From: Macrostomum lignano
Taxonomy: Eukaryota
Assembly: GCA_002269645.1 (NCBI GenBank)
Contig: NIVC01000065.1
Location: 124,001 to 188,000 of the forward strand
Direction: 5' to 3'
Length of the DNA stretch: 64,000 nt
In this document: positions 1-64,000 of the stretch, piece after piece
Numbering within the stretch: the first letter of the stretch is position 1
Layout: every line of letters starts with the position of its first letter
Made by a program: the position numbers and the translations under genes
Notes under the pieces: model-generated
Told to the model about the DNA's origin: nothing
Seen by the model: the letters and a program-made list of their open reading frames with translations, nothing else
The model's database searches: none

Positions 1-3000
1 CGCAGCACCTTGCGCTTCTTCTCGTCAGATAGGCGCTGCTCGCGCATCTTGTTCACCTGCGGATTTGGGTTGCCATGGCGACGGGTGAAGTTTTGTAGCT
101 TCTTAATTAGTGTTTCAGAGGCAAATTTTCGCCGAGGTCTTAAAACCGATTCTTTAAGGACGATTCTTAATGAGGGCTTCAGGGGCGATTCTTAATGAGA
201 GCTTCAGGGCGATTCTTAATGAGAGCTTCAGGGGCGATTCTTAATGAGGGCTTCAGGGGCGATTCTTAATGAGAGCTTCTGGGGCGATTTTTAATGAGGG
301 CTTCAGGGGCGATTCTTAATGAGAGCTTCAGGGCGATTCTTAATGAGAGCTTCAGGGGCGATTCTTAATGAGAGCTTCAGGGGCGATTCTTAATGAGGGC
401 TTCAGGGGCGATTCTTAATGAGAGCTTCAGGGCGATTCTTAATGAGAGCTTCAGGGGCGATTCTTAATGAGGGCTTCAGGGGCGATTCTTAATGAGAGCT
501 TCAGGGGCGATTCTTAATGAGGGCTTCAGGGGCGATTCTTAATGAGAGCTTCAGGGGCGATTCTTAATGAGGACTTCAGGGCGATTCTTAATGAGAGCTT
601 CAGGGGCGATTCTTAATGAGGGCTTTAGGTGCGATTCTTAATGAGAGCTTCAGGGGCGATTCTTAATGAGGACTTCAGGGCGATTCTTAATGAGAGCTTC
701 AGGGGCGATTCTTAATGAGGGCTTCAGGGGCGATTCTTAATGAGAGCTTCAGGGGCGATTCTTAATGAGGGCTTCAGGGGCGATTCTTAATGAGAGCTTC
801 AGGAGCGATTCTTAATGAGGACTTCAGGGCGATTCTTAATGAGAGCTTCAGGGGCGATTTTTAATGAGGGCTTCAGGGGCGATTCTTAATGAGAGCTTCA
901 GGGGCGATTCTTAATGAGAGCTTCAGGGGCGATTCTTAATGAGAGCTTTAGGGGCGATTCTTATTGAGGACTTCAGGGGCGATTCTTAATGAGGGCTTTA
1001 GGGGCGATTCTTGACCGGGGCTTCAGGGGTGATTATTGACCGGGACTTCAGGGGCGATTCTTGACCGGGACTTCATGGGCGATTATTGACAGGGACTTCA
1101 GGGGCGATTCTTAATCAGGGCTTCAGGGGCGATTCTTAATGAGGGCTTCAGGGGCGATTCTTAATGAGGGCTTTAGGGACGATTCTTAATGAGGGCTTTA
1201 GGGACGATTCATAATCATGGCATCAAGGCGATTCTTTTTCATTTTCGGTTGACTAATTTTGCACACCTGAATAGGCGCAATAGGACCTGCATCCTCCGCA
1301 GCAGCGGCAGCAGCTTTTTTATCCGCGGCCGCAGACAGAGCCGCAGTCGAACCGGATTTCCGCTTCGAAGCGGCGCCGCTACCACCTCCGCCGCCGCCTG
1401 CAGACGAAGACTCCTCGCTAGCTCTAGTCGCCGATTTTTTAGCCCCGGCCGACGCATTTCGACTTGTCGACGTTGCCGACGAAGGCTTCGATGATGATGC
1501 AGCAGGCGGAGGTGGCGCCGGAGCCGGCGCTGGCGCTGCTGGCGCCTCGGCAGCGGCTTTCTCGCGCTCCTTGTCCAGTATGGCGCGCACATCGCCTTGG
1601 CTAGCCGGAGGCAGCTTCTTCCAGGCTCGCATAACCGAGTCCCAGCCGATGCAGATGATTATCGGTGCAATGGCCTCGGTGGCTTTTTTGCGCACGTCGC
1701 CGCTACGGTCGGATAAGCAGGTGAGAATTGTTGGCAGGCACTCTTTGAAGTCTGCCGGCAAAGGCTTCTTGTGCGCCTGGTTGAGGGATAACATATAGGT
1801 AGGTATATTAGCAGATTCTTAACTAGGTAGCCAGGCAGATAGATATGAATAGCCAGGCAGATGGATATGAATAGCCAGGCAGATAGATATGAATAGCCAG
1901 GTAGATAGATATGAATAGCCAGGCAGATGGATATGAATAGCCAGGCAGATGGATATGAATAGCCAGGCAGATGGATATGAATAGCCAGGCAGATGGATAT
2001 GAATAGCCAGGCAGATGGATATGAATAGCCAGGCAGATGGATATGAATAGCCAGACAGGTAGATATAATAGCCAGGTAGATATGAATAGCCAGGCAGATG
2101 GATATGAATAGCCAGGTAGATAGATATGAATAGCCAGGTAGATAGATATGAATAGCCAGGTAGATAGATATGAATAGCCAGGCATGGATATGAATAGCCA
2201 GGCAGAGATATGAATAGCCAGGCAGATGGATATGAATAGCCAGGCAGATGGATATGAATAGCCAGGCAGATGGATATGAATAGCCAGAGCCAGACAGGTA
2301 GATATAATAGCCAGGTAGATATGAATAGCCAGGTAGATATGAATAGCCAGGCAGATGGATATGAATAGCCAGGTAGATAGATATGAATAGCCAGGCAGAT
2401 GGATATGAATAGCCAGGCAGATGGATATGAATAGCCAGGTAAGCTCAGAAGACTCACCATCAGCTTCTCAGCCAGCCAGCCCAGCAACTCAGCCCGCAGA
2501 AAAGGATTCTCTTTGCGCAAAGCTTCAACAAACAGGTCGCCTTCGGCTAATAACGCCAGACCGACCTGCTCGCACCAGGCGTTCAAAGCCTGACAGGCAA
2601 TCTGACGCTGCCTTGGCTTGGCATCGCTCATGCCGTTGAGCACAATGCCGGACACTATTGGCCGGTGCACAGCTGGATTCTTGGCGTGCCGTTTGCCTAA
2701 CGCGGGCGCCAGGGCTTCGCTAATCTCCATAGCCTGGCTGCACAGTACTTTGTTAGAATCGGCCAGTCGTTGTCGCAATCGTTCGGGTAATTCGCCAAGA
2801 TTTGAAGTGACTAGACGGCACTCGTTGAGTAGGGCGCGAACTTCGTCTAGGCCTTCTTTGCGAATCTTAAAAAAAATTTGGTAGTGCGCTTGTCAGCTTA
2901 CTGTTAGTAGACTATATGCGTAAAAACATTTATTAAAAAAGGATATAATTTTCAGTTTTAACCGATATGTATCGAAAATAGTAATTGGTTTCCTTAACTT

Positions 3001-6000
3001 TTGACGCTGATCAAAGAAAGTCAAAGCGTGCAATGACTCTCTAGTAGCGAATCTTGTCACGGGTTCAACAGGCAACGAGGAGGCAGAGAGGGAGGGAGAA
3101 GAGGAGGAGGGGAGGCAGAGCTCACCTTCCAATTAGAGTCGCCCAGCTTAGCTACAGTGGCATCAGTCAGCTTATCGGCCAGATCGACACGCGGCACCAG
3201 ATCTTCGACGCCGGCTGCGTCGTCTTCGTCGTCGTCTCCAGCGTCGGCATTGGCGCCTCCGCCAGCAGCGGCTTTGCCAGCAAACTTCCCAGAAGCAGCA
3301 GCAGCAGCGTGCTTCAATCCTCTAGTAGGAGCAGGCGGCTTCTTGTCTTTGATCTGTTCAATCTCCTGGTCGATCTGTTGCAGCAGAGCCGGTTTCTCGT
3401 CGGCTAGCAGGGAGCGCAGACTGTCGCCGATGTACATGTACAGGCTGACCGTCAGGCTAATAGCCGCCTGCCTAATCGCTGGATTAGTGGCGGCGAATCC
3501 TTGTCTCACATATTTAATAAGCTCTTTCGGCGGTATTCGAAGCCCGAACTCTAGCACAGATTGCGCTAGCCAATTCAAAGCTTCGGATTGGTTTTTAGGA
3601 TTTTTCAATTTGAACACCGTCTGGGCCAGCTGGACGCCAACGTAGTCTAGGGAGCAGGCCTCGGCGATGGCTGTCAGACAGGCCTTGGCCGAATCACCGA
3701 CTTTCGCGTCGCCAATTTTATCGTAGATTTCTTCTAGGCAAGCGTCGGCTGAGGTGCGGGTGAACTGGGCATTGGCGGCTAGGTAGGATAGGGTCTCCAA
3801 GCGGAGTTTCAGCACCTGTGGGGTTGTGCCGATTTTAATGGCGATTATTATAAGAAGCTTTTGCAACTTGCACTGTGCCATTACTTATGTTTCCTGACTT
3901 CTCACATTACAATAAACTTCAGTCTCCAAGCTTCACAATCCCCCAAGCTTCCCCAATCCCTAAGCTTCAAAATCTCACAAGATTCCGCAATCCCTAAGCT
4001 TCACAATCTCACAAGCTTCACAATCCCACAAGCATCCTCAATCCCTAAGCTTCACAATCCCCCAAGCTTCACAATCTCACAAGCTTCACAATCCCCCAAG
4101 CTTCACAATCTCACAAGCTTCACAATCCCACAAGCTTCACAATCCCACAAGCTTCCCCAATTCTTAAGCTTCACAATCTCACAAGCTTCACAATCCCACA
4201 AGCATCCCCAATCCCTAAGCTTCACAATCTCACAAGCTTCACAATCCCACAAGCCTCCCCAATCCCTAAGCTTCACAATCTCACAACTTCACAAGCCTCA
4301 CAATCTCCCAAGCTTCCCCAATCCCTAAGCTTCAAAATCTCACAAGCTTCCGCAATCCCTAAGCTTCACAATCTCACAAGCTTCACAATCCCACAAGCAT
4401 CCTCAATCCCTAAGCTTCACAATCCCCCAAGCTTCACAATCTCACAAGCTTCACAATCCCCCAAGCTTCACAATCTCACAAGCTTCACAATCCCCCAAGC
4501 TTCCCCAATCCCTAAGCTTCAAAATCTCACAAGCTTCCCCAATCCCTAAGCTTCACAATCTCACAAGCTTCACAATCCCACAAGCTTCCCCAATCCCTAA
4601 GCTTCACAATCCCACAAGCATCCCCAATCCCTAAGCTTCACAATCTCACAAGCTTCACAATCCCACAAGCATCCCCAATCCCTAAGCTTCACACTCTCAC
4701 AAGCTTCACAATCTCACAAGCTTCACAATCCCACAAGCCTCCCCAATCCCTAAGCTTCACAATCTCACAAGCTTCACAATCCCACAAGCCTCCCCAATCC
4801 CTAAGCTTCACAATCTCACAACTTCACAAGCTTCACAATCCCACAAGCTTCCCCAATCCCTAAGCTTCACAATCTCCCAAGCTTCACAATCCCACAAGCT
4901 TCCACAATCCCTAAGCTTCACAATCCCACAAGCTTCACAATCCCACAAGCTTCCCCAATTCTTAAGCTTCACAATCTCACAAGCTTCACAATACCCCAAG
5001 CTTCCCCAATCCCTAAGCTTCACAATCTCACAAGCTTCACAATCCCACAAGCTTCCCCAATCCCTAAGCTTCAAAATCTCACAAGCTTCCCCAATCCCTA
5101 AGCTTCACAATCTCACAAGCTTCACAATCTCACAAGCTTCACAATCCCACAAGCATCCCCAATCCCTAAGCTTCACACTCTCACAAGCTTCACAATCTCA
5201 CAAGCTTCACAATCTCACAAGCTTCACAATCCCACAAGCATCCCCATCCCTAAGCTTCACAATCTCACAAGCTTCACAATCCCACAAGCATCCTCAATCC
5301 CTAAGCTTCACAATCTCACAACTTCACAAGCTTCACAATCCCACAAGCTTCCCCAATCCCTAAGCTTCACAATCTCCCAAGCTTCACAATCTCCCAAGCT
5401 TCACAATCCCACAAGCTTCCACAATCCCTAAGCTTCACAACCGACACGACTTACAATTTTCACGCTTCACAATCCCCAAACCCCTTCTTTACAATCTCCT
5501 AGAAAGCAATACAATTATTATTAATGCAAATATCAAAATCTAAGTCTTCCCATACCTGAAAATTGTTATCCTTCAGGCCAGGCTTCACAGCGTTAGAGAT
5601 AACTCTAACAGCGGCCTGACACGGTATCTCTGATCCAATCTGATCATTCAGTTTAGTTTTAATCGCTTCCATCGCTTCTAAACGAGATTTCCAAGCTTTA
5701 CTCTCCAATTGTTCAACAATCTCCTTGCCAAACAGATTCGAGCAGGTCTCAACAGCAGTCTCATCCGATATGGTCTGCTCTGTAGGCAGCGAATCTCCCA
5801 GACCTGCGCCGCCACCGACGCCTTTCTTGCCTTTGTCAGTCGATGCGGCAGTTTTCTTCTTGGCAGCCGGGGGAGGCGCGCCAGGCCTCGGACCGCTAGT
5901 GCCAGTTTTTGACCGGCTAGCCGCCGTTCCGGACGCCGCGGAAGATGTCTTGGACAAGGAGGCCGCTGGCGCGGGTGCCGAAGAAGCAGCCTTTGGCGCT

Positions 6001-9000
6001 GGGGCGGTCGGTTTTGAAGCGGCGGCCGGCTTAGCAACAACCACGGCGTTAGCGCAGCATTCTTCGATTTTCTTCATCTTCAAGTCGTCAACGTCGCCGA
6101 GTAGGGGCTTGAAATTTGATTCGCCAATCACCTTCATTGCCGTGCCTAGGGCGGCGTAGCCGGATTCGCGTGTTTCCTGGAATGCGGGGACGGGGTGACT
6201 GTTTGTTGAATATGTTCATGCCTAGCAACTGGGGATCTGAGAGGTCAACTCAGCAACTGGGATCTGAGAGGTCAACTCAGCAACTGAGATCTGAGAGGTC
6301 AACTCACCAACTGAGATCTGAGAGGTCAACTCACCAACTGAGATCTGAGAGGTCAACTCAGCTACTGAGGACTTGGGAGGCTGGCCTAACAACTGAGGAT
6401 CTGAGAGGCTGGCCCAGCAACTGGGGATCTGGGAGGTCAACTCACCAACTGAGGATCTGGGAGGCCAACTCAGCAACTGAGGATCTGGGAGGCCAACTCA
6501 GCAACTGAGGATCTGAGAGGCCAACTCAGCAACTGAGGATCTGGGAGGCCAACTCAGCAACTGAGGATCTGGGAGGCCAACTCAGCAACTGAGGATCTGG
6601 GAGGCCAACTCAGCCAGGCAGTCTCACCTGATCCCGATCATCGATAGCCTTAAGCAGCGCTGCCACAAAGGGTTTCATAAGCTTCTTATTAAGAGCGCCA
6701 GGCTTAGCGGCAGCAAACTGTCTGGCTAATAGTTGGCAGGTTTCAATTTTAACGCCCGGAGCCTTGTTGCCAATAGCGGCAATGTAGTCCTCGGACATGG
6801 CCTCCAGTGTGGTGCAGCCGGCGGCTAAGTCGGCCAGTTCGCGCAAAGGTGTCACCACGTTAACTTTGCGTTCTTTGAATTTTTCTAACGCAGTTTTTAA
6901 ACAAGCGGACGCGTACGGAGTGAAGCTTTTCCTTAGGCCGGCGGCTAGCTGGGCCATGCACTTGGCTGACAGGGCCACCAGCACCAGGTTGCTGTCCTTG
7001 CCTAGCACTGTGCGCAGCTGGCTGAACAGCTCGCCATAGTCCGCCTTGGCCAGCTTGATTAAGCCGCCTTCCGGCACCTGGACGGTGGTGAGAGAGGGGC
7101 GACGGGATGGGATAATATTGGAGTGACTAGAATCGAAACCAAGAGTGACCAGAACGAATTAAAGTGACGAGTGACTAGAATAGAAACCAAGAGTGACTAG
7201 AAGGGAAACCAAGAGTGACTAGAAGGGAAACCAAGAGTGACCAGAAGAGAAACCAAGAGTGACCAGAAGAGAAACCAAGAGTGACCAGAAGAGAAACCAA
7301 GAGTGACTAAAAGGGAAACCAAGAGTGACTAGAAGGGAAACCAAGAGTGACCAGAAGAGAAACCAAGAGTGACTAGAAGGGAAACCAAGAGTGACTAGAA
7401 GGGAAACCAAGAGTGACCAGAAGAGAAACCAAGAGTGACCAGAAGAGAAACCAAGAGTGACCAGAAGAGAAACCAAGAGTGACCAGAAGAGAAACCAAGA
7501 GTGACTAGAAGGGAAACCAAGAGTGACCAGAAGAGAAACCAAGAGTGACCAGAAGAGAAACCAAGAGTGACTAGAAAGGAAACCAAGAGTGACTAGAAGG
7601 GAAACCAAGAGTGACCAGAAGAGAAACCAAGAGTGACCAGAAGAGAAACCAAGAGTGACTAGAAGGAAACCAAGAGTGACCAGAACGAATTAAAGTGACG
7701 AGTGACCAGAAGAGAAACCAAGAGTGACCAGAAGAGAAACCAAGAGTGACCAGAACGAATTAAAGTGACGAGTGACCAGAAGAGAAACCAAGAGTGACTA
7801 GAAGAGAAACCAAGAGTGACCAGAAGAGAAACCAAGAGTGACCAGAAGAGAAACCAAGAGTGACCAGAAGAGAAACCAAAAGTGACCAGAAGAGAAACCA
7901 AGAGTGACTAAAAAGAAAGCTGAGTGACCAGCAAGAAAACTGAGTGACAAGGAAAATCAGTAGCAAAGCAGAAAACATTTAAGCTCCACAGAGCCGCACC
8001 TGAGTCAGTTTATCGACCTCGTCAAGAGCTTCTTTTCTCTCCTGCCATTTCTTAGAAACAATCAAGTCGCCGAAGCCCTTGGTCAATTTACTGAGAACAT
8101 CGGTGGGCTCCAGAAACTCGTAGGGATCCACGGCGGCTGCCGCGGCGGTATCACGTCCGCTCACCCGGCACTTCAAAACTCCCCTGTTCACTCTCTCCAC
8201 TAACGCTCCCCTGTTCACTCTCTACTAACTTTACCCTGTTCACTCTCTCCACTAACTTTACCCTGGTCACTCTCCACTAACCCTCCCCTGTTCACTCTCT
8301 CCACTAACCCTCCCCTGTTCACTCTCTCCAATAACCCTCCCCTGTTCACTCTCTCCACTAACCCTCCCCTGTTCACTCTCTCCACTAACCCTCCCCTGTT
8401 CACTCTCTCCACTAACTTTACCCTGTTCACTCTCTCCACTAACTTTACCCTGGTCACTCTCTCCACTAACCCTCCCCTGTTCACTCTCTCCACTAACTTT
8501 ACCCTGTTCACTCTCTCCACTAACTTTACCCTGGTCACTCTCCACTAACCCTCCCCTGTTCACTCTCTCCACTAACCCTCCCCTGTTCACTCTCTCCAAT
8601 AACCCCTCCCCTGTTCACTCTCTCCACTAACCCTCCCCTGTTCACTCTCTCCACTAACCCTCCCCTGTTCACTCTCTCCAATAACCCCTCCCCTGTTCAC
8701 TCTCTCCACTAACCCTCCCCTGTTCACTCTCTCCACTAACCCTCCCCTGTTCACTCTCTCCACTAACCCTCCCCTGTTCACTCTCTCCACTAACCCTCCC
8801 CTGTTCACTCTCTCCACTAACCCTCCCCTGTTCACTCTCTCCACTAACCCTCCCCTGTTCACTCTCTCCACTAACCCCTCCACTGTTCACTCTCTCCACT
8901 AACCCTCCCCTGTTCACTCTCTCCACTAACCCTCCCCTGTTCACTCTCTCCACTAACCCTCCCCTGTTCACTCTCTCCACTAACCCTCCCCTGTTCACTC

Positions 9001-12000
9001 TCTCCACTAACCCCTCCCCTGTTCACTCTCTCCACTAACCCTCCCCTGTTCACTCTCTCCCCACTAACCCTCCCCTGTTCACTCTCTCCCCACTAACCCT
9101 CCCCTGTTTACTCCCCTCTCTCCCCTGACCCTTCCCGACTTCATTCTTCTCACCGACCCAGTTCTTACCTGTACATCTCAATAAGCAGCTGTTTAGTCTC
9201 GTCCCTAGTAACCTTGTCTCTCTCCTCCAGCAGTCTAGCAAACTCTTTCACAATTGGCTTGGGCTGAATAACGCCCCTACCAAATTGGCGTAACGCTTCG
9301 CGCAAAGTTTGAATTGACGCTTGAACAACTTTAGGCTGTTTAGCCTGTAGACCTGCTAGCAGGGCCTCCAGCACAATGTCCTGCTTTTCAATCTCTATGT
9401 ACATTAACAGGATTGACTGGGCTAGCTCTTTAGTGCGAGCTTTGGGCACGCCTAAGCACTTGGTGACCAGCAGCGGGCAGATTTCGCCAGCGGATCTGTG
9501 AGAGGATTAATTTTAAGTAACAGCATCACTATAGCGCAATATTATTATAGTTTAATCCCATCTGGGTCAGTTTAATCCCATCTGGGTCAGTGTAATCCTA
9601 TCTGGGTCAGTGCAATCCTATTTGGGTCAGTGTAATCACATATGGGTCAGTGTAATCCCACCTTGGTCAGTGTAATCCCACCTTGGTCAGTGTAATCCTA
9701 TCTGGGTCAGTGTAATCCCTTCTGGATCAGTGCAATCCCATCAGGATCAGTGTAATCCCATCTGGGTCAGTTTAATCCTTTCTGGGTCAGTGTAATCCCT
9801 TCTGGATCAGTGCAATCCCATCTGGATCAGTGCAATCCCATCAGGATCAGTGCAATCCCATCAGGATCAGTTTAATCCTTTCTGGGTCAGTGTAATCCCT
9901 TCTGGATCAGTGCAATCCCATCTGGATCAGTGTAATCCTATCTGGATCAGTGTAATCCCATCTGGATCAGTGTAATCCCATCTGGATCAGTGTAATCCCA
10001 TCTGGATCAGTGTAATCCTATCTGGATCAGTGTAATCCCATCTGGATCAGTGCAATCAAATCTGGATCAGTGCAATCAAATCTGGATCAGTGCAATCAAA
10101 TCTGTGGGTCAGTGTAATCCCATCTGGATCAGTGTAATCCCATCTGGATCAGTGTAATCCCATCTGGATCAGTGTAATCCCATCTGGATCAGTGTAATCC
10201 CATCTGGATCAGTGTAATCCCATCTGGATCAGTGCAATCAAATCTGGACCAGTGCAATCAAATCTGTGGGTCAGTGTAATCCCATCTGGATCAGTGCAAT
10301 CCCATCTGGATCAGTGTAATCCCATCTGGATCAGTGTAATCCCATCTGGATCAGTGTAATCCCATCTGGATCAGTGTAATCCCATCTGGATCAGTGTAAT
10401 CCCATCTGGATCAGTGTAATCCCATCTGGATCAGTGTAATCCCATCTGGATCAGTGTAATCCCATCTGGATCTGTGCAATCAAATCTGTGGGTCAGTGTA
10501 ATCCCATCTGGATCAGTGCAATCCCATCTGGGTCAGTGTAATCCCATCTGGATCAGTGTAATCCCATCTGGATCAGTGTAATCCCATCTGGATCAGTGTA
10601 ATCCCATCTGGATCTGTGCAATCAAATCTGTGGGTCAGTGTAATCCCATCTGGATCAGTGCAATCCCATCTGGATCTGTGCAATCAAATCTGGGTGGGTC
10701 AGTGTAATCCCATCTGGATCAGTGCAGTCAAATCTGGGTGGGTCAGTGCAATCCCATCTGGATCAGTGCAATCCCATCTGGATCAGTGCAATCCCATCTG
10801 GATCTGTGCAATCAAATATGGGTGGGTCAGTGCAATCCCATCTGGATCAGTGCAGTCAAATCTGGGTGGGTCAGTGCAATCCCTTCTGGATCAGTGCAGT
10901 CAAATATGGGTGGGTCAGTGCAATCCCATCTGGATCAGTGCAGTCAAATATGGGTGGGTCAGTGTAATCCCATCTGGATCAGTGCAGTCAAATACGTGTG
11001 GGTCAGTGCAATCCCATCTGGATCAGTGCAGTCAAATATGGGTGGGTCAGTGCAATCCCTTCTGGATCAGTGCAGTCAAATATGGGTGGGTCAGTGCAAT
11101 CCCATCTGGATCAGTGCAGTCAAATACGTGTGGGTCAGTGCAATCCCTTTTGGATCAGTGCAGTCAAATATGGGTGGGTCAGTGTAATTTCATAAAGTCC
11201 GAGCACTAATACAACAAATAAAACTTCATCTTACTTTCCCGCCACTTTGGCATTCTCAACAAATGCTAAGACAGCGCTGAGAGCAAACTCCTGAGCAACA
11301 GCGTTACTGTCGGAAACCATTTTCTTGAGCAGGCCCAGATAGGAGCTGAACTCCGGACTGTCATCGTCCAGACGACGGAACTCTTTCTCCGCCTCTTGAT
11401 ATCCGGCCTTTCTGGCGTCCCATTTCTGTGGGATTGTGTCAGGTTTTATAACAGCTTTTATTTACAGATATATCTGAATGTTCACCTATCTAAAGATACA
11501 TCAGATCTGAATGTTCACCTATCTAAAGATACATCATATCCGAATGTTCACCTATCTAAAGATACATCAGATCTGAATTTTCACCTATCTAAAGATACAT
11601 CAGATCTGAGTGTTCACCTATCTAAAGATACATCAGATCTGAGTGTTCACCTATCTAAAGATACATCAGATCTGAGTGTTCACCTATCTAAAGATACATC
11701 ATATCCGAATGTTCACCTATCTAAAGATACATCAGATCTGAATGTTCACCTATCTAAAGATACATCAGATCTGAGTGTTCACCTATCTAAAGATACATCA
11801 TATCCGAATGTTCACCTATCTATAGATACATCAGATCTGAATGTTCACCTATCTAAAGATACATCATATCTGAATGTTCACCTATCTAAAGATACATCAT
11901 ATCTGAATGTTCACCTATCTAAAGATACATCATATCTGAATGTTCACCTATCTAAAGATACATCATATCTGAATGTTCACCTATCTAAAGATACATCATA

Positions 12001-13002
12001 TCTGAATGTTCACCTATCTAAAGATACATCATATCTGAATGTTCACCTATCTAAAGATACATCATATCCGAATGTTCACCTATCTAAAGATACATCAGAT
12101 CTGAATGTTCACCTATCTAAAGATACATCAGATCTGAATGTTCACCTATCTAAAGATACATCAGATCTGAGTGTTCACCTATCTGAAGATACATCAGATC
12201 TGAATGTTCACCTACCTATAGATACATCAGATCTGAGTGTTCACCTATCTGAAGATACATCAGATCTGAATGTTCACCTACCTATAGATACATCAGATCT
12301 GAGTGTTCACCTATCTGAAGATACATCAGATCTGAATTTTCACCTATCTGAAGATACATCAGATCTGAATGTTCACCTACCTATAGATACATCAGATCTG
12401 AGTGTTCACCTATCTGAAGATACATCAGATCTGAGTGTTCACCTATCTAAAGATACATCATATCCGAATGTTCACCTATCTAAAGATACATCAGATCTGA
12501 ATGTTCACCTATCTAAAGATACATCAGATCTGAATGTTCACCTACCTATATATACATCAGATCTGAATGTTGACGTACCTAAAGATACATCAGATCTGAA
12601 TGTTCACCTAGCTATAGATACATCAGATTTGAATGTTCACCTAGCTATAGATACATCAGATCTGAACGTTCACCTATCTATAGATACATCATACCTGAAT
12701 TTTCACCTACCTATAGATACATCAGATCTGAATGTTGACGTACCTATAGATACATCATGTCTGAATGTTCACCTAGCTATAGATACATCAGATCTGAATG
12801 TTCACATAGCTATAGATATAGATGCATCAGATTTGAATCGATACCTACTTACACCCATCAAGTCATAGGCTCCATGTAGTGATGAAACCTGACTACAACT
12901 TATTACAATAAATTTCTAGAAATTTACTATAGTCATGCATACCTTGTGTTGGATCTTGTCCTTTGTGCCAAGCTTATTCCAATCATCAACTTCGTCTGTC
13001 AT
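1..13002 (-). CDS. CKAP5: CKAP5 / ch-TOG / XMAP215 / Msps microtubule polymerase, 5' portion (TOG1-TOG4 and the linker towards TOG5); continues beyond the left edge
   Basis: Hand-spliced GT-AG exons: 13002-12943 (MTDEVDDWNKLGTKDKIQHK), 11425-11235 (KWDARKAGYQEAEKEF..VSDSNAVAQ..ENAKVAGK), 9495-9169, ~8183-8000 (VDPYEFLE..KKWQERKEAL; acceptor uncertain), 7077-6628, 6176-5556 (KAWKSRLEAME), 3815-3126, 2865-2458 (NWK|IRKEGL), 1776-1267, 56-1 (VNKMREQRLSDEKKRKVL). Phases are consistent except at the exon 4 acceptor. The W-x-x-R motifs opening each TOG domain match the XMAP215 family. Confidence 0.96.
160..1212. repeat. 24/25-bp minisatellite, CKAP5 intron 9
   Basis: Unit CTTCAGGGGCGATTCTTAATGAGAG. 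Confidence 0.95.
1826..2440. repeat. 22-bp minisatellite, CKAP5 intron 8
   Basis: Unit GAATAGCCAGGCAGATGGATAT. Confidence 0.95.
3925..5440. repeat. 17-bp minisatellite with ~51-bp higher-order structure, CKAP5 intron 6
   Basis: AAGCTTCACAATCTCAC / AAGCTTCACAATCCCAC / AAGCTTCCCCAATCCCT subunits alternate. Confidence 0.95.
6222..6612. repeat. 28-bp minisatellite (dispersed family, variant unit), CKAP5 intron 5
   Basis: Unit CTGAGGATCTGGGAGGCCAACTCAGCAA. Confidence 0.92.
7120..7920. repeat. 22-bp minisatellite, CKAP5 intron 4
   Basis: Unit AGAAGAGAAACCAAGAGTGACC. Confidence 0.95.
8184..9125. repeat. 27-bp C-rich minisatellite, CKAP5 intron 3
   Basis: Unit CCCTCCCCTGTTCACTCTCTCCACTAA. Confidence 0.95.
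9550..11190. repeat. 20-bp minisatellite with polar variant gradient, CKAP5 intron 2
   Basis: Unit TCAGTGTAATCCCATCTGGA; GCAGTCAAATATGGGTGGG variants increase towards 11190. Confidence 0.95.
11465..12840. repeat. 30-bp minisatellite, CKAP5 intron 1
   Basis: Unit GTTCACCTATCTAAAGATACATCAGATCTGAAT-type, 30-bp period. Confidence 0.95.
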
Positions 13003-14321
13003 ACTTCTGAAATAATAAGTAAGATTTATGCTTACCAAAACAGTTAATAAGTTAAAATATATTAAATAGCAATATAGAAATCCTAACATGTACTAAGTAA
13101 ATTCTTAAAACTTGTGGGCTTATAGAGAAATAATATATATAAAAGCTACATAGAGACTGTAGTTGTATTAATCATTACTACAAGTAATGCTCTTTTATAC
13201 AAATGCTATAGGTTTTAGTCTTGCTGGATTATGTCTACACCTAGTTTAAAAATTCAAAAAATTACTTAAAAGTTTACATACAATTTTCCTACATATTTTT
13301 TATATTTCAACTAAAACTAGTAGTTGAAATAAAAGTTCATTTTTACAACTGGTATCCAAAAGTAGTGATACTTTTGCTCATATTCAAACTTTTAAATTTT
13401 CCTATTTGAATATATTCCAAATGTAAAAAATTTGTAAATGCCAATTTTTTAAGAGAATATATATTTTTAGAAACAAAAAACTTTTACTTAATTTTACAAT
13501 GGCAGCTTTTTTTACTAAAAACTGATATTCTTTATTTAATTTTATTTTCTTGTAAATTTCATGAATATTTTTATTTTAGTTTTCAATTATTTTTAAGAGC
13601 TTAGACAATGGTTGATATTTAATTACACATTTGCATTAACCCTGAAGTTAGCTATTTTTTGTATAACATAATATGACAATTGAGTGAGTTCAACATTGTC
13701 TAAATGCAGAGATGATGATGATTTAGATAATTTAGTTGTTTTTCTTATAACCTAATGATAATTTCAAATATAATGACTTTGGTCAGAGCCTACTTAACAC
13801 ACTAATATTTTAATATGCTATCAATTTTAAATGCCACTTTTCAAGCATATACTAACCTTCTAATATATATTATACTCATACCTTTCTGCTATCTGGTACA
13901 TTACCCCTCATTGCCATACCTAAGATCATGTCATTTATGTTAGATTTGTCTTTGCAAATGGCAATTTAAGCTACTTTATTAAAATTGCACCTTGATTTTT
14001 TTTAATGCAATTTCAAAGTTCTTGACCTATTAGTTAGTTTTATTATTTTGTTACTTTTAACATTACTTTCTATTTTTAAGATAATAAAGCTACTTCCTAT
14101 TTGCTATTTAAACTCTTTATTTGTTTCTTATTAGGCCAAGCTACTTTTGAGATAGGGCATAGAGGCAGTTTTCAAAATAAATAGCTAGGACTATATACTA
14201 GGCCTAATACTGTGGCTACCAAGTATAAGTTGGCAATTTGTCTGCATTTGAATTTGCACACTTTTTAGGCCAAAAAATTAATACAATATATTTGTTTAAG
14301 TCTATATTGACCATATATGCA

Positions 14322-14473
14322 CAACCTTGGGATTCACTTAGCCATTTCTATTAGTATTGGCAACATACATAAATTGCTATTGGCCAAGAGTAGTCACGTG
14401 ACTACTATTCCATCCAATAGCAACTTGCATGTGTGTGTTGCCAATAGAAATGGCCAGGTGAATCCCTAGGTTG
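14322..14473. mobile_element. 152-bp palindromic MITE-like element
   Basis: Arms CAACCTTGGGATTCACTTAGCCATTTCTATT..GGCAACA / TGTTGCCAATAGAAATGGCCAGGTGAATCCCTAGGTTG; perfect 18-bp central palindrome AGTAGTCACGTGACTACT (14389-14406). Confidence 0.7.
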
Positions 14474-14707
14474 CACCCAAGCATAACATTGACTCTATCC
14501 AGTCTTCAAGTTTTCTAGTTAAGGTCTTCTAATCTCAATTTATTGCATATATATAAGATGTAGCAGCCTAGAATATTTAAGAAAAAAAATTATTATGCCT
14601 ATTTTTACTTTTTAATCCTTTTTAAGATGGATCCTTGGGTGTATGCTAAATTCCTTAATAGCTCAACTATCAAGAGTAAGACAACAAAAATTGCCTAGAT
14701 TCTAGAC

Positions 14708-15124
14708 CAGCATGGAATTCTTGCATCTGGCATATAAAATGGAAAATTGCAACTTTTTTTGGTGCACAATTCCATATTGAACCAAATGCAATTTTTACAA
14801 TCTTAAACAAAATTTAGTGGCGCAATTTTTAGCATTACCAATTGTCAAAATAATGTTTTGCGATAGTCTTATACTTGCATTTTTTGATGACTCATTACAA
14901 TAAATATAAAACTAATTACCTTTGTTTTTTTAAGTAGAGAATTTTAAATTTGAATAGTTTGTAAATATTTTTATGTAAACTATGCAAACAGTCGCAAAAT
15001 AATTTGCAATTTTTGTTGCATTTTTTCAGCCTGTATAGCCTACAGGTGTGCATTTTTTGTGTTGCGCAATTTTTTTCCCAAACACAAAAATGTGTTGCAA
15101 TTTTTGTGCAAAAATTCCATCCTG
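14708..15124. mobile_element. Old hAT-like MITE (~420 bp)
   Basis: Terminal inverted repeats CAGCATGGAATTCTTGCA / TGCAAAAATTCCATCCTG; left flank TTCTAGAC resembles the hAT NNNTANNN target, right flank GATCCTAGAA is a degenerate match; iterated GCAATTTT subterminal motifs. Confidence 0.45.
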
Positions 15125-17074
15125 GATCCTAGAACGAGAAGCCATACTGATATAGAAGGCTAGATGACATGGAATAAAGCATAACTAAAATCTTATTAAA
15201 AAGTTTTTTCTATCCTAAATATTTTCAATTTCCAAAAAGCATATTATAGATTTGTAAAAATAGGGCCTAGTCTATTTTATAATTCTTTTAAACCCCTTTT
15301 ATTTAGTTTTTTATGCTATTATAGGCCTTGTGTGTGTGTTGTATAATATAGGTGGCTATAGGCCTAATAATAGTTTTTTATGCCAAATAGACTACAAAAT
15401 TTAAGCAAATTCAAAAATTATATACATTATATAAGAACAAATGACCTCCAGACTATGATACTTTTAGTACTAACTTTTCCTAAACGAATCAGATTTAGTA
15501 GGGGCCTAGGCTTAGTTAGGCAGTGTAATGTAGTCACAGGCACAGAACAGCCAGTACAGTGAACAAGTTACTCATCCTCCACTATGTCGGCCTTCGTCTC
15601 CTAGCTTTTTTTATTCAAACGCAGCAGCAGGTTATCAGCAAAGACTAACTCAATTTATTTCGCCATGGCTTAACTTATAACTAGGCCCAATATGGCTATA
15701 GCTAAACTTGGTCATGAAAAAAGTTTGAATATGTCTTTTAGGTTAACTTTAAATCTATTCGTTATTAAAAATTGCCAGTTATTAATAAAATTTATATTTT
15801 TTGCGTACACTTCGGTTATAAAGTATAGCAAAATTCTATGATCTTTGTTGTTCCTTTTGTTTAAGCGAGTGACAGTCACTTGTGAACAATTTTTAAACGA
15901 TGAAAGGCATGTAAAAATCTAGAACATACCTTGTTGTTAGAGGCACAGAATATCGGCGGTATATTCTGTGATTCGAGGTGCCACTTTTAGCGCCATATAG
16001 TCTATCTGCAGCGCATAAATATTGTCTAGCGCTAAGAGTAGCGTCCAACTGCTGGAGCAAGTCATTATTGTGCAATTACATGTCAGATACATATGTACAT
16101 GTACACGTACTATAGCTCTGTACGAATGGCTCGGAGACTCATCATAAATCTATGAGTCGTCCTTATGCTTTTTATATCTCGTCTAAAATGTGATTGCTTA
16201 TAAGTAGTTAAACCACCCCATGCCTTCCATATGCTTAGTAGATAGCTCGTATTTTATATAGCTATGACACTTTTACTTTTTATATTTTACTTTTAATTTT
16301 ACTTTTTATATTTATATTTTACTAGCATAGCTATGCTCCAATAGAGCAGAGCCTATTTTAACTCTATATTCTCTACCTATGCTACAGTTGCTTTTATCCA
16401 TGCTATTTACTTAACATGCATCGATCGCTTCTAACATTTCCATCCATGACGTAAGCAAGATTCGGGAGTCAAACTCACTAATGGACAACTACATATGTAG
16501 CAGGACGCTTACGCCACGCTGTCAAATCGTGTGAATTTTACATGGCTGGTTCTGCAAAAAATCTGCACAAGCATATATGCGAGATAAGAAGAGTTTTACA
16601 TGTAGTTCTTGTTTGTCAATAAGTATAAGTTTCTAGTGCAGCATGGCAGGTTGATTCACAAGTTTTTCGATTCGATATACATGTGTACATTTAAGTTTAT
16701 TACTGAAAAAAATTTTGAGAAGCAAAGATTTATAGCATCAAAGCGTTAATTAGGGTTTCACCATAAGACAATTAATTTAATAGGAAAAAAACTGTCTTCA
16801 GAGGTCAGTCTAGATTTCTTAAAAAAACAGTTTGACTTATTTGCCTGCTTGATTACCAGTTGTCCTGAAACTGAGAACAGACCTGATCAGTCGATTGTTG
16901 TTGCTCTCGATCGTTTGTTAATTGTTTGAATAATTCGCAACTGCACTATCAGAAACCAAAGATAAGTAAGTACATGTACCAGCGCGTTGCATTCCAAGAA
17001 TTTCATGTCCATATGATATGCATAATATTCACAGCTTCCTATCTATATAATCCCATTTGATTTAGAAATCTGCT

Positions 17075-17830
17075 ATGTCGCCATCAAAGCTCAGCAACGA
17101 TCAGCTACTCTGCATTTTCCTCTTCTTGCTGAAGGTAGTTCAGGCAGCTGACGTCGCTTCGTACTCGAGCATCAATGGTAGCCTCTGCATCAACGCCCAG
17201 TTCGTTTGGAGGCTCTCCGGGGTTTCCTCGACGACCGGCTGCGCTTTCTGGTGCAGCAGCGACCCGAGCTGTCAGGCGTTCAGCCTGGCTGACGGTCCGT
17301 GCCAGCTGTTCGTGTTCGACAAGTGCAGCAAGTCGGTGAGGGACTGCGGCTGCTCCAGGAGAGGCCGGGTGTTTGTGAAGCAGCAGCCCGGACTCGAGCT
17401 GGGCGCGCTGTGTCCGTCTAACTACGAAGACGACCTGTGCGGAGTGAAGTACAAGCTGCACTTTAATAACGATTTATGGGGACCAAGCAGACGCCTGTGC
17501 GAGTCGGAGGGCGGTCTGGTGATCATGGCGGATGTGGTGGACGCTGCCGAGATGAGCCACGTGGAATCGATCTACAATAGCGCGACCAAATCATTCTGGC
17601 TGGGCGGTATCCAGCTAGCTGGCAGCGCAGAGCCAGCAAGCGGCTGGTACTGGGTCGCCTGCAACATCTCCGTTGACGCCAGCCTGTGGGGCGTTGTCCA
17701 ACCTGACAATGCAAATGGCAAAGAAAATGTTTTGGGTCGTTTCCACCCCATAAAAAAGCTGACTGACCTGCACGAAGACAGTATTTCCATTCCAGCAGTG
17801 CTGTGCGAGTGCTTGTCGCCATTCAACTGA
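17075..17830 (+). CDS. Secreted PAN/Apple + C-type lectin domain protein, paralog A (251 aa, intronless, QPD motif)
   Basis: Hydrophobic N-terminus (LLCIFLFLLKVVQA); PAN-type Cys pattern CAFWCSSDPSCQAF..CQL; CTLD motifs W..SRRLCESEGG.L, FWLGG, WYW, WGVVQPDN, ENV, AVLCEC. Confidence 0.85.
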   Translation: MSPSKLSNDQLLCIFLFLLKVVQAADVASYSSINGSLCINAQFVWRLSGVSSTTGCAFWCSSDPSCQAFSLADGPCQLFVFDKCSKSVRDCGCSRRGRVFVKQQPGLELGALCPSNYEDDLCGVKYKLHFNNDLWGPSRRLCESEGGLVIMADVVDAAEMSHVESIYNSATKSFWLGGIQLAGSAEPASGWYWVACNISVDASLWGVVQPDNANGKENVLGRFHPIKKLTDLHEDSISIPAVLCECLSPFN

Positions 17831-18311
17831 CCACGTGAACATCCGGGAATTCGGTCTTTTCAAGTCGGAGTATTAAGACGTCAGAATTCTACGCTCGTAA
17901 AACAAAAAATAAGTCCATAGGGAAGACAGCAGCTGGTTGGTACTTTCTTAAATAACTGTTTATGAGATTTTTCGTACGAATGATCGATATAATTTACAAT
18001 TTTCGTTTTCCTTATGCTAAAATGTTCCTTAATGTCGCAAAAATTTGCTTTAAACGTCCTTCTATTCCTTCCTTTTCTGAACAATTATTTAAATTACTGT
18101 TATTATAACAAAACACTATAGCTACTCGTATGAAAACAAATTCGAATGCATGAATATTATATGTGTAATTACCAAACCTCTGAAATTTATAGAAAAACTT
18201 GTTAATTATAAATAAATATGATAGCTACAAGTTATAAGCGTTAATTTTGTTAAATAAATTGTTGGAGTGATTTTTTTCGCGGATACGAATCCAGATTTTG
18301 TGGAAATCACA

Positions 18312-19531
18312 AAAAATGAGTGCCTGCCTGCGGCGCCAAAATGAGTGCCTGTCTGTGGCGCCAAAATGAGTGCTTGCCTGAGGCGCCAAAATGAGTGCCT
18401 GCCTGCGGCGCCAAAATGAGTGCCTGCCTGTGGCGCCAAAATGAGTGCTTGCCTGTGGCGCCAAAATGAGTGCCTGCCTGCGGCGCCAAAATGAGTGCCT
18501 GCCTGTGGCGCCAAAATGAGTGCTTGCCTGTGGCGCCAAATCGAGTGCCTGCCTGCGGCGCCAAAATAAGTGCTTGCCTGTGGCGCCAAAATGAGTGCCT
18601 GCCTGCGGCGCCAAAATGAGTGCCTGCCTGTGGCGCCAAAATGAGTGCCTGCCTGTGGCGCCAAAATGAGTGCTTGCCTGTGGCGCCAAAATGAGTGCCT
18701 GCCTGCGGCGCCAAAATGAGTGCTTGCCTGTGGCGCCAAAATGAGTGCCTGCCTGCGGCGCCAAAATAAGTGCTTGCCTGTGGCGCCAAAATGAGTGCAT
18801 GCCTGTGGCGCCAAAATGAGTGCCTGCCTGTGGCGCCAAAATGAGTGCCTGTGGCGCCAAAATGAGTGCCTGCCTGCTTCGCCAAAATGAGTGCCTGTGG
18901 CGCCAAAATGAGTGCCTGCCTGCGGCGCCAAAATGAGTGCCTGTGGCGCCAAAATGAGTGCCTGTGTCGCCAAAATGAGTGCCTGTGGCGCCAAAATGAG
19001 TGCATGCCTGTGGCGCCAAAATGAGTGCCTGCCTGCGGCGCTAACTTCAAAGTGCTAACCCTAACCCTAACCCTAACCCTAACCCTAACCCTAACCCTAA
19101 CCCTAACCCTAACCCTAACACTCATTTTGGCGCCACAGGCACTCATTTTGGCGCCGCAGGCAGGCACTCATTTTGGCGCCACAGGCAAGCACTCATTTTG
19201 GCGCCGCAGGCAGGCACTTATTTTGGAGCCACAGGCACTCATTTTGGCGAAGCAGGCAGGCACTCATTTTGGCGCCACAGGCACTCATTTTGGCGCCGCA
19301 GGCAGGCACTCATTTTGGCGTCACAGGCACTCATTTTGGCGAAGCAGGCAGGCACTCATTTTGGCGCCACAGGCACTCATTTTGGCGCCACAGGCAGGCA
19401 CTCATTTTGGCGCCGCAGGCAGGCACTCATTTTGGCGCCACAGGCATGCACTCATTTTGGCGCCACAGGCAAGCACTTATTTTGGCGCCACAGGCAAGCA
19501 CTCATTTTGGCGCCACAGGCAAGCACTTATT
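18312..19531. repeat. Foldback structure: 21/25-bp satellite arm (18312-19040), telomeric tract, inverted arm (19120-19531)
   Basis: Left unit GCGCCAAAATGAGTGCCTGCCTGTG; right arm is its reverse complement (CACTCATTTTGGCGCC..). Confidence 0.9.
19055..19119 (-). repeat. Interstitial telomeric repeat, about 11 x CCCTAA (TTAGGG on minus)
   Basis: Uninterrupted (CTAACC)n, single orientation. Confidence 0.95.
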
Positions 19532-22029
19532 TGAGTGCTAACAACACCGTTTGATAATCTAATGTACATGTAGGGATTTAGTCACGTATTTTCAAATAGC
19601 TATTAGAATCTTTTATTTTCAACGTAACTCATAGCTATTAAGTAGCAGCTGCGGGTATTTGGTTATACACAGCTAATGTTTCAGCTATAATCTACTCTAC
19701 ATACAAAGCCAGATGCTATGTTTATGCATGCTTTGCGGCTTTCTAACTTTCTTTTGATGTCTAACTCCGATCCATTAACTTGCAATCAGCTGGGGCTTTT
19801 AGTAAGCTATGTGCATGAATACAGAAAATGCATCTATAATACCTAGCTGAAGATCATTAGTCAAGCAATATTGTAGACTCCATAATTGTAGTTTGAGGTA
19901 GAAAGACAGACAGCTCCAAATTCTTCAAAGCATCCTACAACGCGGCATCACAAACCCAGAAGCTAGTAGTGCGTTTGTCGTTCAAACCTGCATTCGTTCC
20001 AAGCTAGTCCAACATTCGGACGTACCCCGACGCCCCCGACGTCAATGAATCTCTCGCCGGCGAATATATGCTCCAATCCCCAGGGCACAGACAGTGTACA
20101 TGCCTGACGATTAGAACGTCAAAGGGCCGCCAAAAAGGATTTACATGGATCTGTCACGAGATTTAAACTTTTTAGTGGCCTGTAAAGTTCAGTCTGTCAT
20201 CTCTGCTAGTTGCTGTTGGGTGGAGCTTCTTGATAAGGGCTGCGCATGCATTCCAATTGTAGTTGACCCAAGGACTGCTTAAGTAGCTATAGTAGGAGGG
20301 GAAAGTACGTTTCTTGGAAATATTTAGGAGGCAGGCTTACTAAAAAATACGTTATAGAGAATGTAGGTTTTCATTTTTCAGCATAAAAGTTGTCATTTCC
20401 CTATGTTCATCTTTTGATAAGTCAATTGCCTTTCTTATAGCACTTTCGTAGAGCTTCCTGTTTATAAAAATCAATTTTATATCCTACGTACATTTCCTGT
20501 GCCTAAAAATAGTAAAAATGCTAAGTTCAACTCATTCGTTTTATGAATATTAATCACAGATACTAGAATAACTAGATGGGCCACTCTGCAAATTTGCATG
20601 TAAGCTACTTTCAGTTCAGTAGTAAGTTAAACCGAAGCATTTTAATTCATTTTTAAAGCCACGGCTCATTTATTGGCTCTTACCCCCCTCGCTTAAACCC
20701 TTCAACCGCGCCTTTTCACATTACCCCCCGCCCCGCCCCAATTTTTATTGCCTTTCTCGGAATTCCAGCCTAAAGCTGCCATGTACATTTCAGTGGACTG
20801 GCCAATGTACATTATTGCTGAACCAATTAGCAAGTTGTTTACGCCTGCAAGCTTTGGGCTTCTAAACTTATCAGTCGTTTCAGCCGCCTTTATTTTTATA
20901 AAATAGCTATAGTATTCTTCTTTGCTACTGAACTGAAAGTAGAAAGCAGTTTTACTAAGTACCTATGCCTGAGTGGCCCATCCAGTTATTTTAGTATCTG
21001 TGGATAAAACAATATTGTATAGGCTTTTTCATAAAGTCCATAAAATTGAAGCCTTTTTATTATTATACTTCAGCGAGGATCACTACTGAGAGTAAGTACG
21101 ATAGAATTATAACATATTTTGGTAGATGTCAAAAGATGAACATTCAGCTCACTATCAAAAGAAATTAAATTTTCCCGTCCTTCTACTTGGGTAGCCCTTG
21201 AGATGTGTAGGAAAAAATTGGATTTTCGAAAGGAAAATGCCATCATTCGTTCGACTCGTGAATTTCGTAGAGGACCAATTTTCACCAGTAAGCGCGGTGA
21301 TCACTATGGAAATAAAAAATACGGCGTTGAAATCATTTTTTATCTTCAACACAGCGGTTTCAGTTCTAGACATAGCTGTCTTTGTTAATGATCGAATTCG
21401 AGAGACTCGAAATACGATTGAGTGGTTGCCTTGACTACAGCTGAATCTACCCTTTTGCATTATACGTATAAACAAATACACAAGTATCGATCTCTCTCAC
21501 GTCTCTTTCCAGTTGTCTCAATAGATTCTGTTGGCATATACAGTTATTGGAACTGGTTTTCTACAGTCGCATTTCGTATCAGTATATTTTAGCAGCTGTG
21601 ATTAACTGCCAAAGTGTCAAAATGTATTCTCTAGGATAGCGTATGAAAAAATTATTCAGCAATTTACAAACGGTTGAGAGGCGAAATTGAATCAAAGACA
21701 AAAAATTCAGCACTACAGGAGCCATACAAAGCCCCTAGCTGATTCATCCGTAGCCAACCGTGTTATCTATTCAAGCAGTTTTCCCTTAGACGCCATTCTA
21801 GACGAATCCGTGGTCCGCATTCAAGCGATTCGATATGCGCGATCGTTCCTTCGGCTGCATCGAATTCCGCAATAGCCTGTTGGGTGGGCATAAATATAGG
21901 GAATTTGAGGGAAATTTGACTCTTCTATAAACGTCAGCGAGAAGCGCTAACGCTATCAATTCGATTTCACAAGGGGAAGACGAGCTTCAGTCGATTCTAG
22001 AACTACTTCTTGAAATTAAAAAAAGCAGC

Positions 22030-22764
22030 ATGAGACTATTAATCCTAATTGTACTGATCGCGCAGATCACCTGTCAATCGCATGATTCCTACAAACAAAT
22101 CGAAGGATTTCTGTGCATCAAAAGTAACTACGTTAAAACCTTTCCTGGCCAAAAGTCCAAGATTGTTTGCGCTGCTCTGTGCAACCGCGACCCGAGCTGT
22201 CAGGCGTTCAGCCTGGCTGACGGTCCGTGCCAGCTGTTCGTGTTCGACAAGTGCAGCAAGTCGGTGAGGGACTGCGGCTGCTCCAGGAGAGGCCAGCTGT
22301 TCTTGAAGCAGCAGCCCGGACTCGAGCTGGGCGCGCTGTGTCCGTCTAACTACGAAGACGACCTGTGCGGAGTGAAGTACAAGGTGCACTTCGGAATTGG
22401 ACCATGGAGACATGGCAAACAGAAGTGCGAGTCGGAGGGCGGTCTGGTGATCATGGCCGATGTGATGGACGCCACCGAGATGAGCCACGTAGACTATATT
22501 AACGGTGTGCGCAGCCCGTCGCAGCCCTTCTTCCTCGGAGGATTTCAGCCCGCCGGAAGCGTTGAGCCCGCCGGAGGCTGGTACTGGGAAGTCTGCAACA
22601 TTACCCTGGACGGCTGGATAGTCTGGGCCTTCAGAGAGCCTGACAACGGCGGAAACGAAAATGTCGTGGCTCGCTATCCAGGGAAAAACAAGCTGGTCGA
22701 CATCAGCGAAAACAGTTATTTGCTTTCCGCGGTGCTGTGCGAGTGCCTGTCGCCATTCAATTGA
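22030..22764 (+). CDS. Secreted PAN/Apple + C-type lectin domain protein, paralog B (244 aa, intronless, EPD motif)
   Basis: Signal peptide MRLLILIVLIAQITC; CAALCNRDPSCQAF; FFLGG, WYW, WAFREPDN, AVLCEC. Clear paralog of 17075-17830. Confidence 0.87.
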   Translation: MRLLILIVLIAQITCQSHDSYKQIEGFLCIKSNYVKTFPGQKSKIVCAALCNRDPSCQAFSLADGPCQLFVFDKCSKSVRDCGCSRRGQLFLKQQPGLELGALCPSNYEDDLCGVKYKVHFGIGPWRHGKQKCESEGGLVIMADVMDATEMSHVDYINGVRSPSQPFFLGGFQPAGSVEPAGGWYWEVCNITLDGWIVWAFREPDNGGNENVVARYPGKNKLVDISENSYLLSAVLCECLSPFN

Positions 22765-23220
22765 TCATTTAACAATCCGGCAAGATGCATCACGGCTGGA
22801 GTAAGACGTCAGAACTCCATACAATAGCGAAAGAATGACAGATGACAGAAAACTTCTTCGCAACTTTTTTCAATTAACTTATTCAAACAAAATTCTGAAC
22901 CAATTTTTAAACTTTGGTGGAACTGCGGTACATGCAAAAGCGGGGTTTCACGCTTTCTTATACCAACCAATGTCCTGTTACGAAGACATTTTTTGTAGAA
23001 AAATTATACGATCTTTGAGTGTAGCGTTCTGATATAGTGCTAGTGGTCCTTGAGTGAGTTGACTGCTTAAATTGCAGAGCTATATTCCAGAATTAAAAAT
23101 CTGACCTCCTCTTTCATACCCACGCAAATAATACAATAAATATTTTAAATAAAAGATCAAAGCAAAACTTAAACCCTACGAGCGTATCTTTTCTTTCTGT
23201 GGTACCTGTGGTACACTCAA

Positions 23221-23335
23221 ATCCGCATTGCTTCAGCTCACCCAGCTGTAAAGTGGGTGCCAGCATTAGCTTGGGTAATTGAGGGTGTGTGTGGCGACCC
23301 CTCCTCCCCCAGTCCTTGGACCTAACAGCCAAGGA
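23221..23335 (+). mobile_element. Internal/3' fragment of the tRNA-derived SINE family also seen at 35428-35708
   Basis: GCATTGCTTCAGCTCACCCAGCTGTAAAGTGGGTGCCAGCATTAGC..GAGGGTGTG..CCCCAGTCCTTGGAC matches the reverse complement of 35510-35600. Confidence 0.75.
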
Positions 23336-23340
23336 CTTTG

Positions 23341-23757
23341 GTCGTTGTCAAGTTATACTTAGGTTGAATTACAAAGTATATGATGTCGTTGTCAAGTTAC
23401 TTAGGGTGACTTACAAAGTATATGATGTCGTTGTCAAGTTACTTAGGGTGACTTACAAAGTATATGATGTCGTTATCAAGTTACTTAGGGTGACTTACAG
23501 AGTTTATGATGTCGTTGTCAAGTTACTTAGGGTGACTTACAGAGTATATGATGTCGTCGTCAAGTTACTTAGGGTGACTTACAAAGTTTATGATGTCGTT
23601 GTCAAGTTACTTAGGGTGACTTACAAAGTATATGATGTCGTTGTCAAGTTACTTAGGTTGACTTACAAAGTGTATGATGTCGTTGTCAAGTTACTTAGGG
23701 TGACTTACAAAGTATATGATGTCGTTGTCACGTTACTTAGGGTGACTTACAAAGTTT
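23341..23757. repeat. 42-bp minisatellite directly following the SINE fragment
   Basis: Unit GTCGTTGTCAAGTTACTTAGGGTGACTTACAAAGTATATGAT, about 10 copies. Confidence 0.93.
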
Positions 23758-24139
23758 AGGACCATATTTTTTCTAGGGTATGTGCTCAGAAGTTAGCTGA
23801 ATAGGGCAGAATTGCCTCACTGCTGATTGTAAGGACGCTCACAACCCTCCTGAAAATGTATATTTTAACACAGGGTATACACGAAGTTTAAATTGACTTT
23901 AAATCAGTAATTCTATGTAAATGGCAGCTGAGACGGACCTAATAGACGACGCATTCATACGAGTAAAGATACAAAGGAAATTCGAACTGTCGGCATGTCA
24001 AAATCAGGCGCACTGTTCGTTTCTTCGATAAACCTTCTCACAACTGCAGTAACCAGTCGCTCCATGCTACCTCCAAAGTGATACTCGAGCCGAACATTGA
24101 ATTTTACAAGTATCGGGCAGTTGATTACAAATTACGCAC

Positions 24140-24432
24140 TAAAATATTCTTGACAGCTCGATTCCCACGCTAAAATAGTCGTGTAACTATTGCCACCTGC
24201 TGTTAGACTGGGAGATTGCCTAGCTGTCATTCCGTCAGGCAACTGTTGGCTTCTAGAGGAAACTTTTTCATTTTACGCTTGTGGATTATGCATTTGGGCC
24301 TTTGTTCCTGCAACCGAACTGCGGCCGCTTATCTACTATATAAATGCCAACTTCATTGCAAACTGAGCCAACGCACCATACATTTCTAAAAATTCGGTTT
24401 ATCGACTACATAGCACCCTCGAAACAGTCATT
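24140..24432 (+). promoter_or_regulatory. Promoter block shared by the two secreted-protein paralogs (second copy ~29095-29367), with TATA box
   Basis: Non-coding sequence alignable between copies (e.g. CCTTTGTTCCTGCAACCGAACTGCGGCCGCTTAT..TATATAAATGCCAACTTCA) although the introns are not alignable. Confidence 0.6.
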
Positions 24433-25655
24433 ATGGCAAGCAATTGCAAGCAGCTGTTCTTCTTGGCAGTTCTGGCCGTAGGCATCTCCGCCGCCGTCTG
24501 CGACATGGGCTCTGAGGATGGCGGTGAGCACTATTGAGGCATTACATGTAGTTCGCATCGGCGTCGTTTAAAAGTCTGAGGACAATTGTTGTTACAGACA
24601 TCCTTTGCTCTGTAACTACATGTATTGGTAATTGGTGGTCAATGGCTTTGTTGGTCAATATTAGTATTAGCTTAGCTACTTTCAGATTTTTACCTAATCT
24701 TCAAGCTTCCCCATTTAGCAATGTGGAAGTTCGACGGCGTTAACAATTGCCCATTCTCCTGCACCTTCCCAGCAGTGATGGCCATGCCCTTCTCTACGGT
24801 TGCGACCGTTCGCAACCAGCTGTTGAACTATGTGAACGCGCGCCAGATCTCAGCCCCGGCTAATGTGTTCTGCAGCAACTGCCTCATCAGGGCCTGGAGT
24901 CGCCGGAACAAGTCCAACAGGATGATTAGCTTCCACATCAACAACCTGAACTCCGCTATCCAGCCCTACCCGAAAGTGGTGCAGGACAAGCTGAGGGCTC
25001 TGGCATTCGCCGCCACCACCAGCTTTGAGAACTTCAAGTAACTAACATTCTTCGATCATTTTTATTATTAATATTACCGATATTGGATATGCAAAGAAAG
25101 GCCAATCGCTGAAGGTTAAGCAAATTTGGCCCTGGTTAGTACTTGGTTGAATAGGTTTTTGCTTGTTCCTTAAAACAGCAAGTTTTCACTGTCTCTGTGG
25201 TGAATTTAGCAATCTGTGCAGTTCCAGTGGCTGTTGTACCGTTGACTTCCACTCCTGGTTACCTGGTCCAAGTGTTTACAAGATAGAAATTATAGCTCGT
25301 ACCCAATGAAAGTTACTCAAAAGTACTGTTTGTCCCATTTCTTTGGGTTAATTTTAGCGTCGAGATCCAGAACTCCTACGCTGTCAAGACGGCCTACATC
25401 GGAGCTGCCCGAAAAGTCAACAACATCGTCGACGTTGCCATCCTGGACGTGGACATTGCGGCTAGCCTGGTGCAGAAGTACATCACATTGAGCAGGCGAG
25501 AGTGCAAGAAGACCCTGTTCTGGAAGAAGTGCAAGACTGTTTACTGGAACGAGCCGAGGGGCTATTACGCTAACGAGATCAACGGCATGGTCACCATGCT
25601 GCAGCACGAGGCCTTCAAGATGTTCAAGGAGATCGTCATGTCCATGTCGGGCTAA
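24433..25655 (+). CDS. Uncharacterised secreted protein, paralog A (3 exons, 216 aa)
   Basis: Exons 24433-24523, 24776-25037 (alternative AG gives start 24773), 25358-25655; GT-AG with phases 1 and 2; signal peptide MASNCKQLFFLAVLAVGISAAVC; exon structure identical in paralog B; TATA box at 24337. Confidence 0.85.
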
Positions 25656-25972
25656 TAAGCTATAAGGACTCCATATGAGAAATCTACAGAGATAATGGGA
25701 TGTTGTGTTGGACCCTGCCAAGTCTTACATTCAAATATAATGCACGGCAGTTGAGATACTGCGGTTCGTGTATCGTCGAGTTTGAATAGTGAACCAAGAA
25801 GGCAAACTGCAATAACTTAAGCAAATTTGCAAGAGTTTTGATTTTAACTTTCTACAATACTTCTGTATGGTTTGCTTCCATGTCAAATACTTTTGTCAAT
25901 AAGTCATGCGCTCGCGAATATGGGACAGGTTATTTGAATTATAACAATTAATTTTAATACTCTCGCATTTAT

Positions 25973-26185
25973 AACTCTCCAGTACTTATTCTACCAATAA
26001 TCTCTCCAGTACTTATTCTACCAATAATCTCTCCAGTACTTATTCTTCCAATAATCTCTCCAGTACTTATTCTTCCAATAATCTCTCCAGTACTTATTCT
26101 ACCAATAATCTCTCCAGTACTTATTCTACCAATAATCTCTCCAGTACTTATTCTACCAATACGCTCTCCAGTACTTATTCTACGA
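25973..26185. repeat. 27-bp minisatellite
   Basis: Unit CTCTCCAGTACTTATTCTACCAATAAT, about 8 copies. Confidence 0.9.
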
Positions 26186-26485
26186 GCCTACTAAACGCTT
26201 TCAGTGAGTTCAGTTATAAAGATTATCAAAGCAACCAGCTGGAGAGGTGCACAACCATGCACTTATTCAAGTCAGCTATCAGCTGTCTTGAGGTGACCTT
26301 AGAATTAGTCACAATTAAATTCGCGAGTCATTTTCAGGTCATGATTTAAGTGAAGTTCCAGAAATATTGTGAAAATTTCATGTTCTTAAGTGAGAAATGG
26401 CGACTTGAGAAACAAACTGCTGCTGAACAAAATATGCTATAAATTGATTTATGGTACTCACCAGTGTTGGCTTTAAAGCACGTCG

Positions 26486-28491
26486 TTTTTTGGTTCAGTC
26501 TTTTTTGCCGTTTGGCTTTAGTTTCATGTGCATTCGGAAATTATGATAGCGTTTTACTACTTATCAGTATCCACCATTACTCGTAATTACATCCAAAGGA
26601 CTATTCCGCTAAAGTGCCTACAAATGGGCATGAAGAACTCGTCCTTTATTTTTCAGCGCGTGATGGAGAGCATTTTAAAAAGTGCTTGTCCGAAAAGAAT
26701 GTCACAATCAACGAGAACAAATGCGTCGAGGAGTGCTATGAGGTATCTTTCCTTGGATTCCAAATCTCCGCTACGGGTATCCGACCCGACGCCTAGCTGG
26801 TAGAAAAGATCACACGCATTGCTGCAACGCAGAACAAGAAGGAGCTCGTGCAGTTCCTCCAGGCCGCTACATCAGCTTCAAGCCAGGCCGCTACATCAGC
26901 TTCAAGCCAGGCCGCTACATCAGCTTCAAGCCAGGCCGCTACATCAGCTTCAAGCCAGGCCGCTACATCAGCTTCAAGCCAGGCCGCTACATCAGCTTCA
27001 AGCCAGGCCGCTACATCAGCTTCAAGCCAGGCCGCTACATCAGCTTCAAGCCAGGCCGCTACATCAGCTTCAAGCCAGGCCGCTACATCAGCTTCAAGCC
27101 AGGCCGCTACATCAGCTTCAAGCCAGGCCGCTACATCAGCTTCAAGCCAGGCCGCTACATCAGCTTCAAGCCAGGCCGCTACATCAGCTTCAAGCCAGGC
27201 CGCTACATCAGCTTCAAGCCAGGCCGCTACATCAGCTTCAAGCCAGGCCGCTACATCAGCTTCAAGCCAGGCCGCTACATCAGCTTCAAGCCAGGCCGCT
27301 ACATCAGCTTCAAGCCAGGCCGCTACATCAGCTTCAAGCCAGGCCGCTACATCAGCTTCAAGCCAGGCCGCTACATCAGCTTCAAGCCAGGCCGCTACAT
27401 CAGCTTCAAGCCAGGCCGCTACATCAGCTTCAAGCCAGGCCGCTACATCAGCTTCAAGCCAGGCCGCTACATCAGCTTCAAGCCAGGCCGCTACATCAGC
27501 TTCAAGCCAGGCCGCTACATCAGCTTCAAGCCAGGCCGCTACATCAGCTTCAAGCCAGGCCGCTACATCAGCTTCAAGCCAGGCCGCTACATCAGCTTCA
27601 AGAGAGGCCGCTACATCAGCTTCAAGCCAGGCCGCTACATCAGCTTCAAGCCAGGCCGCTACATCAGCTTCAAGCCAGGCCGCTACATCAGTTTCAAACC
27701 AGGCCGCTACATCAGTTTTAAACCAGGCCGCACTCAATGCTTGGAATGCCAAGATTATTAAAGCCGATTTCATCTCATACTTGCAAAGGATCCTCTTACA
27801 TCATCGCATCTCTTCCACATCCCAGGGCAAAAGTCCCACTGAACTGGTATTTGGCAGACAGCTGCGAGTTCCAGTCGCACTCACAATATGAGCAAGGATG
27901 TACCAACCGATCAGCTCGAAACTTCCCAGCCAGGTGGATTTCCTGATGAACCAAGGCCGCAACACCGCTTGAATTGGGTCCTCGACGGTGAATCGCTACG
28001 CCTAGCAAGCACCAACCAGCTTGCCCCATACGAATTACAGGATGAGGATGATGCTGAAAATGCCCCGGCCGCTGACGTCGAGCCACATCATGGACCGGAG
28101 AACGAGACCGCTGCCGGTGATCCACAGGATCCAGAGCCAGTTGGGATTGCGCAACAACTGCGACGTAGCAACCGCCAGAAGTGAGCCCCCTGAGCCCCCT
28201 GACGCTTGCCTGATTCCTGAAGGCGCTCAAGCACTGTGCGAATGTGTTTTAAAGACTTTTAAAGACGACACTCTCCCCAATGCCATACCACAACCCTTCC
28301 CTTTGATGAGTTCTTATTGTTGTCCTTTAGCATATCTTATATCTTGTAATTCACAGCCTTGCTAACAAAGGGTGCATGTTGTAGCCGTAATCAGACTACG
28401 AGCTGCGATTTTTTGGTTCAGTGTATTTTGTCTTTTGGCTTATGTTTTATGTGCGTTCCGAATTTATGCAGCGTTCTACTACTTATCAGTA
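26486..28491 (+). mobile_element. Internally deleted, degenerate Ty3/gypsy LTR retrotransposon
   Basis: RT fragments LQMGMKNSSFIFQRVME and INENKC..VSFLGFQISATGIRPD..KKELVQFL; integrase C-terminal part HHRISSTSQGKSPTELVFGRQLR; tail LRRSNRQK; diverged ~83-bp direct repeats at 26486-26569 and 28409-28491 (probable LTR remnants). Confidence 0.8.
26858..27730 (+). repeat. Near-perfect 21-bp tandem array (~41 copies) inside the gypsy remnant
   Basis: Unit CAGGCCGCTACATCAGCTTCAAGC-type; only one internal variant (27601) and two degenerate terminal units. Confidence 0.97.
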
Positions 28492-29367
28492 GCAAGTAAG
28501 TAAAGTAGCTCTATTTATTCCTACCAAGTTTCTATTTACAGCATATGAATTGACAACTATATATTGCTAACGGACTAACTATTAGTTAAACAATTCTTAA
28601 CCGTCGCCTCCGAAGCAACGAGATTTACCGACCATATTACGTACATATATATTAAATAGAATTATGATCACCAAATGAGTAATGTTCTGTCCATTACCGA
28701 AATCGTTTTCGATTGATAGAATAATTTTTAACAGTAAAATTACTGCATGCTCAATTTCATTAAAGCAGATCTACCTTACTCTGTACTTTGAGGCAAATTA
28801 GTTTGGTAAGGCACGATTAGGCGAAATGTAGTGAAGATACTGCATAGCACTGAAACTTCATGGTTGCTTTCTGTCATGCAAGCTGCATACGAACTTTCAA
28901 CTCGTCTACAGTCGACTAAACACCATGGTTGTCTTATAGATGAACCCCCCCCCAAGTTGAGCTAGTTAAACTCTGACAGAATCAAATACCACTTGTGGTA
29001 GCCATATCATGCCAGTTCAACGTGTTACGCGATTCAAATTCTAATTACAAGAATTAGCTGCTAATTTACAAACGCTGGAAAAAAGTTTTCTTACTCACTT
29101 GACAGCTCCGTTGGCTCGATTCCCACGCAGAAATCGTGTAAATTTGCCACCTGCAGCCGACTGGGAGATAGCGGAGTCGGCAGCCTGGCTGTCGCTTTGT
29201 CAGACAACTGTTGGCCGAATAGGCATTCGATTCCGCTGGGCCCTTTGTTCCTGCAACCGAACTGCGGCCGCTTATCGACTATATATAAATGCCAACTTCA
29301 CTGCAAGCTGAGACAACGCAGCAGACTTTCTGAAAATTCGGCTAATAGCACCCTAGAAACAGTCATT

Positions 29368-30454
29368 ATGGCAAGCAATTGCAAGCAGCTTTTCTTCCTG
29401 GCAGTTCTGGCCGTAGGCATCTGCGCCGCCGTCTGCGACACGGGCTCTGAGGATGGCGGTGAGCACTTTTCAGGCTTGGCTTTGAGCAGAGAAAGGGTTA
29501 ACTTGGGTGCTAATTTTCGATGTAACAGGGCACTGTCGATTTTGCAGACGCATCCTGCTGGTTAATCGATGGAATTAAAGTCTAACTAACTTAGGGGTTT
29601 ATTAATTTATTAGAGCTAGCCTACCTGTTCTAAGGAATGGAATCAATTAGAAACTATCATGAATCTTCCCAACAGTGATGGCCATGCCCTTCTCTACCGC
29701 CGCGACCGTCCGCAACCAGCTGTTGACCTATGTGAACGCGCGCCAGATCTCAGCCCCCGCTAATGTGTTCTGCAGCAACTGCCTCATCAGGGCCTGGAGT
29801 CGCCGGAACAAGTCCAACAGGATGATTAGCTTCCACATCAACAACCTGAACTCTGCTATCCAGCCCTACCCGAAAGTGGTGCAGGACAAGCTGAGGGCTC
29901 TGGCGTTCGCTGCCACCACCAGCTTTGAGAACTTCAAGTAACTACATTGATTGCCTTAATTTACTAGTACGAACGATTACTGAGTTGTGTTGCTCAGAGA
30001 ATGAAGGAAGATTTTCTGTTTATTATGCATTAGGAGCAATGCGTCAGGACTGGGTTGACTGTTCACTGACGACGTATATTCGAAATTTTAACATGCCCGT
30101 TAGAGACTTTGAGACTTGTCTTTAAACTATCCTAATACGCCCACACCAAATCCTAGCGTCCAAGTCCAGAACTCCTACGCCGTCAAGACCGCCTACATCG
30201 GAGCTGCCCGAAAAGTCAACAACATCGTCGACGTTGCCATCCTGGATACGAACATTGTGGCTGCCCTGGTGCCAAAGTACATCACCATGAGCAGGCGACA
30301 GTGCAAGAAGATCCTGTTCTGGAAGAAGTGCAAAACTGTTTATTTCAACGTGCTGAGGGGCTATTACGCTAACGAGATCAACGGCATGGTCACCATGTTG
30401 CAGCACGAGGCCTTCAAGATGTTCAAGGAGATCGTCATGTCTATGCCGGCTTAA
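29368..30454 (+). CDS. Uncharacterised secreted protein, paralog B (3 exons, 216 aa)
   Basis: Exons 29368-29458, 29676-29937, 30157-30454 have the same lengths (91/262/298 nt) as paralog A; introns are diverged while exons are conserved and in frame. Confidence 0.86.
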
Positions 30455-31359
30455 TCTGGAGAATGAATGATTGCGTTGATTATGTTAGATCAATGCTATA
30501 TTTGAAGATTTGAATTCAAATATAATATTTTGAGACAGTGTGCATTAGTGCAAATACAGCAAAATATGCTGGTTGGGAGCAGGCAAATAGCTTGAACTTT
30601 TTCTAAGAGTTTTACTTTTGCTTTAATGAATCTCCTTCGAACAAAATCAGAATCATATTCAAAGGCTTGCACTACACCATTTTACCCTCGATTTTGAACA
30701 AGGAGAACTTCGAAACTGACAAACTCCTCTTCAATATTGACACTCTATGGTCGAGCACTCAAAATCTACAATCAATATTGACAGATCAAGCTTCAATTTT
30801 GACAAACTATGGTTCAATTTTGACTATGCACGTTTAGTCAACTTCTCCTGGGAGAATTCGGTAACAAAGTAATCCAATGAAAGTCTGAACGGGGCTGAAG
30901 TGAGCTGTGCAAAATCAGCTTATTCTGACTTTGCTTTTTGGATCTACAAGTATTGATAAAATTTATTTTTCTCCATCCTTTACACACACAGACTAAAATA
31001 GCATGACTGGTTGGGCTGCAAAGTCCGATTCTACGAGCGTATTTTGACAGAGTTGCTTCAAAACTGACACTCTATGGTTTGTGTACCCAAAAAGTCCGCT
31101 TCATTTTTGACAACTCCGAATCAATATTGAACAGTTTACAATCGATTTTGACTAAGACATTTTTTGAAATAGATTTTGAAAATTTTTACTAAGATTTCTC
31201 TCTTGAGGGGGGGGGGTACTTGCTATTTGGAAGAGGGGGTACTGGCTGCATGGATCTACGAGTACGAGTACATGTATGGGAATCTTTCTATCCAGGGATG
31301 CTTGCTAGAGTCCCTGCTCTCTCAAGGGACTCTAGCAAAAGGCCGGTCATTTAACATCC

Positions 31360-31505
31360 CATCCACCCAGATAGCAAGCATCCTGCAGATAGAAGCATCC
31401 ACCCAGATAGCCAGCATACACCCAGATAGCAAGCATCCACCCAGATAGCCAGCATACACCCAGATAGCAAGCATCCCCCAGATAGCAAGCATCCACCCAG
31501 ATAGC
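31360..31505. repeat. 19-bp minisatellite
   Basis: Unit ATCCACCCAGATAGCAAGC. Confidence 0.88.
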
Positions 31506-31599
31506 AATTGTCTGGATCTCCAAGAATATTCAACCAATTGCCATGAAAATCCAGAACACGGGCTAAAACTTCCACTCTATCCGACAGAGCAACTTCGAG

Positions 31600-32249
31600 A
31601 ATCACGAAAAATCGGCATCGTCGAGATATTCAACGATTCTCCTCGGGGTGTCTGGTGGAAAAAACCACCAACACTGGCAATTTTTTCTGCTCACAAAATC
31701 TCACCATGAAACCACGTCGGCTCAGCAAATTATGCGAATCAGTCGCAGGGACTTTTGCTCTTAGCATCCCAGGCAACAGGGTCCCCTTCATTACCGTCTG
31801 GAGCATCGGCGGCGACCGTCGGGACCTTCAACAAAAGCACCCGATCGGCATCTCAGAGACGGCTGCGTTCCCAAAACTGAAATGGAAGAATCCTCTTCTG
31901 CATGCAGCATCCAGACAGTAGACATAATTGGTAAATGAAATGGACGATGGCGACCGTCTAGGCTGACCTGTAGACATACAGGCGACCTTCGGGACCTTCA
32001 ACGGAGTGCCACCGCGCGGCTTCGACGAGCTGGCACCCCCAACATCGTGATTTTTCTATCAAGGCACCAAACCAGGCATGTCTGCATATTATACAATAGT
32101 CCTGTTTCATGTTCAGCATTCAGCTCTGTCTGGACGACCTTTGGGACCTTCAACGGAGTGCCACCACGCGGCCCCGACGAGCTGGCACCACCAACATCGT
32201 GATTTTTCTATCAAGGCACCAAACCAGGCATATCTGCATATTATACAAT
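31600..32249 (+). mobile_element. Inverted copy of the 5' half of the same piggyBac-like element
   Basis: Reverse complement of 34447-35210, including the 152-bp internal repeat unit; near-identical over 31760-32249. Confidence 0.85.
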
Positions 32250-32254
32250 GCTTT

Positions 32255-33170
32255 TGCACCATGTTAAGCTGGGGAGTTACAGATTCAACTCACGACTGAA
32301 AAATATAAAATTTTTCAAAATTTTTTAAAAAATCATCAACAAGTTCATCTCGGACAAAATCACCAAACAAAAACCTGAGCAATCTTACCACTGAAGAATT
32401 TGAACCCATTCTGCGTCGATCCCCTTCCTCGGACCTCCATCTCTAGCCTTTAAAAACAGAATGCGTAGGTTATTCTTTGCCTCTTTCAATCGTAACATCC
32501 GGGTCGTCTTCCACACGAACAAGATTGGGAACTTTGTTAGCAGACTAAAGTCACGTGTTCCTTGTACTCTGCGTGCAGGTGTTGTCTACCAATTTAACTG
32601 CTCTGTGGACCAGAGCGTCTCCTATGTGGGGAAAACCAAAAGACACCTACACACGAGGATCAGGGAACACTGGCTCAAACCATCTGCTATACAAACTCAC
32701 CTCCTTGAATGCACTAACTGCAAGGACTGCAAACCGGAAGAACACTTTAAAATCATTGACCAAAGCCATACTGACGCCAAACTTAGAATTCTCGAGGCCC
32801 TGCACATAAAAGCTCAGACCCCGAATCTCAACACCCAATTACAACATAGTGGTGCAGGTCACGTTCTCAGCGTTTTCTGAACAGTGAGTGACACAGTCGT
32901 GTACGCTGTGTACACTTAACTTGACGTTCAGTTACTTAAGCTACCGCCCCTGATTCTGCCTTTTGACCACTGGACAAGAATTTTGTACATTTGGTTTAAT
33001 TTTCAATCTCAATCTATAATTTTCTCTCCTACCTACCTATGTATGTTGTTAAAGCCAAGTTGTAATCAATTGTTTTCAATCTTACCCTCCTTACCTGTGT
33101 ACGTTGCAAAAACCAATATTTAATCAATCGTTTTCAATCTCACTTTCTCAAATCGTTCTAATAAAATCCT
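32255..33170 (+). mobile_element. 5'-truncated Penelope-like retroelement (RT thumb remnant + GIY-YIG endonuclease)
   Basis: SIPFLGPPSLAFKNRMRRL..IRVVF then VVYQFNC..SYVGKTKRHLHTRIREH..SAIQTHLLEC..HFKII..LRILEALHIKAQTPNLNTQ (ORF 32461-32880). 3' boundary approximate. Confidence 0.88.
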
Positions 33171-33199
33171 GACTAAAAAATGATATTACAGCAAATTCA

Positions 33200-35371
33200 G
33201 TGCAGAAGGATTTGAACACCGACACAGACACAAAAGCGGAGTCAATTTTCATCGCAGTGTGTCTTCAGCAAATTCCTTCGTCACACAGGCAACACTTCCT
33301 TGTTGTTCTCGTCCTTTGACTTTTGTCTCGCGCATGTTGCACAGCGCTTTCTGCCACCAACTGACACCACAGCCGCCGCTTCACGTGCCTGTTCCTTCAT
33401 TTGTTCGTCGTTGATTTGACAACCTGCAAGCTGGATCATCAGCCGGTGATGATTGGACCGATTCTGAAGAAGAGCGGCCGATTGCGGGCGCTCCTCGATC
33501 AGAGGTTGCAGAAGTTGCGCAGCTGCCTTGCGCTGGAACTCGTTGGGATATTTCGGCGAGGGGCAGAGCTCCGGGTGCGCCAGTCTCCACATAGCAGCGG
33601 CATTCACAGCTGCTATGTTTAATACGCCGCCGGAGAAGATTGCCTTCTCGCATGAGCGGGACTTTCGCTTGCAGTCGGATGTGCGGAACATCCTGTTGCA
33701 GGTGTTCGTGCCACTCTTGGTAGAATTGTAGTACGTGCCTATTGCTACAGACTTGCCATTGGGAAGCAATTGTCTGTCGTGGTGCATGGTGGACAGCAAC
33801 ATCACGTTTCGGCCCGCCTTGGGGCAGTAGGACACACACGTGAGTTCCTCAGAAAACCGGAATTCGCTCGTGTGTGGAGCCATGGTTTTAGTTGAATTCT
33901 CGAGATCGGCTGGTAGGCCACCACGGGTGCGCATCTCTGTTCCAAAAACTGGGAATCCCATTTCTCGGTACAAGTGATTGGCCAGCGCAGGACTCGAGAA
34001 GAATCTGTCACATGTGATGTTGTGTCCTCTGAATGGATCAGCAAAGCGGCAAACGACTTGCTCACCACTCCACACCTCTGAGCCCTTCGGCTCCAAGCAT
34101 CAAATCCCTGTGATGCAAAAGTAGTGGACAGCAGTGTCCTTTGCCAGTGCAGATTTCCGCATTGAACACATAGCGGATGTCCATGTCATTCTGAATCTCT
34201 GGATTCCCAGCCGATGTCAGCAGGAACAGCTTGGCACCATTGCGACGGGCTTCTCCTTCAGAAAGACCGTGAAGTCACAGTTCACACCCCAGTATAGACA
34301 ACCAGAGTTTCGTCGACGCAGAGGTAGGCCCAAAAAGGACAGGATGGCGCAGCTGAATGACAAAGGTGTCGGATGCCGTAGAATTAGTCCGTTGTGGCAG
34401 TCCGCTGACGATGTTCGGCAGTTTCGAATTTTACATCATGCCGGACCATTGTATAACATGCAGACATGCCTGGTCTGGTGTCTTGATAGAAAAATCACGA
34501 TATTGGGGGTGCCAGCTCGTCGGGGCCGCGTGGTGGCACTCCGTTGAAGGTCCCGAAGGTCGTCCAGACAGAGCTGAATGCTGAACATGAAACAGGACCA
34601 TTGTATAATATGCAGACATGCCTGGTGTGGTGCCTTGATAGAAAAATCACGATGTTGGTGGTGCCAGCTCGTCGGCCGCGCGGTGGCACTCCGTTGAAGG
34701 TCCCGAAGGTCGTCCAGACAGAGCTGAATGCTGAACATGAAGCAGGACCATTGTATAATATGCAGACATGCCTGGTTTGGTGCCTTGATAGAAAAATCAC
34801 GATGTTGGTGGTGCCAGCTCGTCGGGGCCGCGTGGTGGCACTCCGTTGAAGGTCCCGAAGGTCGCCTGTAAGTCTACAGGTCAGCCTAGAGGGTCGCCAT
34901 CGTCCATTTCATTTACCAATTATGTCTACTGTCTGGATGCTGCATGCAGAAGAGGATTCTTCCATTTCAGTTTTGGGAACGCAGCCGTCTCTGAGATGCC
35001 GATCGGGTGCTTTTGTTGAAGGTCCCGACGGTCACCGCCGATGCTCCAGACGGTGATGAAGGGGACCTGGTGCCTGGGATGCTGAGAGCAGAGGCCTCTA
35101 CGACAGATGGACCCAGATTATTGAGCCAATATGGGTTATACAGTGTAGTGTTGGTTGCCCTTGCCACCAGTGTCTTCGACAAGAATCGTTGAATATCTCG
35201 ACGATGCTGACGTCGGATGACTTTGAAAGTTAGTTTGTCGGAAAGGGCGAAAAATTTGGATCCATATGGTCGACTTCTACGAAAATCGGTAATTCTGTTG
35301 GCGAGCTATCGTGAAATTTGAAATACACACTCCGTGGTCTTTCCCCATGGGGAAAAATACGTGGACTTTAA
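33200..35371 (-). mobile_element. Degenerate piggyBac-like (PGBD4-type DDE) transposon
   Basis: Frameshifted YLCVDETL (first Asp), NITCDRFFSS (second Asp), YNSTKSGTNTCN (third Asp changed to Asn), C-terminal Cys-rich RKRCATC..CCLC. TTAA at 35368-35371 may mark the 5' end. Confidence 0.85.
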
Positions 35372-35427
35372 CTAATATTAATAATAATAATAATAATAAC
35401 AACAACAATAATAATAATTGATTACTA

Positions 35428-35708
35428 CTGCCCTAATGGGCCAGATGTGCAACCGACAGCTCAGCCGCAGCTATTGCGCGGCGCATCTGAAGGCTGCGTA
35501 CGGCTGTTCAGTCCAAGGACTGGGGTGTCGCCACACACCCTCAATTATCCCAGCTAATGCTGGCACCCATTTTACAGCTGGGTGAACTGAAGCAATGCAG
35601 AGTTAAATGTCCTGCTCAAGGACACAAATTGTTACTGTGGGATCGGGAATCGAACCTCCGACCTTCAGATCGTAAGTCCGACGCTCTTAACCACTAGGCC
35701 ACAATCCC
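35428..35708 (-). mobile_element. Near full-length tRNA-derived SINE with CORE-like central domain and (ATT/GTT)n tail
   Basis: Minus strand: A box TGGCCTAGTGG (35701-35691), B box GGTTCGATTCC (35656-35646), CORE-like TGTGTCCTTGAGCAGGACATTTAAC..CAGCTGTAAATGGG, microsatellite tail at 35372-35420. Confidence 0.8.
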
Positions 35709-36951
35709 CTTACCGTGCACAGGTGCTAAACACATTTCTGCTGTGCTCTGTGCTCTGTCAACGCACAGAGCAGCTTTAAAGAAACAAAATTTATGAGTAA
35801 ATTCATTTCCAAAAAACAGTATAAAGCACATTCCTTCTCAAGTATGGCTCATCATAAAATCATACGGTAGTTTATGAAGCAATACCAACGTGCGGGGCGA
35901 GAACCCCAACGCAGGATACGAGCATGCAACGAAAAATACGTCCTGATTGTCCATTCCATATTTCGCGATGGTTGTGTGCGTAAAGCAAACAAAAGACAGC
36001 ATATCCTGTTGTCTGTTTTTGGTACTTTTCACAGAAATCAAAGTGTCAATGCCATTTGGTTTTTGATGTGCCGCATTGGTTGGCAGAGAATATACACAGA
36101 ATACTGAATCACGCGTTTTGATAAAATGTCCCAGAAAAGAATTGCATTCTACACTAGCTACTCTCATAGTTAAGAAACGTTAAGTAGGCTGAACAAAACT
36201 TTGAAAATAATTTGCGATTTGCTTAAATGCTATTTACAGTAGAATGAACTAATTTATTACTTCTCCTTTCTTGTTTTGTTTCTGTTTTGGCTTATTTTAT
36301 TTGTTTATTACCGCTACATTGAGTCCTACCAGAGCTCCATAAGACGCAGAACACTATTGAACAGAATTGAGATTTTGCATCAATTTTCATCAATTTAATA
36401 CCTACTACTGAGACCGTTCAAAACATCAGTAGGCTGTGCGACTTTTAATTCTTTTCGTAGTAGAAACCATTATTGCGCGTTTTGTGAATATTCTGTGTGG
36501 GAATGGATCAATTTTGCACCAAAAATTCACAAACTAGCTGCTCCATAGATCCCCCTTTTGGCCATAGACGATTAAATGCTAGTCTACGCATTGATTATGT
36601 ATCAGTTGTGTGAGAATCAGACCTTGGACAACACATGGTTATATTTGTTGTATTCAATATCGTCTACAATATTGTTATTTTTTAAGAAAACACAGACATA
36701 TACTCGTAGTAATTGAAAAGCACAAAAACTATTTGAAACCTGTGAATATACAATGCTTGTAACAGTATCCATTGGAATGCTTATTTATAAAATCTAGACT
36801 GATACATGTATTTCGAATTGATTCCATCAAAGGCATTGATTGCTTCTACTACCAAGGATCACTGGCAAAGTAAAGAGTCAAAGCTCCTGCAATTCGATCC
36901 TATGAAATCCTGTTGGCACAGTCCATCGCCAGTCTGAGCCAATATTAATTA

Positions 36952-38300
36952 CTATGACTGATTAGAAGAAGCGATGACGTCATCATCTCCAGATTCCTCT
37001 GGACAGGAGACTCCGTAGGCGGCTGCGCAGTTGCCCATTTTTGTCCTCAGCGCGTCGATGTCATCCTCGCGGTGCAGGCCAGAGTTCAGCGCCGCCTCGC
37101 AGGTGTCTCTCACTTGCGACCAAGTCGCCCCCGAGCGCACCTGACAGTCGATCAGCTGGCACCAGAGCTGCACAGAGTAGGGGCAGCTGGACAGCGCGGT
37201 GCGGTACAGCGGCAGCAGCTGGCTGGCTTGCACGCCTCCCGTGAGTTCCTGCGGATGAGAATTTGCTGCCTATTAGAGCTGGGATGTGTAGTCTGGGCTT
37301 TACGTGTAACTTGGAGCTTGGTAACTTGGGGTAACTTCGAGTCTTTTGAATTTGAATCGGCGCCATTTTTTCGACTGGGTTTTTACGGCTTTAGCACCCG
37401 GGCGGCTTTAGCACCAGGGGCTTTAGCGCCACGCTTTAGCGCCAAGGGGCTTTAGCGCCAAGGGGCTTTAGCGCCAAGGGGCTTTAGCGCCAAGGGGCTT
37501 TAGCGCCAAGGGGCTTTAGCACCAGGGGCTTTAGCACCAAGGGGCTTTAGCAGCAGGGAATTTAGCACCAGGATCTTCAGCGCCAAGGGGCTTTAGCACC
37601 AAGGGGCTTTAGCAGCAGGGAATTTAGCACCAGGGGCTTTTGCGCCAAGGGGCTTTAGCACCAAGGGGCTTTAGCAGCAGGGGCTTTAGCACCAGGGGCT
37701 TTAGCACCAGGGGCTTTAGCACCAGGGGCTTTAGCACCAGGGGCTTTAGCACCAGGGGATTTAGCACCAGGGGATTTAGCAGCAGGGGCTTTAGCAGCAG
37801 GGGCTTTAGCAGCAGGGGCTTTAGCACCAGGGGCTTTAGCACCAGGGGCTTTAGCACCAGGGGCTTTAGCACCAGGGGCTTTACCACCAGGGGCGCCAGC
37901 ACCAGGGGCGCCAGAACCAGGGGCGCCAGCACCAGGGGCGCCAGCACCAGGGGCACCAGCACCAGGGGCGCCAGCACCAGGGGCACCAGCACCAGGGGCG
38001 CCAGCACCAGGGGCGCCAGCACCAGGGGCGCCAGCACCAGGGGCGCCAGCACCAGGGGCGCCAGCGCCAGAGATACCTGGTACCTAGACAAAAAATCATT
38101 AAACTCACCATTTCCGTCAGAGCCTCAGCCCAGACCGAGCTGGGCATGGAATGGCTGGCATTATTTGACAGCACCTGCTGATATTCTCGCCAATGGCTGC
38201 CCGCACACGAGGCCGCAGCGGCTGGTGCCGGTGCCTCTGCTCTTGCTGCAGTTGCTATGGTCAAATATTCTCCACTGTCCGAGTTGGGCTGTGCAGTCAT
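36952..38300 (-). CDS. Short HAT (half-a-TPR) repeat protein resembling the SART3/Prp24 HAT region (2 exons, 162 aa if ATG 38300 is used); possibly a gene fragment
   Basis: Exons 38300-38109 (donor GTGAGT) and 37248-36952 (acceptor CCGCAG), phase 0. LYRTALSSCPYSVQLW..VRDTCEAALNSGL resembles the SART3 segment RAIRNCPWTVALW..FEKALNAGF (from memory). A further acceptor lies at 38324. Confidence 0.6.
37385..38070. repeat. Bipartite 15-bp minisatellite in the HAT-gene intron
   Basis: GCACCAGGGGCTTTA block followed by GCACCAGGGGCGCCA block. Confidence 0.93.
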
Positions 38301-38394
38301 GGAGGTCGTGTCTGAATGCGTCCCTAGAAACAAATATTTTTTTTTCGGAAATGGAAGGAAAGGTATTTTTTCTATGGAAATTTATAGACATGTG

Positions 38395-38920
38395 GCCCTG
38401 ATCCCAATTATCCCATTGGGAGAATCATCCCACATCCGAATCTGTATCCCTGATCCCAATTATCCCATTGGGAGAATCATCTCACACCGGAATCTGTATC
38501 CCTGATCCTAGTTATCCCAATGGGAGAATCATCTCACACCCGAATTTGTATTCCTGATCTCAGTTATCTCAATGGGAGAATCATTCCACACTTGAATCTG
38601 TATCCCTGATCTCAATTATCCCAATGGGAGATTCATCCCACACCCGAATCTGTATCCCTGATCCCAGTTATTCCATTGGGAGAATCATCCCACATCTGAA
38701 TCTGTACCCCTGATCCCAGTTATCTCATTGGGAGAATCATCCCACATCTGAATCTGTACCCCTGATCCCAGTTATCCCAATGGCAGAATCATCCCACACT
38801 TGAATCTGTATCCCTGATCTCAATTATCCCAATGGCAGAATCATCCCACACTTGAATCTATACTCCTGATCCCAGTTATCCTCTAGGGTGAATTATCCCA
38901 TAATCGAATCTGTATCCCGG
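38395..38920. repeat. 52-bp minisatellite
   Basis: Unit TATCCCAATGGGAGAATCATCCCACACCCGAATCTGTATCCCTGATCCCAGT, about 10 copies. Confidence 0.92.
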
Positions 38921-39589
38921 TAAAAAATCTACTCAACTGCCTACTAAGAAGTAGCTAGAATAGAGTTGGGAATAATAATAACTTTGCAGAGTAAAACAGG
39001 GCCTTAGTCAAATTTAGAGTTGAGTTTTTTATTACCCGTACTAAGCCACTTGCCAGCTAAACTTTACCTCTTTGAGCTTATCTCTCTTCGTCCAAAAATT
39101 GGGGATTTAAAACAGAAGCAGAAGTTGAAGCCTTATTTATGGATATATATTTATAATAAATAATAAATTCTTTCTAGCTGCTGCTCGGCATTAAGGATTA
39201 GTTGGACTACCCTCCCCCCGCCAGTGCAGTGCAATATCTTGCTAAAGCTTTTAATGGAAATCCCTAAAGCCAGTGGCCAGGGATTAAGCTAAGGCTTATG
39301 CCTCTCGAGCATCTGGTCCGATAGGCCGGACCGCATTGGTTCGGCTTCGGTAGAATTCGGCTCACTTGAGGGCTTTGAGTATCAACTGGATTTTCTAGTG
39401 GAGATGGATACACTCACTGTGGGAATTGGTATACTGTTAAGCATTGTTTCCCAGTGATTGAAGAGATTTTGCCCTGCGTGAGGCTGGGAGGTCATTGTGC
39501 GTCTAGTTTGTTGGTTGCATAACACTTGAGTCACCAGTGCCGTCAGCTACAATTACCAGTCCACCTCTATTCGACCTCTATTGGCACCT

Positions 39590-40895
39590 TCTCTGCTCTC
39601 TCTCTCTCTTCGTCTCTCCCTTCCTCTCTTTATGCCTTTCTCTCTCTCCCTTCGTCTCTCCCTTCCTCCCTTTCTCTCTCTCCCTTCGTCTCTCCCTTCC
39701 TCTCTCCCTTCCTCTCTCTCCCTTCCTCTCTCCATTTCTCTCTCTCCCTTCCTCTCTCCCTTAATCTCTCCCTTCCTCTCTCCTTTCCTCTCTCCCTTCC
39801 TCTCTCTCCCTTCCTCTCTCCCTTAATCTCTCCCTTCCTCCCTTTATCCCTTCCTCTCTCTTCCTCCAGCCTTCAGCAATAACCAGAACGCAGCCGCAAA
39901 TTCGAGCTACACTGCTTATATTTGCTTTTCTCTCGCTCTCGCACGCCTCCTCAATGCTGACTTGAGGCTGACCCTGGCCGGCAAGCGCACTGTTGATCTG
40001 CCATCCAGATCCAGCTGTTAGCAGGAATCGGCGAGCACTATAAATTAGTGTTTGCCGAACTCGAGCTCAGCTCATCTCATCGATCGCTTGAGTATTGACC
40101 TAGCTGCAAATGCTCAGTCAAAGCCTCACTGCATACAAGGCTTTTTAACTCGTGCGGTTATACCATTCTCCAAAGTCAAGGCATATCTTATCCAGATCAT
40201 TGATCGATTGATATTTTACGGAGCAACAGGGATTAACTGATGCATTGATGGCTGCATGGCTACCTTGCTGATAATTAGTGGATATACCTGGTGGCTTCAT
40301 GCCTCCTCTCCCTTCTCCCCTCTCCTCCCCCACTCCTCTCCCTTCTCTTTCTCCTCTCTAGTCTCCCATCTCTCCTCTCTCCTCTCTCGTCTCCTGTCTC
40401 CTATCTTTCCTCTCTCCTCTCTCCTTTCTCCTCTCTCCCCTCTCTTCTCCCTCCCCTCTCTTCTCTCTCCCCTCTCTTCTCTCTCTCCCCTCTCATCTCT
40501 CCTCTCTCTTCCCCCCTCTCCTCTCTCCTCTCTCCTTTATCCTTTCTCCTCTCTCCCCTCTCTTCTCTCTCCCCTCTCATCTCTCCTCTCTCCTTTCTCC
40601 TTTCTCCTCTCTCCCCTCTCTTCTCTCTCCCCTCTCATCTCTCCTCTCTCTTCCCCCCTCTCCTCTCTCCTCTCTCGTCTCCTGTCTCATATCTCTCCTC
40701 TCTTCCCTCTCTTCTCTGCCCTCTGCTCTCTCCCCTCTCCTCTCTCCTCTCTCGTCCCCTGTCTCATATCTTTCCTGTCTCCTGTCTCCTTTCTCCTCTC
40801 TCCCCTCTCTTCTCTCTCCCCTCTCTCATTTCTACTCTCTTATCTCTCCTTTCTTTTTTCTCCTCTCCTCTCCTCTCTCCCCTCTGCCCTTTCCA
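39590..40895. repeat. Two long polypyrimidine (CT-rich) tracts, 39590-39870 and 40295-40895
   Basis: Almost exclusively C/T on the plus strand. Confidence 0.92.
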
Positions 40896-42187
40896 ACATC
40901 TCAACTATTTTCTTATTATTAACCCTCTTAATCTTATCTTTTCTAAGCTAGACAAGCATTTTAAAAAGTCTTACCTTAAAAAAGTTAAAATGATTACAAC
41001 AAATAACAAAGTTAGACAGGCTAATCCAACTGTTTCAGTATAGCTGTGGTTTATATTATTCAAAAATGTAACTCAGTTTAAAAACTAGAGACGCACACAA
41101 CAGTAGAGAGAATTGGCGAATAGCGCAGACAGGGCATGCAGGAGCGGAAGCCTAATAGTTTTGCAACTGTAGGAGGGAGGTTGACGGGCGCTCTGATCCC
41201 CTCTGCACCTCCCACACCCAATAGCGGATAGAGTGAGAGACAGAGGGAAGGGGAGTAGTAATAGTAAGAGAGAATGGCTGAGATCTGCGGGCTTTAACTC
41301 CAACCCTAACCCAGAGGCAGCTCCTTCCTCTCTCTCCGCATAGTCTCGCCCCTACAGAGCCGGGCGTACGCAACTGCATGCCCTCCTGTAGCTGCTGTAG
41401 CCAAAAACAATAGAGAGCTGACGGAACTCTGAACCTCCCATGGGATTTGTGATTGTAGAAATGCAAGGCCTGCTCACCCTGCTCACGAGTCGGGGGGGGG
41501 GCGATGAGGAGGAAGGAACGATGAGAGGAAAGGGGAGGGAAAGGTGGACACGCGCCGGGCCTATATTAAAATCCTCATTTGCTCCCTCTCTTCTCCTCTC
41601 CCCTCTCTGTCCGCCTCCGCTTTGCCAGTCCCCTAATATGCCATCCCCATTCCCCCGTGAGCCAACACAAAGCATTGGGTAGAAGCCTCCTTTAGTCAAC
41701 ATGCTCAGCTCAGCCTCATAATCCTCGACATCTTCGGGGGTTTGGGGTGGGTTGGTTGGGTGGAATCTTATTTTTATTTTCATTTAAGGCGAGGACGGCC
41801 CCCGGTTGGGGCAGAGGGAAATGGGGAGGAGATAACGGATATAGAGTTACCGGGGGAAGACAAGAGGGGATGTTGAGGGGCTTAGGCTAGCATGTAGGGA
41901 AGAGGGGAACAGGATGCAGAGACAAGCTTAGGCTATGCTCGCATGCCTTAATCTCGACTCCTTCCCCCGTGCATGCTGTGGCTGACTCAACAGTGGCTTT
42001 TGTTTTGCCGTTCATGCGCGGTTGGGCAATGGGTCGGGATTTAATATTCTTTATCTGCTTGAATCTGAATCTTTCCTCTAAAATCCCCTACGTAAATTCC
42101 TGCATCGGTTTAGGATGACGAAACTCATTTTAAAATGCACTACCGAGTTTCAGTTTTGTCAGCACAAAAGTAGCGATAGGTCTTTTC

Positions 42188-42530
<343 letters not shown>

Positions 42531-43004
42531 TGAACAAAGTTTAGAAGTTCTTAGCCAGCCTTCAAAATCAATTTTTTCTGAGAATCGAAACGTCACGTTC
42601 TCATACTACTTAAGTCAACCTTGGTTTCATGGAGGAGAGAGTGACAGCTCAAGTGATGATGCTGAGGAAGAGAAGAGAGACGGACCCTCTCCCTATGCAC
42701 AATTAAACTGCAGCTAAACTAGACTGACTCAAATTTGCTATGTAAAAATTTCCAGGAAATGAAGAATTGCTTTTAGCAATTGCTGGCATTGAAATTGCCG
42801 GAAGTGTTTGGCTTGTTGTAGTAGCAAAATTCAGTATGGGATTCTAGAATTATGTGCAAATTCTGCTCACGCTAAATGCCTGTCACCCGCTGGCACATTG
42901 TGGACGAGTGGGTCAGCACAGTTCTGAGTGTGGAGTTGACTCAGACTATATTGCTACTTGCCATCAATGTTTAACTTTTAGCGTTCCTGACACACATTTA
43001 AATT

Positions 43005-43300
43005 CACCCCTGACACCCATAAATGATTCCCCCTGACATCCATAAATGATTCCCCCTGACACCCATAAATGATTCCCCCTGACACCCATAAATGATTCCC
43101 CCTGACACTCATAAATGATTCCCCCTGACACCCATAAATGATTCACCCTGACACCCATAAATGGCACTCCTGACACCCATAAATGATTCCCCCTGACACC
43201 CATAAATGGCACTCCTGACACCCATAAATGATTCACCCTGACACCCACAAATGGCACTCCTGACACCCACAAATGGCACTCCTGACACCCATAAATGACA
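43005..43300. repeat. 23-bp minisatellite
   Basis: Unit CCCTGACACCCATAAATGATTCC. Confidence 0.9.
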
Positions 43301-43842
43301 CCGACTAACATCCAAAAATGACGCCTTCAGACAAAAAAAACAGAAAAACAGCGCCTTCTGCGATTCGGTAATTTTGTAATGAACAATTTTTATCCCAGAG
43401 ATTCGGACGAAGACATAAAAGCGGGAAAATGGATAAAGCCTGCAGAGAGCGACAGAGGAAAGGATAGAGCAGGGACTGCGGCACAGGAGTATTTTCGGTA
43501 ATTTCTACGAAAGCTTTCTAGGGGCTTCTCTATTTAGTCGGCGACACGGCGGGACAGAGAAAAAGGGGGAATTAATAATTTAAATGCGCTCGGGCCCCGT
43601 CGCACGAAATGGGCCGCGCGGGACCGCCACAAATTCACTCACTCTCTCTCTCTCTCCCTCTCTCTCAGCTGCCTGTGTTCCTCTGCTTTTCCCTCGCTGT
43701 CCTTCTCTCTAGCCAAGTCGGCATCACGCAGCTGAGCTCTCTGTGCTCGACTATGCTCAAGCTATTAGTAGCCATGCTTTAAAAGAGAAAAAAATCGAGA
43801 GAAAATCGAGAAATCTGTTTTTTTGTACCGCGTTTAGCTAAT

Positions 43843-45240
43843 GGGGGTGCCAAATCTGAGTCAGAGGGGCGCCAAATCTGAGTCAGAGGAGCGCCAAATC
43901 TGAGTCAGAGGGGCACCAAATCTGAGATAGAGGAGCGCCAAATCTGAGTCAGAGGGGCGCCAAATCTGAGTCAGAGGGGCGCCAAATCTGAGATAGAGGA
44001 GCGCCAAATCTGAGACAGAGGGGCGCCAAATCTGAGTCAGAGGGGCGCCAAATCTGAGTCAGAGGGGCGCCAAATCTGAGTCAGAGGGGTGCCAAATCTG
44101 AGTCAGAGGGGCGCCAAATCTGAGTCAGAGGAGCGCCAAATCTGAGTCAGAGGGGCGCCAAATCTGAGTCAGAGGGGCGCCAAATCTGAGTCAGAGGGGC
44201 GCCAAATCTGAGTCAGAGGAGCGCCAAATCTGAGACAGAGGGGCGCCAAATCTGAGTCAGAGGGGCGCCAAATCTGAGTCAGAGGGGCGCCAAATCTGAG
44301 TCAGAGGGGTGCCAAATCTGAGTCAGAGGGGCGCCAAATCTGAGTCAGAGGAGCGCCAAATCTGAGTCAGAGGGGCGCCAAATCTGAGATAGAGGAGCGC
44401 CAAATCTGAGTCAGAGGAGCGCCAAATCTGAGTCAGAGGGGCGCCAAATCTGAGATAGAGGAGCGCCAAATCTGAGACAGAGGGGCGCCAAATCTGAGTC
44501 AGAGGGGCGCCAAATCTGAGTCAGAGGGGCGCCAAATCTGAGATAGAGGAGCGCCAAATCTGAGTCAGAGGAGCGCCAAATCTGAGTCAGAGGGGCGCCA
44601 AATCTGAGATAGAGGAGCGCCAAATCTGAGACAGAGGGGCGCCAAATCTGAGTCAGAGGGGCGCCAAATCTGAGACAGAGGGGCGCCAAATCTGAGACAG
44701 AGGGGTACCAAATCTGAGACAGAGGGGCGCCAAATCTGAGACAGAGGGGTACCAAATCTGAGACTGGGAGCGCCAAATCTGAGTCAGAGGGGCGCCAAAT
44801 CTGAGATAGAGGAGCGCCAAATCTGAGTCAGAGGAGCGCCAAATCTGAGTCAGAGGGGCGCCAAATCTGAGATAGAGGAGCGCCAAATCTGAGTCAGAGG
44901 GGCGCCAAATCTGAGATAGAGGAGCGCCAAATCTGAGTCAGAGGAGCGCCAAATCTGAGTCAGAGGGGCGCCAAATCTGAGATAGAGGAGCGCCAAATCT
45001 GAGTCAGAGGAGCGCCAAATCTGAGTCAGAGGGGCGCCAAATCTGAGATAGAGGAGCGCCAAATCTGAGACAGAGGGGCGCCAAATCTGAGTCAGAGGGG
45101 CGCCAAATCTGAGACAGAGGGGCGCCAAATCTGAGACAGAGGGGTACCAAATCTGAGACAGAGGGGCGCCAAATCTGAGACAGAGGGGTACCAAATCTGA
45201 GTCAGAAAAGCGCCAAATCTGAGTCAGTGAGCGCCAAATC
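43843..45240. repeat. 22-bp minisatellite (~63 copies) upstream of the Vav-like gene
   Basis: Unit GGCGCCAAATCTGAGTCAGAGG with TGAGATA and TGAGACA variants. Confidence 0.96.
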
Positions 45241-45909
45241 TCAATATAATATTATAAGCAACTCAAGCAAAACTGAGCAGACACAAACTATCAGTCGATT
45301 ATTTGAGCGCCACGGACAGGTAGCCAAACCAGCTGAGATTGTGGACTCGGAATTTCTACAAAACAGCACAAACAACTGCAGAAGCGCACGGCTTGCCTGA
45401 CTCAGAGATAAGAAGGCACAGAAAAATGCAAAGAGATTTTTTTCCAAATATCGTCGAAAAATCTGCTTCTCCTAGAAGAAGGCAATCCGTTCGTAAACAC
45501 AGAACCAAATAATAATTACTAAATCGATTTCAGATTTGCAACTCAAATTATTCTAAAAATTATATTTCAGTTTTAACATTGTACTTACTAGAGTTAGTGA
45601 ATCAAATTACTCTACTATTAGTAGAGTTCAACTAGGAAAATAAATCAAACAGTTTTTTTATTCGAGTTAAAATAAAATAAAAATTCGTTCGATGGATCTG
45701 CTAATTGACGAAATGGCTAAAGTTAACCCCGGATATTTCTGACACGTACAGTTTACAAGACACTCGGACTGCGGCCCCTTTCCAGTGGTTAATCTTTTTC
45801 TAGAAGAGCCGGAGCCCAACAAGACCCACCGGCTGATAAGGACCATATAAGTCAGTCTGAGCTTCTAACCTGGCACTGACTCACCGCGCAACTTTCTTTC
45901 GCTGAAAAC

Positions 45910-48900
45910 ATGTCTGCTTCAGTGGGAGAGTTTCTGCAACAAATTCGACAGTTGTTGAACAAAGACGCCGATTTCGGGCAGCAATGCAGCACGTCCGAGG
46001 ATCTTTGTCGGCTGCTGGCTGACGGCGAGGATCTCTGCTGTCTTCTTAGCGTCCTTAGCAACGGCCGGATATCGCCGGAAGGAGACGGAACCGTGTCGTT
46101 CTATTCGATGAATTCCGAGATGTTTGGTAGGAGGAATGTGAAATTTTTTCTGTCCAAATGCGTCCATGAGTTCCAGATGAAGCGGGAGGACCTGTTTGAG
46201 GCGGAGGACCTGCTGCTGCTGCGGAGGCCCGACAGGGTGCTCACTGGCCTGCGGAGGCTGCTGTCGCTGCAGGGACTGGTGAGGCGGCGGGGACTCTCAT
46301 CTACCCTGTCTACTCCCCTTCTACCCTGCGTCTATTCCCTGCCTACCCTGCGTCTATTCCCTGCCTACCCCTGTGTCTATTCCCCATCTACTCTGTGTCT
46401 ATTCCCCATATACCCCTGTGTCTATTCCCCATATACCCCTGTGTCTATTCCACATCTACCCCTGTGTCTATTCCCCATCTACTCTGTGTCTATTCCCCAT
46501 CTACTCTGTGTCTATTCCTCATATACCCCTGTGTCTATTCCCCATCTACCCTGTATCTATTCTCCATCTACCCTGTGTCTACTCCCCATCTACCCAGTGT
46601 ATATTCCTTATCTACCCAGTGTCTATTCCCCATCTAACCTAAGTCTATTCCCCATCTAACCTAAGTCTATTCCCCATCTACCCAGTGTCTATTCCCCATC
46701 TAACCTAAGTCTATTCCCCATCTACCCAGTGTCTATTCCCCATCTACCCCTGTGTCTATTTCGCATCTTCTTCCTCGCCGAAGGCGTTGCGCCTTGATTG
46801 CCAGCGAATGTCATGTTATCTTACCTTCTACATAACAACATTTATCATTTACTAATTAAAACAGCCAAATCCGGCCAACGAGCGGATGCCATCAGTGGCA
46901 TCTTTAGACTACCAGCCGTTGAGCTGCGCCTCTCGCAGGCAATCGGATTTCATCTACTCGGAGCCGGAGACTCCAGCAGCCGCCGCCTCAACTCCTGCCG
47001 CCCAACTGGAGAACATCGTCTCGGAGATCTGTCATCTTCAAGCTCAGCTGGTTGATCGCCTGTCGCTACTATTGAAATTCCACGGGGAACTTCGCGGTCC
47101 CCTGTCAGAGTGGAGCTCCGACCTACTGGACTCGACGTTCAAGCACACGGAGCATCTGCTTCAGGTGCACGAGTATTTCAAGCAGCAACTAGACAGCCTC
47201 GCCGAGTCGAAATCCGCTGCCAATTTCTGCACAAATCTTGGCTCGATGTTTCTCCAAGTGAAGCCCAGACTGTCGGCAGTCTACTCCAAGTACTACCCGG
47301 ACTACCCTCTGGCCAAGGCCAAGATGGAGGAGGCCTTCCAGCAGCAGCCGCAGTTGCGACGCCAACTGGAACTGCTGGAGCGGCACTTCAACGCGGAGTC
47401 CTTTAGCATCTTGTACGACTCTCCGTCCAAGCAGATGTTCAACTATCAGATACTGTTCGAGAGGCTGCACAGAACGGCTGAAAAAGAGTTGGCGACGATC
47501 TCTGAACAAGCGGCTAATTCGGTGAGGATACAGTACGGTTGCTGTCGTAGCTTAACCCGTCCGAATCAGAGTAGCAGTGCCGCTGAACATCCTGTGATAG
47601 TGGGTCCGTTGGGAATCCCTTGCAAAGTCTTTACCGGAATCTCCCCCTTAAAACCATTGAATCATCTCCGGAATCCCCAAAAACTAGAGAATTATCTCGG
47701 GAATTTTTTAGACCCATAGAATCGTCTCTGGAATCTTCTAAAACCAGGAGAATTATCTCGGGAATCTTCCAAAACCAGAGAATCATCTCTGGAATCTTCT
47801 AGAACTATAGAATCTTCTCGGGTATCTCCTAGACCCATAGAATCAATCACCTTGGGAATCTCCTAGAAACATAGAATCATCTCTGGAATCTTCTAAAACC
47901 AGGAGAATTATCTCGGGAATCTTCTAAAACCAGGAGAATTATCTCGGGAATCTTCTAAAACCAGGAGAATTATCTCGGGAATCTTCTAAAACCAGGAGAA
48001 TTATCTCGGGAATCTTCTAAAACCAGGAGAATTATCTCGGGAATCTTCCAAAACCAGAGAATCATCTCTGGGATCTTCTAGAACTATAGAATCATCTCGG
48101 AAATCTTCTCAAACCATAGAATCATCTCGGAAATCTTCTCAAACCATAGAATCATCTCGGACCCGCCCTCTCCTTCAACCGCAGGTGGAACTTGCTGTGG
48201 TGGAGTGCCGCCGCCTGCTCAGCCACCTGAACGAGCGCAAGCGCTACTCGGAGCAGGAAGCGGCTACTAGGCAGATTCTGCAGTCAATCGAAGGCCTACC
48301 AGAGCATCTTACTAAGCTGGAGAATGTCGGCCTGCACAGAGGCGATGGTCAGTTCCGAGCTACACTGGGCAAGGAGCAGCGAGCGTTGGTGCAGAAAGAG
48401 TGCTTCTGCCTGCTGACCGACCGGCAGCTCATTGTGGCCACGCCTGCGGCATCCTCGAACGGTTCGTCCCAGCAGCCCTGGGCATTTCTATTCGACGTTT
48501 CGCTGTACGAAAACGATCTTCAACTGGAGTGCAGAGCCGGTGAGCCGGGCGGCCTCCAGCTGAAGCAGTCAGGCAAGGGGCTGGTGCGGTTTAGCCGTCC
48601 GGGAGCCAAGAAGCTGTCGGCTGGTGTCGGCGCCAGCCTGTGGACTCAGCTGCTGGAGGTGCGCGCGGCCAACCTGCCAGACGGCTGGAACAGCGGCGGG
48701 CACCGGTTTCGACGGGTCACCTTTGAGGAGGGCAGCGAGTGCTCCCGGTGCCGGGAGACCTTTGCCGGGCTGTACTTTCAGGTGAGCTGGGCGGTCTGGG
48801 AGGTCTGAAGGTCTGGTGAGTCTGGTAGAGCAACTGAGGGTCTGGGAGGTTCGCCCAGAAACTGACACTCTGGGAGGCTGGCCCAGCAACTGACACTCTG

Positions 48901-51900
48901 GGAGGCTGGCCCAGCAACTGAGGATCTAGGAGGCTGGTCCAGCAACTGAGGATCTTGGAGGCTGGCCCAGCAACTGAGGGTCTGGGAGGTTGGCCCAGCA
49001 ACTGAGGGTCTGGGAGGCTGGCCCAGCAACTGAGGATCTGGGAGGCTGGCCAAGAAACTGACACTCTGGGAGGCTGGCCCAGCAACTGAGGATCTGGGAG
49101 GCTGGTCCAGCAACTGAGGATCTGGGAGGCTGGCCCAGCAACTGGGGATCAGGGAGGCTGGCCCAGTTACTTACTGAGACAGCAGCTACGATAGTGTAGC
49201 ACTGATCTGGCGTTACACAAACTAATATCCAATTATGAACTGATTTGCTGCCATAAACCCGACCAAACTGTATGGATAATCGTTTATTTGCAAAATTCCT
49301 TTCTATTAAAACTGTCACGGGTCTAAATAACTCGTAGTAAGAGACTGAAAAGCGTTTAAAGGTCTAAAAAACAAGCACAATATTCGCGATGCTTTCAATC
49401 GTCATCACGCTTGATGCAGTCCAATTCGGCTGCTCATCAAATTCGGATGCAGAGCGGCTGTGACGCAGCGAAGTCACAGCTGCCAAATTCCGAAGCAGGC
49501 CATTGGGTGGAAGACGCTGGTGCACCTCTTGTACAGCTGGAATCGCGTGGCCCTGAGCTGATCGTCCAGGCGCGGCTGCTCCGGCTGCGGCATCTGCGTG
49601 GCCGCGGGACTGGCCGAGCTGGGCTGCGGAAATGTTTGAGGAGAAATGAAGTGAAGATTTTTATTGAACCAGGGGTTTTAGCACCAGGGGTTTTAGCACC
49701 AGGGGCTTTAGCACTAGGGGTTTTAGCACTAGGGGTTTTAGCACCAGGGGTTTTAGCAACAGGGGTTTTAGCACTAGGGGTTTTAGCACCAGGGGCTTTA
49801 GCACCAGGGGCTTTAGCACCAGGGGGCGCCAGCACCAGGGGGCGCCAGCACCAGGGGCGCCAGCACCAGGGGGCGCCAGCACCAGGGGGCGCCAGCACCA
49901 GGGGCGCCAGCACCAGGGGGCGCCAGCACCAGGGGGCGCCAGCACCAGGGGGCGCCAGCACCAGGGGGCACCAGCACCAGGGGGCGCCAGCACCAGGGGG
50001 CTCCAGCAACAGGGGCGCCAGCACCAGGGGCGCCAGCACCAGGGGGCTCCAGCACCAGGGGGCGCCAGCACCAGGGGGCGCCAGCACCAGGGGGCGCCAG
50101 CACCAGGGGGCGCCAGCACCAGGGGCACCAGCACCAGGGGGCGCCAGCACCAGGGGGCTCCAGCAACAGGGGGCGCCAGCACCAGGGGCGCCAGCACCAG
50201 GGGGCTCCAGCACCAGGGGGCGCCAGGACCAAGGGGCGCCAGCACCAGGGGCGCCAGGACCAAGGGGCGCCAGCACCAGGGGGCGCCAGCACCAAGGGGC
50301 GCCAGCAACAGGGGGCGCCAGCACCAGAGGATTTAGCACCAAGGGACGCCAGCAGTTCCCTTTGCAAAAACCAACAAGAGCCAGTAGTCCCCAGCAACTA
50401 AACTGCAGCCTCAAAGGCAGCTTACCGGGCACTCGATGATCCGCCAGCTGGCAGGGCGGCAGCCCGCTGCTGAGCAGCCGCAGTCAGGCAGACCAGCAGC
50501 ATCGCAGCCTGCAGTTTCCTGAAGTTCATGGCTTTCTTCCGCTACGGGAGAATGATGGCTGCTTTGCAAGAACTTTTTGGAGATCTTGGTGCGGAAAAAT
50601 TGCTTCTGACCCGAGTCCATTTTATAGACTTTTCTATTCGAATCCGCCTTCAGAAAGTTGCCGCTCTTTGCCTGTTTTTCGACAATTATCTTTCCAAAGA
50701 AGTTCCGTTTTAGGAAAGAAGCAATTTCGACATGCTTGGAGAGATTTGAGACCACTCACAGCAGTTTTCTATGCGAAATTGCTGGGACAAAAATTTTTCA
50801 ATTGATGGGCAAGGGCGCAGGTGATTATTTTTTCTTTTGAATCTTTTGAATGCCTTTTTCCGATTTATCAAAGACGGAAGAGAAAAAACACATCACATCA
50901 AAGCGAAATAATTACTGTGTAAAGTTGGCACAGTTTATGAATCAGAAATTTTGTCCCTTTGGTTTATCGAACCTTTAATCGGTGGGAAATTTCTTGGAGG
51001 AGAACTGCACGCTTATGAATTCACAGCAAAAGGAATCAGACAATTTTTACTTCTCACTGAACTGACATCCTGGGTACTCAATAGAGCACATGTAGTGCAT
51101 CCAAGAAGGAGGTTTAAGTGGCCCAAGAACTGAGGATCTGGGAGGCTAGTGGCCCAGCAACTGAGGGTCTGGGAGGCTGGCCCAGCAACTGGGGATCTGG
51201 GAGGCTGGCCCAGCAACTGTGGATCGGGGAGGCTGGCCCAGCAACTGTGGATCTGGGAGGCTGGCACAGCAACTGGGGATCTGGGAGGCTAGCCCAGCAA
51301 CTGGGGGATCTGGGAGGCTGGCCCAGCAACTGGGGGATCTGGGAGGCTGGCCCAGCAACTGAGGATCTGGGAGGCTGGCCCAGCAACTGGGGATCTGGGA
51401 GGCTGGCCCAGCAACTGGGGATCTGGGATGCTGGCCCAGCAACTGAGGATCTGAGAGGCTGGCCCAGCAACTGAGGATCTGGGATGCTGGCCCAGCAACT
51501 GAGGATCTGGGAGGCTGGCCCAGCAACTGGGGATCTGGGATGCTGGCCCAGCAACTGGGGATCTGGGAGGCTAGTGGCCCAGCAACTGGGCATCTGGGAG
51601 GCTAGTGGCCCAGCAACTGAGGGTCTGGGAGGCTGGTGGCCCAGCAACTGGGGATCTGGGAGGCTAGTGGCCCAGCAACTGAGGGTCTGGGAGGCTGGCC
51701 CAGCAACTGGGGATCTGGGAGGCTGGTCCAGCAACTGGGGATCTGGGAGGCTGGCCCAGCAACTGGGGATCTGGGAGGCTGGCCCAGCAACTGAGGATAT
51801 GGGAGGCTGGCCCAGCAACTGTGGATCGGGGAGGGGACCTACTAAGTTGTGACCTTGGAATTGTCTCACCCGATCAGCACCAGTTAAGAAGCACACGACA

Positions 51901-52412
51901 GCCCGCAGCTCTGATGGCGTCAATCCCAAACCAACCCAACCGCCACCAATACGCAGGGCTACCACTGCGACCACTGCAATCAGCAGCTGGACCGCACCTG
52001 CCTGACCGCCTTTCTGCGACACCGGCCGGTCTCCTACCCGTTGGGTGGCCCGGCAGACTCCGTGGCCTCCCGCTGCCAGCAACTGGTGCACGATCACCTG
52101 GACCGATGGTCAGCGGAGCGGCTACTCCGCCGGAGTCAGCCGGGCGCCTTCCTAATCAGGCAGAGCGGCGAAAAGCTCGTCCTGTCCATCCGATGGCAGC
52201 GAGCCGAGGCCTATCACGTGATCATCCAGCAGCGGGTATCGGGTTCCACTGGCAGCCAGCAGTACTCGGTAGATCCCAAGAATGGCATCTGGCACCAGAG
52301 CCTGGAACGACTGGTGACTCATCATCGGACCAACACATTAACCATCGAGAATGTGACAGGTATTTGCCTGCTGGAGCTGCTGCTGCCGTCGATTTATGAG
52401 AACTTTAATTAA
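45910..52412 (+). CDS. VAV: Vav-like protein, CH-DH(RhoGEF)-PH-C1-SH2, 692 aa, no SH3 domains
   Basis: Exons 45910-46278, 46865-47521, 48185-48781, 51957-52412, all phase 0, GT-AG. CH: FLSKCVHEFQMKREDLFEAEDL matches Vav-type FLxxCxxxFxxKRxxLFEAxDL. DH ends LNERKR. C1: HRF..CSRC..FQ|GYHCDHC. SH2: GAFLIRQS. Confidence 0.88.
46300..46760. repeat. ~21-bp minisatellite, Vav intron 1
   Basis: Unit CTATTCCCCATCTACCCTGTGT-type. Confidence 0.9.
47630..48160. repeat. ~31-bp minisatellite, Vav intron 2
   Basis: Unit AGAATTATCTCGGGAATCTTCTAAAACCAGG. Confidence 0.9.
48800..49165. repeat. 28-bp minisatellite (dispersed family), Vav intron 3, left
   Basis: Unit CTGAGGATCTGGGAGGCTGGCCCAGCAA. Confidence 0.93.
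49474..50529 (-). CDS. Putative neuropeptide precursor (82 aa), elevenin/L11-like, nested antisense in Vav intron 3
   Basis: Exon 1 50529-50426 (MNFRKLQAAMLLVCLTAAAQQRAAALPAGGSSSA, donor GTAAGC, phase 2); exon 2 49618-49474 (..RATRFQLYKR-CTSVFHPMACFGIWQL*). TATAAA at 50625-50620 and AATAAA at 49288-49283 on the minus strand. Confidence 0.72.
49667..50350. repeat. Bipartite 15/16-bp minisatellite in the neuropeptide-gene intron
   Basis: GCACCAGGGGTTTTA/GCTTTA block then GCACCAGGGG(G)CGCCA block; same family as 37385-38070. Confidence 0.93.
50620..50625 (-). promoter_or_regulatory. TATA box of the nested neuropeptide gene
   Basis: TATAAA on the minus strand about 90 nt upstream of ATG 50529. 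Confidence 0.5.
51120..51835. repeat. 28-bp minisatellite (dispersed family), Vav intron 3, right
   Basis: Unit CTGAGGATCTGGGAGGCTGGCCCAGCAA with 31-bp TAG-insertion variants. Confidence 0.93.
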
Positions 52413-52659
52413 TGCACACATTCTCTACTTGAATCGAATTGATTGCGCGCAGTTTGATCACGGAACTATTATTTACTTATTTAATTAAGAGATTATGGAG
52501 CGATTTATTATTGAGTAGCTAATCAAAAATATACATATTTATTAATACGAAAATGGACACAATGCTAAATGTTTTTTTGACAGTATCCCAAGCAATACCG
52601 CACATGTTGGAATGTTTTACAATGTAGAAAATGTACGTGTGACTGAATGCACATGTACA

Positions 52660-53320
52660 CCAATTCCTGCTGACAAGGAATGCATTGCACACCAATTCCT
52701 GCTGACAAGGAATGCATTGCACACCAATTCCTGCTGACAAGGAATGCATTGCACACCAATTCCTGCTGAAAAGGAATGCATTGCACACCAATTCCTGCTG
52801 ACAAGGAATGCATTGCACACCAATTCCTGCTGACAAGAAATGCATTGCACACCAATTCCTGCTGACAAGATGGCTGACAAGGAATGCATTGCACACCAAT
52901 TCCTGCTGACAAGAAATGCATTGCACACCAATTCCTGCTGACAAGGAATGCATTGCACACCAATTCCTGCTGACAAGGAATGCATTGCACACCAATTCCT
53001 GCTGACAAGGAATGCATTGCACACCAATTCCTGCTGACAAGGAATGCATTGCACACCAATTCCTGCTGACAAGGAATGCATTGCACAACAATTCCTGCTG
53101 ACAAGGAATGCATTGCATAACAATTCCTGCTAACAAGGAATGCATTGCACACCAATTCCTGCTGACAAGGAATGCATTGCACACCAATTCCTGCTGACAA
53201 GATGGCTGACAAGGAATGCATTGCACACCAATTCCTGCTGACAAGGAATGCATTGCACACCAATTCCTGCTGACAAGGAATGCATTGCACACCAATTCCT
53301 GCTGACAAGATGGCTGACTA
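52660..53320. repeat. 32-bp minisatellite
   Basis: Unit CTGCTGACAAGGAATGCATTGCACACCAATTC. Confidence 0.95.
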
Positions 53321-53789
53321 GAAATGCATCAATCCTGAGAAAACATCTGAGCTCGTAAAGTCGCCCAGAAAGCATCCTAGAAACCATTAATGGACAAATA
53401 AATTGAAAATGCAAATCAAACTGTTGTACACGTTTTTATCGTAGACAGCCTACTCAAAAGAAAACAGCATGCTTTCAGCGATGGGCGAGTTCTGGCAGCA
53501 ATTTTCATTTATTTATCATAACAAAAATCATAAACAGGGCCATTAAATAAAATAATGCTCTTTAATATGCTGGTGTGGAAAGGCAAACTCTGCATGTAGC
53601 CTGCAGGTTCAAGACATGAATCTAAACAACATAGCTAGCGCAAGGCAGTGTGGGTGCTGTGATCAAAATTGAACAGGTTTTGTTAATAAATAGCTTTGAC
53701 TGTCATCATTACTCAGGTATACGGATGAAGTGACTTTGAATTGTCATTTTTCTGAGAAAATGTAAGCCAAAACTGGTATTAGAGGGCTG

Positions 53790-54745
53790 CAGGGTAAAAT
53801 TGGTAGCCAAACTGACACTAGAGGGTAAAATTGGTAGCCAAACTGACACTAGAGGGTAAAATTGGTAGCCAAACTGACACTAGAGGGTAAAATTGGTAGC
53901 CAAACTGACACTAGAGGGTAAAATTGGTAGCCAAACTGACACTTGAGGGTAAAATTGGAAGCCAAACTGACACTTGAGGGTAAAATTGGAAGCCAAACTG
54001 ACACTTGAGGGTAAAATTGGAAGCCAAACTGACACTTGAGGGTAAAATTGGAAGCCAAACTGACACTAGAGGGTAAAACTGGTAGACAAACTGACACTAG
54101 AGGGTAAAACTGGTAGCCAAACTGACACTGGAGGGTAAAATTGGTAGCCAAGTTGACACTAGAGGGTAAAATTAGTAGCCAAACTGACACTAGAGGGTAA
54201 AATTGGTAGCCAAACTGACACTAGAGGGTAAAATTGGTAGCCAAACTGACACTAGAGGGTAAAATTGGTAGCCAAACTGACACTAGAGGGTAAAATTGGA
54301 AGCCAAACTGACACTAGAGGGTAAAACTGGTAGACAAACTGACACTAGAGGGTAAAACTGGTAGCCAAACTGACACTAGAGGGTAAAATTGGTAGCCAAA
54401 CTGACACTAGAGGGTAAAATTAGTAGCCAAACTGACACTAGAGGGTAAAATTGGTAGCCAAACTGACACTAGAGGGTAAAATTGGTAGCCAAACTGACAC
54501 TAGAGGGTAAAATTGGTAGCCAAACTGACACTAGAGGGTAAAATTGGTAGCCAAACTGACACTAGAGGGTAAAATTGGTAGCCAAACTGACACTAGAGGG
54601 TAAAATTGGTAGCCAAACTGACACTAGAGGGTAAAATTGGTAGCCAAACTGACACTAGAGGGTAAAATTGGTAGCCAAACTGACACTAGAGGGTAAAATT
54701 GGTAGCCAAACTGACACTAGAGGGTAATATCGGTAGACAAACTGA
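53790..54745. repeat. 31-bp minisatellite
   Basis: Unit AGAGGGTAAAATTGGTAGCCAAACTGACACT, about 30 copies. Confidence 0.96.
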
Positions 54746-55371
54746 CAATTAAAGGCAGATAGGCAACATATTGAGCTAAAAGACAATTTCATAATTTTAG
54801 CAATGATATGGTTTCAATAATATCATTAAATTGCCTACGCCGTAACAACTTGAACTATATCTGAATAACGAAATTGGGTTAAGAGAAAGACGAAAGCAGG
54901 TCAAATAGTCGGGACATTTATTCGGCCACACTGTCAGCTCAGATACATCAAATTTATTCTTGAATAAAATTCAAGATGCGCACACATTAAGTCAGGCATC
55001 ACAAGGCGATAGATAAAAAAGTTAAATTAACAAACTTTATACTTAGAAATAGAAAATAAAAGTACACACCCCTTGTACTACTTCAGAGAACACAAGGCGC
55101 GTTTGTTAAGCCAATTCGCTAAATTTATCGCTTACAACAGAATAAATTCATAAGCTTGAGAATATCAAAATAACAAGCAGCACCAGATTGTTTTTATTTA
55201 AAATATATTTAGAAATAGAGTTTATGGCCAAGGCAAAAATAACTCGTTTGTTGTCAACTACTTTGAGTAGTGTATCATATCCTATGCAAACATGTTTGTT
55301 AATATCTTCACCTTTTCCAACCGGAGTGTTTCAATGCCTTTGCGCTGGCTATAAGGGCTGGGAAAGTGGCG

Positions 55372-55845
55372 GTGGCCCAGCAACTGGGGATCTGGGAGGC
55401 TGGCCCAGCAACTGAGGATCTGGGAGGGTGGTCCAGCAGCTGGGGATCTGGGAGGCTGGCCCAGCAACTGAGGATCTTGGAGGCTGGCCCAGCAACTGAG
55501 GATCTGGGAGGCTGGCCCAGCAACTGAGGATCTTGGAGGCTGGCCCAGCAACTGAGGATCTTGGAGGCTGGCCCAGCAACTGAGGATCTTGGAGGCTGGC
55601 CCAGCAACTGAGGATCTGGGAGGCTGGCCCAGCAACTGAGGATCTGGGAGGGTGGTCCAGCAACTGAGGATCTGGGAGGCTGGCCTAGCAACTGAGGATC
55701 TGGGAGGCTGGCAAGGCAACTGAGGATCTGGGAGGCTGGCCCAGCAACTGAGGATCTGGGAGGCTGGCCCAGCAACTGAGGATCTGGGAGGCTGGCCTAG
55801 CAACTGAGGATTTGGGAGGCTGGAACAGCAAGTGAGGATCTGGGA
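55372..55845. repeat. 28-bp minisatellite (dispersed family) just downstream of the HERC stop codon
   Basis: Unit CTGAGGATCTGGGAGGCTGGCCCAGCAA. Confidence 0.93.
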
Positions 55846-55912
55846 CAATCAATACAGGCAGTCTCCAGCTAAGCAAGCAAACTGGCATCAGATAAAAAAA
55901 GCAGATAATTCT

Positions 55913-58403
55913 TCAAACCAGCGCAAATCCTTCAGTCTGCTCAATAGCCTGAGTCAGTTTCCGCCTGAGCGAGTCTTTATCAGGATAGACGGGCAGGTCT
56001 AGCAGATTATAGCAGGTGTGCGCCACAGGCAGGTAGGCGGCGCCGCCGTGCACAGGCTGGATGCGGATTTTCACGGCCGACATGCCCTGCATGGGGACCC
56101 GGTCGCAGCCGGTGAGAAAGTGCAAAAATCTCCTCTTCTGCGCCTCTGTGAAATCGTGATGAAACACGGACCAGAAATTGACAATCACCTCGTGCTTGGC
56201 ATAGTACACGCCGAGATATTCGGCATTCTTCTGCAGCTGGGCCCAGTCAAAATGGTCTTCTTCGCCAATTAGCATGGCCCTCAGCTCGGCCGGTTCGAAC
56301 AGGGCCAGCACGTGACCGCCACACACTTTGTGAAAACCGTCGTGAAACGCAGCGTAGGACTCTTTGCAGCCGGTATTGAACATGTAATCAACGTAGGCGT
56401 CCACGTAGCGTTGCCGGTTGCCCATGACAACGGGCTCGTCGGGCCGATCGCTCAACGGCTGGCGGCGAAGCTCGCCGTAATAGTCGAACTCGATTTCAAA
56501 GGTCAGCATTAGCGACTCGACATCCTCGGCAGACTCTGCTTCTAGCAGATGCTGCAGATTGCGACCAATTGTAGGATCGAGCTCTTTCAGATCCTCTAGA
56601 GTGGGCTTGAGACCCAGCAGTTTCTTGTACATGGCCAGGGGGAAGGCCACCCCGGCTAGGAAGTTATTGTAGATGGCCAGGCCGCACAGGATGCCAATCA
56701 GATGGAACAGGCTGGCATCTTCTAGCGACACGAAATTGAACCAAATCAAATTGGAATCGAAGCTGCGGAACATGCCGTACAGGGGGTCGAGTATTTCTCG
56801 GAAAATCATCTGGAAAAACTCCTTGGACACGCCGCCCTCGTCCTGAGCCTCTTCGCCAACGAATTTCACGCGCAACGGTTTGCGCAGCTCTTCGGGCGGG
56901 AACTTGCTGAGGTGGCTGATGGCGTCCCCGACCAGGTTGTCCCGGCGGACCTGGGCGAGGGAGAGGGGAGATGGGAGAACTGAGGGGGAGGATAGCGAGA
57001 AGAGATGAGGGAAATACTATAAGATGCCATAGAGAATAGGAAAGTGAGATGATACAGAATGGAGACATGGAGTATTATAGATAAGGTTAGAGATCATAGA
57101 CATGAGATATCATAGAGGAAAGATGACACAACATAAAGCAGATATGAGATAACATAGAGCAGAGGGATTTAATAGAGAAATAAGATATCATAGAATAGAG
57201 ATGAGATATCAGAGTAGAGATGAGATATCAAAAAAGAGAGATGAGATATCAAAAAGAAAAGAGATGCCATATCATAGAGAAGAGATAAGGTATCATAGAG
57301 CAGAGATGAGAGAGATGAGAGAGATGAGAGATACCATAGAGCAGAGATGAGATACCATAGAGCAGAGATGAGATACCATAGAGCAGAGAGATCCATGTAT
57401 AATAAAGGAGTGATGAGATACCATAGAGCAGAGAGATCCATGTATAATAAAGGAGTGATGAGATATCATTGAACAGAGAGATCCATGTATAATAAAGGAG
57501 TGATGAGATATCATTGAACAGAGAGATCCATGTATAATAAAGGAGTGATGAGATATCATAGAACAGAGAGATACATTATAATAAAGGAGTGATGAGATAT
57601 CATAGAACAGAGAGATACATTATAATAAAGGAGTGATGAGATATCATAGAACAGAGAGATACAGGTATAATAAAGGAGTGATGAGATATCATAGAGCAGA
57701 GAGATACAGGTATAATAAAGGAGTGATGAGATATCATAGAGCAGAGAGATACAGGTATAATAAAGGAGTGATGAGATATCATAGAACAGAGAGATCCATG
57801 TATAATAAAGGAGTGATGAGATATCATAGAGAGATGAGATATCACAGATAATATCAAGACGTCAACAATGAAAAAAGCAACAATAAGACCAACCTGCAAG
57901 AGCAGCACAGGATTGACCATCCCACCGGCCATAGTCATAGCCGAGAAGAAATTCTGAGTCTGGGCCTGCTGAACCGCTTGATGCATTTTTAATTGCGCAT
58001 CTGCGCGCAGTAGTTTAGTCTTGGCCTCGCCGTCAAACACAAACGGATAGTCGCAGAATGAGAAGTGATCAGGCTGGCCTTTGTGCTGCACCCACAGGAT
58101 GTAGTCTCTGCGGATGGGGATTGCAGGGGGTGGCAATTTTTATATTGGGGGTGGCAGTTAATATTTAACACTTCGGAAGACAATACAGACAGATTTGCAA
58201 CTTGATTTGACCCATTTACAAGTGCACGCAGACACACGATGAGACTAAAAAACCAATTAGACGTAAAGCAAAAGAAAGAATAACAGGCAGGGAGACCAGA
58301 GACAGACAGGTAAAAGCCAAAGCATACACACGCTAAGACACAGAAGACATAAACAAACAGACAAAAACACAGACACAAAGACAAACAGACAGAAAACACT
58401 ACC

Positions 58404-58478
<75 letters not shown>

Positions 58479-58595
58479 GAGACAGACACGCAGAGAGACA
58501 GGCAGACAGGCAGGCAGACAGACAGACAAACAGGCACTAAGACAGACAGACAGACAAACATGCACTAAGACAGACAGACAGACAAACAGGCACTA

Positions 58596-58632
<37 letters not shown>

Positions 58633-60137
58633 CACACAGACAGGCGGCTCACTTCTCAATATCCACCCTGTTATTGAGGTCGGGCAGGTAGAAGCTGCTC
58701 CTGACCAGAGCGGAGTCGCCCCGGTCGGCATTGGCCGAGTGCAGCAGCCGCATGAGCCGCATGCAGCCGGTCAGGCCGCGCTCCTTTGCCAAGGCGCCGG
58801 CCCTGGTGGTGTGAGCCGGCAGCGCCAGAACGTGCGGCGCCACGGCTTTGAAGGTGCGCAGCAGGCGAGCAAAGTGACGCGTAGGCAGCTTGGCCAGCCA
58901 GCCGGTCAGCACGCGGGTCGGCACCGGGTCGAGCTGGGTCAAGCAGAACGCGAAGCCGGAGTGCAGATTTTCGAATAGTTCGGGCCTGGCGAATAGGTGT
59001 AGCAGCGGGGCAACGAGAAAGAATCTGAGGCACTCAACGTCCGGATAGTTCTTGCGCGAGCACTGCTCGTTGAGAAGAGTGATGATGCCGGCTAGAAGCT
59101 GGAATGGTTGCGGCCGGCATAGCGGAGCCAACTTATTATTTGTGACCGAGGCCTGCACCAACACGAGATCTGCTAAAAGACGATGAAGCTTTTAATCAAA
59201 TAGCCCAAATTGGCCTATAAACAAATTTGATTCACAGATTTTAGCGATGAATTATACTTACCTATGAATTACCTACTTACATAATGAACCATATCTACAT
59301 CTGCTGACCTACCTGAATGACCCATATTGACCTACCTGAATGACCCATATTGACCTACCTGAATGACCCATATTGACCTACTGAATGACCCATATTGACC
59401 TACCTGAATGACCCATATTGACCTACTGAATGACCCATATTGACCTACTGAATGACCCATATTGACCTACTGAATGACCCATATTGACCTACCGAATGAC
59501 CTATATTGACCTACCGAATGACCCATATTGACCTACTGAATGACCCATATTGACCTACCGAATGACCCATATTGACCTACCGAATGACCCATATTGACCT
59601 ACCTAATGACACATACTGACCTACCTAACGACCCATATTGACCGGTCTTGGCAATTAGAAAACCCGAACTACTTTAATAAACAGTAATTAGTAAAGTTCC
59701 CATAAAAAACTCACAGCATCCTCGGCATCTTTGCTCAACTGTTTGCCCAACTGTTCCAACAGTTTCACCGCTTCGTCCATGTCGACGCCGTGATCGGCCC
59801 GGCTAGGCGCCGACTCCAATGGCCGGCGTAGAAAAGCGCAATTATAGCTGGCTAGACACTGGGCGCTTTCTCCCAGCTGTCTGCGGTGATTCACAGCGGC
59901 TGACTTCAAGGATTTGTCCAGCTGAAGCGGCTCTGGCGCCAGAGCAAGCCAGGATGGTCGATGGCAGCGGAAATCGTCCGGCGACTGCGGCGCGTCGGGC
60001 CTGAGCGGCGCTAGAGCGGCCTGAATAGCGGGAGTTTATAAATTATAACACGTCTCGATTTTAGGACGGCTCTCTTATGAAAAAAGCTTTTGTCAGTTTT
60101 TTATGATCGCCTGTCTGCCAGTGTCTTTCTGCCTGCC

Positions 60138-60188
<51 letters not shown>

Positions 60189-62234
60189 TTCTGCCTGTCT
60201 GTCTGTCTGTCTGTCTGTGTCTGTCTGCCTGTCTGTCTGTCTGTGTCTGTCAGTCAGCCGCAGAGCTCACCTTAAGAAAGCTGGAATGGCCGCAGGCGAA
60301 CAGCACCAAAGGCGTGTGCTTTTCGTCAAGGCCTTCAACGCTGAGCCGGCGACGCTCGAGGAACTCGCCGGTGCCGCTAACCGGCACCCAGGGACCCTTG
60401 ACGGCGCTGGGCGCACGTCTGGGATCGGCCAAGCTACAGCCGTCCTTGTCCTCGCCGATGCCCAGCTGGCCCCGGGAGGCCAGGCCAAAGGCGTAGATTC
60501 TGCCGGTGGAGGCCACGTAGGCCAGGGTGTGGCGGTGTCCGCAGGCCAGCTGGGTGACCGCCGAGCCCATCAGATCTGCTACTCGTCTGGGCAGAACTTC
60601 GATCTGCGAATTTCCGGCCGCTCGAGCCCCGTGTCCGAGCTGGCCGGATTCGTCCGAGCCGAATGTGAACACCCCGCCGCCCGCTGTCAGAGCGGCGCTG
60701 TGCTCCTTGCCGCAGGCCACGTGCCGGATCTGAAACCCAAGGGTTAGCCTCCATTTTTAGGGGCTGCTGATTCCCCTTCTCCCTGAAGCTTCAGGGGCTG
60801 GTGATTTCTCGTCTCCCTGAAGCTTCAGGGGCTACTGATTTCCCTTCTCCTTGAAGCTTCAGGGGCTGCTGATTTCCCTTCTTTCTGAAGCTTCCGAGGC
60901 TGCTGCTTCCTCATCTCTCTGATGCTTCAGGAGCTGCTGATTTCTCGTCTTCCTGAAGCTTCAGGGGCTGCTGATTCCTCGTCTCCCTGAAGCTTCAGGG
61001 GCTGCTGCTTCCTCATCTCCCTGATGCTTCAGGAGCTGCTGATTTCTCGTCTTCCTGAAGCTTCAGGGGCTGCTGCTTCCTCATCTCTCTGATGCTTCAG
61101 GAGCTGCTGATTTCTCGTCTTCCTGAAGCTTCAGGGGCTGCTGCTTCCTCATCTCCCTGATGCTTCAGGAGCTGCTGATTTCTCGTCTTCCTGATTCTTC
61201 AGGGGCTGCTAATTTCTCGTCTCCCTGATGCTTCAGGAGCTGCTGATTTCTTGTCTCTCTGACGCTTCAGGGGCTGCTGATTCCTCGTCTCCCTGAAGCT
61301 TCAGGGGCTGCTGCTTCCCCTTCTCCCTGATGCTTCAGGAGCTGCTGATTCCTCGTCTCCCTGAAGCTTCAGGGGCTGCTGCTTCCCCTTCTCCCTAATG
61401 CTTCGATAACTACTCACACACCTCAGCAGCTACTCACACATCCTTTGATATCTCAGCAGCTACTCACACACCCTCAGACAAACTCACCTGTTGTCCCCGC
61501 AGAGTTTTGCACAGCACAGGCCAGGCCTGATTCTCAGTATTGCCGCAGCCTAGCTGGCCTTTCCCATTGTCACCCCAGGCAAATAGTACGCCGCTATGCG
61601 ACAGAGCTAAACAGTGATATCCGCCGCAGGCAATGAGTTGAATCGGCAGGCCATTTAGCGAGGCTACAGGTAGACAGGCTCCAAGCGTGCCGGGCTGCTT
61701 AAAATTCCCCTGCCCCAACTGGCCCCGGCTATTGTCGCCAAATGCAAACAATCGATGCTGTTGAGTCAGGACTAAACTGTGCGACTGTCCGGCCGAAACC
61801 TGCGCCACCCGATGCCCGGACAGCTGCCGGACAAGTCGGACACTAGCACCGCTGGACGAATCGGTATTGGCGGCCTCGTCTCGACCAATTTGGCCGCGAT
61901 GATTTCGGCCCCAAGAGTACACCTGGCCGTCTTCGTCAACGGCTAGGGAGTGGGAGCCGCCGGCGGCTATGCACACGATGCACTTGTTCTCCAGGGCCGT
62001 CACCTGCTCTCCCGGGGTGGCGGTGTTTGTACTTTTATTTGCTGCACTTTATTCCGATTGTTAGTCAGTTTGATACAGGGAAAAGACACAGACAGGACTA
62101 GGACACTAAGACTAACACTAAAACGGACTGCAGTAAGACGGACAGACAGACAGACAGACAGAGACAGACAGACAGACAGACTGTAGAGTCAGATAGACAG
62201 ACAGACAGACAAACAGACAGACAAACAGACAGAC

Positions 62235-62317
<83 letters not shown>

Positions 62318-62648
62318 CAGGACAGCTCACCTGACAGAACCGATTGCAGCAGCCAGCTCCGCCGCCGCTGTTGTTGCTCCCGTTGACTCCGCGGCCCCCG
62401 GCGCCACCCAGCTGGGCAAAGCTGTCGGAGCCGCAGGCGCGCACGCAGCCGTCCTGTCGGAGCAGCAGCGAATGGCCGTCGCCGCCGCACAGCGCGGCAA
62501 CATTGGCGTCGTCCTCCGGCAGCCGAGTGGGCACGGCGGCAAGAGTGTCGCGGGCGGAGCCGCCGATGCCCAACTGGCCGTCGGAATTCTCGCCCCAAGC
62601 AAATAGGCTGACCTGGAGATTAACAGCAGGTGCACTGGATTGGAACAT
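55913..62648 (-). CDS. HERC4: HERC3/4-like E3 ubiquitin ligase (RCC1-like domain + HECT), about 1100 aa, 7 exons
   Basis: Exons 62648-62331, 62003-61488, 60729-60271, 60020-59715 (PDDFRC), 59098(or 59152)-58653 ([10 protein letters not shown]), 58107-57894 ([14 protein letters not shown]), 56950-55913 ([43 protein letters not shown]). RCC1 repeats (WGxNxxGQLG, ACGxxHSL) and catalytic Cys are present. Start codon tentative. Confidence 0.93.
57040..57845. repeat. 44-bp minisatellite with shorter GAGAT-rich units, HERC intron 6
   Basis: Unit ATGAGATATCATAGAACAGAGAGATACATTATAATAAAGGAGTG. Confidence 0.9.
58340..58640. repeat. (GACA)n-rich microsatellite, HERC intron 5
   Basis: GACA/GGCA runs. 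Confidence 0.93.
59305..59645. repeat. 22/23-bp minisatellite, HERC intron 4
   Basis: Unit TGACCTAC(C)TGAATGACCCATAT. Confidence 0.93.
60110..60255. repeat. (TGTC)n microsatellite, HERC intron 3
   Basis: TGTC run, opposite orientation to the other GACA arrays. Confidence 0.93.
60765..61410. repeat. 34-bp minisatellite with palindromic junction, HERC intron 2
   Basis: Unit CTTCAGGGGCTGCTGATTTCTCGTCTCCCTGAAG; junction CCCTGAAGCTTCAGGG is a 16-bp palindrome. Confidence 0.93.
62135..62320. repeat. (GACA)n microsatellite, HERC intron 1
   Basis: GACA run. Confidence 0.95.
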
Positions 62649-62804
62649 TGTGCACTTGTATTTGTATAGTACACTAACATTGTAGAGCAGGACTAAAGAC
62701 TTGAGTCGTCAATGATATCTAAATATCACCAAAGTTTAAAATCCAGAAACTAAATACTGTCCAACACTTGCTTGTTAATTATTAAAGACAGCTTGATTTA
62801 GGAA

Positions 62805-63350
62805 AGGGTGTACATTGCTACTGACCTGCCCAATTAAATTAATAGGAAGTGTACATTGCTCCTGACCTGCCCAATTAAATGAATAGGAAGTGTACATTGC
62901 TACTGACCTCACCGGCCCCAATTAACTAAATAGGAAGTGTACATTGCTCCTGACCTGCCCAATTAAATTAATAGGAAGTGTACACATTGCTTCTGACCTC
63001 CCCAGCCCCAAATTAAATGAATAGGAAGTGTACATTGCTCCTGACCTGCCCAATTAAATGAATAGGAAGTGTACATTGCTCCTGACCTGCCCAACTAAAT
63101 GAATAGGAAGTGTACATTGCTCCTGACCTGCCCAATTAAATGAATAGGAAGTGTACATTGCTCCTGACCTGCCCAATTAAATGAATAGGAAGTGTACATT
63201 GCTCCTGACCTCCCCAGCCCCAATTAAATGAATAGGAAGTGTACATTGCTCCTGACCTCCCCAGCCCCAATTAAATGAATAGGAAGTGTACATTGCTACT
63301 GACCTCCCCAACCCTAATTAAATGAATGAGAAGTGTACATTGTTCCTGAC
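62805..63350. repeat. 41-bp minisatellite upstream of HERC
   Basis: Unit AATTAAATGAATAGGAAGTGTACATTGCTCCTGACCTGCCC. Confidence 0.93.
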
Positions 63351-64000
63351 CGCCACAAAATCGCATTCAAACGCATCGCGTTCAAAGAGTCAAACAGCCT
63401 TTAGTTACATATTGTTACTAACTCACTGTCGTGAATTAATGAAAACGACGTAACAAAAAATTTTTAAGAGCAACAACAGAACAAGAAAAATGCCATCGAA
63501 ACTTTATGACTGACCGACAATAAGAAAAGTCGATATGAAAAAAATCTCTCTCTTAACAAATTATACAAGCAAGTAATATTAACAAATACGTACGAGTACT
63601 CAATAAAAGTGTCAATTTTGGTACAACTGTTTTCCAATAAAATTTGAAACTATTTTCCAAGAAATCACACAACAGCATACAGCTGACGTACCGAAGCGAA
63701 ATTCGACCGATGTGATCGTTTTAATTTTGATCTGGCCGACTGGACAGAAGCATTCGAAGCGGAATCGAGTTGAAGTGTACTTATACTTAGTCTACGCTGG
63801 CGATTAAGATGAAGATGATGATGCTCCATTATAGCTCATGTATTTAATAATAACTCAATCTTCCAACAACTATTAGCTACACACGAACGGCTCCTTAACT
63901 AAGAGTTTTAAATCCGGAGTTGACAAATAACAAAAATAATTCAGACATTCTATACTAAACTGCAAGTACAATATTTTATAAGTTTAACTTTATATTAAAG

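Follow-up and report, generated by a model that had tools for sequence, protein, structure and literature searches.

A tandem gene pair of Macrostomum lignano encodes an undescribed domain with a conserved Cys-x8-Cys hairpin

Introduction

Two neighbouring genes in the flatworm Macrostomum lignano raise the question of what kind of protein they encode and how their exons have remained so alike beside introns that share almost nothing. They lie in a 64,000-nt stretch of contig NIVC01000065.1 (assembly GCA_002269645.1, positions 124,001 to 188,000, forward strand), referred to below as the window, in which an initial annotation had described a tandem pair of secreted proteins of an unrecognised family. 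The explanation preferred here, given a probability of about 40%, is that the genes are paralogues of an undescribed domain that would dock onto surfaces through a protruding finger, and that their similarity has been preserved by purifying selection together with exon-limited gene conversion.

Structure of the gene pair and its flanks

Mlig018188.g2 (copy A) and Mlig019930.g1 (copy B) are intact paralogues arranged in tandem on the + strand. As the initial annotation proposed, both consist of three exons of 91, 262 and 298 nt, separated by GT..AG introns in phases 1 and 2, giving a 651-nt CDS and a 216-aa product in each case. Copy A is 100% identical to PAA92044.1 (Mlig018188.g2), while PAA92045.1 (Mlig019930.g1) contains copy B. 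The models for both genes are derived from RNA-seq, the sole source of transcript models in the GenBank annotation of this assembly (PMC5730564).

In copy A, exon 1 (24433..24523, 91 nt) carries the start codon and a signal-peptide-like segment, MASNCKQLFFLAVLAVGISAAVC, extending to G30, and is followed by a phase-1 GT donor and intron 1 (24524..24775, 252 nt, GC 0.42). Exon 2 (24776..25037, 262 nt) encodes an N-terminal helix, a C63-x-x-C66 loop, the long strand b1, a pair of short helices and the beginning of b2. After intron 2 (25038..25357, 320 nt, phase 2), exon 3 (25358..25655, 298 nt including the stop codon) supplies strands b2-b6, a PRG motif and the C-terminal helix; the finger, R165-E-C167-KKTLFWKK-C176-K177, is encoded at 25497..25535 and represents the family signature given below. 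Copy B repeats this layout on the same strand, with exon 1 at 29368..29458 (91 nt), intron 1 at 29459..29675 (217 nt), exon 2 at 29676..29937 (262 nt), intron 2 at 29938..30156 (219 nt) and exon 3 at 30157..30454 (298 nt including the stop codon), in which 30296-30334 encode the finger R165-Q-C-KKILFWKK-C-K.

Upstream of the start codons, the + strand blocks 24156..24432 (copy A) and 29114..29367 (copy B), delimited by local alignment and MAFFT, are common to both genes. About 277 nt are alignable at 73% identity in the local alignment (shuffle score 20), and the mean column identity in the MAFFT alignment is 82%. The blocks contain a near-invariant 38-nt element with 0-1 mismatch (24296-24333 in A, 29239-29276 in B), present at just these two sites within the 64-kb window, and a TATA(TA)TAAAT element, TATATAAAT at 24337-24345 in A and TATATATAAAT at 29280-29290 in B. 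In copy A, the 5'UTR extends to an AG 5 nt ahead of the ATG. The GenBank transcript/CDS model of copy B, marked 'partial', begins at 29233, upstream of the TATA element; the conservation of the promoter/TATA block claimed initially is therefore borne out, and its role as a core promoter is only putative.

Downstream, the 13-mer ATTCAAATATAAT occurs on the + strand at 25729..25741, 74 nt past the stop codon of copy A, and at 30514..30526, 60 nt past that of copy B. These are its only 2 occurrences in the 64-kb window, against 0 expected by chance; the shared 3' motif reported earlier may represent a candidate polyadenylation-signal region. The spacer between the copies (25656-29113, main features within 25971..28491) begins with a minisatellite of eight 27-bp units and continues into a degenerate LTR-retroelement remnant. 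It includes a reverse-transcriptase tail at ~26.66-26.86 kb (a weak RVT_1 match, E 0.009, below the Pfam cut-off), a minisatellite of 36 units of 24 bp at 26859-27731, a segment at ~27.75-27.9 kb that we take, by motif recognition, to be an integrase-like tail, and direct repeats of 84 bp each at 26486-26569 and 28409-28491.

Divergence and conversion between the copies

The two copies are 96% identical in exon 1, 97% in exon 2 and 90-91% in exon 3. Their introns and 3' flanks, described initially as unalignable in the case of the introns, indeed score no better than shuffled sequence, apart from 17-32 nt at the start of intron 1 and a single exact 13-mer; intron 1 of copy A shows no homology to its copy B counterpart past nt 17, and intron 2 of copy A could not be aligned with intron 2 of copy B. 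A near-identical second locus lies on NIVC01000064.1, where the homeologous introns are 94-96% identical (94% for copy A intron 1 against its counterpart in locus L009). Since the introns of A and B are non-homologous while homeologous ones are this similar, the A/B duplication is old, predates the genome doubling and is no assembly artefact. Intact 651-nt frames and canonical splice sites are found in both copies and in both homeologous copies.

Purifying selection on the exons, which the initial annotation had read from these patterns, agrees with an A/B dN/dS of 0.29 overall; per exon, the ratio falls to 0.08 in exon 2 and reaches 0.41 in exon 3. Selection is nevertheless insufficient by itself: a dS of just 0.13-0.20 next to introns without homology, combined with the mosaic pattern of sites, points to exon-limited gene conversion in addition. 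Exon 1 has no fixed A/B difference, exon 2 shows both 'locus' and 'cross' site patterns, and an A-type exon 1 is present in the B copy of one homeologue. That the pair has been kept alike by purifying selection plus exon-limited conversion is accordingly shown in part, and codon-level constraint, visible as strong codon bias (GC3 0.83), probably operates alongside conversion. Of 216 residues, 19 are not the same in the two proteins, and 15 of these differences fall in exon 3, around the hairpin as first described, on b2, b4-b6 and the C-terminus (SLVQK/ALVPK and YWNEP/YFNVL among them).

Predicted fold and the conserved finger

The product comprises a signal peptide followed by a single alpha+beta domain of about 185 residues without a database description. 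The mature protein is basic, at ~22 kDa, pI 9.6-9.9 and a net charge of +10 to +14. Searches of Pfam, NCBIfam and PDB sequences with the family returned no match, in keeping with its description as unrecognised. The AlphaFold (AF2) model, with a pLDDT of 94.3 and a pTM of 0.85, consists of six long antiparallel strands of 11-17 residues and four helices in the order a0-b1-a1-a2-b2..b6-a3. The signal-peptide-like N-terminus, CxxC, beta-rich core, Cys-closed cationic/aromatic hairpin and C-terminal helix named in the initial annotation can all be located in the sequence or in this model.

The best-conserved part of the whole family is the hairpin b5-b6, which carries the signature R-x-C-K-K-[IV]-L-F-[FW]-K-K-C-K, a Cys-x8-Cys hairpin followed by PRG-x4-E; the family consensus of this finger is R-x-C-[KH]-[RK]-[IV]-[LWF]-[FL]-[FW]-K-K-C-[KH]. 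C167 and C176 are kept in 36 of 38 aligned members and lost together in the other 2. Each of the two cysteines, like R185 and G186, is retained by at least 90% of members, and E191 never varies; a purely structural role for the invariant R, G and E is conceivable. A conserved A-R-[KR] lies just ahead of the b3-b4 turn. Two flatworm subfamilies lack exactly the b5-b6 hairpin and retain the rest of the domain, which makes the hairpin an appendage rather than a core element. Strand register and residue pattern suggest that the finger would protrude with both faces exposed. The family domain has a median pI of 9.2, and about a quarter of its members are acidic (pI 4.9-6.8); an overall positive charge is therefore not universal, whereas the KK flanks of the finger are.

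Relatives and distribution of the domain

The family is not confined to the tandem pair. An exhaustive HMMER search against 1.84 billion representatives identified 54 relatives at E<=1e-3, 11 of them at E<=1e-10. They comprise four additional subfamilies of M. lignano and proteins secreted by microbial eukaryotes; the distribution is patchy and includes protists, as had been envisaged. Nearly all members possess a hydrophobic N-terminal leader, with the hairpin at residues ~145-170. The CxxC, present in the pair, proved not to be a family feature, since it occurs in only a few sequences outside the flatworm clade. The flatworm clade has a bootstrap of 85%, and the position and phase of intron 2 are common to all M. 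lignano subfamilies examined, including those only 30-40% identical. The flatworm members go back to a single ancestor and multiplied within the flatworm lineage, and among named organisms the family was found only in M. lignano. One comparison within the species is Mlig006903, which shares the domain (35% identity, E 3e-27) and the position and phase of the last intron, and likewise stands in tandem with a single-domain member; unlike the pair, it has two N-terminal WSC domains.

In proteins of microbial eukaryotes (for example P0011, P0015, P0020 and P0022), the domain is matched by sequence at E 1e-19 to 1e-4. It is N-terminal, straight after the signal peptide, and keeps the C-x8-C finger and PRG-x4-E, although most of these proteins, unlike the flatworm pair, are without the CxxC. 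In many of them, B_lectin, DUF5648 or GH16 modules, or further Cys-less copies of the fold, follow at the C-terminus. Across the family, the partner domains are B_lectin (9 members), WSC, DUF5648 and GH16, and among partners that lack annotation a Cys-less version of the domain itself is the most frequent (hhalign probability 81%, E 1.2e-5). Protist proteins line up two to three units of the fold in tandem. The microbial genomes concerned are AT-rich (GC 26-32%), and at least one transcript of a relative reads TGA as Trp. One relative sits on a 16-kb contig (L007) with densely packed called genes, whose eIF3a has a ciliate as its only named relative.

Foldseek with the AF2 model gave no significant match in the PDB and did match uncharacterised Mimiviridae proteins of Borely moumouvirus (A0A6G6ADX5), Edafosvirus (A0A3G4ZYQ2), Hyperionvirus (A0A3G5A862) and Terrestrivirus (A0A3G4ZN21), which share the predicted fold and size (187-266 aa; E 3e-9 to 4e-6, probability 1.00, TM 0.43-0.56) at 7-13% identity in structural alignments. 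None of them was among the HMMER matches that could be named, and scanning viral contigs for the sequence pattern gave no match; the proposed giant-virus link is one of predicted structures only. The other hosts of the domain would be ciliate-like microbes, by sequence, and giant viruses, by shape only.

The anti-lipopolysaccharide factors (ALF) of Limulus and crustaceans, tachyplesin, protegrin and arenicin are secreted, basic proteins or peptides whose active element is a disulfide-closed cationic/aromatic beta-hairpin, which in ALF comes after an N-terminal helix inside a small alpha+beta domain. The resemblance of the pair to ALF and to stapled beta-hairpin antimicrobial peptides may serve as a lead only: the ALF loop has about 20 residues between its cysteines against 8 in the flatworm family, the flatworm domain is roughly double the length of ALF, and no ALF or antimicrobial-hairpin match appeared in Pfam, PDB sequences or Foldseek.

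Alternative explanations

A possible, though doubtful, alternative is that the pair encodes prostate-gland (seminal-fluid) or other genital-gland proteins, transferred at mating to act on the partner's antrum or sperm and subject to the rapid lineage-specific expansion typical of such genes. It overlaps the docking explanation, as it concerns where and why the proteins act, not how. The prostate-gland-restricted, strongly tail-specific transcript RNA815_80.4 carries two WSC carbohydrate-binding domains and no other annotation, and knocking it down by RNAi abolishes MPr-1 prostate-antibody staining (Arbore et al. 2015, PMC4490696). Mlig006903 (P0009) is exactly a signal peptide, two WSC domains and the family domain, and judged by this architecture it is possibly the published transcript; its adjoining single-domain member and the confinement of the family to M. 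lignano among named organisms point the same way. However, no finding puts either Mlig018188 or Mlig019930 in the prostate; the identifiers of both were not found in the published supplementary files of reproduction-related and tail-specific genes searched, which may use other identifiers. A dN/dS of 0.29 is also unlike that of fast-evolving seminal proteins, and such a role is impossible for the protist and viral relatives.

Two further readings are improbable. The curved sheet and long C-terminal helix might enclose a pocket for a lipid or small hydrophobic ligand, as in helix-grip (Bet v 1/START) or BPI/TULIP proteins, leaving the finger as a mere membrane-docking aid for loading and unloading. 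The domain does share with helix-grip/SRPBCC (Bet v 1, START, PYR/PYL) and BPI/TULIP the order strand-helix-helix-meander sheet-long C-terminal helix (b-a-a-b5-a), and many low-ranked Foldseek PDB matches are SRPBCC/PR-10/PYR1/START/PRELID/CoxG proteins or BPIFA1. These matches are insignificant (E 0.02-0.1, TM 0.14-0.24, rmsd 13-25 A), the strands of 11-17 residues far exceed those of helix-grip proteins, which also do without the additional N-terminal helix, and no signal was seen at the sequence level, nor any Pfam match to lipid-binding families; with TM 0.14-0.24 and E>=0.02, the family cannot be filed in either fold. The Cys-less sister domain has its best PDB resemblance, itself insignificant, to the CapZ alpha platform instead. 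CapZ subunits pair their sheets edge to edge. In the other reading, the protein would assemble with itself into the matrix or packaging of dense secretory bodies (rhabdites or gland granules in flatworms, extrusomes or cyst walls in ciliates, surface layers in giant viruses), polymerising by pairing its sheets at their edges and binding acidic mucopolysaccharide with the basic finger. The tandem fold copies of protists, the CapZ resemblance, the presence of the fold in giant viruses and a codon bias suggestive of high expression would agree with it. Against it, oligomerisation is purely hypothetical for this family, the sequences have none of the low-complexity or repeat segments that matrix proteins typically show, and partner modules of the lectin, GH16 and WSC types speak for recognising foreign or extracellular glycans over self-packing. 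That the locus is nothing functional, merely a recent segmental duplicate, assembly redundancy or a decaying pair alike through youth, is barely credible: redundancy in the DV1 assembly is known to be high (PMC5730564) and a near-identical locus exists, but the intact frames and splice sites, the dN/dS, the old duplication evident from the introns and the same-motif relatives across eukaryotes contradict it.

Proposed function

In the preferred docking explanation, the cationic, disulfide-clamped finger probably docks onto the surface of another cell. A rigid sheet-on-helices platform would approach another cell or particle at a negatively charged surface, for example an anionic membrane or acidic glycan, and contact would be made by the protruding, disulfide-stapled beta-hairpin through its hydrophobic tip (L-F-W/F) and lysine/arginine-rich flanks; the second conserved basic turn (A-R-K) would sit at the finger end of the sheet. 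The early guess of a membrane-active, antimicrobial, toxin or adhesive protein would be consistent with the basic pI, with the finger and with the fusions to lectin modules, and lectin fusion is also compatible with adhesive, matrix or wall-associated roles. As the A/B differences lie mainly on b4-b6 around the finger, slightly different target preferences of the two copies are suggested. In protist proteins, the C-terminal lectin modules would aim the docking module, while the single-domain flatworm proteins may be abundant gland secretions acting directly, in defence, in prey handling or on the mating partner or its sperm.

An undescribed secreted domain family

The 216-residue proteins encoded by copy A (Mlig018188.g2) and copy B (Mlig019930.g1) belong to a family built around a domain of approximately 185 residues, termed the Cys-finger or PRG-E domain. 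The initial annotation could assign the protein to no named domain, and this judgement held: searches of Pfam, NCBIfam and PDB sequences gave no significant match, either for single proteins or for the family profile. Sub-threshold matches to PhiKZ_MCP (E 0.011), Mucin (E 0.26), LIC_10463 (E 0.027) and PqqC (3hnh, E 1.7) were set aside as chance matches.

Comparison of predicted folds with the PDB by Foldseek returned nothing at E<=1e-3, for the Cys-finger domain or for its Cys-less sister domain. The best matches of the Cys-finger domain were two uncharacterised streptococcal proteins (E 5e-3, TM 0.24/0.33), followed by a weaker tail of TBP-like, SecB, helix-grip and BPI-type folds (TM<=0.24), and the best match of the sister domain was the alpha subunit of CapZ (E 9e-3, TM 0.26), which is not significant. 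Membership of the TBP-like, SecB, helix-grip, CapZ and MHC-like groups was rejected, none of them reaching E<=1e-3.

Several more specific assignments were also discarded. Lipocalin, the UniRef name of the copy B model A0A1I8HFF9, has no Pfam match here; the PROSITE PS00213 pattern is absent, and the model shows a six-stranded open sheet with four helices and no eight-stranded barrel. The label 'Pept_C1' on UniRef models of family members is likewise unsupported by the searches. Bet v 1/START (SRPBCC) helix-grip proteins reached Foldseek E-values of 0.02-0.1 at TM<=0.24, and the BPI/LBP/TULIP protein BPIFA1 (6baq) reached E 0.06 at TM 0.18, both groups having no Pfam match. Anti-LPS factor (ALF) gave no Pfam or PDB-sequence match, and nothing ALF-like appeared among the best 50 Foldseek matches; any likeness of the family to ALF and to stapled beta-hairpin antimicrobial peptides would lie solely in how the proteins act. 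Beta-pore-forming toxins (aerolysin/ETX-MTX2 and natterin-like lectin fusions) produced no Pfam or Foldseek match, and the short family hairpin bears charge on both faces, without the alternating amphipathic pattern of an aerolysin-type insertion hairpin. Public databases already list the sequences under the name of hypothetical proteins; what appears to be new is a domain family with no Pfam model or solved structural relative, together with its signature, predicted fold and spread.

Predicted structure and the cysteine finger

The AlphaFold2 model of the family domain, computed from a 38-sequence alignment, has a mean pLDDT of 94.3 and a pTM of 0.85. It opens with an N-terminal helix and a strand of 17 residues; two short helices then lead into a meander of five strands, each 11-15 residues long, and a helix of 25 residues forms the C-terminus, in agreement with the beta-rich core and C-terminal helix that had been expected from the sequence. 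The sister domain is modelled at pLDDT 82 with the same order of elements.

Across the family, conservation peaks in strands b5-b6 and where the last helix begins. Of the 38 aligned members, 36 have C167 and C176, and the two finger-less flatworm proteins lack both; R185 occurs in 37/38, G186 in 36/38 and E191 in 38/38, and copies A and B carry all five residues. The consensus reads R-x-C-[KH]-[RK]-[IV]-[LWF]-[FL]-[FW]-K-K-C-[KH], followed after 4-6 residues by [P]-R-G-[FY]-x3-E. Because the model places the two cysteines opposite each other across the hairpin and L171-F172 in its two-residue turn, the element is predicted to be a disulfide-stapled finger with a hydrophobic tip, basic on both faces. 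A conserved A-R-[KR] occupies the b3-b4 turn, at the end of the sheet near the finger, and the finger-less flatworm proteins indicate that the finger can be deleted without loss of the remaining domain. The CxxC motif reported in the initial annotation is present in both copies as C63-x-x-C66 but is not family-wide: its two cysteines occur together or not at all, and outside the flatworm clade only a few sequences carry them. The motif therefore probably forms a local disulfide and does not characterise the family.

Both flatworm proteins are basic in their mature form, with pI values of 9.6 and 9.9 and net charges of +10 and +14. Across the family the domain has a median pI of 9.2, and about one quarter of the family domains are acidic. 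Residues that distinguish copy A from copy B lie mostly in b4, b5 and b6, surrounding the finger.

Members and distribution of the family

A phmmer search, run exhaustively against 1.84 billion representative proteins, identified 54 relatives at E<=1e-3, 11 of them at E<=1e-10. Copies A and B align to the family over their full length, with significant similarity across the domain of ~185 residues; when the family alignment was used in a word-indexed protein search, just 3 proteins came back, which did not extend the family. The patchy spread, including protists, that had been suggested as a test of the protein's history is what was found, with relatives in M. lignano and in ciliate-like microbial eukaryotes.

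Of 20 matches traced, out of the 54, M. lignano is the source of four: Mlig006903, in which a signal peptide, two WSC domains and the family domain are combined; Mlig017382/Mlig010958, which adjoins Mlig006903 on the chromosome; and Mlig028772/Mlig009218 and Mlig030048, in each of which the hairpin, and only the hairpin, has been lost. A neighbour-joining tree unites the five M. lignano subfamilies in a single clade (85% bootstrap support), and the second intron occupies the same codon and phase across subfamilies that are just 30-40% identical; the family has therefore long been resident in the flatworm lineage, diversifying there from a single ancestor. That ancestor may have been inherited vertically, other animals having lost the gene, or may have been acquired by transfer. 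About 5.7 kb upstream of Mlig006903, at 304-2328 of L011 (NIVC01002045.1), lies a gene for a protein of 433 aa that contains a C-5 cytosine DNA methyltransferase domain (PF00145). Immune-gene context near other family members, a question raised by an AIG1-fused UniRef model, was absent from the GenBank annotation.

The remaining matches come from metagenome and read-archive assemblies. The transcript encoding one of them, P0020 (L001, 36-1979, from Logan ERR11260154), has 27% GC and a poly(A) tail, and contains six in-frame TGA codons read as Trp before its frame closes at TAA; the reading of TGA as Trp is a non-standard nuclear code of a kind reported for some ciliates. The gene of another relative lies on a 16-kb contig of 26% GC with densely packed called genes, including an eIF3a whose sole named relative is that of the ciliate Litonotus (31% identity). 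The AT-richness, the single transcript with TGA as Trp and the Litonotus match are the reasons for calling the non-flatworm relatives ciliate-like, and these few data points suggest that they are ciliate-like microbial eukaryotes.

In nearly all complete members, as in both window proteins, a hydrophobic leader is present with the domain directly behind it, and secretion by a signal peptide would, at the level of sequence, be common to the whole family. C-terminal additions comprise B_lectin (9 proteins), WSC, DUF5648 and GH16, and an unannotated module of ~180 residues occurs in one or two copies in at least 10 family proteins. This module is the sister domain, a distant, Cys-less version of the family domain (hhalign probability 81%, E 1.2e-5).

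In the BFVD collection, five uncharacterised Mimiviridae proteins, from Borely moumouvirus, Edafosvirus, Hyperionvirus, Terrestrivirus and one unnamed virus, match the predicted fold (Foldseek E 3e-9 to 4e-6, probability 1.00, TM 0.43-0.56). A scan of IMG/VR with the finger-motif pattern gave 184 raw matches, of which tblastn confirmed 0, and the proposed link with giant viruses is structural only.

Models and flanks of the two genes

Both genes lie on the + strand and are intact, copy A with exons at 24433-24523, 24776-25037 and 25358-25655 and copy B with exons at 29368-29458, 29676-29937 and 30157-30454. As initially described, their three exons are of equal size (91, 262 and 298 nt), giving a 651-nt reading frame for 216 residues; the introns of both are GT..AG, in phases 1 and 2. 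The copy A protein is 100% identical to GenBank PAA92044.1 ('hypothetical protein BOX15_Mlig018188g2'), whose locus (NIVC01000065.1, 138433-159655) is found verbatim inside the window, and copy B corresponds to PAA92045.1 (Mlig019930.g1), whose deposited 'partial' coding sequence extends upstream to 29233. No further family copies or pseudogene fragments were detected in the window by tblastn. Since the GenBank annotation of the assembly was built only from RNA-seq-derived transcript models (StringTie/TACO, TBONE and TransDecoder; PMC5730564), the expression on which the initial annotation had made its claim depend has transcript support for both copies, with the caveat that reads can be mis-assigned between exons that are 90-97% identical.

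Upstream, the copies share a stretch of ~277 nt (24156-24432 with 29114-29367, 73% in local alignment), a 38-nt element with at most one mismatch that is absent elsewhere in the window, and a TATA(TA)TAAAT element 88-96 nt (A) and 78-88 nt (B) before the start codons. The conservation of this block, first noted from the sequence, is thus substantiated, but its reading as a promoter is less secure: the deposited copy B model starts 47 nt upstream of its TATA element, so the block is only a candidate core promoter. The shared 3' motif was likewise recovered as the 13-mer ATTCAAATATAAT, which occurs only twice in 64 kb (chance expectation 0), 74 nt (A) and 60 nt (B) past the stop codons, a position that suggests a polyadenylation-signal region.

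Two further features concern the 5' ends. UniProt models A0A1I8HF09 and A0A1I8INH9 take an ATG inside intron 1 of copy A (24718-24775; MWKFDGVNNCPFSCTFPA…) and continue into exon 2, giving a 204-aa protein without a signal peptide; this start is probably a gene-prediction artefact of an older assembly, although it could be an alternative first exon. Right before the ATG of both copies, …AAACAG|TCATT (24427-24432 and 29362-29367) places an AG acceptor-like site 5 nt upstream. Spliced-leader trans-splicing affects about 39% of genes in M. lignano; its use at this site is argued against by the deposited copy B model, which is not cut there.

Evolution of the pair

Copies A and B are 96% identical in exon 1, 97% in exon 2 and 90-91% in exon 3. 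Apart from the first 17-32 nt of intron 1, global and local alignments of their introns and 3' flanks score no higher than alignments of shuffled sequence, which bears out the earlier remark that the introns cannot be aligned; the introns recur nowhere else in the window. The proteins differ at 19/216 residues, and the clustering of differences in exon 3 was confirmed by 15 of these, including SLVQK/ALVPK and YWNEP/YFNVL.

A second tandem pair with the same exon sizes is present at the homeologous locus on NIVC01000064.1 (L009), where introns are 94-96% identical to those of the window and upstream regions 99%. Sequence identity of this order fits the recent genome doubling or redundancy of the M. 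lignano line (PMC5730564). Because the introns of A and B share nothing and homeologous introns are 94-96% identical, the A/B duplication is much older than the doubling.

Between A and B, dS is 0.13-0.20 (0.156 overall), dN 0.045 and dN/dS 0.29, with values of 0.08 for exon 2 and 0.41 for exon 3. Fixed paralogue-specific sites, counted across the four genes (A and B at the two loci), are absent from exon 1 and number 24 in exon 3; of the 5 in exon 2, four fall within the first 35 nt. Exon 2 also shows two sites patterned by locus and one crosswise, and the homeologous B copy has an exon 1 that matches A exactly. The purifying selection drawn initially from the contrast of exons and introns is real on these values, but selection on the protein is insufficient, because near-identical synonymous sites flank non-homologous introns. 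Gene conversion confined to the still-similar exons is the simplest account of the pattern, and strong codon constraint may add to exon similarity (GC3 0.83 versus intron GC 0.38-0.42). That the pair is a non-functional duplicate is contradicted by these data.

Repeats and mobile elements around the genes

Minisatellite arrays fill the window, with units of 14-64 bp, often in 30-90 copies, and more than 30 arrays scoring >300 (for example 161-1236, 3927-5440, 9549-11028, 11472-12818, 43844-45241 and 53791-54747); copies A and B occupy one of only a few regions where the sequence is unique. Related units recur in several arrays, such as the 28-bp AGCAACTGAGGATCTG.GAGGC at 6224, 48829, 51119 and 55373.

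The spacer between the genes holds a degenerate LTR-retroelement remnant (26486-28491), bracketed by 84-bp direct repeats (26486-26569 and 28409-28491, 84.5% identical). It retains a reverse-transcriptase tail with a weak RVT_1 match (E 0.009) and, judged by its motif, an integrase-like tail (…SPTELVFGRQLRVP…), its middle being replaced by a 24-bp x36 minisatellite (26859-27731, 99% matches). Long inverted repeats at 31847-32269 and 34430-35000 (327 nt, 97% complementary) enclose ~2.2-2.5 kb and consist internally of ~150-bp tandem units; by sequence they look like DNA-transposon terminal inverted repeats or a foldback element. At the homeologous locus, positions 4857-7112 of L009 encode a retrotransposon polyprotein of 751 aa that appears to be intact (RVT_1, RNase H, integrase zinc finger and rve), ~3 kb upstream of the homeologous copy A on the opposite strand, and the annotation record of the window locus (L010) has no called gene at the matching position.

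Possible function and origin

Each of the copy A and B proteins is a single compact domain, and elsewhere the family has repeatedly been joined to modules that bind or cleave carbohydrates. We tentatively propose, at a probability of about 40%, that the domain would dock through its finger onto the anionic surface of another cell or particle, that lectin modules would aim it in the protist proteins, and that the stand-alone flatworm proteins would be gland secretions with a direct action of their own. One rival explanation is a carrier of lipids or small ligands of the helix-grip type, the likeness of the family domain to helix-grip folds being purely topological; another is a granule or matrix protein that assembles itself. 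A role in reproductive glands is a further rival. The prostate-specific M. lignano transcript RNA815_80.4 encodes two WSC domains and otherwise nothing recognisable (PMC4490696; PMC5977470), an architecture that matches Mlig006903 and makes the two candidates for identity; the identifiers Mlig018188, Mlig019930, Mlig026559, Mlig006903 and Mlig017382 are absent from the text and supplements of the M. lignano papers searched.

A broader scenario, which we consider unlikely, takes the domain as a new fold. In ciliates and their giant viruses it would be the 'warhead' of secreted proteins that attack surfaces and are aimed by lectins, and a single horizontal transfer from a microbe or virus of this kind would have brought it into the Macrostomum lineage. 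There it would have been domesticated with introns and a signal peptide exon and expanded to at least five subfamilies, some of them used in gland secretions, including prostate or seminal fluid. The family may in this respect be a case of cross-kingdom or viral gene flow.

Significance

The locus provides a clean, small case of exon-confined concerted evolution, in which exons 1 and 2 are nearly without fixed paralogue differences though the intron between them shares no sequence. If the model and the distribution hold, a flatworm kept in the laboratory, uncultured ciliate-like protists and Mimiviridae share a compact domain that can be predicted with confidence, belongs to no family described so far and has no solved structural relative. 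M. lignano is a tractable animal for finding its role, because RNAi, in situ hybridisation and transgenesis exist there, and that role, once found, would annotate dozens of opaque protist and giant-virus proteins. Should the finger indeed bind microbial or gamete surfaces, the domain would represent a new scaffold among disulfide-stapled cationic hairpins.

Follow-up and report, generated by a model that had tools for sequence, protein, structure and literature searches.

Human MCH (DFDMLRCMLGRVYRPCWQV) lies at the C-terminal end of its precursor, after a dibasic site, and combines a C-x8-C ring with a short tail ending in W-Q-aliphatic. MCH is not known from protostomes. MCH-type precursors are reported from chordates, with a starfish as the first case outside them (PMC5818035). 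In Aplysia, elevenin directly follows the signal peptide and has a cleavage site and then a long C-terminal part behind it; placing Ala at Arg16, Asp/Asn5, the aromatic residue or Pro13 lowers its potency by up to >1000-fold, and exchange of the Arg after Cys2 for Ala raises the EC50 5- to >8000-fold (PMC10175484). The allatostatin-C (AstC) loop of protostomes always counts six residues, with Asn in the loop of most members, and the AstC-type precursors, which end in a single cyclic peptide behind a dibasic site, share an intron of phase 0 that lies within the proregion (PMC9048919).

Here we describe a locus in the window, the whole 64,000-nucleotide stretch of DNA that was analysed, which we interpret with moderate confidence as an unannotated, lineage-restricted orphan gene of two exons coding for an 82-residue secreted prepropeptide, located antisense in a Vav-type intron. 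A sequence-only reading had proposed a hidden neuropeptide gene at this place, and all the minus-strand elements that it listed are present where it had put them, in the right order and phase. The features of the locus and of its host are as follows.

50621–50626, minus strand: TATAAA, putative TATA box in the sequence, 97 nt 5′ of the ATG
50426–50529, minus strand: coding part of exon 1, 104 nt, ending in phase 2, M1–R35 (MNFRKLQAAMLLVCLTAAAQQRAAALPAGGSSSAR)
50529–50473, minus strand: predicted signal peptide M1–A19 (heuristic)
50420–50425, minus strand: splice donor CCG/GTAAGC (G at 50425)
49668–50327, minus strand: composite minisatellite filling the candidate intron
49619–49625, minus strand: tandem acceptor CAG-CC-CAG (CCGCAG/CCCAG/C), with exon 2 starting at 49623 (first AG) or 49618 (second AG)
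49474–49618, minus strand: coding part of exon 2 via the second AG, comprising propeptide S36–Y64, KR, peptide and stop
49530–49525, minus strand: dibasic site K65-R66
49524–49477, minus strand: predicted C-terminal peptide C67–L82
49476–49474, minus strand: stop codon of the 82-aa frame
49283–49473, minus strand: putative 3′UTR, GC 0.414, closing with AATAAA at 49288–49283
46886–47719: neighbouring host exon, RhoGEF (Pfam match)
48185–48781, plus strand: Vav-type exon of the host gene with PH and the first C1 half, closing with CAG/GTGAGC
51985–52412 (start approximate), plus strand: following exon of the host gene with the second C1 half (...QGYHCDHCNQQLDRTC...) and then SH2 (Pfam match)
48829–49166, no strand: 28-mer minisatellite array on one flank of the candidate
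51119–51834, no strand: further array belonging to this 28-mer minisatellite family, on the other flank

The RhoGEF and SH2 Pfam matches fall on the plus strand, one on either side of the candidate, and the second half of the Vav C1 domain picks up at ~51985 in the same frame as the SH2 exon. The C1 domain is thus split across the intron, and the nesting that had been claimed is real: the two-exon candidate occupies, in antisense orientation and between minisatellite arrays, a Vav-type intron of ~3.2 kb. A HECT exon elsewhere in the window found its best named matches in trematodes at 50–51% identity, level with mollusc and annelid, which suggests that the window comes from a spiralian, possibly a flatworm.

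The distance of the TATA box from the start codon resembled that in neighbouring small genes (−84 and −104), and no ATG intervened between the expected transcription start, ~30 nt 3′ of the TATA box, and position 50529, where an in-frame TAG upstream is followed by its first in-frame ATG, with a G at −3. The signal peptide, called by a crude heuristic and not by SignalP, consists of the n-region MNFRK (+2), a 12-residue h-region AAMLLVCLTAAA with a mean Kyte-Doolittle value of 2.36, and an AAA/QQ cleavage motif. The donor has the sequence GTAAG, the other canonical donor form, compared to GTGAG in 7 of the 7 unambiguous donors of trusted exons in the window, the donor and acceptor sets being taken from inspection of ORF ends. 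Most of the intron is occupied by a 16-mer (AGCACCAGGGGGCGCC, 34.5 copies, 49785–50327) and a 15-mer (ACCAGGGGTTTTAGC, 10.5 copies, 49668–49825); a coding function of this minisatellite was ruled out because its periods of 16 and 15–16 nt are no multiple of 3 and rotate the frame. A second two-exon unit, at ~37400–38090, has its gap filled by this composite repeat too. The unique sequence of the candidate is single-copy in the window, and the candidate is therefore not part of a repeat family. Splicing to the second AG yields a product of 82 aa ending in ...FQLYKR-CTSVFHPMACFGIWQL-stop, with the AATAAA 186 nt 3′ of the stop. After removal of the signal peptide, this product retains exactly two cysteines (67 and 76) and one internal dibasic site (K65-R66), and the precursor has the generic features of a secreted prohormone: an N-terminal signal peptide (by the heuristic), a flanking dibasic convertase site and an even number of cysteines.

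Coding statistics favoured a real gene in this frame. The codon log-odds of the 82-aa CDS amounted to 0.32 bits per codon, compared to 0.35±0.11 for trusted exons of the window and −0.12±0.24 for open non-genic windows, 4.8% of which reached the candidate's value. The proposed frame ranked first of three in both exons, and in exon 1 the signal-peptide frame was ahead of the next open frame by 8 bits. GC3 in exon 2 was 43/50 in the proposed frame (p=0.001) and 28/49 and 26/49 in the other frames; exon 1 by itself showed no GC3 periodicity. The GC content was 0.654 in exon 1, with 0.454 upstream and 0.51 downstream, and 0.655 in exon 2, with 0.39 before and 0.41 after, and these steps coincided with all four edges of the CDS: ATG, donor, acceptor and stop. 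The window holds 35 non-repeat GC-rich islands, most of them exons of recognisable genes, and both candidate exons are among them. Roughly a quarter of these islands are not obviously exons.

A real gene at this locus is therefore likely but unproven, and three alternatives have to be set against the 82-residue precursor. On the first, which we regard as unlikely, the locus would hold no functional gene: TATA and AATAAA hexamers, GT/AG sites, a signal-peptide-like ORF and a KR-Cys-loop tail would have come together by chance in the unique, GC-rich DNA that separates the minisatellites, and the locus would have been noticed through looking for neuropeptide-like strings. Each element is individually common, with ~17 signal-peptide-like ATG ORFs and ~3.4 dibasic-Cys-loop-stop tails expected by chance per simulated window, and the real window contains 10 further such tails that are clearly meaningless. 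Short-motif likeness also comes easily, as illustrated by the best PDB match, a GPCR transmembrane segment at 10.8 bits; zero homologues were found, the gene model is drawn from the sequence itself, and the GC islands without an obvious exon count in the same direction. Against a chance origin, a generic prepropeptide model (an ATG exon that begins like a signal peptide and closes with a GTRAG donor, then a phase-compatible AG within 3 kb followed by [KR][KR]-C-x4-12-C-x0-8-stop) occurred once in the window, at the candidate locus; 40 simulations with a third-order Markov model produced it 0 times. The exon-like codon usage, the first rank of the chosen frame in each exon, the GC3 periodicity of exon 2 and the GC steps exactly at the CDS edges point the same way, and coding properties had played no part in the original choice of the locus. 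Together with the simulations, they make the hidden two-exon precursor proposed by the sequence-only reading plausible.

The main weakness of the gene model is its dependence on the second AG. The two AGs, downstream of the polypyrimidine tract CTTCACTTCATTTCTCCTC, are 5 nt apart, and the 82-aa frame needs the second, as had been cautioned beforehand; the first AG indeed gives 96 aa and no motif. Both AGs precede C, whereas the 13 likely real acceptors of the window precede G (10) or A (3). The gene may be real with its intron spliced mainly to 49623. Its product would then be a secreted protein of 96 aa that has a tail rich in Arg, Ser and Pro (…ARPARPVPRPRRCRSRSS…CIRI) but lacks the cyclic peptide, or else the transcript would be non-productive, leaving the KR-C-x8-C frame as a by-product or minor isoform. 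Scanning for the 3′ splice site ordinarily picks the first AG 3′ of the branch point and polypyrimidine tract, which here would shift the frame of the product; that AG lies in a CCGCAG context as at three real acceptors in the window (TTCCGCAG, matching those of Vav exon 3, Vav exon 4 and a small gene), and yUnAy-like branch-point candidates (TTCAC, TTCAT) at ~24–29 nt upstream are at a normal distance that implies no steric exclusion. This outcome nevertheless appears rather improbable: AGs only 5 nt apart can compete, and in exon 2 the frame opened by the first AG reaches −6.27 log2P per codon, less than the real-exon 5th percentile of −5.97, with a GC3 of 28/49, compared to −5.75 log2P per codon and a GC3 of 43/50 in the peptide frame, and the whole 96-aa CDS has a non-coding-like codon log-odds of 0.02. 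A non-secreted protein of 114 aa could also be read from an ATG at 50620 in another frame of the same GC-rich exon, using the same donor in phase 0 and the first AG and ending in the same C-terminal sequence. Its agreement with the conventionally preferred AG notwithstanding, we consider this model extremely unlikely, as its ATG stands 1 nt after TATAAA and hence upstream of any TATA-directed start site, its additional 91 nt have a GC content of 0.48 and, at −5.95 log2P per codon, stand at the real-exon 5th percentile, its GC-rich part scores 8 bits below the signal-peptide frame, and it has neither a signal peptide nor a Pfam match.

For the preferred 82-residue precursor, family membership was assessed against 38 distinct published elevenins, with which the elevenin sequences quoted in the earlier reading agreed. 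The two cysteines of the candidate are 8 residues apart (C67-x8-C76), as in 38/38 elevenins, and stop-free C-x8-C strings arose by chance 132 times in the six-frame translation of the window. With an in-register elevenin matrix the candidate reached −26.9 bits, rank 49 of these 132, compared to +24 to +47 for true members; with a gapped elevenin profile (HMM) it reached 2.4 bits (E=14, rank 31 of ~2260), compared to 38.6 bits for the positive control. The best gapped pairwise score was 42, with two indels and to Platynereis PDCTRFVFHPSCRGVAA only, and true members reach at least 67 with each other. This score tops all 124 chance C-x8-C strings (maximum 39), and shuffles with fixed cysteines attain it in 0.6%, a figure inflated because the candidate had been selected for its likeness to elevenin.

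A divergent flatworm orthologue of elevenin/L11, with the ring slipped by one residue and the precursor rearranged to carry the peptide at its C-terminus, would share with the elevenin/L11/SNET-1 (ELVP-1) peptides the C-x8-C ring and the C-F-G-I step, in which the Gly two residues after Cys2 is found in 38/38 elevenins and is followed by V, I or L in 27/38. It would further share the Thr after Cys1 with the Aplysia and Platynereis elevenins, and the pairwise score to Platynereis, above that of chance strings, adds to this. Flatworm neuropeptides are, moreover, often very divergent. We nevertheless hold such orthology to be very unlikely. Cys2 is followed by Phe instead of the Arg (36/38) or Leu (2) of elevenins, and in front of Cys1 stands the K-R cleavage site instead of Asp/Asn (36/38) and an aliphatic residue, so that the predicted mature peptide would begin at Cys; loop position 5 is His, compared to an aromatic residue in 37/38, and loop position 7 is Met, compared to Pro in 32/38, and these are the positions at which Ala lowers the potency of Aplysia elevenin (PMC10175484). 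The F and P of the candidate loop each come one position too early for the elevenin register, and none of the 38 elevenins has an indel in the ring. Finally, the candidate peptide constitutes residues 67–82 of 82, after a 46-residue spacer and KR, at the precursor end opposite to that of the Aplysia peptide, which adjoins the signal peptide. The earlier elevenin/L11-like assignment was thus not borne out by the scores, the key residues or the position in the precursor. Of the signature on which it was built, the 8-residue loop and the C-x-G-[VI] tail hold and the register of VFHP does not; the elements of the shared pattern CT..VFHP..C are present, but their spacing differs, as Platynereis has CT-2-VFHP-1-C and the candidate CT-1-VFHP-2-C. 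The echo of allatostatin-C that had also been heard (FHPMACF and FNPISCF) is a real but weak likeness. A divergent member of the allatostatin-C/somatostatin type, its ring enlarged from 6 to 8 residues, would account for the C-terminal layout of KR, a 16-mer and a stop, for the FxP (F-H-P) inside the loop, a motif of many, mainly ecdysozoan, AstCs, and for the Phe directly after Cys2, as in the arthropod form CYFNPISCF. Scored with an arthropod AstC matrix, the ring end SVFHPMACF ranks among the best 0.17% of the strings in the window. Membership in that family is likewise very unlikely. All 20 published AstCs examined have the fixed six-residue loop, compared to 8 residues here, where His takes the place of the usual Asn, and they have one residue after Cys2, compared to six. 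The candidate scored 4.6 bits with the arthropod matrix, where true members reach at least 20, and −1.8 with the matrix of lophotrochozoan forms (C-[LM]-[VF]-N-[IV]-[IV]-[SA]-C-[YWF]), those which a spiralian should carry, where members reach at least 14.6. Its sole intron is in phase 2, unlike the phase 0 AstC proregion intron (exon 1 extends 104 nt from the ATG), and the loop TSVFHPMA contains no W or K, so that the WK motif is missing and the somatostatin/urotensin-like (SSRP-like) group is excluded. On these comparisons no known family, elevenin included, can be named for the peptide.

Database searches returned no relatives. Both splice products were absent from ~15 billion proteins by exact look-up, a word-indexed homology search with the precursor gave no match at E≤10, and exhaustive phmmer against 1.84 billion representatives gave 0 matches to the candidate. 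Two metagenome scans, one with back-translated peptide patterns and one with a VFHPMACFG DNA pattern, detected no relatives; Pfam at E≤10 yielded nothing relevant for all three product models, and the peptide string, searched literally, appeared in none of 8.3 million papers. These negatives are weak because the 198-aa host Vav exon likewise found no match in the same word-indexed search, the lineage not being represented in the databases. The elevenin papers retrieved for flatworms/Platyhelminthes had titles on other taxa or were general reviews, and their consulted passages mention no flatworm elevenin; the disulfide, cysteine and cpp-1 passages of the planarian prohormone catalogue (PMC2953531) describe no cysteine-loop peptide. 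A GPCR fragment, suggested by the PDB search, was considered and rejected; the upstream sequence is hydrophilic. Rfam reported only one tRNA in the window.

For the orphan two-exon gene that we favour, the sequence elements, the coding statistics and the nesting were observed directly; we infer as follows how it would be transcribed, spliced to the second AG and processed, and what it would do. Transcription would start ~30 nt 3′ of the TATA box, splicing would join the GTAAGC donor to the second AG (49618) across the ~0.8 kb minisatellite-filled intron, and translation would begin at the first ATG (50529). The precursor would enter the ER co-translationally and its signal peptide would be cut after Ala19, which would also take out Cys14 and leave exactly two cysteines. 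Cys67 and Cys76 could then form a disulfide, and a subtilisin-like prohormone convertase could cut after the only internal dibasic site, K65-R66, to release a hydrophobic, non-amidated 16-mer, cyclo(1-10)-CTSVFHPMACFGIWQL, with an oxidised monoisotopic mass of 1836.815. One junction and one peptide of 1836.8 Da make the locus a concrete and cheap target. If real, the gene would extend the poorly known peptide repertoire of a non-model spiralian by an orphan secreted peptide with a cysteine loop. It would also exemplify the short genes that escape ORF-based annotation, its 82-codon frame being split by a minisatellite-filled intron. It is quite unlikely, though conceivable, that in a flatworm-like spiralian the peptide serves a receptor of the elevenin or AstC/somatostatin type as an extremely derived ligand, its ring changed in register or size and its precursor rearranged; this would place an ancient bilaterian signalling system in a phylum for which we found no published ligand, and would show what extent of drift such ligands can undergo with the C-x8-C...G-[VI] scaffold kept. 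The candidate has no bearing at present on any long-standing question. It does carry a caution: a visually convincing match (CT-VFHP-C-G-[VI]) failed both in-register and profile scoring, and family names should therefore not be given to such peptides on sight.

Compared with other genes nested antisense in introns of animals, the candidate would have the same layout, a small independent transcription unit that carries a TATA box and a poly(A) signal of its own, and is unremarkable among them; the arrangement is common and by itself carries no functional implication. Its apparent similarity to human MCH lies in the C-terminal peptide after a dibasic site, the C-x8-C ring and the W-Q-aliphatic end of the tail, and it extends to none of the ring residues (MLGRVYRP in MCH, TSVFHPMA here). 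With AstC/somatostatin-type precursors the candidate shares a short length, a signal peptide, a spacer, a dibasic site and a single C-terminal disulfide-looped peptide. Because the precursors of somatostatin, allatostatin-C and MCH-type hormones are built in this way, a role as a signalling peptide is, by analogy, the most likely one for the candidate.

The candidate, a putative two-exon gene on the minus strand (50529 to 49474), is most likely explained, with a little more than even confidence, as an orphan gene for a small secreted prepropeptide. The elements listed by an earlier sequence-only reading (TATAAA, ATG, donor, repeat-filled intron, KR-loop tail, stop and AATAAA) were all present in that order at accurate coordinates (splice borders are marked by a slash):

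50626-50621, minus strand: TATAAA, putative TATA box
50529, minus strand: ATG, the first in-frame ATG past an in-frame TAG, with G at -3
104 nt, minus strand: exon-1 coding segment MNFRKLQAAMLLVCLTAAAQQRAAALPAGGSSSAR, ending in phase 2 at the CCG/GTAAGC donor
~0.8 kb, minus strand: intron, almost wholly composite minisatellite
minus strand: acceptor region, a polypyrimidine tract followed by CCGCAG/CCCAG/C and the second coding segment
186 nt past the stop, minus strand: AATAAA, putative poly(A) signal

No ATG lies between the expected transcription start and 50529, and the TATA-to-ATG spacing is 97 nt, compared with 84 and 104 nt in neighbouring small genes. Use of the second AG (exon start 49618) yields an 82-residue product with the C-terminus ...RATRFQLYKR-CTSVFHPMACFGIWQL-stop, and use of the first AG (49623) a product of 96 residues whose tail is rich in Arg, Ser and Pro; the earlier caveat that the motif-bearing product arises only through the second of the tandem AGs was accurate. 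Cleavage by a convertase at K65-R66 would yield a 16-mer, disulfide-looped and non-amidated, with a predicted oxidised mass of 1836.815.

Coding potential was scored with a table of 2,512 codons from trusted exons of the window (HERC4-like, TOG-domain and Vav genes). The 82-residue CDS reached a log-odds of 0.32 bits per codon, compared with 0.35 ± 0.11 for trusted exon chunks and −0.12 ± 0.24 for stop-free windows elsewhere, 4.8% of which reach the candidate. The proposed frame was the best of three in both exons: the signal-peptide frame of exon 1 scored 8 bits above the sole other open frame, and the peptide frame of exon 2 showed GC3 of 43/50 (binomial p=0.001), compared with 28/49 and 26/49 for the two alternatives. 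GC content stepped at all four CDS boundaries, on the 5′ side from leader (0.45) to exon 1 (0.65) to intron start (0.51), and on the 3′ side from intron end (0.39) to exon 2 (0.655) to 3′UTR (0.41). Both exons were among 35 non-repeat GC-rich islands, most of which are exons of recognisable genes, and the locus is single-copy within the window. A chance constellation would draw on ingredients that are individually common (~17 signal-peptide-like ORFs and ~3.4 Cys-loop tails per simulated window), but the generic two-exon prepropeptide model, which occurs once in the window, at the candidate, was found in 0 of 40 Markov-simulated windows. Because exon-like codon usage, GC3 periodicity and GC steps played no part in the original choice of the locus, they provide independent support for a gene; we consider chance rather unlikely and the candidate probably a real protein-coding gene.

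The choice of splice site is the weakest link of the 82-residue model, in which we infer use of the second AG. General splicing rules favour the first AG: its TTCCGCAG context is similar to that of real acceptors at Vav exon 3, Vav exon 4 and a small gene at 37250, and putative branch points lie ~24-29 nt upstream of it, so that on such rules it would be preferred. The 13 likely real acceptors of the window carry YnCAG with G (10) or A (3), never C, as the next base, and both candidate AGs precede C; all 7 unambiguous donors read GTGAG, the candidate GTAAGC being the other canonical form. However, the first AG joined to the signal-peptide exon gives a frame at −6.27 log2P per codon, below the 5th percentile of real exons, and a 96-residue CDS with a codon log-odds of 0.02 rather than 0.32 bits per codon, making a real gene spliced mainly at the first AG distinctly improbable. 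A 114-residue alternative from ATG 50620, using the same donor in phase 0, would allow the first AG to lead into the peptide frame, but this ATG is just 1 nt past TATAAA, the additional AT-rich 5′ part scores at the 5th percentile and the signal peptide is lost, leaving this alternative barely credible. The two best-supported frames join only through the second AG. The 82-residue model is coherent.

The plus strand bears a Vav-type gene with Pfam RhoGEF (46886-47719) and SH2 (52041-52412) domains, and its C1 zinc finger is divided as follows:

48185-48781, plus strand: Vav-type exon, terminating within the first half of C1 at CAG/GTGAGC
from ~51985, plus strand: second half of C1 (…QGYHCDHCNQQLDRTC…), in frame with SH2

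Since the C1 halves and SH2 are split around the candidate, it lies antisense within a ~3.2 kb Vav-type intron, which bears out the nesting proposed earlier. In translation, the conserved zinc-binding His of C-x2-C-x4-H-x2-C (~51985-52040, plus strand) is apparently Asp (CDHCNQQLDRTC), and this C1 domain may be degenerate. An array of one 28-mer minisatellite flanks the candidate on either side; this family (TGGCCCAGCAACTGRGGATCTGGGAGGC) forms three arrays (48829-49166, 51119-51834 and 55373-55845) in introns of two different genes. Tandem repeats account for 37.5% of the window, and most of them are minisatellites in introns, with 14-64 nt periods. In the neighbouring HERC4-like gene, the conserved HECT exon has at most 54% identity to anything, with trematodes, mussel and annelids tied at ~50-51%; by this similarity the lineage would be spiralian, possibly flatworm.

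A second small two-exon-looking unit occupies 36952-38400 on the minus strand:

~38385, minus strand: TATAAA
~38302, minus strand: ATG
~38108, minus strand: GTGAGT donor
~37250, minus strand: acceptor, ATCCGCAG/
36952, minus strand: TAG stop

Its exon 2 encodes HAT/TPR-like sequence (LLPLYRTALSSCPYSVQLWCQLIDCQVRSG), and its gap carries the composite minisatellite also seen in the candidate intron, with GGTGCTGGCGCCCCT units preceding GGTGCTAAAGCCCCT units and order and orientation unchanged, which suggests a dispersed repeat family settling in introns. Elsewhere, an ORF at 29197-29565 (plus), whose start resembles a signal peptide (MASNCKQLFFLAVLAVGICAAVC), lies on a GC island at 29381-29497; the sequence around it is duplicated, giving paralogous segments (~24.4-25.7 and ~29.3-30.4 kb) with near-identical ORFs (24721-25041 and ~29661-29806, plus; 25317-25721 and 30122-30406, minus); these segments may represent another small secreted-protein gene pair. 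Paralogous intron-less genes at 17075-17830 and 22030-22764 (both plus) encode ~245-residue Cys-rich secreted proteins with long identical blocks (…CQAFSLADGPCQLFVFDKCSKSVRDCGCSRRG…), the latter gene giving no Pfam match and no exact protein match. The sole Rfam match in the window is a tRNA gene (35638-35708, minus; 44.2 bits). ORFs 26528-28365 and 33281-34096 look like TE remnants, with integrase/RT-like and transposase-like fragments by appearance, one of them broken by a long repeat of 24-nt period (26793-27891).

No relatives of the candidate were found by exact protein look-up of its products, indexed homology search of the precursor, exhaustive phmmer over 1.84 billion representatives, two metagenome scans or a literal literature search for the peptide string, and Pfam returned nothing at E≤10. 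The 198-residue host Vav exon likewise matched nothing among 5.8 billion clustered proteins, and we therefore do not count missing relatives against the gene. The best PDB match of the peptide was a GPCR transmembrane segment at 10.8 bits, indicating that resemblances of such size arise easily.

The sequence-only reading had named the candidate a hidden elevenin/L11-like neuropeptide gene, and the elevenins it cited agree with a published set of 38 distinct peptides (Supplementary Table 1 of Fu et al. 2023, PMC10175484). The set varies little around [VLI]-[DN]-C-x-x-[FY]-x-[FY]-x-P-x-C-R-G-[VI…], and none of its rings has an indel. Matches of the candidate in register are confined to the two Cys, Thr at loop 1, Ala at loop 8, Gly at +2 and Ile at +3. 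It scored −26.9 bits with the in-register matrix, ranking 49 of 132 chance C-x8-C strings (true elevenins, +24 to +47 bits), and 2.4 bits with a gapped profile HMM (E=14, rank 31 of ~2,260 fragments; Platynereis-like control, 38.6 bits). In favour of elevenin homology, the best pairwise gapped score, 42 against Platynereis, is higher than that of any of the 124 chance strings (maximum 39), and only 0.6% of Cys-fixed shuffles attain it; the locus, however, was picked for exactly such resemblance, and true members score much higher (at least 67, median 86). The proposed shared pattern CT..VFHP..C.G[VI] holds for C-x8-C, Thr, Gly and Ile, but VFHP is one residue out of register relative to Platynereis, and its alignment needs a ring deletion plus a compensating insertion. 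The candidate lacks Arg16, Pro13, Asp5 and Phe11, whose Ala substitution was most harmful to receptor activation in Aplysia elevenin, and its peptide forms the precursor C-terminus, whereas the Aplysia peptide directly follows the signal peptide (PMC10175484). With matrix, profile HMM, key residues and precursor position all against it, we do not file the candidate as an elevenin, and homology is very unlikely.

Allatostatin-C (AstC)/somatostatin-type precursors resemble the candidate in layout, with a dibasic site preceding one cyclic peptide at the C-terminus, and the echo of AstC noted earlier is real but weak at the ring end (F-H-P-M-A-C-F, compared with arthropod F-N-P-I-S-C-F). Scored against 20 published AstCs (PMC8786951, Supplementary Table 3), the candidate fell in the top 0.17% of window strings with the arthropod matrix, yet at 4.6 bits versus at least 20 for members, and at −1.8 versus at least 14.6 for members with the lophotrochozoan matrix, whose forms are expected in a spiralian. 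Koch et al. 2022 (PMC9048919) describe a six-residue loop without exception in protostome AstCs, Asn within it in most members, and a proregion intron in phase 0 common to the genes. The candidate loop counts 8 residues, with His where Asn would stand, and its intron is in phase 2. Homology to AstC is very unlikely. The somatostatin/urotensin-like group was excluded, as the candidate has no WK motif. Melanin-concentrating hormone (MCH) shares with the candidate its ring size, C-terminal position and W-Q-aliphatic end, but zero matching ring residues. In one review (PMC5818035), MCH-type precursors are reported for chordates, with a starfish as the first non-chordate case. Judged from its sequence, the candidate, though not demonstrably in any known family, appears to be built like a C-terminal cyclic-peptide hormone precursor.
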